Source: Macrostomum lignano (taxonomy: Eukaryota). Taken from it: DNA of 64,000 nucleotides. Of this stretch, positions 1 through 64,000 are shown one piece after another; the stretch's first letter is position 1; each line of letters starts with the position of its first letter. Location: the NCBI GenBank assembly GCA_002269645.1, contig NIVC01000153.1, forward strand, positions 62,001 to 126,000. The letters are read 5' to 3'. The notes under the pieces were generated by a model, which was given only the letters and a program-made list of their open reading frames with translations, did no database searches and had not been told where the DNA came from. The position numbers and the translations under genes are program-made.

Positions 1-1515
1 TCTGTGAGAGTGACTGTGAGAGTGCTTAGTCAGAGTGACTTGTACAGTGTGAGAGTGCTTAGTCAGAGTGACTTGTACAGTGTGAGAGTGCTTAGTCAGA
101 GTGACTGTGTACAGGGTGAGAGTGCTTAGTCGGAGTGACTGTTTTCAGTGTGAGAATGCTTAGTCAGAGTGACTATTTACAGTGTGAGAGTGCTTAGTCA
201 GAGTGACTGTTTACAGTGTGAGAGTGCTTAGTCAGAGTGACTGTTTACAGTGTGAGAGTGACTAGTCAGAGTGACTGTTTACAGTGTGAGAGTGACTAGT
301 CAGAGTAACTATTTACAGTGTGAGAGTGCTTAGTCAGAGTGACTGTACAGTGTGAGAGTGCTTAGTCAGAGTGACTGTTTTCAGTGTGAGAGTGCTTAGT
401 CAGAGTGACTGTGTACAGTGTGAGAGTGCTTAGTCAGAGTGACTGTTTACAGTGTGAGAGTGACTAGTCAGAGTGACTGTTTACAGTGTGAGAGTGCTTA
501 GTCAGAGTGACTGTTTACAGTGTGAGAGTGACTAGTCAGAGTGACTGTTTACAGTGTGAGAGTGCTTAGTCAGAGTGACTGTTTACAGTGTGAGAGTGAC
601 TAGTCAGAGTGACTGTTTACAGTATGAGAGTGACTAGTCAGAGTGACTGTTTACAGTGTGAGAGTGACTAGTCAGAGTGACTGTTTACAGTATGAGAGTG
701 ACTAGTCAGAGTGACTGTTTACAGTGTGAGAGTGCTTAGTCAGAGTGACTGTTTACAGTGTGAGAGTGCTTAGTCAGAGTGACTGTTTACAGTGTGAGAG
801 TGCTTAGTCAGAGTGACTGTTTACAGTGTGAGAGTGACTAGTCAGAGTGACTGTTTACAGTGTGAGAGTGACTAGTCAGAGTAACTATTTACAGTGTGAG
901 AGTGCTTAGTCAGAGTGACTGTACAGTGTGAGAGTGCTTAGTCAGAGTGACTGTTTTCAGTGTGAGAGTGCTTAGTCAGAGTGACTGTGTACAGTGTGAG
1001 AATGCTTAGTCGGAGTGACTGTTTACAGTGTGAGAGTGCTTAGTCGGAGTGACTGTTTACAGTTTGAGAGTGACTAGTCAGAGTGACTGTTTACAGTGTG
1101 AGAGTGCTTAGTCAGAGTGACTGTTTACAGTGTGAGAGTGACTAGTCAGAGTGACTGTTTACAGTGTGAGAGTGACTAGTCAGAGTGACTGTTTACAGTG
1201 TGAGAGTGACTAGTCAGAGTGACTGTTTACAGTGTGAGAGTGACTAGTCAGAGTGACTGTTTACAGTGTGAGAGTGCTTAGTCGGAGTGACTGTTTACAG
1301 TGTGAGAGTGACTAGTCAGAGTGACTGTTTACAGTGTGAGAGTGACTAGTCAGAGTGACTGTTTACAGTGTGAGAGTGCTTAGTCGGAGTGACTGTTTAC
1401 AGTTTGAGAGTGACTAGTCAGAGTGACTGTTTACAGTGTGAGAGTGCTTAGTCGGAGTGACTGTGTACAGTGTGAGAGTGACTAGTCAGAGTGACTGTGT
1501 ACAGTGTGAGAGTGC
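1..1515. repeat. Minisatellite, 34-bp unit AGTGTGAGAGTGCTTAGTCAGAGTGACTGTTTAC (runs off the window start)
   Basis: Unit read directly; near-perfect tandem copies with GCTTAG/GACTAG variants. Confidence 0.97.
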
Positions 1516-2295
1516 ACTTTTGCAGTCTAGTAAACCTAAGCTATCCTTGATGCGTAATCAAAATTGATGGATTTGAAATGCAAAATAGCTCATATTTATC
1601 AGTTATTCCTCACTCAAGTCACTGCCAAAAAGAATTGCTTACATGGCTTGTCGTTTAAGTAGCTAAAATGAAGATTTCGTGACGCAAATATTTTTAAAAT
1701 TATACTTTGCATGTAAATCTTTGACCATTGTTACACGTTTTGCTTTGTTAACTAATTATTGCTTACAATCATATCATATGCAACAATTTTATGATGGACT
1801 CCATTTGCCCAAAACCTTCTTGTAGCGCAGTTATATCATAAATACACCATCATCAATATGAATACTTCATGAGTTTCAAATTCAATGAGTTTGATCTTTA
1901 TCAATTCGGTTTTTTGTTGCCTTTTTTGGTGATTATTTTGCTTTCTAGTTGTTGGGGTATTCACTTTTTTTCAGATTATTACTATGATAAAAAAGATCAA
2001 TAAAAGTAGGCGAAATTTTTGGAAACATATTCCGGAATTCATACTGCTCACAGGTGACTTTTTAGTAGTTAAATTAGCACAAAAATACGACCTATAGATT
2101 ATTTATATAAACCACGAACCAGCAAAATGGAGCAATAAAAATGCATGTCAAGACTCAGAAGCCGCTTTGGGCTGAGTTCAGAGTGTCATTCTTGCTTTTA
2201 TTTTAGTCAGAACTTCCGGAATTCCACAGCCAATAGACCTGTATGGGTCCTCCAATCATTTAGTCGGTTCATCTGGATTTCAAGTTTAAATTTAA

Positions 2296-3790
2296 AGTTG
2301 GGAAGCTTCGAAATTGTGAAGCTTGGGGGTTGTGAAGCTTGGGGGTTGTGAAGCTTGGGGTTGTGAAGCTTGGGGGTTGTGAAACTTGGCGGTTGTGAAG
2401 CTTGGGGGTTGTGAAGCTTGGGGTTGTGAAGCTTGGGGGTTGTGAAGCTTGGGGGTTGTGAAGCTTGGGGGTTGTGAAGCTTGGGGATTGTGAAGCTTGG
2501 GGTTGTGAAGCTTGGGGGTTGTGAAGCTTGGGGGTTGTGAAGCTTGGGGGTTGTGAAGCTTGGGGGTTGTGAAGCTTGGGGGTTGTGAAGCTTGGGGGTT
2601 GTGAAGCTTGGGGGTTGTGAAGCTTGGGGTTGTGAAGCTTGGGGGTTGTGAAGCTTGGGGGTTGTGAAGCTTGGGGGTTGTGAAGCTTGGGGTTGTGAAG
2701 CTTGGGGGTTGTGAAGCTTGGGGGTAGTGAAGCTTGGGGATTGTGAAGCTTGGGGGTTGTGAAGCTTGGGGGTTGTGAAGCTTGGGGGTTGTGAAGCTTG
2801 GGGGTTGTGAAGCTTGGGGGTTGTGAAGCTTGGGGATTGTGAAGCTTGGGGGTTGTGAAGCTTGGGGGTTGTGAAGCTTGGGGGTTGTGAAGCTTGGGGA
2901 TTGTGAAGCTTGGGGGTTGTGAAGCTTGGGGGTTGTGAAGCTTGGGGGTTGTGAAGCTTGGGGGTTGTGAAGCTTGGGGGTTGTGAAGCTTGGGGGTTGT
3001 GAAGCTTGGGGGTTGTGAAGCTTGGGGATTGTGAAGCTTGGGGTTGTGAAGCTTGGGGTTGTGAAGCTTGGGGGTTGTGAAGCTTGGGGGTTGTGAAGCT
3101 TGGGGGTTGTGAAGCTTGGGGGTTGTGAAGCTTGGGGATTGTGAAGCTTAGGGATTGTGAAGCTTGGATGTTGTGAAGCTTCGGGGTTGTGAAGCTTGGA
3201 TGTTGTGAAGCTTCGGGGTTGTGAAGCTTGGGGGTTGTGAAGCTTGGGGGTTATGAAGCTTGGGGTTGTGAAGCTTGGGGGTTGTGAAGCTTGGGGGTTG
3301 TGAAGCTTGGGGGTTGTGAAGCTTGGGGTTGTGAAGCTTGGGGGTTGTGAAGCTTGGGGGTTGTGAAGCTTGGATGTTGTGAAGCTTGGATATTGTGAAG
3401 CTTGGGGGTTGTGAAGCTTGGGGGTTGTGAAGCTTGGGGTTGTGAAGCTTGGGGCTGTGAAGCTTGGGGTTATGAAGCTTCGGGGTTGTGAAGCTTGGGG
3501 ATTGTGAAGCTTCGGGGTTGTGAAGCTTGGATGTTGTGAAGCTTCGGGGTTGTGAAGCTTGGGGGTTGTGAAGCTTGGGGTTGTGAAGCTTGGGGTTGTG
3601 AAGCTTGGGGGTTGTGAAGCTTGGGGGTTGTGAAGCTTGGGGGTTGTGAAGCTTGGGGGTTGTGAAGCTTGGGGGTTGTGAAGCTTGGGGGTTGTGAAGC
3701 TTGGGGGTTGTGAAGCATGGGGGTTGTGAAGCTTGGGGGTTGTGAAGCTTCGGGATTGTGAGGCTTCGGGATTGTGAAGCTTGGGATTGA
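2296..3790. repeat. Minisatellite, 15/16-bp unit TTGTGAAGCTTGGGG(G)
   Basis: Tandem copies, each with AAGCTT; explains the repetitive 507-aa ORF 2292..3815. Confidence 0.97.
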
Positions 3791-4489
3791 TGAGGTTTTG
3801 AGTCAGCTCAGCCATCAGGAATGCTGAAAATATTTGATCCAGTTTCAGCTTCTCTATTCAGAAGAGAGAGTTGAACATCGCATGCCCGCGCGCTGCAGAT
3901 GGGAGGAAATGTGAAAAGGGTATTGAAATCGCGGAGACATGGGAAGCCTGTTGCGCAATCAGGGCAGTGATCCGGGTTGAAGATGAGGTGGTTGGTGGGG
4001 GGGGGGCGCCACATGCAGGAGCCATGCACAGTTTACAATGTGATAAATCTATTTGTGACCGCAGACAGGGCAGGCACCGATTTTTAAAAGAGCCGAAAAT
4101 CTGCGGGTGCCCCGTGTTTGATTGGCGCTATGAATGGGTTTGCAACACTGTTGCATCACCGTATTATATATATATTATACTATAGCAATCGGATTGACTG
4201 ATTTTGATGAGCTGCTGGTTTGACTTTTACAGCACATTGTCAAAGTGATCGTTCGGTCCGGCGAGCTCAAATGCGAGACACACACAATGCCTTCATATTG
4301 GGCATTTCTAGACAAGATTGAGTGCGAGAACCATGAGGTTATTTATGTAAAAGTCGCGTGTTCCAAAGCCAGCCACCGTCAGTCACGCACTAATAATTAT
4401 ATAGCTGCAAAATTATTAGTATTAATATGGTAGGTAAGTCTAAGTGCCTAAGTGCCTTCTAAGTTTCAAAAGTTCCTATAATTAGGTGC

Positions 4490-4775
4490 CAAAAATTCCT
4501 TCCAGTGGTGCTAGAAGTTCCTTCCAGTTCCAGTGGCATCAGAAGTTCCTTCCAGTGGCGCCAGAAGTTCCTTCCTATGGCGCTAGGAGTTCCTTCCAGT
4601 GGCGTCAGAAGTTCCTTACAGTGGCGCTAGGAGTTTCTTCCAGTGGCGCCAGAAGTTCCTTACAGTGGCGCCAGAAGTTTCTTCCAGTGGCGCCAGAAGT
4701 TCCTTACAGTGGCGCCAGAAGTTACTTACAGTGGCGCCAGAAGTTCCTTACAGTGGCGCCAGAAGTTCCTTACGG
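4490..4775. repeat. Minisatellite, 22-bp unit CAGTGGCGCCAGAAGTTCCTTA
   Basis: Tandem copies visible; explains ORFs 4486..4875 and 4599..4784. Confidence 0.9.
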
Positions 4776-5554
4776 TGGCGATGACAAGAAAACCAGTGGC
4801 GCCATGAATTTCTTCCATTTTACAATTTTTTCAAAGTTTTTAGTTCTCGGTTTTTCTGCAAAGAAGAGAAAATGAATAAAAACAAAAATGCTAGTTTCCT
4901 CGCATACTCTAATCTTTCCCGCATCTCCGAGGCTCCAAGAGTCTGCACTCCGCGGCTGGGGGAACTCGCGAATGAGCAACTAGCGCCAGCACCGCTATAA
5001 ACTGCTCGCACGACGGCTCCCTGATTGAAGCACGCCGCTCGCTGTCTCTGTCCAGACGAGGACTTGTTTGGACAGAGAGTTGCCGCCATGCCAGCTAAGA
5101 GGCGAGACTGCCTGTCTCCGCATGGGCAGGGATTTCTTGCTAATAATGCCCCCTCCCCCAAGGGAGGTTGAGACAGTCGCAGACTCCCGTGTTTGTGGTG
5201 GCGGTTCTGGAAAAACATGCCGGGGCAGTTTTTGCCGGACATGGGGGATATACGAGCTATAGCTGCTGGTACCTGAGTTTGCCCCCCTCCCCACATTCCC
5301 TTATCTAGCAGTCATTACCTATATTTAGTCGCCAGGGCCCTCCCCATCGAATGTGTTTACTATATAAGAAATGTAAAGCAAGAATAACACAAAATTATTT
5401 GTCAAGCTGCTTGTTTAGCAAAAAGCACGACGCCACATGCAGATGAAAATCTGTCGGCAAAACTTTAAAAAGTTAAATCTCTTAATTTTTTATTTTTGTT
5501 TATCCCAAAAAGATTTTAGACTTTTGTGAAGTTTAAGGTCCATGTCTTGTGTTT

Positions 5555-5975
5555 TAGGTCTAATGAAGTTTAGGTCTAATGAAGTTTAAGTTTAATGAAG
5601 TTTAGGTCAAATGAAGTTTAGGTCTAATGAAGTTTAGGTCTAATGAAGTTTAGGTCTAATGAAGTTTAGGTCTAATGAAGTTTAGGTCTAATGAAGTTTA
5701 GGTCTAATGAAGTTTAGGTCTAATGAAGTTTAGGTCTTATAGTAAGTTTATGTCTAATGAAGTTTATGTCTAATGAAGTTTAGGTCTAATGAAGTTTAGG
5801 TCTTATAATAAGTTTATGTCTAATGAAGTTTAGGTCTAATGAAGTTTAGGTCTTATAGTAAGTTTATGTCTAATGAAGTTTATGTCTAATGAAGTTTAGG
5901 TCTAATGAAGTTTAGTTCTTGTGAAGTTTAAGTGTAATGAAGTTTAGGTCTTATAATAAGTTTATGTCTTGTGAA
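5555..5975. repeat. Minisatellite, 16-bp unit TCTAATGAAGTTTAGG
   Basis: Tandem copies visible. Confidence 0.93.
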
Positions 5976-6464
5976 ATTTTTGTGTTGTGAAGTTGGTGCG
6001 GTAATGAGTGAAGCGATATGAGGAGTTGTGTTATGAATGTTGCGCGCCATCTTTGAGCGCCCCTTGATACTCCAGCTCCAGATGCCACTTCATATCTAGT
6101 ACTCCCTGCCGAGCAAGCGCTGTCTCGAGCCAGACAGTTCCATGATGCCCAACCCCAGAAACTCGAAACTTAGCCGCTGCAGACTGGCGTCGATGCGACG
6201 TGCAGAAAACTCAGACAGTTGAGCATGCCGCGACCCCCCCCCCCAACTGCCCGCATAGAAACTTCTTGCCGTGTTAGTTTTGTTATAATTTCGAGTATTA
6301 TTGTGTCTTGCTTGTTGTCTGAATCCGTTCGGTCAGTTTTTTTAAACTAAAACTCGAGCTTCCGTTTCGAGTCCGAAGTCTGGACGGGTCATTAATAATT
6401 CATGCTATTGTGGCGTTGGAATGTTCCTTCACTGGAATTGCCCAACTTTTCTGCTGTCTCTACT

Positions 6465-7060
6465 CCTTCACTGAGAATCTCCGCTCCTTCACTGAGGATC
6501 TCCGCTTCTTCACTGAGGATCTCCGCTTTTTCACTGAGGATCTCCGCTCCCTCACTGAGGATCTCCGCTCCTTCACTGAGGATCTCCGCTCCCTCACTGA
6601 GGATCTCCGCTCCTTCACTGAGGATCTCCGCTCCTTCACTGAGGATCTCCGTTCCTTCACTGAGGATCTCCGCCATTTCATTGAGGATCTCCGCTCCCTC
6701 ACTGAGGATCTCCGCTCCTTCACTGAGGATCTCCGCTCCCTCACTGAGAATCTCCGCCATTTCATTGAGGATCTCCGCTCCCTCACTGAGAATCTCCGCC
6801 ATTTCATTGAGGATCTCCGCTCCCTCACTGAGGATCTCCGCTCCTTCACTGAGGATCTCCGCTCCCTCACTGAGAATCTCCGCCATTTCATTGAGGATCT
6901 CCGCTCCCTCACTGAGGATCTCCGCTCCTTCACTGAGGACCTCCGCTCCCTCACTGAGGATCTCCGCTCCTTCACTGAGGATCTCCGCTCCCTCACTGGG
7001 GATCTCCGCTCCCGCACTGAGGATCTCCGCTCCTTCACTGGGGATTTCCGCTCCCTCACC
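6465..7060. repeat. Minisatellite, 21-bp unit CACTGAGGATCTCCGCTCCTT
   Basis: Stop-free in several frames (TEDLRSF / AEILSEG / LRISAPS), giving four overlapping ORFs on both strands. Confidence 0.95.
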
Positions 7061-7759
7061 CAGGAAAACTTTAGGAAGGAAGCTAAAGGGAATTTAAAAG
7101 AAACCAAAAACAGTTTTTTATTTGCCAGCGTAGGTGACTCCGCACAGAATTAGCAATTCAGATGGCAGACTGCAGACTTTTCTGTCTGACTTGAAGAGTA
7201 TAAGAAGTTATGACGGGAACTGAAAACATTGGGATAATTCCGTTCTCGTGAAATCGTTTGGCGACACGAATTGTCTGCCGAATCGGATTATTTATTTATC
7301 CAGGACTATATGATTATTATTAGTAACTGAAACTCCAATAGGTTGCTTTTTAGTCTGCTTTAAAATCACCTGCCCCAACTTTCGGTATTAACAGGCACAC
7401 GGTGAATCCAGGATATCATAAACACTGATATGCCAGCTTTCACGCCGGAGCTGCAGTATGTAGACAAACTGTCCAAAATGTAACACAGATAGACAACATT
7501 TCAACATATTTATAGTTATTTTGCATAAGTGTTTTTTGCTGTTTCCAAGTGAAAGTTTGCTAGACTGGCTCAAACCACTGGGGATGGGTGCGCCATGTCC
7601 TTGATTCGAATTTACTAATAATGCTAATGCATTTAGCTCGAGCTCGTGTTCATGCCGACTGTAAATTGCATTTATATATAAAATTTGGCAAGTACTTTTG
7701 CACCTAAATGCATTTATTCAATTTTGAAATCAGTTTTTCCTGAGATTTTGAGAATTCGG

Positions 7760-8230
7760 GAAGTTTTTTGGGAATGAGGATTGGGAAGTTTTGGGGATTG
7801 GGAAGTTTCGGGGATTGGGAAGTTTTGGGGATTGGGAAGTTTCGGGGATTGGGAAGTTTTGGGGATTGGGAAGTTTCGGGGATTGGGAAGTTTCGGGGAT
7901 TGGGAAGTTTTGGGGATTGGGAAGTTTTGGGGATTGGGAAGTTTTGGGGATTGGGAAGTTTCGGGGATTGGGAAGTTTCGAGGAGTGGGAATTCTTGAAG
8001 ATTGGGAATTCTTGAGGATTGGGAATTCTTGAGGATTGGGAATTCTTGAGGATTGGGAATTCCTGAGGATTGGGAATTCCTGAGGATTGGGAATTCCTGA
8101 GGATTGGGAATTCTTGAGGATTGGGAATTCCTGAGGATTGGGAATTCTTGAGGATTGGGAATTCTTGAGGACTGGGAATTCTTGAGGATTGGGAAGTTTT
8201 TGGTATTAAGAAGTTTTGGGGATTGGGAAG
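7760..8230. repeat. Minisatellite, about 17-bp units GATTGGGAAGTTTTGGG grading into GATTGGGAATTCTTGAG
   Basis: Two related unit types in adjacent blocks. Confidence 0.92.
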
Positions 8231-10656
8231 TTTAGACATTAGAAAGCGCTGACGTGAAATACGAACTATATTGATCCGAATAAATTTCATATAGTTTTAA
8301 TTACTTTTTTGACCTTTTATAATATTTCTACTCTTATTCTTCGGTTTCGAAGTCGGTTTTGTTTTATTGTTACGATTGCCGCAAATAATATTCGTTCTCC
8401 TACTATCAGCGGTTCCCACGCCAGCGAAAGGTGCTGCTGCAGCCTCCCACGTGCTTCCACGTGGACGTGGGAATCAACTGTAAGGAAAAAGATATTGGGA
8501 AAGGGAAAAATGCCCAGCCTTAAGTCTGCACCCGTTGGCGCTGAACAGGCAAGACATAACTATAGTTAAAATAGTATAAAATACGGGAAAATGGGCAGCT
8601 GAAAAATGGCGTACAAGTGTGTTTGGGCAGTAATAATCCCAATAGCGTGAGCAAAACCAGCCCACCCCAATTCCCAGCCATGCCGGGATGGGGTGGGGGA
8701 GAGTTAGGGAAAGGGAATTGATTTCAGCTGCCCCGCTGTCCCGCCTCGGGGAGGATCTGTTGAATGAATCCCCATCTAGCGCGGTCTCTGCTCAGTGCGG
8801 GTGGCAGGCAGGCAGGCACTGGCCCCCTTATTTTACGACCTAATAACATAACTCATAGTTGGGCTAAGTTGGAAAGAATGACAAAATCCTTTTTGTCACA
8901 ATTGCAATTCGAATGCACCTGTATCCTCAATACAGTGTTCTTGCGGCTGCAAGCGCTGTGACAATTTCACGAAATAGGGGGCGGAAGTTGCCTACGGCAA
9001 TGGGGGTTGACCCATCTAGATTAGGACCTCCCAGGACAGAATAGACATCTCTCTTGTGGTGCCGAAATAGCGCTAAAACCTCGACTGCGGGGCCAACTCA
9101 AATCTCATGACATTGATATCTCATGACCAGGTCATTGGAGAATTTATCCAGATTTGTAAATCTAGTTAATATCTAGAATTCTATGGACATCGGTTGACAA
9201 ACTTTTTTACCTTTATCACCAGATAAAGAATTCAGCTCACGACTGCGGGGCCTAGGAGTGGAAAGGAGAGAGAATAAAAGATGAGAGATGAGAGAAGAGG
9301 GGAGAGAGAAGAGGGGAGAGAGAAGAGGCGAGACAAGAGAGAAGAGAGAAGAGAGCTGAGAAGAGACAGACATTGAGCGGGCCGGATTGCGATTGTAAAG
9401 TTTCAAAGAACCCGAGGGCTGGATTTGGCTGATACCTACTGATTCATGTAGATGCTTCATCTTTACTACTTTTAGTATGCAGAGACAATTTTGACAAAAG
9501 CAATTCACTATTGCATAATCAATCTATTTATTCTGATTTTTGTGGGATCCAAGGGGTGCAACACAACCCAAAATTTTTTTCAAATAATGTTCGGAACTTT
9601 TTATTTACTTATATTATATCATTTCAAGGAGTTTACATGTACCCCAAGAAATACTGGCTCCGCCACTGACTTATTTTGATTTACATCCAGCAAAAAAACT
9701 TTTAAAATATGTGGTTACAATGATAAAACTGTAATTTCAGAATATGCGAGGGTACATGTATAATTTAAAATCAAAGTCAAACGATTGACCAAACGATTTA
9801 TACGTTGATATATAGTTTGAAAGTTGTACGGACGAAATATTTTAAGCAAAATAATAGTTCGGAAAAGTCCGCTAAGGCCAAAAATGAATAGAATCTGATA
9901 AATATTTTATGTGCAGATTTACAAAAATATGCCCCGATAATGGTATTGAAAAGAACTTTTAATGCTTATAAAATATTTAAAAAATATTGTTCTTGGAACC
10001 CGGAAAATTGCAAGCCTCAGTATAACCATTTTGGAATATTGATAAGTATTACAAGAGCACAAACTAAAGTAAAGTGCATAATAACCTAAATTTTCTACTG
10101 ACAGAATCAATTTTACAGTAGAGCAAAAATCAATCCGTATTGGAAATCCATAAAACTTATTTTTAAATTGAACGAACATGTATTTCGAATTTTTGAAATT
10201 TATCACATTTATTTTATTGCTTCAAAGGAAAAAATGTGAAGCTTTTTTAAATCAAAAAAGTTTCATCAAAATATAATCATATCATATCAACTTCGGTAAA
10301 AAACGAAAAGTGTAAATGTAAGTAAAAATACAAGAGAGCTAGAGTTTTTTGCTAACAAATTTTGATTGATCTGTCCTTAATTTTGCACAAAACTTAAATT
10401 TTTTTGACTAAAAATTTAGGCATAGAATGTTTTAATTCTTCTAAAAATAGCTTTAGTAAAGCCTGAAAACATAGTAATCCATAGAAATAAAATAAAATCC
10501 AAAGGTTTTACTTTTTTATATTGTTATATGTAATGGTAAAGTTGAACTTATATAATATTATCGTTTAAAACGTAACTGCGCTATTTTTATTAGCTGCTGC
10601 AGTATATCGATCGCCGAAAAATCAGCTTTGACTGACTGAGCTACTGAACTATAGCC

Positions 10657-13600
10657 ATGTCGGAAGAATCGTAAGTCGGTCATTCGAATAAATACATTTA
10701 AAATAGTTTTTGTACACGCTAATCTGGCCCTCGTATCACAAAATTTCAGTGTGAAAGTAGCAGTCAGAGTTCGGCCATTCAACCAGAGAGAGAAGGACCG
10801 TCAGGCTAAACTCATCATTCAAATGCAGGACAAAAATACAGCTATAACTAACCCTGACAGTGAGTTAATTTTTTATCCAGTATTTTATCTCTTTGGGGCT
10901 GTATGATATTAGCTGTCATAATATCACTATTCCTTCCCTGGCATCTCACTTCGCTCCCTGACATCTCACTTCCTTCCCTGACATCTCACTTCGTTCCCTG
11001 ATATCTCACTTCGTTCCCTGACATCTCACTTCGTTACCTGACATCTCACTTTCTTCCCTGACATCTCGATTCCTTCCCTGACATCTCACTTCCTTTCTGA
11101 CATCTCGATTCCTTCCCTGACATCTCACTTCCTTTCTGACATCTCTTTTTCTTCCCTGACATCTCACTTCGTTCCCTGATATCTCACTTCGTTACCTGAC
11201 ATCTCACTTTCTTCCCTGACATCTCGATTCCTTCCCTGACATCTCACTTCGTTACCTGACATCTCACTTCCTTTCTGACATCTCTCTTTCTTCCCTGACA
11301 TCTCACTTCCTTTCTGACATCTCTCTTTCTTCCCTGACATCTCACTTCGTTACCTGATATCTCACTTTCTTCCCTGACATCTCGATTCCTTCCCTGACAT
11401 CTCACTTCCTTTCTGACATCTCTCTTTCTTCCCTGACATCTCACTTCCTTTCTGACATCTCGATTCCTTCCCTGACATCTCATTTCCTTTCTGACATCTC
11501 TCTTTCTTCCCTGACATCTCACTTCCTTTCTGACATCTCTCTTTCTTCCCTGACATCTCACTTCGTTCCCTGACATCTCACTTCCTTCACTGATATCTCA
11601 ATTTCTTCCCTGACATCTCACTTCGTTCCCTGACATCTCACTTCCTTCACTGATATCTCAATTTCTTCCCTGACATCTCACTTCGTTCCCTGACATCTCA
11701 CTTTGTTCCTTGACATATCGATTCCTTCTCTGACATCTCACTTCCTTCACTGACATCTCGATTTCTTCCCTGACATCTCGATTCATTCCCTGACATCTCA
11801 CTTCGTTCCCTGACATCTCGATTCCTTCCTTGACATCTTACTTCGTTCCTTGACATCTCGATTCCTTCCCTGACATCTCACTTCGTTCCCTGACATCTCA
11901 CTTCGTTCCTTGACATATCGATTCCATCTCTGACATCTCACTTCCTTCACTGACATCTCAATTTCTTCCCTGACATCTCGATTCATTCCCTGACATCTCA
12001 CTTCGTTCCCTGACATCTCGATTCCTTCCTTGACATCTTACTTCGTTCCTTGACATCTCGATTCCTTCCCTGACATCTCACTTCGTTCTCTGACATATTC
12101 GATTTCTGCCCTGACATTGTACTTCTATTCCTGACATCTCGCTTTCATTCCTGACGTTTCACTTTTTATGTCAGACATATATCAGTCATGCAGTTTCGCT
12201 AGAAATAGCCATATGTAAGTGGCAGCAGTTTAATAAAGTACCAAAATAAAAAAATTATAACAAAACGAATCCCAAATATTTCAGATCCTTCAGACGTCAA
12301 GACGTTCGCATTCGACTATTCCTACTGGTTAGTGCACTAAATCGAAGTCTTCACGGCTGAAATTCTGCAGTAATTGTCCTGACAACCTGTACTTTTTTAG
12401 GTCGCATGACGGATTCGAAGAGAGGCCGGACGGAGTGCTCGAGCCGCAGTCGGCCAGCTCGAACTACGCCAGCCAGAAGCGAGTGTTTGGCGACCTAGGC
12501 CAGGGCGTCCTTAACAACGCCTTCCTTGGCTACAATTGCTCCCTGTTCGCCTACGGACAGACTGGCGCGGGAAAATCGTATTCGATGGTTGGCTACGGCA
12601 GCAACAGGTTTATTCATGTTGCTATATGAATATGGGGTTGGCTAATGGGGTTGGCTAATGGTGGTGTCTAATAGGTTGGCTAATGGAGAATAGCTAATAG
12701 ATTTTAGGGTAAGCTAATAGAGGGTAGCTAATAGAGAGTAGCTAATAGATTTTAGGTTTAGCTAATACATTGCATCTGTGGTGATGGGGCTCAAGGGCTC
12801 GGTCCTTTCGTGCCCTTTTCCCAGACCCGGGTTCGCGTACTGACCCTGGCTGCGGTCCTCCACTGACACGCGTACGACGCGGTGTCCGTCGGGACTAGGC
12901 TGCTCGAGCGTACGACGCATGACAGCCTACAGACTCGCGTACGACGCAGAGCTGCTTGGGGTGGGACCGGCGTACGACGCACTTAATCCCCCTAAGGTGC
13001 CTAGTACAGAGGCAGACCCAAATGACTTGCAAATTGGAAGGCTTACCAGCCGCGATTTTGGTCGTACAACAAGACACAGCGCCGTCAGAGCAGTGGTAGT
13101 ATTGATCGGTATTCTTTTAGTTGTATTTGTATCGCAATTAACGCTGGCACTATCACCGGGGAGCCACGAAGAAGACGAGAATGGGGTCTCAAGGGGGTCC
13201 GAATAAATAGGCAGCAAACTGGGGGTTGAGGGCGCGGGATAAAGGCAGAAAAGGGAGCTTAGACATCAGCATAGGAAAAACATGAGCCGTACCAGCCAAT
13301 CGCCGGGGCGCAGCACGGCAGACTGGGACTGGCAGCCAATCACAAACAGGGGCGGGGCAGCAAAGCTAACAAAAGAATGGGGCGGGGTCGCACGGGGCGC
13401 ACACAGAGCAAGGGGGGTTTGACTAAACGGAAAAGGCCTAGGCAGGGAGGGGGGGTACGCACGCGCAGAAGTGCAGGTGGGTGAGTCACAAAATCTGAGG
13501 ATGGGGAGAGGACGGCCGACTGGCCCGGCGTAGCAAAGTAGCAAAGTACACACAGTACTAATAATAACACATTCATGACACATCTAATAGAGTGAAATTC

Positions 13601-16600
13601 TGAGCTAATATGGGTAGATACTACTGTGTGATCTGCACAGTGCGGTCACAAAAGCGCCATAAACATCATGAAACACTAATTGCACCTTCCCTCCCCCTTC
13701 CCAAACGCCAACACTCCAGAGGTATTGTGCCAATCACGTGCGACGAGCTATTCAAGACGATCGCGGAGAATTCCAGCAATTCTGCACAGGTGACAGCTAA
13801 AAACAGTTATATTATAATGATCCCAGGTTATTGGCTGAAAATTCCGTCTGATTTAATGCATACAAATTTATGCATGTTTGCTTTAATTCAACATTTTTCT
13901 CATTTTTGTATGCATGCCTGCGCGCGTAGCTGAGCAAGAAATCCGTTGTCATGGCAACGGAAGAATTCTCAAATCCGGCATCAAATTGAGTCGCAAACTG
14001 CTGCCATTGCAGTTTTGCCATTTTGACGTGAACAAAAAACGGGGATAGAGGCGGGAGGCAGGTTTTCTGTTTATAAAAGGAATTCTCACATCTGCTCCGC
14101 GCTTATTCAAACAGCTGGGTTCAGGGATTCGGGAGTGCATCTGGTTGGGTTGGGGAGGGAGGGAACTAGCTCGTATATTGGGAGAATATTGCATATCTGC
14201 TTTTTTCTCTCTTCTCTCTCTCCGCAGACTCTCACAATTGCCATGCAGTTTTTCTCAACCCTGTTGTCATGACAACAGAAACTTAATACTTCCTTATATA
14301 TAACTCAGAGCGAACTATTTGACACAGCTAGTCGCCTGCAGCTACAATGCAGACACGATGGTTTCAATTGAGGTGGATGCAGCTGAACCCCCCCTCAACC
14401 ACCACGCAGCCCCAACCTGAAGGCTGCTTCGTATCGACCAGGGGGAAAGCTTGAAAGCTGCGGGCCTCTTGTTGGCTTCTCCCTCCTAGTCGTTCTCTCC
14501 TTCTAAGCTTGCAGAAGCAGCACGCTTCCTGCTTTCTTCTTCCGTTCATTTTAGTACAGTGCAGCCCCAGCCTCAACTCCAAGTGTTGCAGGCTCTGCTG
14601 CTTTCGGGACGATAAAGCTTGTGGCATCTGGAGCTCTGCACTTGCTGGAAACTGAACTTGGAGAGCCCAGGGATGCCTGAGATGGCGAGGCAAACATTGC
14701 CAGCCCAAGTCGCATGCCTACGTGATTGAGGCAATTGCTTGTTGCTAGGGGGCCTAAGTGCAGCCGTGACACTCTATTTGCCAATCGCTTTCCCGCATGG
14801 CTGAAACATTGCAGAACTCTATTTCGGGTTTCAGAACGATCGAGAACTTATGAAAAAGCAGGACTGCTACAAGTACTGTATTCAGTATATAAGTGGTAAA
14901 TTCTATTGTTAAACGAACAAATCGTTAAAATACTTTTGCTTTTACGCTTGCTCAGGGAAGTGGAACAATGGGATGGCGGCTGGCTTGAACCTTAGTACGG
15001 ATTTATCAGGTTTACTTCAGGGGCGCTGATGCATGGCCGTTCTTAGTTGGTGGAGCGATTTGTCTGGTTCATTCCGATAGAGAACGAGACTCAAGTCTGC
15101 TAAACAGTACGCTGATACATCTTCGTCGGTGCTGACTTCTTAGAGGGACAAGCGGCTTGAAGACTCTCTTATGCAACAAAGTGAAGCAAAAAAGCACAGC
15201 CGTCAAGCGTGTCTCTTGGTTGCGCGCAATACTTGGTGTTGTGGCGCCCCAATATCCTTGGTGGGCGCCACTGTCTCTCGGTGGGCGCTCCAACCCCTAT
15301 CTCATAAGCCAGTGGATGCCATGCTGCTCAAGAAGTGAAAAAGTTTAGCTCCTGTCCTTCGTCAAGCTTGCTCACCTCTTTCATTTAAATTCTGGAATTC
15401 CCGGGTATCAAGAATCAGGGTCACCTGTTTTCCGACAGCTTGCTTCCTCCCGGTACCCACACTTGTGTCCCCATTACCCGTGTCCCCACACCCGTGTCCC
15501 AACACATGTTTCCCCACACTTGTGTCCCCACACCCGTGTCATGTCCCCACACCCGAGTCCCCACACCCCGTGTCCCCCCACTTGTGTCCCCAAATCCGAG
15601 TCCCCACACTCTGTGTCCCCACACCCGTGTCTTCACCCCGTGTCCCCACACCTGCGTCCCCACACCTGTGTCCCCACACATATTTCCCCACACCCGTGTC
15701 ATGTCCCCACACCCCAAGTGTCCCCACACTTGTGTCCCCACACCCGAGTCCCCACACCCCCTGTCCCCACACCCGTGTCCCCACACCAGAGTCCCCATAC
15801 CCCCGTTTCCTGACACCCGTGTCCCCACATCAGTTTTCCGACACCCATCTCCCACCACGCAGCGCTACGAGGTGACCTTCTCAATGCTGGAGATCTACAA
15901 CGAGAACGTCCGCGATCTTCTTGGCGACGCCTCGGCAAAGTCCGGCCTACCGATTCGGCAGCACCCCAGCCAGGGCTTCTACGTGCACGGCCTGAAGCGG
16001 GTGCCAGTGGGCAGCTACAGGGAGATCGAGCAGCGCATGGAGCAGGGCACGGCCAGTCGGACAGTGGCGGCTACCAATATGAACGCTACGAGTTCCAGGG
16101 CGCACACAGTAGTCACGATTGTCTTCGATCAGATTGCTGGCGGCGGCGGCAAAGAGACGAAGAAGAGTAGCGTTATGAATCTGGTGGACTTGGCAGGTGA
16201 GCTCGGAAGATTATTAATGCTTATCGAATACCTGTCTCCAAATACCTGTCTCCGAATACCTGTCTCCGAATACCTGTCTACGAATACCTGTCTCCGAATA
16301 CCTGTCTCCGAATACCTGTCTCCGAATACCTGTCTCCGAATATCTGTCCCAGCATACCTGTCTCCGAATACCTGTCCCCGAATATCTGTCTTCAAATACC
16401 TGTCTCCGAATACCTGTCTCCGAATACCTGTCTCCGAATACCTGTCTCCGAATACCTGTCTCCGAATACCAGTCCCCGAATACCTGTCTCGGAATACCTG
16501 TTTCTGAATACCTGTCTCGGAATACCTGTCTCGGAATACCTGTTTCTGAATACCTGTCTCGGAATACCTGTCCCCGAATACCTGTCTCGGAATACCTGTC

Positions 16601-19600
16601 TCTGAATACCTGTCTCCGAATACCTGTCTCCGAATACCTGTCCCCGAATACCTGTCCCCGCATACCTGTCTCGGAATACCTGTCTCCAAATACCTGTCTC
16701 CGAATACCTGCCTCCGAATACCTGTCTCGCAATACCTGTCTCTCAATACCTGTCTCGCAATACCGTATTTACTACTTGCCCACAATGCATTCATACGCCA
16801 GGTTCTGAAAGGGCGGACAGCACAGGAGCTACTGGCGACAGACTCAAAGAAGGCGCCAACATCAACAAGTCCCTGTCAGCACTGGGCAACGTGATCTCCG
16901 CTCTGGCTGACCTGTCCACTGGCAAGAAGAAAGTGATGGTGCCCTATAGGGACTCCGTTCTAACTAAGCTGCTGCAGAATGCTCTTGGCGGCAACAGGTG
17001 AATTTGGATGGGATCAAGTTTTATAAGGATGTAATACTGAGGATGTAAGAATGTAATTCTGTGGCGCTTATGTTTGGTGCTATTGAGTGCCGAATCGGGT
17101 GACTAATTTGTGTTTGAACTCGTGGAGGTGTCGGTGGTGTAGGGCAGCGCAGCACAGCGGTAAACCCTTGGTTCGATTCGCGGCCGCATTCATTTGCTAT
17201 GGCTTGTGTGCACGCGAAAATTAGCCACCGGGGTTGCTGTGCGATTCACACCCATGATCGCTAAACCCCCCAAGGCACAGAGAGTGTACATGCCTGACGA
17301 TTAGACAGTCAGGGCCGATGTACACCCTGTGTGAGCGTATGCATGACTGCTGTGCCTGCGTACAGTATTGGCGCGATCGCATGTGCTCAGAGTCAACTGA
17401 ATGGGCAGAGTTGCCGTCAGCGCTGGCTGTGGGACGATGCCGCCGTACGTGCACCGCAACCCTCCTGCGAATATTCATATTTTTAATTGGGTGTCAGTCT
17501 TTAATAGCCTTTTTGACCTAGCAACTTCTCAGTATAGATAAGCCACTTCTCCTACTGCCAGTAGCATCCAAAGAGCTTGAAAAACTCGATTGAGAAATTT
17601 TAACTCCAGCAAAACGGTGATGATCGCCGCCCTGTCCCCGGCCGACATCAACTACGACGAGACGCTGAGCACTCTGCGCTACGCTGATCGGGCAAAGAAA
17701 ATTAAAAATCAAGCCGTAGTGAATGAGAATCCTATGGATAAGCTGCTGCGCGAGCTGCAGGTGAGAATTGAGAGAGAGAGGGTTGAGAGAGAGGTTGAGA
17801 GTTACATTAGAGGGTTGAGAGAGGGTTGGGAGTTACATTAGAGGGTTGAGAGAGGGTTGAGAGTTACATTAGAGGGTTGAGAGAGGGTTGGGAGTTACAT
17901 TAGAGGGTTGAGAGAGGGTTGGGAGTTACATTAGAGGGTTGAGAGAGGGTTGAGAGTTACATTAGAGGGTTGAGAGAGGTTTGAGAGTTACATTAGAGGG
18001 TTGAGAGAAAGGAGATTGAGAGAGAAAGTTTGAAAGAGAGAAAGAGAGAGAGGGGGTTGAGATAGAGGGTTGAGAGAGAGGATTAGAGTTAGGTTTGTAG
18101 ATAGGCTGAAACTTTGGGGTCACTCAGTGCTATTTATATAGTGTGACTTGAAGTCTGTCCGGCGCGGTCACTCTATGCTACTATGCAAGAGAATATTCAA
18201 TTTACTAAAAAGAAAACATTCTCCTAACTCCAAAATCCAGATGGAGAACGAACGTTTAAAGAAGGTGCTGGATTCTGGAGATCTGAGTAGCGCAGGATTC
18301 CCGCAGCAACAGCAGCAGACCGGCATGTCCAAAGAAGGTCTATGCTCAATTTCATGAGTACCCTTTGCGGCTGTATGCCAGGCCTTTGTTTTTAATTTAC
18401 TCTCAACTCTCTTTCAGACGTGGAAAAAATGCGCAAAGAACTTGAAGAGGAAATTCGGGCCCAGCTGATGTCCAACAGTGAGCTAATGCAGCAGAGCAGC
18501 TCTGACAATTGGGAGGCCAAGGTTGGTCAGGCACTGATTTTCTCATGAAAGAAAATATTGTTTCAGAAAATCAGAAAGATTCCCTGTCTCAGCTAATGTG
18601 AGAAATTCCTGTCTCAGTCAATCAGAGGAATCCTGTCTCAACCAATCAGAAGGTTCCCTGTCTCAACCACAGAATAACTAGATGGGTCACTCATCACATT
18701 TGCGTGCAAGCTACTTTCAGTTCAGTAGTAAGTTAAACAGAAGCGATTTGATTTTTAAAGCCAAGGCTCATTTATTGACTATTACCCCCCCCAGCTTGAA
18801 CCCTCCAACTGCGCCTTTCCACACTACCCCGGCCCAGCCCCAATTTTTATTGCCTTTCTCAGAATTCCAGCCTAAAGCTGCCATGTACATTTCAGTGGAC
18901 TGTCTAATGTACATTATTACTGACCAATTAGCAAGTTATTTGCGCCTGCAAGCTTCGGCTTCTAAATTTACCAAAGTCATTTTAGCTGCCTGTATCTTTA
19001 TAAAATAGTCTATATATTCTTCTTTGCTACAGAACTAAAAATAGAAATCTGTTTTACTAAGTACGAGTGTATATATGCCTGAGTGGCCCATCTAGTTATT
19101 TTAGTATCTGTGGTCTCAACCAATCAGAAGGATCCCCTGTCTCAGCCAATGAGAGTAGTTCCTGTCTTAGCCAATCAGAGTAGTTCCTGTCTTAGCCAAT
19201 CAGAAGATTCCCTGTCTCAACCAATCAGAAGATTCCCTGTCTCAGCTCAGAAATCCGAATTCGATTCCGTGCCAACTCTAACAAACAAAAACTTCAAAGC
19301 TCGCCGAAGCTCGAGCCGATCTCGCCCCGGTCAGCGAAGCGGCAGACAAAAAGTCGCGAATTCCGCACCTGCTGAACCTGAACGAGGATCCAATGCTGTC
19401 AGGGGTGGTGGTTCATTTTTTGGAGTCGGCCGAGATTTTGATTGGCCGATCGGAGGAGGAATTGCAGCCGCAGATTCGCCTGATGGGCCTGTCAATCTCG
19501 AAGCGACATGCCGTGATTGCCCGACTAACTGACACGGAATTTGAAATTCGACCGGCAATCCAGGGTGCCAAGACTCTTGTGAATGGCCTGCCGTTGACTG

Positions 19601-22600
19601 GCCCGATGGAGCTCACTCACAAGGATCGGATTGTGTTCGGTGAGTAAATCTTTCTTAGGTTTTGGTCCTAGCCAGTCAGAGACTAGCTGAATCCTAGCCA
19701 ATCAGGGAGGAGCATGTTTCTAGCCTATCAGGGAGAAGCATGTTTTTAGGCAATCACTAGCAATTTAGTGCCCCCCTTCGGGCGGCCGATAAGAAAGGGG
19801 CAAAATTTATTTGTTAAAATCCTGGTAGCGATTAGTATGGCATGTAATTAGTCAATCATAGATTAGCTAGATCAAAGCCAATCAGGGAGTATCTTGATTC
19901 TAGCCAATCAGATTTTAGCTTGATTCTAGCGAATCAAAGAGTAGCTTTATTATAGCCAATTAGATAGTAGCTTGATTCCAGCCAGTCAGAGTGTAGCTTG
20001 ATTCTAGCCAATCATGGAGGAGCATGTTTTTAGCCAATCAGAGACTAGCTGGATCCTAGCCAATCAGAGAGAATCTTGATTCTAGCCAATCAGAGTTTAG
20101 CTTGACTCTATCCAATCAGAGTGAGATAGATAATCGAATACAATTTTCGAATATTCAAAACAAATTGATTCCGGTAGAAAACAGAAAAAGTAACAAATTC
20201 CACTAACACCTGGACCCATTCGCCAATGCCAGGATCAAATCACGTGTACGTATTCATCAACCCGAAGAACCGGTCATGCAACGCCGGTTTACCGAAGCGC
20301 ATCAACTGGGAATTTGTGCAGAAGGAAATTGCCAATGTCAAGGGTTTTGCCACCGGATCTGCCGGTCTGACTAAAGGCAAGCGATTTATTTACTACTGAT
20401 AATAGTGTTCTGACGTACATATAGCACTAAATTTATTGAAGTTTACGTAAAAACGAATAATTTCAGAGCAAGCAGTTGTGCAGGAGCAAATCTTGGAGCT
20501 CATTCCGATGGTAACGGAGGTGAACGCGATCTCCGATGAGCTGAACAAATATCGATCGTTTGAGGTCATCCTGCTGCCAGTCACTCGACCAGATGGCACC
20601 AAGGGGTCTAGGTAGGTCCGCATTGGATGTCTTAGGTAAATCTAGATTGGGTTTCTTACGTAGGTCTAAATTGGGTGTCTTACGTAGGTCTAAATTGGGT
20701 GTCTTACGTAGGTCTAAATTGGGTGTCTTACGTAGGTCTAAATTGGGTGTCTTACGTAGGTCTAAATTGGGTGTCTTACGTAGGTCTAAATTGGGTGTCT
20801 TACGTAGGTCTAAATTGAGTGTCTTACGTAGGTCTAAATTGGGTGTCTTACGTAGGTCTAAATTGGGTGTCTTACGTAGGTCTAAATTGGGTGTCTTACG
20901 TAGGTCTAAATTGAGTGTCTTACGTAGGTCTAAATTGGGCGTCTTACGTAGGTCTAAATTGGGTGTCTTACGTAGGTCTAAATTGGGTGTCTTACGTAGG
21001 TCTAAATTGAGTGTCTTAGGTACACGTTGTGAGTCCAGTTTGGTCAAGATTTGAAGTCTAGGTTACTAGGTAAATATTGGGGGTCCAGCAGTATGCTCCA
21101 TTGACAGTCTCAGTGTTCAACAGCCGTACCCCTCGCCGTTGAAACTGAAAAGTTTAAGAGTGGTGATCAGTCACTCGAAAACTCCCACTTCTAGACACTG
21201 GGAACAAGTGCCTACGTATATGAAAAGTAAAAAATCTTACTGGAGCGGCTCCTCGTGTAACTTGCAAACGTCTTGGTCTTGAAAGGTGTAGGTGAGCTAG
21301 CTGGTCTCGCTGTGCTGTAGTGACGGGTGTAGGTGAGCTAGCTGGTCTCGCTGTGCTGTAGTGACGACAGGCTTCGGTGAATTGCTGTCTCCGGGAGCCC
21401 TTGACTTTATCTGTGGGTCGACCAAAAACGAGAGCGAATCAGAAGTCTTGACGGTGTACTCGAGCTGGGAATTAACAATGGAACGTGCGCCCAAATGGAC
21501 AATTGAATTCTCCGAGTTCTGTAATAGGTCCTCCTGAAGGGCGTCTTCTTCGTTACGTCCGAAACGTAAGGGATAACTCAAATCAATGAATAGATCCTAG
21601 GAAACAAGGAGGCCTTTCTCAAATGTATCGACAATAAACGGCTCTCGTAAACTTAATCAATCAACTTATTAACGCTAGTTACAAAGAACTAAATCCGGTA
21701 AGCGTTTAGCAATTGGACAGGTGTAGTCTCTCAGAGATGGGTCTTCTTTTTTCTTTTTTTAAAGTCTTCTTTGAGGCCGCTCTGAGTCGGAATTTTTTAC
21801 TCGAATTTTCACATTTATTTATAGTAAATGTTTGGAGAGAAATGGTTTAAGATCGGATATTTACTTATGTCATATATGGAGTTATAAGCAAACACAGCTG
21901 CTGAAATCCGGTTCCTTGATCAAACAAATGTTGGTTCTACGTAGGGTTCTGAGTCACTCTGTTTGCACATGACTCATTTTAAATTTACTTTAAGTAGCAC
22001 ATTACTGTATGATTTTAACAGCTCTCTACAAAACCCGCAGGTGCGCGGTGCAGATGCAGGACCTGCTGAGCGACCTGGAATGGCGCTGGGAGCGCGGAAA
22101 GTTCATGAACCGGCGATTCCTCATGCTGGAACTGTACCAACGTTTCCAGGCAGGCGACGCATCCGTGCACTCGGTTGCTAAGGACGCCGACCCTTTCTGG
22201 GAGCCGCCCGAAGAGGTTACTGTCGGCACTGCCACCCTGTTCCTACAGTCGCTGGCCTACTGTCTGGATTTTGAAGATCGACTGCCGATTGTCGATCATC
22301 GCGGAGTTGTTGAAGGTCACGTGACTGCCGGCCTGACCCCCTGCGACTCGGACGGCCAGCCGCTTGGTGAAGACGAATTCGTTGAAGAGCCCGAGGACTT
22401 GCTTGGCCGGCCGCTGCGATTCAATGTCCGGATTGAGTCGGCTGAAGTGCTCAGACAGCGTCACGCCCGCGGCGCCTGCCGGGTGACCTTCGCGCTGCTG
22501 AGCCGGTCGGCCACAACGCAGACTCTGGCCGATACCGCGGCGCCCAAATTCGCCTTCTCGGAGAAGTTCAGCCTGGCCAGCGTGCAGCCGCAGCACCTCA

Positions 22601-24504
22601 AACTGCTGACTCAGGGCAGCGTGACGCTTGAGGTCGGCAGCTCGCATCCACTTCATTGCACTCTGCGACCCTACCTGGGCTCACAATCTAAACCCACCTG
22701 GACCCACAATCTAAACCCACCTGGACCCACAATCTAAACCCACCTGGACCCACAATCTAAACCCACCTGGACCCACAATCTAAACCCACCTGGACCCACA
22801 ATCTAAACCTACCTGGACCCACAATCTAAACCTACCTGGACCCACAATCTAAACCCACCTGGACCCACAATCTAAACCTACCTGGACCCACAATCTAAAC
22901 CTACCTGGACCCACAATCTAAACCCAACTGGACCCACAATCTAAACCCACCTGGACCCACAATCTAAACCCACCTGGACCCACAATCTAAACCCACCTGG
23001 ACTCACAATCTAAACCCACCTGGACCCACAATCTAAACCTACCTGGACCTACAATCTAAACTCACCTGGACCCACAATCTAAACTCACCTGGACCCACAA
23101 TCTAAACCCACCTGGACCTACAATCTAAACTCACCTGGACCCATAATCGAAACCTACCTGGACCCACAGTCTTATCCGAATTTGTCGCCGTGACAACTGT
23201 CTATTTTATTTGCCAGGTGCTGTGCCAGCAGCGCGAAGCCCAACCAGACACTCGGCTGGCCGGCCTGTCCACCAGGCAGCTGCGCGAGCGAATCCGCGTG
23301 AGCGGAGGCGGCGGCAACGGCGGCGGTGGCGTTACTTCCGGTCCCGGAGGCGCCGGCGAAGGTTCTTCGGGTTTCGATGTTGGCGGAGGTGGCAACGGCG
23401 GCGGCGGCGGTGGCGGCGGGGCGGATGCAGCCGAGCTGAGCCGGGCCCGGGGCGAGCTGGTGGCCCTTCAGCATCGAGTGGCCCGTCTGGAGGCCCGGGA
23501 GCGCCGCCTGATGCAGCTGTGCTCGGACTGGGCGAGCAAAGCCGACGGCAGCGGCGGGGATTATCACGGCCTGCTGCGGGCCCTGACCGCTCTGGCCAGC
23601 GGGCCGGGCGGCCGATTTCGTGGAAAAGCCGGACTGGTTGGAAAGGTGAACCTTTTGACCCAACCTGTGCTGCTTGTGATATCCGTGATACCTGTAATGC
23701 TTGTGATACCTGTAATGCTTGTGATACCTGTGATGCTTGTGATACCTGTGATGCTTGTGATACCTGTAATGCTTGTGATACCTGTGATACCTGTATTGCT
23801 TGTGATGCTTGTGATACTTGTGATGCTTGTGATACCTGTGATGCTTGTGATACCTGTAACGCTTGTGATGCTTGTGATACCTGTGATGCTTGTGATACCT
23901 GTGATACCTGTGATACCTGTGATACCTGTGTTGCTTGTGATGCTTGTGATACTTGTGATGCTTGTGATACCTGTGATACCTGTGTTGCTTGTGATGCTTG
24001 TGATACTTGTGATGCTTGTGATACCTGTGATGCTTGTGATACCTGTGATGCTTGTGATACCTGTGATACCTGTGATACCTGTGGTGCTTGTGATACCTGT
24101 GATACCTGTGATACCTGTGATGCTTGTGATACCTGTAATGCTTATGATACCTGTGATGCTTGTGATACCTGTGATGCTTGTGATACCTGTGATGCTTGTG
24201 ATACCTTTCAAAATGAGATGCTTGTATTGCCTGATATACCTTTTATACTTGCGACGCGGTTTAAAAATTTTGGCTCCATTGGTAATTGATTTCCTACCCT
24301 TAACATACTGTGTTTTTACCTTGACATTAATTGACCTTTCAGATGATGCAACTGAGAAAAGGAGCGGCAAATGTGGATCAACAGCAGGAGCAGTCATTGA
24401 ATGGTGGCGATTCGGCAGTCACGGTGGAGCCACCACCGCCTAGCACTGCTTCTGGAGAGACGGCTGAGTTAGCAAAGAAAAGCAAAACTTGTGCTGCAAT
24501 GTAG
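10657..24504 (+). CDS. KIF28: Kinesin-3 motor, KIF28/KLP-6-like (motor, FHA, stalk, C-terminal CaaX), about 1045 aa, 16 exons
   Basis: Exons 10657-10670, 10750-10859, 12285-12327, 12401-12607, 13720-13789, 15863-16196, 16802-16997, 17610-17760, 18241-18337, 18418-18521, 19300-19639, 20233-20376, 20467-20611, 22041-22632, 23217-23645, 24343-24504 sum to 3138 nt with consistent phases. Motifs: [29 protein letters not shown]-loop [26 protein letters not shown], switch I NATSSRAH, switch [63 protein letters not shown] plus [13 protein letters not shown] and DPFWEP. The kinesin-3 call is firm; the subfamily call is from recalled motifs. Confidence 0.9.
10935..12160. repeat. Intronic minisatellite, 20-bp unit CTGACATCTCACTTCGTTCC
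   Basis: Fills kinesin intron 2. Confidence 0.95.
15031..15156 (+). pseudogene. Isolated, diverged 18S rDNA fragment in kinesin intron 5
   Basis: GCATGGCCGTTCTTAGTTGGTGGAGCGATTTGTCTGGTT...GAACGAGACT...ACTTCTTAGAGGGACAAGCGGC matches the conserved eukaryotic SSU sequence with substitutions; the flanks are not rDNA. Confidence 0.88.
15455..15850. repeat. Intronic degenerate repeat, about 14-bp GTGTCCCCACACCC
   Basis: Directly upstream of the exon 6 acceptor; forms the spurious N-terminus of ORF 15440..16507. Confidence 0.9.
16225..16760. repeat. Intronic minisatellite, 14-bp GAATACCTGTCTCC
   Basis: Tandem copies in kinesin intron 6. Confidence 0.93.
17133..17470 (+). mobile_element. tRNA-derived SINE, family A, copy 1
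   Basis: A-box-like TGGTGTAGGGCAG and B-box GGTTCGATTCG; body shares CCCCCCAAGGC..AGTGTACATGCCT..GGGCCG.TGTACAC.C.TGTGTGAG and the 3' part with 26861-27240. Confidence 0.7.
17765..18090. repeat. Intronic repeat, about 31-bp GAGAGAGGGTTGAGAGTTACATTAGAGGGTT
   Basis: Tandem copies after the exon 8 donor. Confidence 0.88.
20620..21020. repeat. Intronic minisatellite, 24-bp TACGTAGGTCTAAATTGGGTGTCT
   Basis: Tandem copies after the exon 13 donor. Confidence 0.93.
22680..23170. repeat. Intronic minisatellite, 23-bp CTGGACCCACAATCTAAACCCAC
   Basis: Tandem copies in kinesin intron 14. Confidence 0.93.
23680..24205. repeat. Intronic 9-bp-unit repeat TGTGATACC/TGTGATGCT
   Basis: Explains the CDACDT / VIPVML / ITGITS ORFs. 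Confidence 0.93.
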
Positions 24505-24848
24505 GACTGACTGACTGACTGACTGACTGACTGACTGACTGACTGACTGACTGACTGACTGACTGACTGACTGACTGACTGACTGACTGACTGACTGACT
24601 GACTGACTGACTGACTGACTGACTGACTGACTGACTGACTGACTGACTGACTGACTGACTGACTGACTGACTGACTGACTGACTGACTGACTGACTGACT
24701 GACTGACTGACTGACTGACTGACTGACTGACTGACTGACTGACTGACTGACTGACTGACTGACTGACTGACTGACTGACTGACTGACTGACTGACTGACT
24801 GACTGACTGACTGACTGACTGACTGACTGACTGACTGACTAACTGACT
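24505..24848. repeat. (GACT)n microsatellite starting immediately after the kinesin stop codon
   Basis: TAG at 24502-24504 is followed directly by GACTGACT... Confidence 0.98.
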
Positions 24849-25544
24849 GCAATGAAATCGAGAAGTATCTACCTACATACCAGAGTAGTGAGTAAACTTA
24901 TGTACGTACTTTTTGAATCTAATTATGCTTGTAACATTTTTCGGCTTTAAATGCATTCTAGTGTGATTACTTATTAAGAGATTATCAATAATTATTAACA
25001 GTACAGTTTTTCAAAGTTCACCGTGAACTTTACGGACCATGAAAGTCTAAATTAGCCTTTCTGGTTATTTATTTATTTTTATTTTTACTCTTGTCGACCA
25101 TGTTGTATTAATAGGTAAGCAGTCATGAAGTTAATTAACAAATGTACTAAAAATTTGACAATGCAGAAATTTGGATAACACCGCTGAAAGAACTTGTGCT
25201 CACAAGCGTTGTGCCTCATCGAGGAAAGAGAAAATATAGGCATTGGTTTGGTTGAAAGCGGAGCGCAAACGAAGTTCATTACTCTTCAATGAACTGGTGG
25301 GAATCAAAATGTGCGTCAGTGATTGAGAAGCAATTTGAAATGACTGATGTGCACGGTTGAGCACAGATGAGCATAGATGAGCACAGATGAGTACCGATGA
25401 GCACTGATGACCACAGCACAGTTGAGTACAGATGAGTACAGATGAGTACAGATGAGCACAGATGAGCACCGATGAGCACTGATGAGCACTGATCAATTGC
25501 TTGCTTGAAACTTGAAGCTGTAAATCAGAGTGAAGAGCAATAAT

Positions 25545-26360
25545 AGGGAAACAGATAAGGAGAAGAGGGAAACAGATAAGGAGAAGATGGAGACAGATAA
25601 GGAGAAGAGGGAGACAGATAAGAAGAAGAGGGAGACAGATAAGAAGAAGAAGGAGACAAAGGCAGAGAAAAGGAGACAAAGGCAGAGAGAAGGAGACAAA
25701 GGCAGAGAGAAGGAGACAAAGGCAGAGAGAAGGAGACAAAGGCAGAGAGAAGGAGACAAAGGCAGAGAGAAGGAGACAAAGGCAAAGAGGAGACAAAGGC
25801 AGAGAGAATGAGACAAAGGCAGAGAGAATGAGACAAAGGCAGAGAGGAGACAAAGGCAGAGAGAATGAGACAAAGGCAGAGAGAAGGAGACAAAGGCAGA
25901 GAGGAGACAAAGGCAGAGAGAAGGAGACAAAGGCAAAGAGGAGACAAAGGCAGAGAGAAGACAAAGGCAAAGAGGAGACAAAGGCAGGGAGAATGAGACA
26001 AAGGCAGAGAGAAGGAGACAAAGGCAGAGAGAAGGAGACAAAGGCAGAGAGAAGGAGACAAAGGCAGAGAGAAGGAGACAAAGGCAAAGAGGAGACAAAG
26101 GCAGAGAGAATGAGACAAAGGCAGAGAGAAGGAGACAAAGGCAGAGAGAAGGAGACAAAGGCAGAGAGAAGGAGACAAAGGCAGAGAGAAGGAGACAAAG
26201 GCAGAGAGGAGACAAAGGCAGAGAGAAGGAGACAAAGGCAGAGAGAAGGAGACAAAGGCAGAGAGGTGACAAAGGCAGAGAGAAGGAGACAAAGGCAGAG
26301 AGAAGGAGACAAAGGCAGAGAGAATGAGACAAAGGCAGAGAGGAGACAAAGGCAGAGAGG
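25545..26360. repeat. Minisatellite, about 20-bp GGAGACAAAGGCAGAGAGAA
   Basis: Purine-rich tandem copies; explains five overlapping ORFs. Confidence 0.95.
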
Positions 26361-26860
26361 AGGATGGAGGAACACGATAGCAAAATGGCCTGAAAAAGAG
26401 GTTTAGATCGAAGCAGATAGATGCAGTAAAGGCAAAAATATTAATTGCAGTGCAAAATGAGAGCAAACGTGGGCTGAAAAACATACGATAAGAAAGCAAG
26501 CTTAAGGTTTGGTTACGCGGGATTGCAAAAGTTTACGCTATTGCTCTGGGGGCTCAAGCAAACAGACGAGCGGCGTATTTTGAAAGGAATTATTTCTGCT
26601 TTTTTTGCAAAGCCAATGCAAACAATGCGGCGCCAGTGAGCTGGGGGTCCAGTCCGTCGGGTCCGTTACGACAGCACGGACAGCTGGAGCAGACGGAGGC
26701 TACACTCGCATATTGTGCAAATTTAACAGAGGAAGAAAATTCCACAGTCCAAGAACTATTTAAGTATCGTTTCTTATTCAGTAGTCCTTGAGACAAACTC
26801 GGTCGAGAAAGCATAAAGCGCGCCAGCACTGTACGCAAGCACGCACTCAAACACACGCGG

Positions 26861-27240
26861 GGGGCCGTAGCCCAGCGGTAGCGCAGCTGCTCTGGTGTGC
26901 CAGCGACCCAGGCTCGATTCCAAGTTCAGTCACATTAATTTGGGGATGAATTGGAATCTCGGCTTGGCTCTGCTTGTGCAATTAACGGCCTTGAGAGCCA
27001 ACCCCCCCCCCCCAAGGCGCAGTGAAGTGTACATGCCTAACGATAAAATAAAGTTAGGGCCGCTGTACACTCCTGTGTGAGTGTGTGCCTGCGTACGTAT
27101 CCGCGCGCTTGTGTGCCTGCTCAGGGGAGTCGGCGGAATGGGCAGCAATGCCTCTCGCCGGTTGTGTGCCTATGTCGCTTAAAGTGCGCCAGGGTGCACA
27201 CACCCCCTGCCTCTAATAAACATACACACGCTCACACAGG
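26861..27240 (+). mobile_element. tRNA-derived SINE, family A, copy 2
   Basis: GGGGCCGTAGCCCAGCGGTAG (A box) ... GGCTCGATTCC (B box), conserved central hairpin and CA-rich tail; body homologous to 17133-17470. Confidence 0.72.
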
Positions 27241-27347
27241 GTGTATAGCGGCCCTGACACCCCGTGTATCGTGAGTGTATCGCCCGAATCTGCTTTAGCT
27301 CTTCACGGGCTTAAAAAAGAAACATTTTGAATTGTTCGATACTTTAG

Positions 27348-27599
27348 TTAGGACGGCTTCTCGTTAGACTGGATAGCGTCCAAAATCTGATGTATAGTCT
27401 TTGTCTGCATAGTCAGCAGGCTCTTCATCACTTCTCTGTACTCGCTGACTGTGATGCTGCCCTCCTTCACCTGGCTGAGAAATTGGCGCTGCTTAGCAAC
27501 CATTTTGTCCATGCTTTCCACCATGGCGCTGTGGACCTCGATTAGCGCGCTGCGGGTGGTTTTTGGCAGTTTTTTTAGTTAGTTAGTTAGTTAGTTAGC

Positions 27600-27633
<34 letters not shown>

Positions 27634-27638
27634 TTTAC

Positions 27639-27677
<39 letters not shown>

Positions 27678-27682
27678 TTTAC

Positions 27683-27737
<55 letters not shown>

Positions 27738-27742
27738 TTTAC

Positions 27743-27815
<73 letters not shown>

Positions 27816-27816
27816 C

Positions 27817-27911
<95 letters not shown>

Positions 27912-30900
27912 CAGTTATTCAGTTAGTCAGCCAGCTAAGGCAGCTAAAATCATAGAACACCGACAACCGCGGCATGTCAGCGGTAGCAAGCTCACTTGTC
28001 GCCAATCCTTCCTGAGCCCCAAGCTTCTCCGTGTCCGTTTCTGTCACCGCCGCCATCAGAAGTCGCCGCAGTCATCGCCGCCACCGCTGTTGCTGCCGCT
28101 ACGGCTCGATGCTGCCGCTGATGATGCTGCTGCTGCCTCTGCGAATGAGAGGACGAGCCGCTGCGGTGGTGCTTCTTGTAGCGACTGTGGTAATCGCCCT
28201 CGTAGGTCTTGATCTCGTCGTTTGGATTGAAGGACACCGCCTTTGGCGGGCTGCTACCTCCGGCGCCGAGAATTTTCGACGGACTGCCCTCGCGTCTGGC
28301 GGCTGCCGCAGCCGCAGCCGCTGACGAGGTGTACTCGATTTTTCTAGCGCTGGGATGACGGATCTGGGGCGCCGTGCGAGACTGGGCGTCCTGGAGGTCG
28401 TGGGGTCAGAAGGAACGTTACTTTGTGAATTCATCAAAGGAAACTCGAGGTTTCGGATCAAGGATCAGGTTGAGTTTTCAGTAGCTTATCTCGGGTTTTG
28501 GAAGGTTAGGGGGCGGATCAAGGATTCTGGAAGGTTTCGGGTAGCAGATCAAGGATTCTGGAAGGTTTCGGATAGCGGATCAAGGATTCTGGAAGGTTTC
28601 GGATGGCGGATCAAGGATTCTGGAAGGTTTCGGATGGCGGATCAAGGATTCTGGAAGGTTTCGGATGGCGGATCAAGGATTCTGGAAGGTTTCGGATAGC
28701 GGATCAAGGATTCTGGAAGGTTTCGGATAGCGGATCAAGGATTCTGGAAGGTTTCGGATGGCGGATCAAGGATTCTGGAAGGTTTCGGATAGCGGATCAA
28801 GGATTCTGGAAGGTTTCGGATGGCGGATCAATAATTCAGGAAGGTTTCAGGTAGCAGATGAAAATTTATAGAAATGGAAGCCTGGAAACACTGAGTTTTG
28901 GCAGCAGCCCTCCTATTTTCCTTATACAGAACAAACAACTCATCACAGCATTGGTTAGCTCGGAAGCTTAAAAAATCTTAATCTCGCAGTTCCCACCTGC
29001 ATTAGAAACTCCAAGCTGCTGGAATGATTGTGGCTGCCGGCGGCTTGAGCAGCCACCTCACCATCCGACTGCTGTTCCTCGCCTGGCGACTCCCTGTCCG
29101 TGTCGTTCGCCTCAGCCGGCGAGTCGTCCGTAGCCGCCGGCAAGAGCGCCGCGGCCACAACGGCGGCACCCCGACCGCTGCTAGTCGGGCTCTCCAGCCG
29201 CCTGCTGTTGGCGCCGCGAGCCATTCCGCTGGGCGGCTTGCTCTTCGCCGCTGCCACCTCGGAGCCGTCGTCCGAGTCGACAGCTGGCGTCGGAGTCGGC
29301 GGCTTCCGACTGCCGCTGATGCCTCCGCTGCCGCCCGTCTTAGCCTGCTCGAGGCTCTCCTGAGACCGGTCGCGTTTCTTCTGCACCAGCGAGGCCAGGC
29401 TGTTCAAATCGGCTGCCGCCGCATTCTGATTGGTGAGATTCTCGCTGCTGCTGGCCTTGTTGAGCAGCTTCTTGTCGGGCAGCACCTTCACTACGGAGCC
29501 GCCGCGAAGACTGCCGGCTCTGTTGCGGCTCATCTGCACCGGCTGCTGCTTGCTGGCCGCCTCCTGAGCCGCCTTCTTGGGACTCGACGAGCGAGAGCCG
29601 CCAGCAGCTGCGGCGGCCGGCGTCCTTGGCGTCAGCGCCGCATGACGCAGATCGAAGTTGAACGCCTCCTCGCCGGACGGCGGTGGAAACGACTTCGGCG
29701 AATCCTCCGACGGCGCTGGCGACACCGAGGTGACCCCGGCGACCCTGGCGATGCCGACAGAGGCGCCGCCGCCGACCATTGACGAATTGAACCGCTGCAT
29801 GAGGTTCTCCTTCAGACTGCGAGTTCGACGCACCGGGCTGGTGACGCCTGGTGGCGGAGTTTGCGACTGCTGCTGCGGCTGCTGCTGCTGTTGATGCGGC
29901 TGCTGCTGAGTATTAATGGGCCCAGAACTGGACTTGCCTCTCCGGTCTTCCATGCTCGGCAGCGGCAGGAAGGCCGACGATTGCTGCTGACGGTCGAGCT
30001 CCAGGCTGCGCCTGAGGCTGTTCGAGTCTATCGAGCCGCTGCTGCCCGCGTCGATGCCAACGGCGGTGTCGCCGCTGGTCCGACGGCGCTGCGGCTTCGG
30101 TGACGACTCGCTGGCGCTCGGCTGCGGAGCTCCGACCGCTGCGGCCGCTGGCGACGCGGAGCGAACGCTGAAGGCGGACGTGTCGAAGCCCTGCGACTGG
30201 TTGACCGTGATCCCACTGCCGCTAGAAGTCGGTTGCTGGCCGGAGCCGCGGCGCATCTACAGGTGAGGCAAACCGGTAAGGAAAGCGGGTTGGGAAGGCC
30301 GCCGGTCTGCTGTAGAAAAGTGCTTTCAGAGTTCGCTGGTTCGGTTCGCTGCGCTATGATTCGGCTGCCTTGCTATTGACTTTGGGCGAAGAAAATTCAG
30401 GCTTTGCTTTTAGCTTTGGAACAGAAATTTCAAAGGCTACGAGGGACTGACGGAAGGCATAGGGGAGAGTAGTATGGGGGAGGCAGAGCGGAACTTCATG
30501 CTCAGGTAAGGTGTACACAATAAGATAGGAAGAATCCTATAAGCTACGTAGCCTGTACAATAATCTTGTTTGAGTACACCCGCGAAGGAAGCGAGTCTAC
30601 CATTGGCTGCTGCAGTGTCACGGGCCTGTCCGTTGCCTTCTTGCTTTTCTCTGCCCTTGCTTTCTATTTTGGAGACCTCTCCAGCCTGGCAGATGCGACG
30701 CTGCTCTCAGGATGACTCACTCGGCGCTCGCTAGTCCAGTGTCGACGTCTCGTCTACCCTCCCCTCATGCTCACTCTATACCTGAGGCCCTAGTTGAAGT
30801 AAAATGCAAAGAACACTGTGTTTATCCCGGCTCTGCTTTGACAACCAGCGGTTTGGAAAGAGAGAGCTGGGGATAGGCTGATTGGGAAGCTGGGGGCGAT

Positions 30901-32040
30901 GCAGACTGACTCAGTGAAGGGAATTGGGGATTAATGTAGCATATACGCGGCACAACAATTGGATAAGGACAAAACAGATATTTTCACTTGCCCTAGCGAT
31001 ATGAGTTTACGTGGATGCTAATTTAGGGTTGATTGAAGCGATTCTATGAGTATCAATTTTAGTTGCTCGGGTGAGTCATGTGAGCTAGAACACTAGGGCT
31101 GCAACTAAGATGTCATGGACGCTACAATTCAGGTACGGTGGACACTGCAATTGATGTGTCATGGAAACACTACAACTAAGGTGCCATTGACACTACAACT
31201 AAGGTGCCATTGACACTACAACTAAGGTGCCATTGACACTACAACTAAGGTGCCATTGACACTACAACTACGGCGCCATTGACACTACAACTAAGGTGCA
31301 CTACAACTAAGGTAAACTACGGAGGACGCTACAACTAAGGTACGGTGGACACTACAATTAAGGTACGGTGGACACTGCAATTGATGTGTCATGGACGCTA
31401 CAACTAAGGTGTCATGGACGCTAAAACTAAGGTGCCATGGACGCTACAACTAAGGTGTCATGGACGCTACAACTAAGGTGCCATGGACTACAACTAAGGT
31501 GCCATGGACGCTACAACTAAGGTGTCATGGACGCTACAACTAAGGTGTCATGGACGCTACAACTAAGGTGTCATGGACTACAACTAAGGTGCCATGGACG
31601 CTACAACTAAGGTGCCATGGAGGCTATACAACTGGGTACGGTGGATGCTACAGTTGGTGTCACCAGACGTCAGAATCGCGGCCAGAATTGGTTCTACGAG
31701 CTAGGGTCGGCCGCTTTGCTTGCTGCAACGCATGCTCTAACAGTTTAATTCTCACTCTGCTCAAACTAGACTTAAGCTCAGATCGATTAAGCCAGACAGC
31801 ACACAAAACTCACCAGCCAATAGAAGTCAGCCTCGTCCGATTGCCAGTCCAGCCTCCTCTGTTGTTGAGCGTCCTGAAATTCCAGGTCAACGCACCGTGG
31901 CGGAGCGATTTGTGCCGTCTCGACGGACTCGTCTCCTCCCCACTCCGCCGCCGTCGATCGCGCCGTCTCCGAGTGGTCCAGCGGAAACCTTGGGGACAGG
32001 AGGTGTCTCACCGATCCGCTCCGTTCCCAGAGCTGGGGCC
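27348..32040 (-). CDS. Uncharacterised Ser/Ala/Gln-rich protein with a C-terminal helical segment resembling kinesin-13 tails; 5' end uncertain
   Basis: Phase-consistent exons: (about 32040 or 31988)-31814, 30256-28997, 28390-27996, 27549-27348 (ALIEVHSAMVESMDKMVAKQRQFLSQVKEGSITVSEYREVMKSLLTMQTKTIHQILDAIQSNEKPS*), with canonical AG/GT sites. A further exon is possible near 32270-32145. Confidence 0.7.
27577..27930. repeat. (TTAG)n microsatellite in the last intron of the minus-strand gene
   Basis: Read directly. Confidence 0.97.
28490..28850. repeat. Intronic minisatellite, 31-bp CGGATCAAGGATTCTGGAAGGTTTCGGATGG
   Basis: Tandem copies. Confidence 0.92.
31100..31650. repeat. Intronic minisatellite, about 23-bp GACGCTACAACTAAGGTGTCATG
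   Basis: Degenerate tandem copies. Confidence 0.88.
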
Positions 32041-33524
32041 TGGACTATATGGACTAGAACTGTCAAAGCGTCTTCAAATCTGTACGAGTATGCAGGGTTT
32101 AGACAAGCGGCGAGAGAATCCAGCCAGCAATTCCTTATTATTTACTTTCCTAACACTGGCGGGGACACTGGACGCGAAGGGGCGTGGCGTCTGGGCCAAA
32201 CTAATAGCGCCACTTCGTCCTGTTTTTTTTTCCGTTTCTCTCCTCGATCTTCGTCAGCTCTTGGACACGGGGCCTGTAGGAACAGGCACATGTGCGGTAT
32301 ACTGCTAATACTACTCGCGTCTCACTCTAATATGGCCAGTGGAGTTGAGGGTGAGAAACCATGCAGAGAGAGAAAAGGAAGAGCGCAAGAAGACTATATC
32401 GCGCCTTGAAGCGCCAAGACAACCGAGACAAAATAGAAAATTGGCCACACTGGGTTGGAGCGTACACCTGGCTACATTGCCTTTCTACCTAGCAGCTCGG
32501 TGAGCCAAATAATACATACATGTGTATAGCTATATTTTGCTTTTCGTCCTCACCTTTGCATACCTGCGGGCGCCCCTTTCTTTCTTTTCTTTCCACGCCT
32601 CACTACTCGAACCATTGCACCATTTTATTGTGTGCTCAACCACACAGATTTTTCCTGGCTGCTCTGCATTTAGTTTTCCTAGTAGATTTGTGCGTTCTAT
32701 TGTACATATAGATTTTTCTATTGTGAAAACAAAATTTTGCGCAATTAATTAAAGCGAATACACTTTTGGAAGATTGGCATAATTTATGGTAACTGCCAAC
32801 TGTCACTTACGTAGACTTACGCAACCAATTGCGAGCATCTATTTTAAGCCGATCGTAATTTAGCTAAATATAAATTTAAGTAACATAAGTAATAGTAGGT
32901 AATAATTAAAATATCGCGAGTAAGTTTTGCCGTGATTAATTTCAACGCACCTAGCCAAATGAAATAACCAGTCAGTTATTTTAACCAGGATGCGTCATAA
33001 TCCCCTATACTAAAATAAGTACTGTAAATAGACAGCCGCATTCTAGAATATGTTTTGCATATTCTTGTATATCATGCACTGTTTAAAATTTATTTGTCGG
33101 GCTTCTCATCTTAAGATCAATCTTACGTGCTTCGTCCAACTGCCCTTTTCCGGTTTTAGAATTTTGTGGTCAAATTGGAGTAACATATTGATATTCTGGG
33201 GCCAACTTATATACTACGATGCTTTTTTGCCGGACCGATAATTCGGATAGATAATTGTTCACATAAATTCAATCGAGACTCTCTCACGACAAGTACAAAA
33301 TACAGTAAAGGCTTTCTTGAAAGTATTGAACAAGTTCCTTCATTCGTATTTATTTTCTTGCACAAAACAAAAACTTCTTAATCGTTGAGAAGAGCTATGT
33401 TATCTTAATATAGGAGTAATTGTTGGATTATTACGAGTCGATTTTAGCGCGAATTTGAGTTGACAGTGAAATACAGAAATTTCTTAGAAACGTTATACTT
33501 TCAAGCTTGCATGGTGTCGTGTCA

Positions 33525-34071
33525 GGTGCGCGGTCATTTCGTCTGCCGCCTTTTCGTCTGCCGGCAGACGAAACGACTTTTTAAAATAAGTAGCAAAATA
33601 ATTTAGTTTTATAAATGGCTGAAATTAATTTATAGTTTATTTTTAATACTTATAATTTACTAGTAATTTTCAGATTTTGAATTAGATGTAGTCTTTGCAT
33701 TTTTTATTTTGCTTATCGCAATGTTTCCAAGAAATACAATTATTCGTATATAAGCTTTAATTGAATCTACGTAGTGAGCTGTGAATGGGATTTATAATTT
33801 GTGCGCGTGTAACTTACTTATAATAAGTAAAATAATTCCAACTCGACTAATTGCTTTTGAGCTTTGAAGCTTTGAGACGGTTAAGAGATAGTATGGCGTC
33901 TGCCATATCATGACGAAAATGCATTGAATTCGTTCAATTGCGTAGTTAAATATATATAAACAAAAATATTCAGAAACTTTACTATTCGTTGGCAGACGAA
34001 ACGACTGTATCGTATTCTTGCAGACGAAAGGGTGGCAGACGAACTGGCGGCAGACGAAACGACCGTCAACC
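33525..34071. mobile_element. Non-autonomous DNA transposon (MITE) with TIRs and 8-bp target-site duplication
   Basis: Left end GGTGCGCGGTCATTTCGTCTGCCGCC versus right-end reverse complement GGTTGACGGTCGTTTCGTCTGCCGCC; TCGTGTCA at 33517-33524 and 34072-34079. Confidence 0.85.
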
Positions 34072-36361
34072 TCGTGTCATGACCCCCCCCCCGAAAGCCG
34101 AAAGCTTCTTTTTTAGTATTTTGTATATTAATACATATAATGTCGTATACTTACATTGATTTGCTTGGTACTAATAAAGCACACGTATTTTATACATTAT
34201 TTTACGTGCACTCTTACCATCAGAACTGTTTTGTACTAAACAGTTTGCTCTCTGCTATACTATGCTACCTATATGTGTAGGGCCTACCTATATGTGTACT
34301 TAAATTCACATATAGGGCCTACCTATATGTGTACTTGAATTCTATTCCGAATTATTATCACAGGCGCAAACAGTCAAGGAGACAAGTTCAAGGGCTGCCA
34401 AAGTGCCAAGCTGGTTAAATCTATCCAAATCTTAAATTTGCTCTGCAATACTTCAATACAAAAGCCTTTTTACTTGCAGATGAAATGCAAATATGTAGTA
34501 AAAATGCTACAAAAATAAATAAAAATAACTATTTTTAGGCAACTAAACATTTGAATGAATAGACATTTTGGCCAAGGGTAGGTAGACCTATAGAAATTTT
34601 TGATAGGGGTACATATTTGTTTGGTAATTTGCCCATTAAAAAATTCAGTAGCATAGCATTGATTAAACTGAATCTTTAGATAGAGCACTTATTAATTCCT
34701 TTTCTTAGTAATTTTCCCTTAACTATCAATATTACTTGCACTTTTTATTTTACAAAAACAATAAAAATATACATTGTTATCCAATCAAATATAACATAAT
34801 ATGATAATAGGCAATTTCCCTAGTTTTGTGTGTTTAATTATTTTCTATTTGAAATTGCGCGTTTATATGGCCCAAAAACAAATGGGCAATAGAACAAGTT
34901 AAAAACTGGTAATTAAATATTAATAAAATTTTGTAATGTCAATAGTTTGTTTCTTAAATGGGTATTAAAGGGTATTAAATGCTATAGTAGTGTTGCACCT
35001 AATACAGAAAGTTGCCAAATGTGTGGTTGCAGAACAGTTAGCATTTATGGTAGTCTCCTTATCAATGGTCAGTGCTACCATCTCTTACATAGTATACTCA
35101 AGGGTGCAGAGGTTGATTGGATTGCATAAGTCTATAGGCGGCACAATTGTTGTAGGCGCTAAAAGTCTTCTGGCCATGTTTTGAGTTTCAATATTTGTAG
35201 CTAATCCTTTCCCTTCGCCATTGCCTTCACTCTTATCACCCTTAGACCTTTATTCCATAGACTAGGCCTATAGACTACAAGGACTATAGAATATATGCCA
35301 CGTCACTTTAGCACAACTGTGCCACATAAACATGCAATTTCAAATAGAAAATAATTAAACATGCAAAACTAGGAAATTGCCAGATAATGTTATATTATAG
35401 GACATCTAAATATCTAAGTTAAATCTCTTAAATTATTTTATAATAACTCATTTGTTAAAATTCCTTTTATATAATAGCCCCATAATGCAAAACTTTAACC
35501 TATATATTTTTATAGATATTTAGCATTGTAGAAAAATTTGCCTCCACTGCCTATCAGTTGCAAAGGACATTAGAAAATTTTGAAAATGAGACAGATTATT
35601 CTAATAAAGATAAAAGTCAATTATATTTTATCTATATTTATATATCTATTGGATGCAAATTAGATCTATTAATTGCTAGAGACTAGAAAGCTAAAGAACT
35701 TGCTCATAAACTAATTTGCTTTATATTGTAATGCATTAGAAACTCATATATGGTCATATTTTATATTCATTTTTGTCATTTCTTCGAATTTTTATTTTAA
35801 ATTATAAATATAGCTTTTTGCAATTTTTCTGAGTAAAGTTTGGTATATGATAAATGCTTAGTACTATTTGTTATCTCCTACTTTTGAAAAAAACTCTTAT
35901 TTAAACAAATAGAAAATCAAGTTTGACACTGATGCAAACATAAGGATATTTGTCTAAATTGATTTTCTGTAAGCACTATACTACGCAAGGATTTCAGAAA
36001 ATCAATAATAAAGGCAAACTACCTTTCATATTAAATAGAACCTTTTCAATTCAGTCAGAGCCAAAGTTTCTATGGCCTGTTGGGAATGTTGGACCTTCAG
36101 CTTCCTCATCTTTTGCTGTCCATTCTTAGCCTTCCTCTCTAAGGAGTTCATTTTGCACTTCTTCCTTTGTGTTTTCACTCCTGGCCTCAGCTATCATGCT
36201 TGATTTCAAAAGATTCTTTTTTTGTCTTTTTTGCTATTTTTGTTTTGCATTTGAAAGGTCTTGGCATAGGGTTTTCTATTTGAGTAAATCAGTTAGGAAC
36301 ATGCAGGTTTGTCCATATAGACACTTTTGCTCTGGACTTATGCTTGCACTTAGCAGCATAT

Positions 36362-36650
36362 GGGGTTGTAGCCCAGTGGTTAGAGCATCAGACTCACAAC
36401 TTGAAGGTTGGAGGTTCGATTCCCAATCTCATTCGAAACAGTTTGTGTCCTTGAGCAAGACAATTAACTCTGCATTGCTTCAGTTCACCCAGCTATAAAA
36501 CAGGTGCCAGCATTAGCTGGGGTAATTGAGGGTGTGTGGCGACCCCCAGTCCTTGGACTGAACAGCCGTACGCAGCCTTTAATGCGCCACTCAATAGTAG
36601 CAGTTGAGCTTTCGGTTGCACATCTGGCATAGTGCTTACAGAAAATCAAT
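36362..36650 (+). mobile_element. tRNA-derived SINE with CORE-like central domain, family B, copy 1
   Basis: TAGCCCAGTGGTTAGAGC / GGTTCGATTCC boxes, then TGTCCTTGAGCAAGACAATTAACTCTGCATTGCTTCAGTTCACCCAGCT; long near-identity to 53432-53700. Confidence 0.85.
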
Positions 36651-36837
36651 TAAGACAAGCACCATTACGCTTGCATGAGTGTCTGAATTGATGTTCCGCT
36701 TGTCTGAATAAATAGGGAATTGATTCGAAATAAGAGTTAAAAGGCTAGGATACAATGCCTATAACTGGCTGCAATAACGAGCTTCAATTTCAATTTCAAT
36801 GTCAAATGCATGCGCAGCCAATCCTAAAATCAATGAA

Positions 36838-37401
36838 ATGTCTCGAACTAGCGTGAAAATAGCGCCAGGCGCTGTCGTCTGCAGCGAGTGCGAACTGCGA
36901 GGCGACATCACGATTGGCCAGCGAACTGTTATCCATCCGAAGGCGCGAATCCTAGCCGAGGCTGGGCCAATCATCATTGGCGATGGAAATTTAATTGAAG
37001 AGGTTGCCGTCATTCATAATAGGCCAGACGAGAGCAATCCAAACGAGAAGGTGATGATAATTGGATCGCAGAACATATTCGAGGTTGGCTCCCGTTGCGA
37101 GGCGGTCAAAGTTGGCGATTTCAACGTACTCGAGGCGCGCAGTTTTGTATCACGTGACACTGTTGTTAGCAATGGCTGTACTATTGGCGCAATGTGCAGC
37201 GTCACTGGCCGCGAGGTCCTGCCAGACAACTGCGTGGTCTACGGAGCCGCCAGTCATCGGAAAGTGGTCAGCGAGAAGCCGCCAGCTCAGACTCTGCAAT
37301 TGGACTTTTTGGCTAAGATTTTGCCCAACTTTCATCATATTAAAAAGGCTGGCGCGAGTTCTGCCGCAGCGGCCGCCGCTAAACAGCATAGGCCGTCTTA
37401 A
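36838..37401 (+). CDS. DCTN6: Dynactin subunit 6 (p27), single exon
   Basis: [50 protein letters not shown]...[12 protein letters not shown]...[20 protein letters not shown]. An in-frame upstream ATG at 36799 is an alternative start. Confidence 0.95.
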
Positions 37402-37464
37402 TCGCTTGAGATTGCAATATTGTAGCTCGTAAACTTATTTTATTAACGCTTGAGTTGTACTTGT

Positions 37465-37900
37465 ATTAGTAACCTGGATTAGTGACCTGGATTAGTAACT
37501 TAAATTAGTAACTTGGATTAGTAACCTGGATTAGTAACCTGGGTTAGTAACTTGGATTAGTAACCTGGATTAGTAACTTGGATTAGTAACTTAAATTAGT
37601 AACTTAAATTAGTAACTTGGATTAGTAACTTGGATTAGTAACTTGGATTAGTAAACTGGATTAGTAACTTGGATTAGTAACTTGGACTAGTAACTTGAAT
37701 TAGTAACTTAAATTAGTAACCTGGATTAGTAACTTAAATTAGTAACTTAAATTAGTAACTTGGATTAGTAACTTGGATTAGTAACTTGGATTAGTAAGTT
37801 GGATTAGTAAGCTGGATTGGTAACTTGGATTAGTAACCTAAATTAGTACCTTAAATTAGTAACTTAAATTAGTAACTTGGATTAGTAAGTTGGATTAATG
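37465..37900. repeat. Minisatellite, 13-bp TTAGTAACTTGGA
   Basis: Tandem copies downstream of DCTN6. Confidence 0.92.
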
Positions 37901-38569
37901 CCTGCAAAGACACCTGACTTAGTACTCTAATGTAGTTTTTAGTCATTAGGTTTTTTTAAAATTCAACTTAGTGAATAAAATCCATCGCAAGTGGAAATTA
38001 ATAATTACCGGTTGCAGATTGAAGGAAGTCTTATGTTTCTGTGAACAACTTAACTAGTATGGATATTATGTTAACACCAATTCGGTTGCTTTTTTTAATG
38101 CTTTGTGGTGACAGCTCTACTAATTTCATTGTTCATTAGATTCCTTGGTGTAATTTTCTAAACTGATTCGCTTACCGTCTTAGTTCTGATAATTTTGTTA
38201 TGCTATAAGTCTATTATAATTAATAAAGCTTATTAACAATATACCTGCACCTGGTGTCTGCTTATCTATCCTTGTGTATATACTATTGATCACAAAGCAT
38301 TATATTGAACTTTGTTTAGTAATAAAATATTACAGAAATATATGTGTAATAAGCCTTACACTCAGAGCAAGCTGTTATTGCTCATTTTAGTATTGGTAAT
38401 CTCCAGTACAAAATACATTTCAAATAATTGTGTTGGCTTAATTGCGTTTACCATATTGACAGGCACCGCCGTGGAAGTGTGTTTTTTGCAAGGGAAAGAG
38501 GGCAAGGGTTTCACTGGCTATAATGTTTATTGCCTTAAAGCACTGCAGGCGAGATATTGGTGTCTTTTT

Positions 38570-38815
38570 AGCGCCACAGGGCACATTTTAGTGTCACAGG
38601 CCAGAATTTAGCGCCCCAGGCCAGATTTTAGCGCCACAGACCAGATTTTAGTGCCATTTTAGCGCCTCAGGCCAGATTTTAGCGCCACAGGCCAGAATTT
38701 AGCGCCACATGCCAGATTTTAGCGCCACATGCCAGATTTTAGCGCCTCAGGCCAGATTTTAGCGTCACAGGCCAGAATTTAGCGCCACATGCCAGATTTT
38801 AGAGCCACAGGCCGC
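38570..38815. repeat. Minisatellite, 20-bp GCCAGATTTTAGCGCCACAG
   Basis: Tandem copies upstream of GMPPA. Confidence 0.9.
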
Positions 38816-38965
38816 AACAATGTCAATACCAGGGGACAGCTGTCCCCTCTGTTTCTGCCCCCCCTCTGTTCCCCGGTGCCTCTATCATAAACAATAGACG
38901 GATGTATGTAGTGTTATTATTATTACTATTAATATGGCTATTGCAGCGCCCAAAGCACAGCAAGC

Positions 38966-41900
38966 ATGCCAGCCTGCGACTCGAATCCCGAGGCAACCTA
39001 CAAAGCCGTTATCTTGCTAGGCGGCCCGGCCAAAGGAACGAGATTTCGTCCGCTGTCACTCGACCAGCCGGTTCCATTGATGTCCATCGGCGGCTATCCG
39101 TTGATATTTCATCACGTTGAGGCGTGCGCAGCCGTGCCTGGCATGCGAGAGATCATCCTGATTGGCTACTATCCCAAAGATCAGCTAAGCCAGTTTGTTG
39201 ACGAATGCCAGCGCAAGTTCGGCATCAGGATGCGCTATTTACAGGAGTTCACGCCGTTGGGCACAGCGGGCGGTCTGTATCATTTCCGGGACCAGATTAT
39301 GCTGGGCGATCCGGCCGCCTTCTTTGTTATGAACTCTGACGTCTGCTGCGATTTCTCTTTGGCCGATATGCTGGCTAAGCATAGGCCCGGGACCTATACT
39401 GTGATGTGCACGGAGGCTACTAGGTCTCAGAGCGTGCAGTACGGCTGCGCGGTCATACGGAAGGGCACGGACGAGGTGAGGCTTAGCCTACATGTACATG
39501 TGACTGGTTAGGGGGTTTAGTTTGCATTTCTAAACTCTTCTCTGTCACTCTCACCGAACTTTAACCCCCCCCCTCTTGCCAGATATGTCCCTCTCCCTTC
39601 TCTACCGCTCTCCCCTGCTCTCTTCTCTACTGCTCTCCCCTGCTCTCTTCTCTACCGCTCTCCCCCGCTCTCTTCTCTACCGCTGTCCCCTGCTCTCTTC
39701 TCTACCGCTGTCCCCTGCTCTCTTCTCTACCGCTCTCCCCTGCTCTTCTCTACCGCTCTTCCCTGCTCTCTTCTCTACCGCTCTCCCCTGCTCTCTTCTC
39801 TACCGCTCTCCCCTACTCTCTTCTGTACCCCGTTCTTATAAGATCCCGTAGATCCGTCAGAATAACCATTAAGGAGAAACCCATAGGCTTGGGTACTTTT
39901 GAAAAGCTCAACAATACAGCACTGATCATCATCAACATTTTCACATTGATTTGAATTCAAGTCAGGTGTCTATATACCATATATCTAATCAATGAAACTC
40001 CTATTCAGATAATGCACTATGTAGAGAAGCCGGCCACATTTGTCAGCACAATGATCAATTGCGGCGTGTACATACTCAGCCCCAGCATTTTTCAATACTT
40101 AAAATCGGCCGTTAAAGTGCACAAAGATGCACATTTCACGTGAGAAACTCTGCTCCATACGTTCTAAATTTTGAGTTTTTACAAAATATTAACAACTGCG
40201 CCTTATGCATGCATTAATAATCTATAAATCTATTCCTTGCAGCTTCGATCTGTCCTCTCAGTGCAACGAGTGCGTTCAGATGGAACAAGAGGTATTCCAG
40301 CCATTGGCTAGTCGTAACTGCCTATTTGCTTACGTCACGACCCGCTTCTGGAGTCAGGTCAAAACCGCTGGGTGAGGCTTCCGTATATATATAGATTCTT
40401 TTCACTGTTGACAATACTGCAGGATAGCGAGATGCTGCGTAGTTGTAATTCTCGACTGTGTAACATTCTCAAGCTCTTCTCTGCCGCTCTTCCCGAACTT
40501 TACTACCTACTCAGTTCTCTTCCCGAACTTTACCACCTACTCAGTTCTCTTCCCGAACTTTACCACCTACTCAGTTCTCTTCCCGAACTTTACCACCTAC
40601 TCAGTTCTCTTCCCGAAGTTTACCACCTACTCAGTTCTCTTCCCGAACTTTACCACCTACTCAGTTCTCTTCCCGAAGTTTACCACCTACTCAGTTCTCT
40701 TCCCGAACTTTACCACCTACTCAGTTCTCTTCCCGAAGTTTACCACCTACTCAGTTCTCTTCCCAAACTTTACCACCTACTCAGTTCTCTTCCCAAACTT
40801 TACCACCTACTCAGTTCTCTTCCCGAAGTTTACCACCTACTCAGTTCTCTTCCCGAATTTACCACCTACTCAGTTCTCTTCCCGAATTTACCACCTACTC
40901 AGTTCTCTTCCCGGATTTACCACCTACTCAGTTCTCTTCCCGTAGTTTACCACCTACTCAGTTCTCTTCCCGAACTTTACCACCTACTCAGTTCTCTTCC
41001 CGAAGTTTACCACCTACTCAGTTCTCTTCCCAAACTTTACCACCTACTCAGTTCTCTTCCCGAAGTTTACCACCTACTCAGTTCTCTTCCCGAAGTTTAC
41101 CACCTACTCAGTTCTCTTCCCGAAGTTTACCACCTACTCAGTTCTCTTCCCGAAGTTTACCACCTACTCAGTTCTCTTCCCAAACTTTACCACCTACTCA
41201 GTTCTCTTCCCGAATTTACCACCTACTCAGTTCTCTTCCCGGATTTACCACCTACTCAGTTCTCTTCCCGTAGTTTACCACCTACTCAGTTCTCTTCCCG
41301 AACTTTACCACCTACTCAGTTCTCTTCCCGAAGTTTACCACCTACTCAGTTCTCTTCCCAAACTTTACCACCTACTCAGTTCTCTTCCCGAAGTTTACCA
41401 CCTACTCAGTTCTCTTCCCGAAGTTTACCACCTACTCAGTTCTCTTCCCGAAGTTTACCACCTACTCAGTTCTCTTCCCGAAGTTTACCACCTACTCAGT
41501 TCTCTTCCCAAACTTTACCACCTACTCAGTTCTCTTCCCGAATTTACCACCTACTCAGTTCTCTTCCCGGATTTACCACCTACTCAGTTCTCTTCCCGGA
41601 TTTACCACCTACTCAGTTCTCTTCCCGGATTTACCACCTACTCAGTTCTCTTCCCGAACTTTACCACCTACTCAGTTCTCTTCCCAAACTTTACCACCTA
41701 CTCAGTTCTCTTCCCGAATTTTACCCCAATTCAGTTGTCTTCCCGAACTTTACCCTCTTTTTGATAAAAAAGCAAACAAAAAATATAAATTTGCATTTCT
41801 GAAAGCTATCTATTTTGAACAGATTTGTTTGTTAGAGCTGAAGATTTAAAATTTTGTAGAGCGTTTAGTCAATCAGTGAAAAATTTCACTTAGCTATAAA

Positions 41901-44900
41901 TACTCGTAGAAAGTCGAAAATCAATTCAGACCACAAAACTGAGGTTTGACCGGTTCTCTTCATCTGCTTAGTAGCTGATTGCAATATATATGAAAAGGTA
42001 GTGGCTATTTTACTGTACAATAGAGGAAATTAGTAGACAATAGAGGAAAGAAGAATACGTACGAAGCGACACTGTGCGTTATACATGAAAAGGTCTTCAT
42101 AGTAGGCAGCTGTTCGTTTTGCACAAACCGTGTGTCCTCGCCATCAATCATCGAGTTGCACAAAAAATCCGATTTCGGATGCATCCAACGAGGCCTCATT
42201 GCCTTCCATTGTCGTGACTCTCTCCGATGCTGACTTGGCCGGAGTTGGAGGAGCCGAGCAGTTCAGTTAATCTCGAAGGTTGGCCCAGCTGTTCGCTTGT
42301 GGCTTCTAAGTAGGTAATGCGTCGTTCAATTGTATGCCTGGTTGCGGCATCTAGCAGAGGCGAATTATCGCCCGGTACATCTGGCAAGAATGCGCTGCTG
42401 CAAGCTGACCGAAATGGCCCTCGAATGCGACGCAGACTTGCGTTCGATTGATCTGCATTTGCTTGCCGTGCATAAACCTGGTGACAGCAGTACGCACTCC
42501 TAGCCTTCAGATTTTCCACTTTGGCTAAGAGAACTTCAACTTCTAGTCTTTTGTCCTTTAATTCCTTCGCGATACTTTCAAATGCCTGCAGGATATTGAG
42601 CTTCTCCGAATTCATCAGCTCAACTTGGCTGTTCAAAGACCGAATTTGGCAGCTTTTTTCTTCCAGATGCAACAATAGCGTCTTTAATTGATGAGCAGTA
42701 TCAGCCGCGGGATTTTGCTCTACATCGGCTGCTGTCCCGACGAAGCTAGTCTGTTTGTGCGTTTCTGCAGTAACCCGAGGCTCCAACGACTTTTGTCGAT
42801 CGATTTGAGCACTCGGAGATTCAGCAGTTTCATTGAATTCCTTTAATTTTGTCATCGCTTCGGCCAGTTTGCATCGCTCAGCTTCCAACTGTTCTTCAGC
42901 AGCCTTTCGACAATCGATTTCGGTAGCTTTCAGCTGCATAACACTGCTCAGTTGCTTTGATAGCTCAGCAACTTGAATAGCACTCGCATTCAGCTCCTTT
43001 GTCAGATCACTTGTTGAAAGCTTTTCGGCTTGAAGCTGTTTTTCTACAGCGATTCGCTGTACCGTCTCTTGATCCATCTTGTCAGTCAGCGACAGATTCT
43101 CAGCACGAAGGAAGTCTATTTCAACGCCGCAAGCTTTAAGCTCTGACTCGAGATCGCCTTGCATCCGATCTTTAGCTGTCCTATGTTCGTCAATGATTTC
43201 CTTGAACTCTTTGCTGAATTCTAACTGAGCATCAATCAGAGATTTAAGTTCAAGACATTTCGATTCTAAAATTTTTACCTGTTGTAACAATCCGTCGCAT
43301 CGTTGAGTCGCACTCTGAATAGCAAAATTTTTCTCTCGAATTTGCACTTTCAGCCTCACTATCTCGCTGGACTTTTTATCAATTTCATTAATTAAGTCTC
43401 TCTCGCGAGTCTTTGCTTGATTCTCCAGCATCTGTCGGTTTTTCTGCTCTTGCATATGAGCAGCACTCAGCACTCGAGCCTCTTCAACTGATTCCTTGAG
43501 CTGCGCTTGTATTGTTTCCAGGTGTTGATTGTACTGTTCCGCATCCAGCTGCTTGGAGTCAGTAAGGCTAGCAATCTGTTCGGCTGCATCCTTGAGCTCA
43601 GCCTTTATTGTATGTATCTGTTGAGCATCACACTGTTTTGACTCTGTCAGACTAGCAATCTGCTTGGCTGAATCTTTGAGCTCAGCCTTCATTCTTTCTA
43701 TCTGTTGCTGGTACTGATCAGCATCGAGCTGCTTGGATTCTGTCAAGCTCGAAATCTCTTCAGTTGCATCCTTGAGTCGATCCTTCATTGTTTCCAGTTG
43801 TTGAGCATCAGGCTGCTTGGATGCGGTCAGATTAGCAATCTGTTCAGCTGCATCCTTGAGCTCAGCTTTCATTGTTTCTATCTGTTGATTGTATTGATCA
43901 GCATCATGCTTCTTAGACTCAATCAGTGTAGCTATCTGTTCAGATGCACTCTTAAGCTCAGACTTCATTGTTTCGAGCTGTTGATGGTACTGCTCCGCAT
44001 CAAGCTGCTTAGACTGGGTTAGATGCGCAGTCTTTTCAGATGCATTCTTAAGCTCAGCCTTCATTGCCTCTATCTGTTGCTGATGTTGGTCAGTATCGAG
44101 CTTGATGGTCTCAGTCAAGCTAGCAATCTTTCCATTTGCATCCGTCAGGTCAGCTTTCATTGCTTCCAGTTGTTGATGGAACTGGTCAGCATCCAGCTGC
44201 TTTGACTCTGTCAAACTGACAATCTGTTCAGCTGCATCCTTGAGCTTAGTCTTCATTGCTTCCAGCTGTTGGTTGTACTGCTCCGCATCAAGCTGCCTGG
44301 AGTCAGTCAGGATGGAAATCTGTTCAACTGCATCCTTGAGCTCAGTCTTCACAGTTTCTATCTGTTGATTGTATTCATCAGCATCATGCTTTTTGGACTG
44401 AGTCAGGCTAGCAATCTGTTCCAATGCATTCTTAAGATCAGCCTTCAGTGTTTCCAACTGTTGAGCATCAAGGTGCTTAGACTCGGTCAGACAAGCAATC
44501 TGTTTAGCTGCATCTTTGAGTTCGGCTTTCATTCTTTCTATGTCTTGATTGTATTGATCAGCATCAAACTTTTTCGACTCAGTCAGGTTATAAATCTCTT
44601 CAGATGCATTCTTGAGCTCGGACTTCATTCTTTCCAGCTGCTGATTGTACTGCTCTGAATTTTTAAGCTCAGTCGTCATTGCCTCTATCTGTTGCTGATG
44701 TTGGTCAGTATCGAGCTTGATGGTCTCAGTCAAGCTAGCAATCTTTCCATTTGCATCCGTCAGCTCAGCCTTCATTGCTTCCAGCTGTTGATGAAACTGG
44801 TCAGCATCCAGCTGCTTTGACTCTGTCAAACTGGCAATCTGTTCGGCTGCATCTTTGAGCTGGGCTTTCATTGCTTCCAGCTGTTGGTTGTACTGCTCCG

Positions 44901-47900
44901 CATCGAGCTGCTTGGACTGGGTCAGATTAGCAATCTGCTCAGCTGCATCTTTGAGCTGGGCCTTCATTGTTTCTGTCTGTTGGTTGTACTGCTCTGCATC
45001 GAGCTGCTTAGCCTGGGTCAGATTAGCAATCTGCTCAGCTGCATCTTTGAGCTGGGCCTTCATTGTTTCCAGCTGTTGGTTGTAATGCTCCGCATCAAGC
45101 TGCTTAGACTGGGTCAGATTAGCAATCTGCTGAGCTGCATCTTTGAGCTCAGTCGTCATTGCTTCTATCTGTAGATGAGATCGGTCAGCATCAAGCTTCT
45201 TGGACTCAGTAAGGCTAGAAATCTGTTCAGCTGCATCCTTGAGTACAGCATTCATTCTTTCAATCTGTTGATTGTACTGATCATTATCGATCGTCTTGGA
45301 CTCAATCAAGCTAGTCATCTGTTTGGCAGTATTACTCTGTTCAACTGCATCCTTGAGCTGAGCCTTCAATGTTTCAATCTGTTGCTGGTATTGATCAGTA
45401 TCGAGCTGCTTCGATTTGGTCAAACTAGCAATCTGTTGGCCTGCGTCTTTCAGCTGAGCTTCCATTATTTCTATTTGCTGATGGAACTGATCAGCATCAA
45501 ACTGCTTGGACTCGGTCAGACTAGCAATCTTTTCAGCTGCATCCTTAAGCTGAGCCTGCATGGTCTCAGTCGTTTCACTGTGTTGGTCAATATTAAACTG
45601 TCTTGTCTCATTCAGTTTTGAAACTTGTTCAGTCGCATCATCGATTTGAGTGTTGAGGATCTTAATCTGTTTGCTATGATGCTCAATCTCGCATCGCCTA
45701 GTCTCGGACAGACTACGCAGCTGCTCTTGCAGCTCACCAATATGGTCATCTTTTTTAGACAGTCCTTGTTGCATTTCGATCAGATGCTGTGTTTTGTCAG
45801 TAAGTCTCTGTTCAAGAGTCTTGATATATTCGTGATCAGTCTTTCTTGCCTCCAGAAGGCTCCGCAGCTGCTCCTGTAACTCTTCATTAAGTCCAATTTT
45901 TAAGTTGAGCTCCGAGGTAAGAGAGCTTGCAGATTGTTTCTCAGAGTCCAACTGTTCTTGTAGTCGTATCACGCCCGTCTCGCTCTCCTGCCTCTGAGTG
46001 AGCGCATCGAGCTCTTGCCTGTACCGCTCGATTTCACTATTTCTGTCCTCCAGCTCAGCCAGAGCCCGAATGAGTCGCTGCCTCTCATCGGCGAGCTCCT
46101 GTCGCAGCTCAGCGATCTGCGAGTCGCTAATTGGCGTAGTATCATCTTGAGTGCTGACGTTTATCTTATTGCCAAACTTGTCCTCTGCATCTTGCAGTTG
46201 CCTATTCAACTCTCTCATCTCTTGGCTCATTTGTCCTAGTTCGCTCAGAACTTTTCTGAGTCTAGCTCGCTCGTCTTGCAACATTTGCTCTCGCTTTTCC
46301 ACTGAATCATCAGAAAAGTTGCCTGTCTGCTGGCCTTCGCTTTCACTTGCTCTAGCAATCAAGCGATGAAGAGCCTCTTCATTGTGCTCCAGCTTCTGCT
46401 GCAGGCCAATCAAAGCTTCAGGTTCGACACCCTGACGCCTATCGGAAACACCTAAATTCATCCTCGGACTGGTAGATGCCAACTCCGACTTCTCGTCGCT
46501 GCTCGTCGCCTCTGTTGTCATTGGAGAGCAGCGGTCAACTCCGTCTTGCCGGGCCGACTCGTCGGTCAGGTGAGCGAAAATCGTCGCGTCCTGGCAGGCG
46601 CTGGACGTCTCGGACTCGCCGGCTGCGCTGGTCAGTCGGGTTCGCTTCGCGGCTTCATCAGGTCTGGGAGACAAACTGCTTTGTTGTGATGATAGGGTAC
46701 CGTGCTCTTGTCAACGATTTTTTTAATTGAGCATACCCTGGTATCATGGTTCATGCCAACATTTTAAAAAGAATAACTTAATAGTACAAAATTACGAATG
46801 TCAAGGAAACCTACTCTTGCGACTCTAATAGGAATAAAAGCTGCATGGATGCTAACCCATTGATCTGAGAAGGAACTGCATTTAATTGATCTGTAATAGT
46901 CCCGTTTTTTTGCGTTTGATAATAAAAAATCACTGGAAACTATGAAATCTATGCAGTTGATTTCTGTCACAAACTGTTTAGAGTAAATAAGTAAACTCAC
47001 CTGTCCAGCTCCATCTCGATGTTCCAGTCAGCCCTGTCGGGAGCCACGTCCATCGTTACCGCCGATTCAGTTGGCGGGTTCGACAACTGAAAATGCAGCA
47101 AAAGACTTTAAATTAACATTAACATAGCTCTTTAAAGTCGATATGATTAAACGTTCTTACGAGCTACTAGCAATCAGCACACCCCCCCCCCTGTTGGAGG
47201 CAACAAAGAAACGAAAAATGTTTTCACCCTGTATTGTTAGTATATTCTAAGGAAAATGATGTTTAAAGCACAAAAGCATCAGCCCTGAAAGCCAGCTATT
47301 TAGCTCCCAAGATATCAGCATCCCCTGTGAGCTTTGGTATCAAAGCCTCCCTTTAACCCTAACTCTTCCTTTGATCTACCTTTGGCTTGACCTACCAACC
47401 ACTTACAGTTGACTCTTGGCATTTCAGCAACCCCCTTATAAGTATTGGCATCTCATCGATTACCCCGTGGGTCTTAGCATCTCAGCAATTCTCCCCAAGA
47501 GCCACAGCATTTCAGAAATTCCCTCCCCGAGCCTTGACATCTCAGCAACCCCCATAAGCCTTGACATCTCAGCAACTCCCCATTATAGCCTTGACATCTC
47601 AACAACCCCCCATGAGCCTTGAATCCTCAAAACTCACCCATGAGCCTCGACATCTTAAAACTCACCCATGAGCCTCGACATCTTAAAACTCACCCATGAG
47701 CTTTGACATTTCAAAACTCACCCATGAGCTTTGACATTTCAAAACTCACCCATGAGCTTTGACATTTCAAAACTCACCCATGAGCTTTGACATTTCAAAA
47801 CTCACCCATGAGCTTTGACATTTCAAAACTCACCCATGAGCCTTGACATTTCAAAACTCACCCATGAGCTTTGACATTTCAAAACTCACCCATGAGCCTC

Positions 47901-50900
47901 GACATCTTAAAACTCACCCATGAGCTTTGACATTTCAAAACTCACCCATGAGCTTTGACATTTCAAAACTCACCCATGAGCTTTGACATTTCAAAACTCA
48001 CCCATGAGCTTTGATATCCTAAAATTCACCCATGAGTCTTGACATCTCAGCAATTTCCCCCGCAAGAGTTGACATCACAGTGATTCTCCCCCAAGAGTCA
48101 CAGAATTATAGTAATCCCCCCGAGCCTTGGCATCAAAGCAATTTCCGAAATGAGCCTTGAAGTCTTGGCGCTTCCACAAATAATCTTTTATGTTCGACAT
48201 GGTGGTTATTTTATGGTTTAATCCTCCCTAACCCTAACTGTGCTTAAAGTCACAGCATATCAGCCATCCTCCATGAGCCACAGCATTTCAGCAATCCCCC
48301 CATAAGTTTTGGCATCTCAGCAATTCCCCATGAGCCTTGAGCCTTCAGCCACAGTATTTCAGATACCCCCATGAACCCTGACAACCCAGCAGTTCACCCC
48401 CTCCATGAGCCTTGACATCTTAGCAATTCGACCACCAGTCTTTTATGGTTAAACACTAACCTTGCCCTAACCCTGCCCCTAAACCCACCTAAAATTTCCA
48501 ACTAAAATCTAACAAGAAACTGTCATAATACCTTCGTAAGGTGTTCATCACTCTTCGATCCGGTTTCTGTATCTTCCATGGTCTAAAAAATGAATGTTGC
48601 TTGTACGCGGTAGCATGCTAATACTGCATATTTGTGCAGCTTAAAGGTATAAGTGGGTTTAAACCTGTTCATAAATACCATTAAACACCTTCTGTATCTA
48701 GATCTAGGTTGTTTCTCAGTGTTTCTCAAAATACAGCTGCCACTACATTTTGGCTTTCATCGAAAACATCGTGATGGATGCTAAGACATCCGGATATCAC
48801 ATAAAGCAGATCTGGATCCACTAATTCAACACTAAGCAGCCCAGCAACAGCAACTCACCAAAAGATTCGGCCGCATCATTTCAATCTCAGTAGGCAAGCA
48901 GTGGCTGCTGTTTGAATTTTTACCGTCCTCGCCGCCTTCTTCGCCACCGCTAGCGCAGTTCTGACTATTAGAGTCCGCAAGTTTATTAACGTCATCCGAC
49001 ATTTTTATCTACAAGAAATTACAATACTAACCGCTTAATTTGTGGTTAGAAGTCAGGCTGAGCTTCCTAACTTCAAGGCGATCGAAGCAAATTCTAGACA
49101 ACTGATTTCTTGTTAAGAAGGCGTCAAATTTTAACAAATACAACAACAGGCAGATCAATAAATTTATATCTATGGCCAAACGTAATTGCCCGGGAGCTAA
49201 AATAATGCAGGGTAGTGAAATAAGTTTACAAAAACAGAAGTGCACACACACTTGAACATTCTTGCTTCTTTTTAAAAGAAAACTTACGAAACCACATCTG
49301 AACCGGAGACAGTCTCTGCCGTCATTACTTGACTGTCCGAAGTTTCACATTTAACAGTATCGGAACCGGCGCATGAAGCTGGCTGGATATAGGTTTACTG
49401 GCTTTGCCTTATAGACCTTATGTTCATTCTGCAGTTCTGGATGGAGCCAAAAATCACTGTTTTACCATGCGATAGTGCGAGTGATTTACGGTTTCAGGAA
49501 CTTCATAGTCTTCATAGTTTCTCGGCTCTGTACGTTGAATGATGTGGACCATGCTAAGCTGTCTAATTGCCAGCCGCTCGAATAACAAATTGTGCCAGCG
49601 GCACGGAAGCATCCTTGTCTTCTCCTTGTACTTTGAATAGTGCATAATCAATACAATAATATACAATAGTATCATTTCTTAATGCCTACTCTAGAGGTTC
49701 TTGGGGTTTTTTCAGAATCATAGTGCCATTTGGCATCCCAGGCCCTCTAAAATATTCAACGAAAAGGAACGGGTGAATTCGTATTTGAACTCACGAAATG
49801 CATATAGTAAATCGAGTTAAAGGCAAATTAGAAACAAGAAAGAACGTAAAAGCAACAAACAAACACATTTCAAGACAAAGTGCCGCTGTAGCAGTCGCAG
49901 AGCACGCGAATAAAAAGATTAATTTTATGCATCCCACTTTGCCTGTACGCCTTGTCTATGTCGCTAGTGCTTTGCTAGCGGAGATTCTCACTAAGTAACC
50001 TCCGCTGCCATAGACAATAAAATTAAAACCGTGAGTCAGATCGAGTTGATTCATGGATGAAGGAATAGAAATGATTGCTCATCTGAAAGCGAGTCTATGA
50101 CCAAGACTTCCTAAAAATTGGGATATTACCCCCATGAATTTCATTGGCTGCTTGAATTTAATAAGTCCCCCCCCAATTTTTTAATGGCTGAAGCTTGTAC
50201 GCGGGGGAAATTCAACGCGCATGCTAGGCTGTGGTATTAACATAGATAACCTTTTCTCTTGTTTCAAATGCTAATTTCTTTCCCTTAAACGTCCTAGCCC
50301 AAAGGAAGAAAGCAGTTATAGATGTCTAACGTTAATCGTGACTTTGGAATTCCCCCCCGTACAAACTGCAGCAAGTAAGAAATTAGGGGACTATTATTAA
50401 ATTCAAGCAGTCAATGAAATTCATGGGGGGAATATCCCAATTTTAAGGAAGGGGTCTTGGCCATAGACTCGCTTTCAGATGAGCAATCCTTTCTATTCCT
50501 TCATCCATGGGTTGATTGAACACTTTCTTCTTCTACCATAGACAAAACGTGTCCCGCTAATACAGGGAGCGGAGAATGCTCATAATCTCCGTGAATCTAG
50601 TCAATATTCTTCGCTCCTTGCATTCGTGGAATACATTTCAATAACTAACTGAAACTCGGAGAATGTCTATGGCAAATCTCCTCGTTTACTGTAGGTTATT
50701 ATACATAAGCACCATCCCAGGTCAGCTAAAACCTATTACAGAGCCGGTGAAACCGTCCCCGAAATCGTGATAGAGTATTCGAAATTAGTTAGAAAATTAG
50801 AAATCCATCTGTATAAAATTCTTGATGAAGTTTTGGCATCGCAGGTCCACAAACTCAGGATGCCACGAAACCCAGGCCTATTGATCTTCGCTAATTGAAC

Positions 50901-52835
50901 TACGCATTATAGACTTTATTAAGCTGTAGTTTTATTATTTTTAAATGAAAATTAAACGAGAAATAATATAAAAGCATACAATAATAAATGAATAATGCCA
51001 TAGCACAATGTTTGAATTTAGGAAAATAACGCCAAGAGTGGGCAACATTCGCTTGCACTTTGTGAACATGTAGCTAACGCAGTATTTAGCAGTGTTAAAA
51101 TAACCTGAGGGTCCGTGGAACAGTGATTGATAATGAAATATTAAAAAGTTTTTTAATGCTTCGTGATACACGACACACGATAACGATATGATTGACGTGT
51201 TTCAGTCATTGATTTAAATTATTAAAGCATTAAAGGGTTTTTCATGCCTCAAACTCCAGAGCCGCCATTTATGCCAACCGCCACATGCTGGAGCTGTACC
51301 GCACCAGCCACCCAGACCGGTTGGCGACCGCCCAGTCAATCCCGGACGGTCCCAAGATCATTGGTAACGTGTACATTCATCCGACCGCTACTGTGAGCCC
51401 CACAGCCGTGCTCGGTCCCAACGTGTCCGTCGAACGATTCGTAACCATTGGCAACGGGGCTCGGGTTCGCGAATCGATTCTGCTTCAAGGCGCCGTAGTG
51501 CGCGACCACGCCTGCGTGTTATTCGCCGTGCTGGGCTCCAGTGCTACGATTGGCGAATGGACCCGGGTTGAAGGCACGCCAACCGATCCGAATCCCAACA
51601 AGCCGTTTGCTAAAATTGAAACGAAAGATTTGTTTAATGAGAAGGGCCAGCTGAATCCGTCATGCACTGTCATTGGTGAGTAGAGGAGGGAAGGTTTTTG
51701 AAATCGAAAGTACGTTTTTTATATATGTGGTAATACTGCTCATTAAGTAGATAAAGCATTCCTTCCTAATTTACTTCGAAAAGTTGCTTCGCTAAAAAAT
51801 CTGTAATACGTGATTCGTAATAAATCCCCTCTCCGGCCACCTCCCCGGCCATCCCCTCCAACCACCTCCCCGGCCATCCTCTCCAACCACCTCCCCGGCC
51901 ATCCCCCCAACCACCTCTCTGGCCATCCCTCCAACCACCTCCCCGGCCATCCCCTCCAACCACCTCTCCGGCCATCCCTCCAACCACCTCTCCGGCCATC
52001 CCCTCCAACCACTTCCCCGGCCATTCCCCACCAACCACCTCTCCGGCCATCCCCTCCAACCACCTTCCTGGCCATCCCCTCCAACCACCTCTCTGGCCAT
52101 CCCCTCCAACCACCCCCCGGCCATCCCCTCCAACCACCTCTCCGGCCATCCCCTCCAACCACCTCCCTGGCCATCCCCTCCAACCACTTCCCCGCCATCC
52201 CTCCAACCACCTCTCTGGCCATCCCCTCCAACCACCTCCCCGGCCATCCCTCCAACCACCTCTCTGGCCATCCCTCCAACCACCTCTCTGGCCATCCCTC
52301 CAACCACCTCTCTGGCCATCCCCTCCAACCACCTCCCGGCCATCCCCTCCAACCACCTCTCTGGCCATCCCCTCCAACCACCTCTCTGGCCATCCCCTCC
52401 AACCACCTCTCCGGCCATCCCCTCCAACCACCTCCCCGGCCATCCCTCCAACCACCTCCCGGCCATCCCCTCCAACCACCTCCCCGGCCATCCCTCCAAC
52501 CACTTCCCCGGCCATCCCTCCAACCACCTCCCGGCCATCCCCTCCAACCACCTCCCCGGCCATCCCCTCCAACCACCTCCCCGGCCATCCCCTCAACCAC
52601 CTCCCGGCCATCCCTCCAACCACCTCCCCGGCCACCCCTCTCCAACCTATCCTATCCGGCCCTTCAGTGTATCGCTGCTGATATTTTATGAGAATATCAA
52701 CATTAATTTTATCAATATGAATTTTCACTTCAGGCTCGCACGTGTCCGTGGCACCGGAGACAATAGTTCGCAATTCCATTGTCCTGCGCGCACAAAGAGT
52801 TGGATCGCAGCTACAGAAACCAAATTATCCTGTGA
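38966..52835 (+). CDS. GMPPA: Mannose-1-phosphate guanyltransferase alpha, 5 exons, about 428 aa; last exon has an apparent +1 frameshift
   Basis: Exons 38966-39475, 40009-40139, 40243-40371, 51260-51675, 52734-52835. Motifs: [107 protein letters not shown], and a shifted (P)HKELDRSYRNQIIL*. Confidence 0.93.
39590..39830. repeat. Intronic pyrimidine-rich minisatellite, about 25-bp CTCTCCCCTGCTCTCTTCTCTACCG
   Basis: Tandem copies in GMPPA intron 1. Confidence 0.88.
40485..41740. repeat. Intronic minisatellite, 30-bp CCACCTACTCAGTTCTCTTCCCGAAGTTTA
   Basis: Tandem copies in GMPPA intron 3; explains the 476-aa ORF 40372..41802. Confidence 0.95.
42196..49002 (-). CDS. Large coiled-coil protein with about 20 tandem 32-aa repeats, about 1586 aa, nested antisense in GMPPA intron 3
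   Basis: Exons 49002-48859 (MSDDVNKLADS), 48582-48532, 47086-47001, 46675-42196 sum to 4761 nt in phase with canonical splice sites. Repeats such as QLDAEQYNQQLETMKAQLKDAAEQIANLTQSK diverge at DNA level while the 4.5-kb frame stays open. Confidence 0.85.
47530..48050. repeat. Intronic minisatellite, 28-bp CATGAGCTTTGACATTTCAAAACTCACC
   Basis: Tandem copies in an intron of the nested gene. Confidence 0.9.
50051..50510. mobile_element. Foldback/MITE-like element with about 160-bp inverted arms
   Basis: TCATGGATGAAGGAATAGAAATGATTGCTCATCTGAAAGCGAGTCTATG... at 50051 is matched in reverse complement by ...CCATAGACTCGCTTTCAGATGAGCAATCCTTTCTATTCCTTCATCCATGG ending near 50510. Confidence 0.8.
51825..52650. 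repeat. Intronic minisatellite, 24/25-bp CCATCCCCTCCAACCACCTCTCCGG
   Basis: Fills GMPPA intron 4; explains four overlapping ORFs. Confidence 0.94.
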
Positions 52836-53431
52836 TTCTTCAAATTGTACTAGCTACGTACAAGCTTTGGTGTCAGTTCAGCTTGACTTGAGAAATATTC
52901 GAAACTTCATTTAAATTTAGGCCTTCACCCACGCACTTTGTTAGTTTTTTCCCTACTCTCGTGGCATGCTTGATTATTTTGAGAGAAAATTCAGTTTTAT
53001 TTCTGACACCTGTATGCGCGCGCCAGCTCTTCAAAAATTATAATAAATTGCATTCTGTTTCTTTGTCTAATTTATAGTGCGCACAAGGTAGGTTTATCAT
53101 TTTAACTTTGTGAAAAATTCTGTGACTATTAGCTGTTTTATTTTTCTTCATATTGTAATTTAGCCTACTCTGACTCTGCACACACCGAATTGTGTTCCAT
53201 TATAGAATTCACCAATTCATTAAAATCTTCCTAATTAATACACGGGACGGGGTATAAGAGCTAGACAATCATTAACTAAACGTTCCATCTCTCAGTTTTC
53301 CATCTGACATACGAGTTGATCATTAATTACTCATATCATTACCGGTTTAGTGATTGATTTTTGCTAAACAGTTTTGTTCTCTGTTCAGTTTTTTATAAGG
53401 TATGTGTCATCATCTAATTTAGGCTTGGAAT

Positions 53432-53700
53432 GCTGCTAAGGGTTAGAGCGTCGAACTCACGACTGAAAGGTCGGGGGTTCGATTCCCGATCCACTCGGAA
53501 CAGTTTTTGTCCCTGAGCAAGACACTTAACTCTGCATTGCTTCAGTTCACCCGCTGTTAAATGGGTGCCAGCATTAGCTGGGGTAATTGAGGGTGTGAGT
53601 GGCGACCCCCAGTCCTTGGCCTGAACAGCCGTACGCAGCCTTCAGATGCGCCGCGCAAATAGCTGCGGCTGAGCTGTCGGTTGCACATCTGCACATAATA
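53432..53700 (+). mobile_element. tRNA-derived SINE with CORE-like domain, family B, copy 2
   Basis: GGTTAGAGCG / GGTTCGATTCC boxes; body near-identical to 36362-36650 (GTGCCAGCATTAGCTGGGGTAATTGAGGGTGTG...CTGAACAGCCGTACGCAGCC...CGGTTGCACATCTG). Confidence 0.85.
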
Positions 53701-53799
53701 TTGTATTATTACTACTGAACTAGCAGTAGTGCATTGAGAGCAGGTCGCGAGCAGACGAAATATTCGGGATCGCATACAAGAGGCATCCCAATCCCCTTG

Positions 53800-55116
53800 C
53801 AGGCGTGCAGATCAGCGTGCAGCCCGACTGGCCTTTGTCGCTGGCTGACGATGCGCCAATTTGGATCAACGTTCGCCAGCGTCGGCGGCCCGCAGACAGC
53901 GGTGGCGGCGGCAGCGCGCAGCAGCCGGACCTTCGAGCTCGAATTTCTCCGCTCCGACGCCCGCCTCGGCGCCGGAGGTGATGGCCGAAGTCGCGGACCA
54001 GCAGGATGAGATGGGGAGACGGCTACGGTGAAGCTGACACTCAGCCTGCGGAGCCGGGTCGCCTGTGCGTGCGCTACGTCTTCGGTGAGGCCGTCCACTT
54101 GGCAACGTTCCAATCGCCGCAAACTACTCTAGACGGGCCTCCATCAGGGCAAGGCGTCAACAGCATCGACGTCACACCTGGCGGCATCGGCGTCTCCTCA
54201 GACGCAGCCGGCCGGCTCCTCGTGTGGGACTCGGCCACCGGCGAGCCGCGGCGCCGGCTGGAGGGTACACAGGCACGTGTACACCTGCCGGTTCTTCCCT
54301 TCAGGCATTGTTGCTATGAGCGGCGGCGCCGACTGCCGCATCCGCGTTTGGGCTTGCGACACCGGCGTCTGCGCCGCCGTCATTGTCGGGCACGTCGGCG
54401 GCGTAGTCGGCCTGGCGCCAATCGAACGCGGCCGAAATCTGGTGTCGGCTGGTCGAGACGGCGTCGTACGACTCTGGGATGTCGGCCAGCAGCGGTGCCT
54501 GGCCAGCTACGGGGAGGCGTCCAGCCCGCCAGATCCCGTCAACAGCCTGTGCCTTGTGACGCCTGGGCCGCAGCTGTTGCCGGCAGAGGCGGCGCCGGCG
54601 TCCGACCGGGAGATCGGCACGGCCGGCAAAGCGGCCCTGGCCGGGCACGAGTCCGGTTGGCTGGTCTGCTACGGCCTGGCTGGCCAGCGGCGCGCCGTCT
54701 GGCGGAGTCGCCAGCCGTCGGCTGTGAATTTTGTCTGCTCGGCGCCGACGCCTGACGCCGCGCTGGCCGCCGTTGGATGCGCCGACGGCCGCCTGCTGGC
54801 GCTGCGATTCGACCGGCTACAGACGACGTCAGAGTCTCTCGAAGAAGTCGCCGACGTTGATCATGTGGGCGAGGAGCAGCGGCTGCTGATGCTGGGCCCC
54901 CTGCTGTGCGGCGTCTTCCTGCGCCGACCCGACCGGTTGGCTGTTGGCGCCCAGAATGGCGCCTGCGCGCTGCTTAGCCTGGCGCCTAGCCAGCAGCCGG
55001 AGATTTTGATGCAGCTGACTGGGCCGGACTGCGATCCGGTCTACTGCCTGGCCTGGGACGCTTCCCATCTCTACACCGGGTGCAGGGACGGGCGAGTGAG
55101 GAAGTACCGCTGCTAG
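53800..55116 (+). CDS. PAAF1: Proteasomal ATPase-associated factor 1 (WD40, Rpn14-like), interrupted by apparent frameshifts; start codon not located
   Basis: QISVQPDWPLSL..IWINV (N-terminal IQxDW motif), GVNSIDVTPGGIGVSSDAAGRLLVWDSATGEPRRRLEG, then in another frame VYTCRFFPSGIVAMSGGADCRIRVW...GHVGGVVGLAPIERGRNLVSAGRDGVVRLWDVG...GPDCDPVY...YTGCRDGRVRKYRC*. Confidence 0.82.
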
Positions 55117-55284
55117 CTAACTGGACGAATTTTCTGCTTTTAAGTGTCTTGGTTGCCGCTAGCTAGGAATACCAAAGGTTAATGGTAACGACGATAAACG
55201 ATAGGCGTTTCTGTAAGACCTAACATACATGTAATTGAGTTTTTATAATACGAGCGTAATTGAGCCTTATGAGTTTTTAAGATT

Positions 55285-55975
55285 AGGGATTGTGAAGCTT
55301 GGGGATTGTGAAGCTGGGGGATTGTGAAGCTTGGGGATTGTGAAGCTTGGGGATTGTGAAGCTTGGGGATTGTGAAGCTTGGGGATTGTGGAGCTTGGGG
55401 ATTGTGAAGCTTGGGGATTGTGGAGCTTGGGGATTGTGAAGTTTGGGAATTGTGAAGTTTGGGGATTGTGGAGCTTGGGGATTGTGAAGCTTAGGGATTG
55501 TGAAGTTTGAGAATTGTGAAGCTTGGGGATTGTGAAGCTTGGGGATTGTGAAGCTTGGGGATTGTGGAGCTTGGGGATTGTGAAGTTTGGGAATTGTGAA
55601 GTTTGGGGATTGTGGAGCTTGGGGATTGTGAAGCTTGGGGATTGTGAAGCTTGGGAATTGTGAAGCTTGGGGATTGTGAAGCTTGGGGATTGTGGAGCTT
55701 GGGGATTGTGAAGCTTGGGGATTGTGAAGTTTGGGAATTGTGAAGCTTGGGGATTATGAAGCTTGGGGATTGTGGAGCTTGGGGATTGTGAAGCTTGGGG
55801 ATTGTGAAGTTTAGGGATTGTGAAGCTTGGGGATTGTGAAGTTTGGGAGTTGTGAAGCTTGGGGATTATGAAGCTTGAGGATAGTGGAGCTTGGGGATTG
55901 TGAAGCTTGGGGATTGTGAAGTTTAGGGATTGTAAAGCTTGGGGATTGTGAAGTTTAGGGTTTGTAAAACGTTTT
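55285..55975. repeat. Minisatellite, 16-bp TTGTGAAGCTTGGGGA (same family as 2296-3790)
   Basis: Tandem copies, same orientation as the first array. Confidence 0.95.
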
Positions 55976-56982
55976 GTTTAAATTTAGAAATTTAATGCTT
56001 TTTAAGGCTTTGGGAAGTTCTAGGCCTTGTCAATCCTCTGCCCAGACAGTCGAAATCCAATTTCCCTTCATAATTCACTGTCACAAGAGGGCCCGCGTGA
56101 ATCAAATACTTGGTATTTTCCAAGATTAGAGCTCGCACATTCATTTTAATCATAGCTTAAGATGTATTCAACTATTCATACATGGTATTTAAAATCTTAT
56201 TTCTCGTTCACTGTGCCTGCATTTTCTAATAATTTTCTTTATTTACCTTTTAATTGTACTCTTGAGAAATTGCTGCTTTAAATAAATGAACAATTATCAA
56301 AATACAAGCCTTCAACCTTTTGCAGCACTATGCAGCAAAGTCCTATATTGAAGATTAAATATGCATTTTACTTTTATATGAATTGTCCTACGCGAGCTTT
56401 AGTCAGCAAAAAAAGCTTAAAAGAAGTAACCTAATGAGAGAAAAAATCACCGATATCAGATTGCCTGCAGCTAACAGAGACGCTGGCTGCCGATGGATAA
56501 GCGGGAAATAAAATCGAAGCACACTCCTGCAAAACAAGTAAAACAGACAAAAAGCCACCGATATTGGGGGTTGAACAGAGTAAAAACTACAATATACTGC
56601 AGATATACGATGGTGGTGTCCTGCGAAATATACCACGACTGGTGCTATAATTTTCGACATAAGTCTCCAGCTTTCTCTCTAGACCTCTGCCACCGGCACC
56701 TCGTCCGTGACCCCCTTCCAGGCGGCGGTGTATGAGACTGTTTATCAAAGCAGTTTTTTGACAAGAGCACCAGTCTATATATTTCGCCGGATAATTCTTT
56801 AATAACACCTATAATGAAAGGTAAATAATGAGGATAAAACTACATCAGGGAGGAAAAGGGTGCAATAAATTGGAGAATTTAAAACTAACCAAATATTATC
56901 CTATCAATATATATATATATTTTTGTTTTATTGAGACGTACCAAATTTGGCACCAAATTGAAACGTCATTCCTACAAGTTTT

Positions 56983-59711
56983 TCATTGGCCATTCTTCGA
57001 CGTCCTGCGCCGCTTTGCATCGGACGCAGCTCCGCCGTCGTCGCCAGTCGCCGGTTTAGCGGCCTTCTCCAACGCCTGGTCCAAATCGGCCAGCAAATCG
57101 TCAATGTCTTCCAGGCCGACAGACAGCCGGACAAACGAGTCCGTGATGCCCAGCTCGGCCCGCTGGTCGGGCGGCACGGAGGCGTGAGTCATTATTGACG
57201 GCACTTCGGCCAGAGATTCGAAGCCGCCAAGCGACTCGGCCAGGGTGAACAGGCGCAGAGCGGAGACGAAAGCGGACGCGTCGACGCGTAGATAAGCGGA
57301 CACCATGCCGGAGTAGCCGCGCTGCTGACGCTTGGCCAGCTGGTGCTGCGGATGCGACTCCAGGCCGGGGTGCAGCACCCGGTCAACGTGCCGACTGGCC
57401 TCCAGATGGCGGGCCACGGCCAGCCCGTTGGCCATGTGCTGTCGCATTCGCAGCGGCAAAGTGCGCAGGCCGCGATGCGCCAGCCAGCAGTCGAATGGCG
57501 ACGGCGTGGCGCCCGCAGACTTCTGGTTGTAGGTGAGCCACTCGTGCAGCTGGGCGCTGTTGGTCATGCAGCAGCCCATCACTACATCACTGTGGCCTGA
57601 GTTGGGATTGTCGGGAATACAGCTGGGATTAACGAGAATACAGCTGGGATTAACGGGAATGCAGCTGTGATTAACGGGAATACAGCAAGGATTAACGAGA
57701 ATACAGCTGGGATTAACGGGAACACAGCTGGGATTGACAGGAATACAGCTGGGATTAACGGGAATACAGCTCGGATTGACGGGAATACAGCTGGGATTAA
57801 CGGGAACACAGCTGGGATTAACAGGAATACAGCTGGGATTAACGGGAATACAGCAAGGATTAGCGGGAATACAGCTGGGATTAACGGGAATACAGCTGGG
57901 ATTAACGGGAATACAGCAAGGATTAGCGGGAATACAGCAAGGATTAGCGGGAATACAGCTAGGATTAACGAGAATACAGCTAGGGCTAGGATTAACGGGA
58001 ACGAGTTTCAAACCTACATGTACGGAATCGAACCTGGGAATCTTCACTGACACTAGGGCCTATCACGCGTAGGAGTCATATGCAATAATTTATATTGCTA
58101 CTATGCTCACCATTAATGTACTTGGTCATCGAGTGCATGACAACGTCTGCGCCGAGTTCCAATGGACGCTTAAATAGTAAATATTTATTAAATCTATAGA
58201 ATCGCTGAAGGTACAGAAATCGAAAACATTCAAGTAATTATTTCTACCTGAAACACTGGCGATAAGAATGTGTTGTCGCACACCACTAGAATATCCTTGT
58301 TTACTTTTTTAACTGCTTTGGAAACTGCTTGAACATCAATCAGCTTCATCAACGGATTAGTTGGCGTCTCAATCCAAACCATGCGAACAGCCGAGTCGCT
58401 TTGCAAGCATTTGGCTAGGCCCGGCAAGTCGGTGGCCAGGTTAACGAAGTGTGTTTTGATGCCAGCATTGGATGATATGGTGCGGAAATACCGGTTGGTA
58501 CCTGTAATTCAGCCAGAGTATCGACTATTTATTTAAAAGCAATAAATTTTGTTAAGAGCTTAATTTAGTCAAGCTTAATATCATATTCGCCCGTCAAAAG
58601 ACCCAGCCAAGAAAAGTCGCAAAAATGTCCACCCAAAAGAGGTAGTACTAACTAGATGACGATGCATTACGCCTTATTAATACGGTTATAGTTACTCCTG
58701 CCATTTACCCAAAATTACGTTAATTTTGCTTGAGCTTTTTTCATAGGTAAGTTGCATTTTTGGTCAAAAAGTAAGTCGCAAACGCACAGCCAGTGTAAAT
58801 CATAGGGGGGGGGGTTGTGCATGTATGCATAATGGGTAAACAGTAGAGGTAACTGTAAAGCCATCTTATTAGCTGAATTAACTCACCACCATACACATCA
58901 TCATTGCAGATGACACTGTCTCCAGACTTGAGTTGCTGAACAAGCGCTGATTGGACAGCCAGACCGCTACTAAATGCAGCAGCAAATCTGGCACCTTCCA
59001 AGGTGGCGAGGGCTTTTTCTAAGAAATCACGCGTTGGATTACCAGCCCGAGAGTAGTCAAATCCCTGATATGGAAAACAGTTTATGAAATGTTTCTTTTT
59101 AGCTACTCTAAATAAATTGAATGTTACTACTATTGGTTATCCTAGTTACTACATAGTGGATAGGTAAAAAGACTAAGGATGAATCTTTTAGCCTCATGGG
59201 AATAGTTTTAAAGAACAAGATAATATATATTTAGTCTCTTTATTACTAATTGCTAATATAATATAAACTGTTGGACTTCTGCCTATAATTTTTTCTCTTA
59301 GAAAAGAAATGCATATAACTCATTCTAAAATGAAATTCTGATAGCTAATAGAAATATTTTCTTCATGATTGCATTGTTATTTATTATTTAATAATACAAT
59401 TATAGCCTAGTATAACTTTAATTAATATACATTATAACAATTATACATACATCTATACTTTGGGCTATCTTTTTCTGTGCTACCACGAGTACATTTTCAT
59501 TCAGGTAGGACTAAATGCATTGATTTTATGAAAAACTCACAAAATGTTCTCCAGGTGCCTTCTGGTAGAATGTTGTTGAAAGTGAGATAGGTGGAATGGC
59601 AGGGCAACTTAATGACTCGTGCTCTCTGGGATTGTAACCAGCATGAGTAGCTAAAGTATCGATACCCTTAAATGGCTCAAAGCCACTATCTTTCTGTATG
59701 TTTTGGCTCAT
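56983..59711 (-). CDS. CTH: Cystathionine gamma-lyase, 5 exons, about 424 aa
   Basis: Exons 59711-59541, 59064-58887, 58501-58248, 58168-58111, 57596-56983 sum to 1275 nt. Motifs: PPISLSTTF, YSRAGNPTR, AFSSGLA, DDVYGGTNRYF, WIETPTNP, DNTF, PLP lysine HSMTKYINGHSDV, FDCWLAHRGLRTLPLRM, LAESLGGFESL, RLSVGLED. Confidence 0.95.
57615..58000. repeat. Intronic minisatellite, 21-bp GGGAATACAGCTGGGATTAAC
   Basis: Fills CTH intron 4; forms the spurious PVNPSCI N-terminus of ORF 56983..58053. Confidence 0.94.
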
Positions 59712-60710
59712 TGTTCTCGATAGTTTATTTTGTAAGTTGAAATTGTTTAATAGAACTGATGATTTGAAATTTAATGAAGAACGATGTATAATTCTAGAAA
59801 AAATACTAGTAGAACTGGATAATTTTAAGAAATACAGTTTTGAGTGCAATTTTTTGTTATACAATGTTAAAGTATTCCTTCGTAGTCGGCACCTGCTGGT
59901 AAAGTGAAATTTGTAGTTTGTAGTTTGAAAAATGGACGAAACTTGGCATATTGAAATTGGAATTATTTGGTAAATAGAACAAAAAATTTTTGATGCAATG
60001 CATAATAAAAACTTTTCGTAGCTCTAAAATTGTTTACCCATGTAATTAGCAAAAAGATCAAAATCATTTTATTTGTTTTATTCACTTAATCTTTTACATG
60101 TTGTTTTAAATAATACGTACGGGCTTTTCTGTGAAATAGGTTACGGTGAGATTTAGATCCAAGCTGATCTTTACGTTAAATCTTTCATCGAGACCATCAT
60201 TGAAATATACAAGTTTTTTCCACTGGTATCGAGATTTTTTTAGTCAACAGGAAAAATTATTGCTTCAGCTTTTATTGCCTGTGTATCGTTTTTTAGTCTA
60301 AGTTCTAAGTTCTAAGTTCATTGCCATTGGCATTGGCCTATTTCAAAATTTACTTCAAATCATTGTAGCCCTACTATTAGTACTACTAATGCTAAATGAT
60401 CTATGATCTAAAATATTGTCTTAGAGTTCTAGCATTGATTTTTCAAATCAGTAGGCTTCATCAACTAGACTAATAGTAATATTATTTTATTTTATTTATA
60501 AAAATGCATCAGTTTAAGTTTGATCTAGGCCTGTTTTAGGCTAATCTCAAGAGTAGGCCCTAAAGTAAAGCTCCCTTTTAAAATTTTTTTAAAACCCAAT
60601 AGACTACAATCCTATAATATATTTTCAAATGGAGAGTGTATTTCATGAGCAGGTAAGGATGTGAGTCTATTTGTTGGTGTTTATTTATAATGGTGTGGGG
60701 TTATTTTGTT

Positions 60711-62589
60711 GGCAATGCTTATCCCCACGGTACCATAGGAATAATTTAATACCATAGTCTTATTCCAATAGCCATAGTGTGGATCATGCTAAGTGCATGC
60801 GAGAAACAACCCAAAGCTAATTCCCAAAAGCATGCCAACGACAAGCAAATGCACACCAATGCATGATTGCACGCCAATAAATTAAAATTCAAATTGAAGA
60901 CAAAAAACGTATTTTAAATTGCATTGTGTAAAACAAAGCAACAAACGATGTACAAAAGAAATGATATATCTTTAAAAACATGTATTTCTCATACATTAAT
61001 TTATTTAAAAGTCTTATACACTGTTTATTTACCATAGTTTTTTTCAAAAGTTAAATACAATAATACGTATTTTATGTCTGCTTACCATTGCATTGGCAGC
61101 TTTGCCACATCAGGTGCCAGGCACGCGGCACGCGGCGCATGCCAGGCACACCAGTGTATTTATGTAGGCCTAGTGTGCATTATGCATGCCAAATGCACAC
61201 CACTTACCTAATCGCACGCCGGTGCACGCCACTTTTGAAAATGCACGCGGGAAAATTCTTGCGTGCATTACATGATCTAAACTATGGTACAATAGTACCG
61301 TGGGAATAATTTTTTGCTTATGTGCATGGCACACTGATGAGATAGCTGGCCCATCTTCTACATATGCTGTGGGAATAATTTAGTTTAGTACCATAGTCAG
61401 GAAGGTGGCACAGTGTGTGCCAGAATAATTTTTGGGACGATTTATGCGCTATCTATGCGCCGTCTATGCGCCATTTGTGCACTGTCTGTGCGCCATCTGT
61501 GCGCTGTCTGTGTGCCACTCTTCACAAGTAGAGTTTTCTAAGAAAGGCCTTCATACAAAAAGCCTTTTTAAAATGTTACATATATTTTCATTTTAAACAA
61601 ACTTAAATTATACCTACAAATAGAGTAATGCAAAATTAACGTTTTTAGCAATAATTTATACTAATTTTATTTACTGTTAATTTTAAAGAAGCAAAAAGTT
61701 TATCACTGACTTTTTAGACTATACAAATCTCCTTTATTTTACCTAAAATTGTTAATTTGCATTACAATTTTCATGCATGTCAGGGATCTTATGCACCGCA
61801 ATTATGCGCCGCATGCACTAGGGACCTCAGTGTGCGCCATGATTGTGCGCCAAATGCACCAAGGACCCCTTGTGTGCGTCGCGCTCATACATGTGCAACC
61901 TCCAAAATTCGGTCAGCCATGCGACTTAGTTTTAACAAAAATGCGACGTAGTTTTTGGCCAAAAATGCGACTTACATATAAAAAAACCCGAAAGCAAAAT
62001 TAACGCAACTTTGGGTAAACGGCAGGAGTAACTATGACTGTTTTATTAAGCTAAAATGCCTCGTCAGCTACTTAGTACTACTCTTCAGGTTATTTTTTGG
62101 GTGGGCATTTTTGCGACTTCCTTGATTGGCCGCCAAATCGGTCAGCCGGATCGGCCGACTCGGCCGACTGTTGCGCATGTATGGTCGCGCTTATGCGCCA
62201 ATGTGCGCCGAGACCCTTTGTGTGCGTGGGAATTTTCCCCCTCAGAGGCCACCTTCCTGACTATGGGTTTAGTACTTACAGTTTAAGTGCAGTATAACAA
62301 CATAACTTTGCTTGACAATTTGTTTAATAGAAGTAAAGATTTAATGGCCTTTTTATGAAAAAAAATGCTGGTTGTGGTGTTGATCCAGATCAATAGCTTC
62401 TTAGTATCCTCAATTCAAATTCCCTTTCAAAAAGCTATAAACTATTTACGTACAGCATATATATATATGTAGAAGATATGGCAGCTATCTCGTCAGTGTG
62501 CCGTGTGGATAAGCAGAAAATTATTCCCACAGTACCATTGGAATAAGACAGAAATTATTCCTACGGTACCGTGGGGATAAGCACTGCCT
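60711..62589. mobile_element. Possible degenerate TIR/foldback element
   Basis: GGCAATGCTTATCCCCACGGTACCATAGGAATAATTT (60711-60747) is the near reverse complement of AAATTATTCCCTACGGTACCGTGGGGATAAGCACTGCC (62552-62589); internal partial copies of GTGGGAATAATTT. True ends not defined. Confidence 0.5.
62013..62075 (+). pseudogene. Short 28S rDNA fragment spanning the R2/I-PpoI target region
   Basis: GGGTAAACGGCAGGAGTAACTATGACT...AAATGCCTCGTCAGCTACTTAG versus recalled LSU consensus GGGTAAACGGCGGGAGTAACTATGACTCTCTTAAGGTAGCCAAATGCCTCGTCATCTAATTAG. Confidence 0.8.
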
Positions 62590-63077
62590 ATTTTTTTGCC
62601 TGTCAGCCTGTTTGCCACTTTTTGTCATCAATAGACAAAATGAGTTTTTTAAAAGAAAAAGCAAAATATAGCTATAGAACTTATAAAGCTTTTTTTCTAA
62701 TGAGATATTGCATGAATAACAAAAAATGACCCTTCTGGCTTTGGCTTCAATAATAGCCACTTCGGTAATTGCCATTTAGGTAATAAAGCACTATTAGGTC
62801 AACACCATAGTCAGGATAATGTACATTTTTGTGGAAATTCCCGGCGTACAATTGAAAATTTTACTTTTTTTGGCATACAATTGGTGTAAAAAATGAGGTA
62901 AAATATATTTGGCGTACCTTTTGGTGTGACACTATGGCATAAATATGCCAAGCAGCGTATGCCAACTCCAACATATACCATGACATGATCCTAACTAAGT
63001 GGTCAACATTATATCTTTATGGTAGTTAATTTTAACAACAATTAGTTTAATAATCAGCATTTTAAATATTTTATTGC

Positions 63078-63780
63078 TATGAGGGGTGTGCAAAAAGTTT
63101 TGGCTTCAATTGGTTCCCAATTGCAGATAAATTGTTAGTAAATCTTAAAACGTTATTAAAGTCCTTCAATGTAATCTCCGCCACGTTCTATGCATTTCTG
63201 TTGACGGCGGATCCATGCCTCGAAGGCAGCACGGTACTCTGAAGCTGGCATAGTGTTCAGCTCTGAATTAATGCGTCTTGGGGCCGCTGAAAATGGCATC
63301 TAGCCATGCGTTCAGTCAGCTTCGGGAATGCCCAGAAGTTGCAGGGTGCCAAATCAGGACTGTACAAAGGGTGCGGTATCACTTTAAGCTTGTTATGGGC
63401 CAAAAAGCTCGTTGTCATGGCCGCAGTGTGGCTGGAGGCATTGTCGTGGTGCAAGTGAATTCTGCCACTTTGGAGGTGGGTTGGCTGCTTTTCCATGACT
63501 GAAGCCACGACTTTAGGCAAAACCTCGCCAGTATAGAACGTGGCATTGACGTTCTGTGCATTTGGCACCATAACAACTGTCTCTGGCCCATTGATGCTGA
63601 AAAAGACAACAAACATCTGCTTGTTCAAAATGCTATAGGAAGCGAAAAAATCAATGCAATGAGCTGAAAATTTATGAACAAACGCAAAATATGGTCATAT
63701 TTATGAGATTAAAAAATGGTTACGTTTAAATAAACGTTTATTTAAAAAGTTGCCAAGACTTTTTGTGCACCCCTTGTATA
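63078..63780 (-). mobile_element. Internally deleted mariner (Tc1/mariner) transposon remnant
   Basis: ORF 63257..63628 has HHDNASSH and HPLYSPDLAPCNF; a shifted frame gives EAWIRRQQKCIERGGDYIEGL*. Degenerate TIRs TA-TGAGGGGTGTGCAAAAAGTTTTGGC and (reverse complement) TA-CAAGGGGTGCACAAAAAGTCTTGGC with TA ends. Confidence 0.88.
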
Positions 63781-64000
63781 TGTATTAAATTTTCTGGTTA
63801 AACTGTATTTAATTTGTTTAAACTTGCATGTTAATTTTGTAAAAAAATTGAAAACAAAGAAAATTGAGCAAAGTACCCTTTGAAAATTGAAATTATGAAA
63901 TAATAATATTATTACTTAATAGTACTATAATCCTATATACTAAAAATGAGTTGTCTGTATGTATCTAGCTATGCGATAGATTTTAGAAAAATGGCTCAAC

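What the first reader, a model, noticed from the sequence alone, without database searches (positions are those of the whole stretch)
24343..24504. Kinesin-3 ends in a polybasic CaaX box (KKSKT-CAAM*)
The last exon translates [53 protein letters not shown]-stop. Cys-aliphatic-aliphatic-Met is a farnesyltransferase signal, and the upstream lysines resemble the K-Ras4B membrane anchor. Most kinesin-3 motors bind membranes through PH, PX or CAP-Gly domains or adaptors, none visible here. This motor may attach to cargo membrane through its own lipid. I do not know whether this has been described for KIF28/KLP-6 orthologues.
Basis: partly seen in the sequence, partly recalled or inferred. Interest (0 to 1): 0.7.

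Follow-up and report, generated by a model that had tools for sequence, protein, structure and literature searches.

The report
Kinesin-3 motor with conserved lipid-anchor signal
A flatworm (Macrostomum lignano) kinesin-3 motor gene really does end in a prenylation (CaaX) signal, and the same signal ends most KIF28-like kinesins of animals and many protists but not the nematode and ray members, so an old class of motors probably carries its own lipid tail, which I found described nowhere.

Summary
Window 24343-24504 (+) translates as written and ends KKSKTCAAM-stop. It is the last of 16 exons of a 1045-aa kinesin-3 (motor, FHA, KIF1B/MBS, MATH-like region) from Macrostomum lignano.

The exon looks real. 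The splice is clean and in phase 0. A 58%-identical paralogue has its last intron at the same place and ends SSKACSVM. Three genomic copies keep the box through synonymous changes.

The main result goes beyond the finding. Of 120 KIF28-like homologues, 110 end in Cys-x-x-x, with the motif G-S-[SKR]-[AT]-C-x-[ILVM]-[MQ]. Similar boxes end related kinesin-3s of choanoflagellates, Cyanophora, Hemimastix, a jakobid and other protists. The 30 nematode KLP-6 relatives retrieved and the ray KIF28 sequences lack it and fall in other paralogue groups.

Farnesylation is therefore the likely fate of Cys1042. The K-Ras-like polybasic reading is weak: three lysines, and no such patch conserved in the family. 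The a2 alanine is unique in the family, although CAAM scores as a substrate in a published yeast screen.

No transcript or lipid evidence was obtainable. No paper linking KIF28/KLP-6 to prenylation was found. Known farnesylated kinesins are CENP-E and a trypanosome orphan.

The parts
10657..24504 (+). Whole coding region of the kinesin-3 gene, hand-built 16-exon model, 1045 aa
   Evidence: open frame of 3138 nt; 14 GT-AG introns and one GC-AG intron. Pfam domains; 98-99% identical to partial Macrostomum lignano models P0002 and P0003.
10657..17760 (+). Exons 1-8 (10657-10670, 10750-10859, 12285-12327, 12401-12607, 13720-13789, 15863-16196, 16802-16997, 17610-17760): motor domain and start of the neck (aa 1-375)
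   Evidence: PF00225 Kinesin aa 11-356, E 6e-104; splice sites.
18241..18521 (+). Exons 9-10 (18241-18337, 18418-18521): neck coil / CC1 region (aa 376-442)
   Evidence: Kinesin_assoc aa 360-396.
19300..20376 (+). Exons 11-12 (19300-19639, 20233-20376): FHA domain and the sequence after it. Exon 12 ends at a GC donor (AAG|gcaagc at 20377).
   Evidence: FHA aa 489-556; the GC-AG junction gives ..GSAGLTKEQAVV... This matches the paralogue's GLSKEQ and the family consensus. Public models P0002 and P0003 use a GT donor 12 nt upstream and lack GLTK.
20467..22632 (+). Exons 13-14 (20467-20611, 22041-22632): CC2, KIF1B/MBS domain and MATH-like domain (aa 604-849)
   Evidence: KIF1B aa 673-710; aligns to residues 590-851 of the C. 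elegans KLP-6 crystal-structure chain 7wrg_A, E 6.6e-38.
23217..23645 (+). Exon 15 (aa 850-992): linker with a Gly-rich insert, conserved coiled-coil segment (..[26 protein letters not shown]..) and conserved helix (..[25 protein letters not shown])
   Evidence: colinear with the tails of the paralogue, amphioxus, sea cucumber and others, up to the donor at 23646.
23646..24342 (+). Last intron, phase 0, mostly an 18-bp tandem array (23685-24206)
   Evidence: The paralogue has its last intron at the same codon boundary (..GCCAAG|gtgacc ... ttcgcag|ATGATGCGG).
24343..24504 (+). Exon 16, the terminal coding exon (aa 993-1045 plus stop): variable hydrophilic linker and CaaX box
   Evidence: Three genomic copies differ at 3-4 of 162 nt (1 non-synonymous, the rest synonymous). 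The upstream intron differs at 6-11% of aligned columns.
24475..24489 (+). K1037-K-S1039-K-T1041: small basic patch. Ser1039 sits at -7, which is invariant in the family; K at -6 and T at -5 fit the family motif S-[SKR]-[AT]-C.
   Evidence: Ser at -7 in 57 of 57 distinct CxxX-ending tails; at -6 S/K/R in 50 of 57; at -5 A/T in 54 of 57.
24490..24501 (+). CaaX box C1042-A-A-M1045 (TGT GCT GCA ATG)
   Evidence: The Cys codon is TGT in the window and TGC in the two other copies, a synonymous change. CAAM scores 4.47 (Ydj1 reporter, cut-off 3) in the yeast FTase screen.
24505..24849 (+). (GACT)n microsatellite, 86 copies, directly after the stop codon; presumably in the 3' UTR
   Evidence: It is present after the stop in all three genomic copies.

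Best explanation
The window holds a Macrostomum lignano kinesin-3 of the KIF28-like, MATH-domain subfamily. Its last exon supplies a flexible hydrophilic tail ending in a CaaX box. Shown: the gene structure, the domain order and the deep conservation of a C-terminal G-S-x-[AT]-C-x-aliphatic-[M/Q] motif in this subfamily. Inferred: farnesyltransferase attaches a C15 farnesyl to Cys1042. The AAM tripeptide may then be removed and the new C-terminus methylated. The lipidated tail sits about 50 disordered residues beyond a conserved coiled-coil segment, which I take to be a dimerisation element. I infer that this lipid tethers the motor directly to its membrane cargo. One farnesyl with only three nearby lysines binds weakly, so stable attachment would need two tails (a dimer) or a partner on the membrane. 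Cargo binding, local crowding, dimerisation and release from the KLP-6-type autoinhibited fold would then be coupled, as established for PIP2-binding UNC-104/KIF1A. The invariant Ser three residues before the Cys is a candidate regulatory site.
For: Gene model and domains. Terminal exon: clean phase-0 splice; same intron position in the 58%-identical paralogue whose public model ends SSKACSVM; tail colinear with orthologues from the MATH-like domain to the C-terminus; three genomic copies keep KKSKTCAAM through synonymous changes in the Cys and Lys codons. Conservation: 110 of 120 homologues end CxxX, Cys(-4) and Ser(-7) are invariant among the CxxX-ending tails, a2 is only I/V/L/M, X is M or Q in 52 of 57 distinct tails, and there is no second Cys. 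These X residues are the farnesyltransferase class (PMC4733102; PMC3206815). Wider: 38 of 78 cluster representatives with the full MBS+MATH tail end CxxX, including choanoflagellates, Cyanophora, Hemimastix, Ancoracysta, Stygiella and Pharyngomonas; Mesostigma does too, with only a partial MBS/MATH match. In the tree all nine members of the window's group carry the box. CAAM scores above the cut-off for prenylation in the yeast CXXX screen (Ydj1 score 4.47 against cut-off 3; Ras-reporter score 4.96). The genome encodes prenyltransferase beta-subunit family genes at several loci and ICMT. No other membrane-binding domain was found.
Against: No transcript evidence for the exon 15-16 junction in this gene. 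A search with the 196-aa tail found nothing, and the public models of this locus stop at exon 14. No lipid was measured. The a2 alanine is unique among the 57 family tails, which all have I/V/L/M there, so this gene's box could be a poorer substrate or escape aaX cleavage. The basic patch is small. The relatives that have been studied experimentally lack the box, so there is no functional precedent within the subfamily. In the two known farnesylated kinesins the lipid is not shown to be a membrane anchor.
Confidence: 0.6

Rival explanations
1. The Cys is farnesylated, but the lipid is a protein-protein or regulatory handle rather than a membrane anchor. It might insert into a pocket of an adaptor or a prenyl-binding chaperone, or into the motor's own autoinhibitory module.
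For: In the known farnesylated kinesin CENP-E the lipid affects kinetochore localisation and microtubule affinity (PMC7475649; title of PMC10630089). In the T. brucei CaaX kinesin it affects localisation. The family has no second membrane signal: no second Cys, and a mean charge of +1.5. The extra conserved residues G-S-x-A before the Cys are not needed by farnesyltransferase as far as I know, which hints at recognition by something else.
Against: No partner is known. Kinesin-3 motors typically carry membrane cargo. X switches to Leu or Phe (the geranylgeranyl class) in some lineages (Limulus CILL, Biomphalaria CVVL). That fits generic hydrophobic anchoring better than a pocket sized for farnesyl.
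Confidence: 0.2
2. In this particular gene the box has decayed. With Ala at a2 the protein is poorly prenylated, or prenylated but not cleaved and methylated, while the paralogue (CSVM) carries the canonical function.
For: Ala at a2 occurs in none of the other 57 distinct family tails. The paralogue keeps a canonical CSVM. Uncleaved 'shunted' CaaX proteins exist, as for yeast Ydj1 (title of PMC5014548).
Against: CAAM scores as prenylated in the yeast screen. It also scores far above its CAAx neighbours in the Ras reporter: 4.96 against about 1 for CAAA and CAAV. All three genomic copies keep C-A-A-M with a synonymous change in the Cys codon.
Confidence: 0.1
3. The conserved C-terminal motif is not a prenylation site but another kind of C-terminal signal, for example a PDZ-type ligand or a redox or metal-binding cysteine.
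For: Prenylation has not been demonstrated for any member. Positions -8 to -5 are conserved too.
Against: The Cys is fixed at exactly -4 across very distant eukaryotes. a2 is restricted to aliphatic residues. X is almost only M, Q, S, T, L or F, which are the prenyltransferase classes. Half the tails end in Gln, which from my own knowledge does not suit PDZ binding.
Confidence: 0.05
4. The ORF is not used: the real mRNA ends elsewhere and the match to CaaX is an artefact of my gene model.
For: There is no transcript evidence, and public models of the locus end at exon 14.
Against: Those public models are plainly truncated: they end inside the MATH-like region at ..GSVTL and lack the N-terminus. 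The exon start (MM.L+) and end (SK.C..M) match the paralogue, with the same intron position. The exon diverges less than its intron among the copies. No other tail-like exon exists in the window.
Confidence: 0.05

Closest known systems
C. elegans KLP-6 (kinesin-3; crystal structure 7WRG) and vertebrate KIF28/KLP6
   Same: Same domain order: motor, neck coil, CC1, FHA, CC2, MBS, MATH. The window's aa 606-868 align to 7wrg_A residues 590-851 with E 6.6e-38. NCBI names the closest homologues KIF28.
   Different: All 30 nematode KLP-6 relatives retrieved end in K/R/S-rich tails with no CaaX. Ray KIF28 ends ..KFYSTK. In the trees they fall in two other paralogue groups (B and C) than the window's group A. 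The published KLP-6 structure does not resolve the C-terminal tail, and one motility study used a C-terminal GFP fusion.
CENP-E (kinesin-7), the classic farnesylated kinesin
   Same: An N-terminal kinesin motor with a C-terminal farnesyltransferase site (PMC7475649).
   Different: A different kinesin family with a long coiled-coil stalk and a mitotic kinetochore role. Its lipid is not described as a membrane anchor. It has no FHA, MBS or MATH domain.
Trypanosoma brucei KinesinCaaX (PMC3206815)
   Same: A kinesin ending in CVIM, shown by radiolabelling to be farnesylated. Deleting the box makes its localisation diffuse.
   Different: The authors describe it as restricted to kinetoplastids and not groupable with any kinesin family. 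The window's protein is a clear kinesin-3 with wide orthology.
Kinesin-3 motors that bind membrane lipids through domains (UNC-104/KIF1A PH domain, KIF16B PX domain)
   Same: The proposed logic is the same: the motor binds the cargo membrane directly, crowding there favours dimerisation, and the motor is activated (background in PMC10945585).
   Different: Here the membrane-binding element would be a covalently attached isoprenoid, not a lipid-binding fold. No PH or PX domain is present.
K-Ras4B farnesyl plus polybasic anchor
   Same: Farnesyl-type CaaX ending in Met, and the local string K-K-S-K-T-C resembles part of the K-Ras4B tail (my own knowledge).
   Different: Only three lysines, and net charge +1 over 20 residues. 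The patch is not conserved in the family.

Membership tests
Kinesin-3 family | N-terminal kinesin motor domain | tested here: met
   PF00225 aa 11-356, E 6e-104
Kinesin-3 family | FHA domain after the neck and first coiled coil | tested here: met
   PF00498 aa 489-556, E 7.6e-10; Kinesin_assoc aa 360-396
KIF28/KLP-6-like (MATH-domain) kinesin-3 subfamily | KIF1B/MBS domain followed by the MATH-like domain seen in the KLP-6 structure | tested here: met
   PF12423 aa 673-710. Alignment to 7wrg_A 590-851, E 6.6e-38. Best homologues are named KIF28.
KIF28/KLP-6-like (MATH-domain) kinesin-3 subfamily | Strict (1:1) orthology with C. elegans KLP-6 or with vertebrate KIF28 | tested here: not met
   The window groups with cnidarian, amphioxus, mollusc, echinoderm and rotifer sequences (group A, SH-aLRT 100). 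Nematode KLP-6 is in group B (99) and ray KIF28 in group C (100). These are quick trees and only rays were sampled for vertebrates.
CaaX substrates of protein farnesyltransferase | Cysteine exactly four residues from the C-terminus | tested here: met
   C1042, then A-A-M and stop. Invariant among the CxxX-ending homologues.
CaaX substrates of protein farnesyltransferase | X residue of the farnesyl class (M, S, Q, A, C) rather than L or F | tested here: met
   X = Met. The rule is as stated in PMC4733102 and PMC3206815.
CaaX substrates of protein farnesyltransferase | Aliphatic a2 residue (I, V, L, M in the classical rule) | tested here: inconclusive
   a2 is Ala, unlike all 57 family tails. 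Yet CAAM passes the empirical yeast FTase score, 4.47 against a cut-off of 3. PrePS could not be run.
CaaX substrates of protein farnesyltransferase | Flexible, accessible linker before the box | tested here: met
   The roughly 40 residues before the box are hydrophilic and rich in Pro, Ser and Gly. This is the one part of the tail that varies in length and sequence among orthologues. The KLP-6 C-terminal tail is unresolved in the crystal.
CaaX substrates of protein farnesyltransferase | Modifying enzymes encoded by the organism | tested here: met
   PF00432 prenyltransferase beta-type genes at several loci and PF04140 ICMT in the window's genome. I did not work out which locus is the FTase beta subunit.
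CaaX substrates of protein farnesyltransferase | Isoprenoid actually attached to the cysteine | not testable with these tools
   Needs metabolic labelling or mass spectrometry.
K-Ras4B-type farnesyl + polybasic membrane anchor | Strongly basic stretch (a run of lysines, high net positive charge) next to the farnesyl-Cys | tested here: not met
   K-K-S-K only; net +1 over 20 residues. Family mean +1.5, range -1 to +4.

The most novel reading that the evidence does not exclude
MATH-domain (KIF28-like) kinesin-3 motors are an ancient class of self-lipidated motors, possibly dating to the last eukaryotic common ancestor. A prenylated C-terminus, with its conserved S-x-x-C context, would be their original cargo or membrane attachment. 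It was replaced by a basic tail in nematode KLP-6 and lost in the vertebrate KIF28 lineage, which would explain why it has gone unnoticed. Every named organism that carries such a motor builds flagella or cilia at some stage (my own knowledge of these taxa), so the lipid may serve ciliary or periciliary membrane transport.
Probability: 0.4. Interest if true: 0.8.

Novelty: new member of a known kind. Interest (0 to 1): 0.66.

Why it matters
How KIF28/KLP-6-type kinesins find their cargo and become active dimers is open. Recent work states that KLP-6 stays a non-processive monomer after autoinhibition is released and needs 'other factors'. A 2025 review says it may dimerise 'through an unidentified mechanism'. 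A covalent lipid on the tail of most family members gives a simple, testable route: membrane tethering and crowding. It would add a third farnesylated kinesin lineage, the first in kinesin-3 and by far the most widespread. It would also make these motors potential targets of farnesyltransferase inhibitors and statins in many invertebrates and protists. Two practical warnings follow. C-terminal tags would destroy the signal. Results from nematode or vertebrate members, which lack the box, may not transfer to the rest of the family.

Tried and rejected
1. Transcript support. A search of the 5.8-billion-protein collection with the 196-aa tail (exons 15-16) as a stand-alone query found nothing. 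The only database proteins from this locus (P0002, P0003) are truncated at exon 14. The junction therefore rests on comparative evidence only.

2. Literature. No paper holds KIF28 with farnesyl, or KLP-6 with CAAX. The one paper with KLP6 and CAAX refers to the formin INF2. Kinesin-3 with prenylat*, PRENbase with kinesin, and all 37 KIF28 papers gave nothing relevant. 'CAAM' in text searches turned out to be the generic CaaM motif.

3. Alternative terminal exons. tblastn of ten orthologue tails against the window hits only exon 15.

4. PDZ-ligand reading: rejected because half the family ends in Gln.

5. K-Ras-like polybasic anchor: rejected as a family feature.

6. A first tree run failed on alignment time. 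It was redone with sequences cut at the end of the MATH-like domain, which also keeps the CaaX tail out of the tree.

7. To reach nematode KLP-6 I used a padded query whose scored region was the KLP-6 stretch printed in the PDB alignment.

8. Structure prediction was not run, because it would not bear on lipidation.
Full report
**Observation**

A (GACT)n microsatellite of 86 units starts at the very next base.

**Gene model**

The window is eukaryotic and intron-rich.
- From stop-to-stop frames and splice-site inspection I built a 16-exon model, 10657-24504 (+).
- The model has an uninterrupted 3138-nt frame coding for 1045 aa. Fourteen introns are GT-AG and one is GC-AG.
- Pfam finds a kinesin motor (aa 11-356, E 6e-104), Kinesin_assoc, FHA (489-556) and KIF1B (673-710). 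It finds no PH, PX or CAP-Gly domain.
- The region after the FHA domain aligns to residues 590-851 of the full-length C. elegans KLP-6 crystal-structure chain (7wrg_A, E 6.6e-38). In that paper this region comprises CC2, MBS and the MATH domain.
- The best database hits are partial Macrostomum lignano proteins at 98-99% identity. Next come proteins that NCBI names KIF28 or KIF28P from molluscs, amphioxus, annelids, cnidarians and others at about 40% identity. The organism is therefore the flatworm M. lignano.

**Is the ORF the real terminal exon?**

The last intron (23646-24342) runs from GGAAAG|gtgaac to tttcag|ATGATG, in phase 0. I could not get transcript evidence. The public models of this locus (P0002, P0003) stop at exon 14, and a search with the 196-aa tail alone found nothing. 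The comparative evidence is nevertheless good.
- M. lignano has a paralogue at 58% identity over the aligned post-motor region (P0004). Its public model reads ...FRTNAEIIAK-MMRLKRQMQDD...SSKACSVM.
- In the genome, that paralogue's last intron lies at the same codon boundary: GCCAAG|gtgacc ... ttcgcag|ATGATGCGG.
- The window's exons 15-16 are colinear with orthologue tails. The order is end of the MATH-like domain, a TTKELRQ-type linker, a conserved coiled-coil segment, a conserved helix, a variable hydrophilic stretch, and then the box.
- tblastn of ten orthologue tails finds exon 15 and no other tail-like exon in the window.
- The genome holds three copies of the exon. All encode KKSKTCAAM. 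They differ at 3-4 of 162 nt, one change non-synonymous and the rest synonymous. The synonymous changes include TGT to TGC in the Cys codon and AAA to AAG in a Lys codon. The 250 nt of intron upstream differ at 6-11% of aligned columns.

**Conservation of the CaaX box**

This is the main result.
- Of the 120 homologues returned, 110 end in C-x-x-x. The ten that do not mostly look truncated or mis-modelled at the C-terminus.
- In the 57 distinct CxxX-ending tails, Cys(-4) and Ser(-7) are invariant. Position -8 is mostly Gly and -5 is Ala or Thr.
- a2 is only I, V, L or M. X is Met (28) or Gln (24), with a few T, S and H. No second Cys lies nearby.
- Typical boxes are CVIQ, CVLQ, CSVM, CTIM, CAIM and CVVM. 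Met and Gln at X are the farnesyltransferase class.
- The window conforms at S(-7), K(-6), T(-5), C and M. Its Ala at a2 is unique in the family.

**Beyond close homologues**

A profile search of 1.84 billion cluster representatives widened the picture.
- Of the 148 new representatives among the 150 best hits, 44 end CxxX.
- 78 of them carry a full MBS+MATH tail, and 38 of those 78 end CxxX.
- Named carriers among animals: sea cucumber (two alternative last exons, CIVQ and CVVM), Diadema, Biomphalaria, Limulus, a millipede and Daphnia.
- Named carriers among protists: the choanoflagellates Savillea and Choanoeca, Hemimastix, Cyanophora (GSKACVIQ), Ancoracysta (KSKTCTIL), the jakobid Stygiella, Pharyngomonas, Mesostigma (partial MBS/MATH match only) and a Diphylleia isoform.
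- Named sequences without the box: ray KIF28 (three genera), a second Haliotis paralogue, Owenia, Salpingoeca urceolata, Gonapodya, Toxoplasma and Fabomonas.
- All 30 nematode KLP-6 relatives retrieved lack it and end instead in K/R/S-rich basic tails.

**Phylogeny**

Trees were built on the sequence up to the end of the MATH-like domain, so the box itself is excluded. They give three holozoan groups.
- Group A (SH-aLRT 100): the window gene, its paralogue, Adineta, Nematostella, amphioxus, Aplysia, Apostichopus, Antedon and one unnamed representative (P0123). All nine carry a CaaX box.
- Group B (99): Choanoeca, nematode KLP-6, arthropods, Diadema and second mollusc paralogues. Most carry CaaX, but the nematodes (and two unnamed representatives) do not.
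- Group C (100): ray KIF28, Owenia, a Haliotis paralogue and Salpingoeca. None carries CaaX.

The window gene is therefore KIF28-like but is not the strict orthologue of either studied protein. These are quick trees, and only rays were sampled for vertebrates.

**Is CAAM a plausible substrate?**

PrePS was not available. In the published screen of all 8000 CXXX sequences with yeast farnesyltransferase, CAAM scores 4.47 with the Ydj1 reporter, where the authors use a cut-off of 3. In the Ras reporter it scores 4.96, against about 1 for CAAA and CAAV and 5.63 for CAAQ. The M. lignano genome encodes prenyltransferase beta-type genes at several loci and ICMT.

**Mechanism**

Shown: the anatomy and the conservation. 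Inferred: farnesylation of Cys1042, possibly followed by removal of the AAM tripeptide and methylation, and use of the lipid to hold the motor on membrane cargo.

A single farnesyl with K-K-S-K is a weak anchor (my own knowledge of the two-signal rule). Firm binding would therefore need two tails or a partner. This would link cargo binding to dimerisation through the adjacent coiled-coil segment, and to release of the KLP-6-type autoinhibited fold. That is the logic accepted for PIP2-bound UNC-104/KIF1A (background).

The K-Ras-like polybasic reading is not supported as a family trait. The invariant Ser(-7) and the G-S-x-A context suggest an added layer, either phosphorylation or partner recognition.

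The main rival is that the farnesyl is a protein-binding handle, as in CENP-E. Lesser rivals are a decayed box in this gene, a non-prenyl motif, and a gene-model artefact.

**What is known**

Farnesylated kinesins on record are CENP-E (kinesin-7) and the kinetoplastid orphan KinesinCaaX. I found no paper linking KIF28, KLP6 or KLP-6 to farnesyl, prenyl or CAAX.

KLP-6 structural and motility work does not mention lipids (0 occurrences in either paper). The C-terminal tail is unresolved in the crystal, and one study used a C-terminal GFP fusion. Only open-access texts were searchable, so an earlier mention elsewhere cannot be excluded.

**Verdict**

The polybasic analogy is not supported. As a CaaX protein it is a new member of a known kind. 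The breadth of the conservation, and its absence from the nematode and ray lineages that include or stand for the studied proteins, are what make it worth following up.

Noticed in passing
window 10930-24206 (introns of the kinesin gene): Many introns are filled by their own short tandem array. Examples: 20-mer x62 (10930-12164), 14-mer x39 (16225-16764), 31-mer (17777-18008), 24-mer (20622-21022), 23-mer (22668-23172), 18-mer x30 (23685-24206). These arrays create long spurious open frames on both strands.
   Followed up: partly
window 24505-24849: A (GACT)86 microsatellite starts at the base after the stop codon and puts TGA in every frame. It follows the stop in all three genomic copies.
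   Followed up: partly
window 20365-20377: Two in-frame donors lie 12 nt apart at the end of exon 12. The public models use the GT donor and lack GLTK. The GC donor (AAG|gcaagc) gives GLTKEQ, which matches the paralogue (GLSKEQ) and the family consensus. This is either alternative splicing or an annotation error.
   Followed up: partly
window 10657-24504 versus database proteins P0002 and P0003: The public protein models of this locus lack the first two exons and everything after exon 14. One of them carries an apparent retained intron. The CaaX exon of this gene is in no database protein.
   Followed up: yes
window 23300-23420 (exon 15): A Gly-rich insert of about 45 residues ([39 protein letters not shown]) lies between the MATH-like domain and the tail coiled-coil segment. 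It is absent from the paralogue and from all the orthologues aligned.
   Followed up: no
G000 contigs C153, C169, C1383 and C567, C1343, C1407: Both kinesin paralogues are present in three near-identical genomic copies each. I think this reflects the polyploid M. lignano genome (my own knowledge).
   Followed up: partly
window 42199-46710 (-): An uninterrupted 1504-aa open frame lies on the opposite strand between two pieces of a GDP-mannose-pyrophosphorylase-like gene (NTP_transferase at 38933-39508 +; GMPPB_C/Hexapep at 51234-51680 +). It seems to be nested in that gene's intron. Its only Pfam hint is a sub-threshold DAAF9 CobW_C-like match.
   Followed up: partly
window 36778-37398 (+), 54133-55113 (+), 58233-59136 (-), 63260-63694 (-): Other gene pieces in the window: a hexapeptide-repeat protein, a WD40 protein, a Cys/Met-metabolism PLP enzyme, and a DDE_3 transposase remnant that is below the Pfam cut-off.
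   Followed up: partly
proteins P0122 and P0295 versus P0291-P0293 (Apostichopus japonicus KIF28 isoforms): The sea cucumber gene has two alternative C-terminal ends..GGSKACIVQ and ..SSSRMCVVM. Both are CaaX boxes.
   Followed up: no
proteins P0138, P0139, P0151, P0171 (unnamed representatives): A small clade of MATH-type kinesin-3 relatives ends in a Cys/His-rich, zinc-finger-like C-terminus (..C.EC...YC..C....HKA..) instead of a CaaX box.
   Followed up: no
nematode KLP-6 orthologues P0302-P0327: Where the CaaX is missing, nematode tails are strongly basic (K/R/S-rich). This may relate to the second microtubule-binding site reported in the KLP-6 tail.
   Followed up: no
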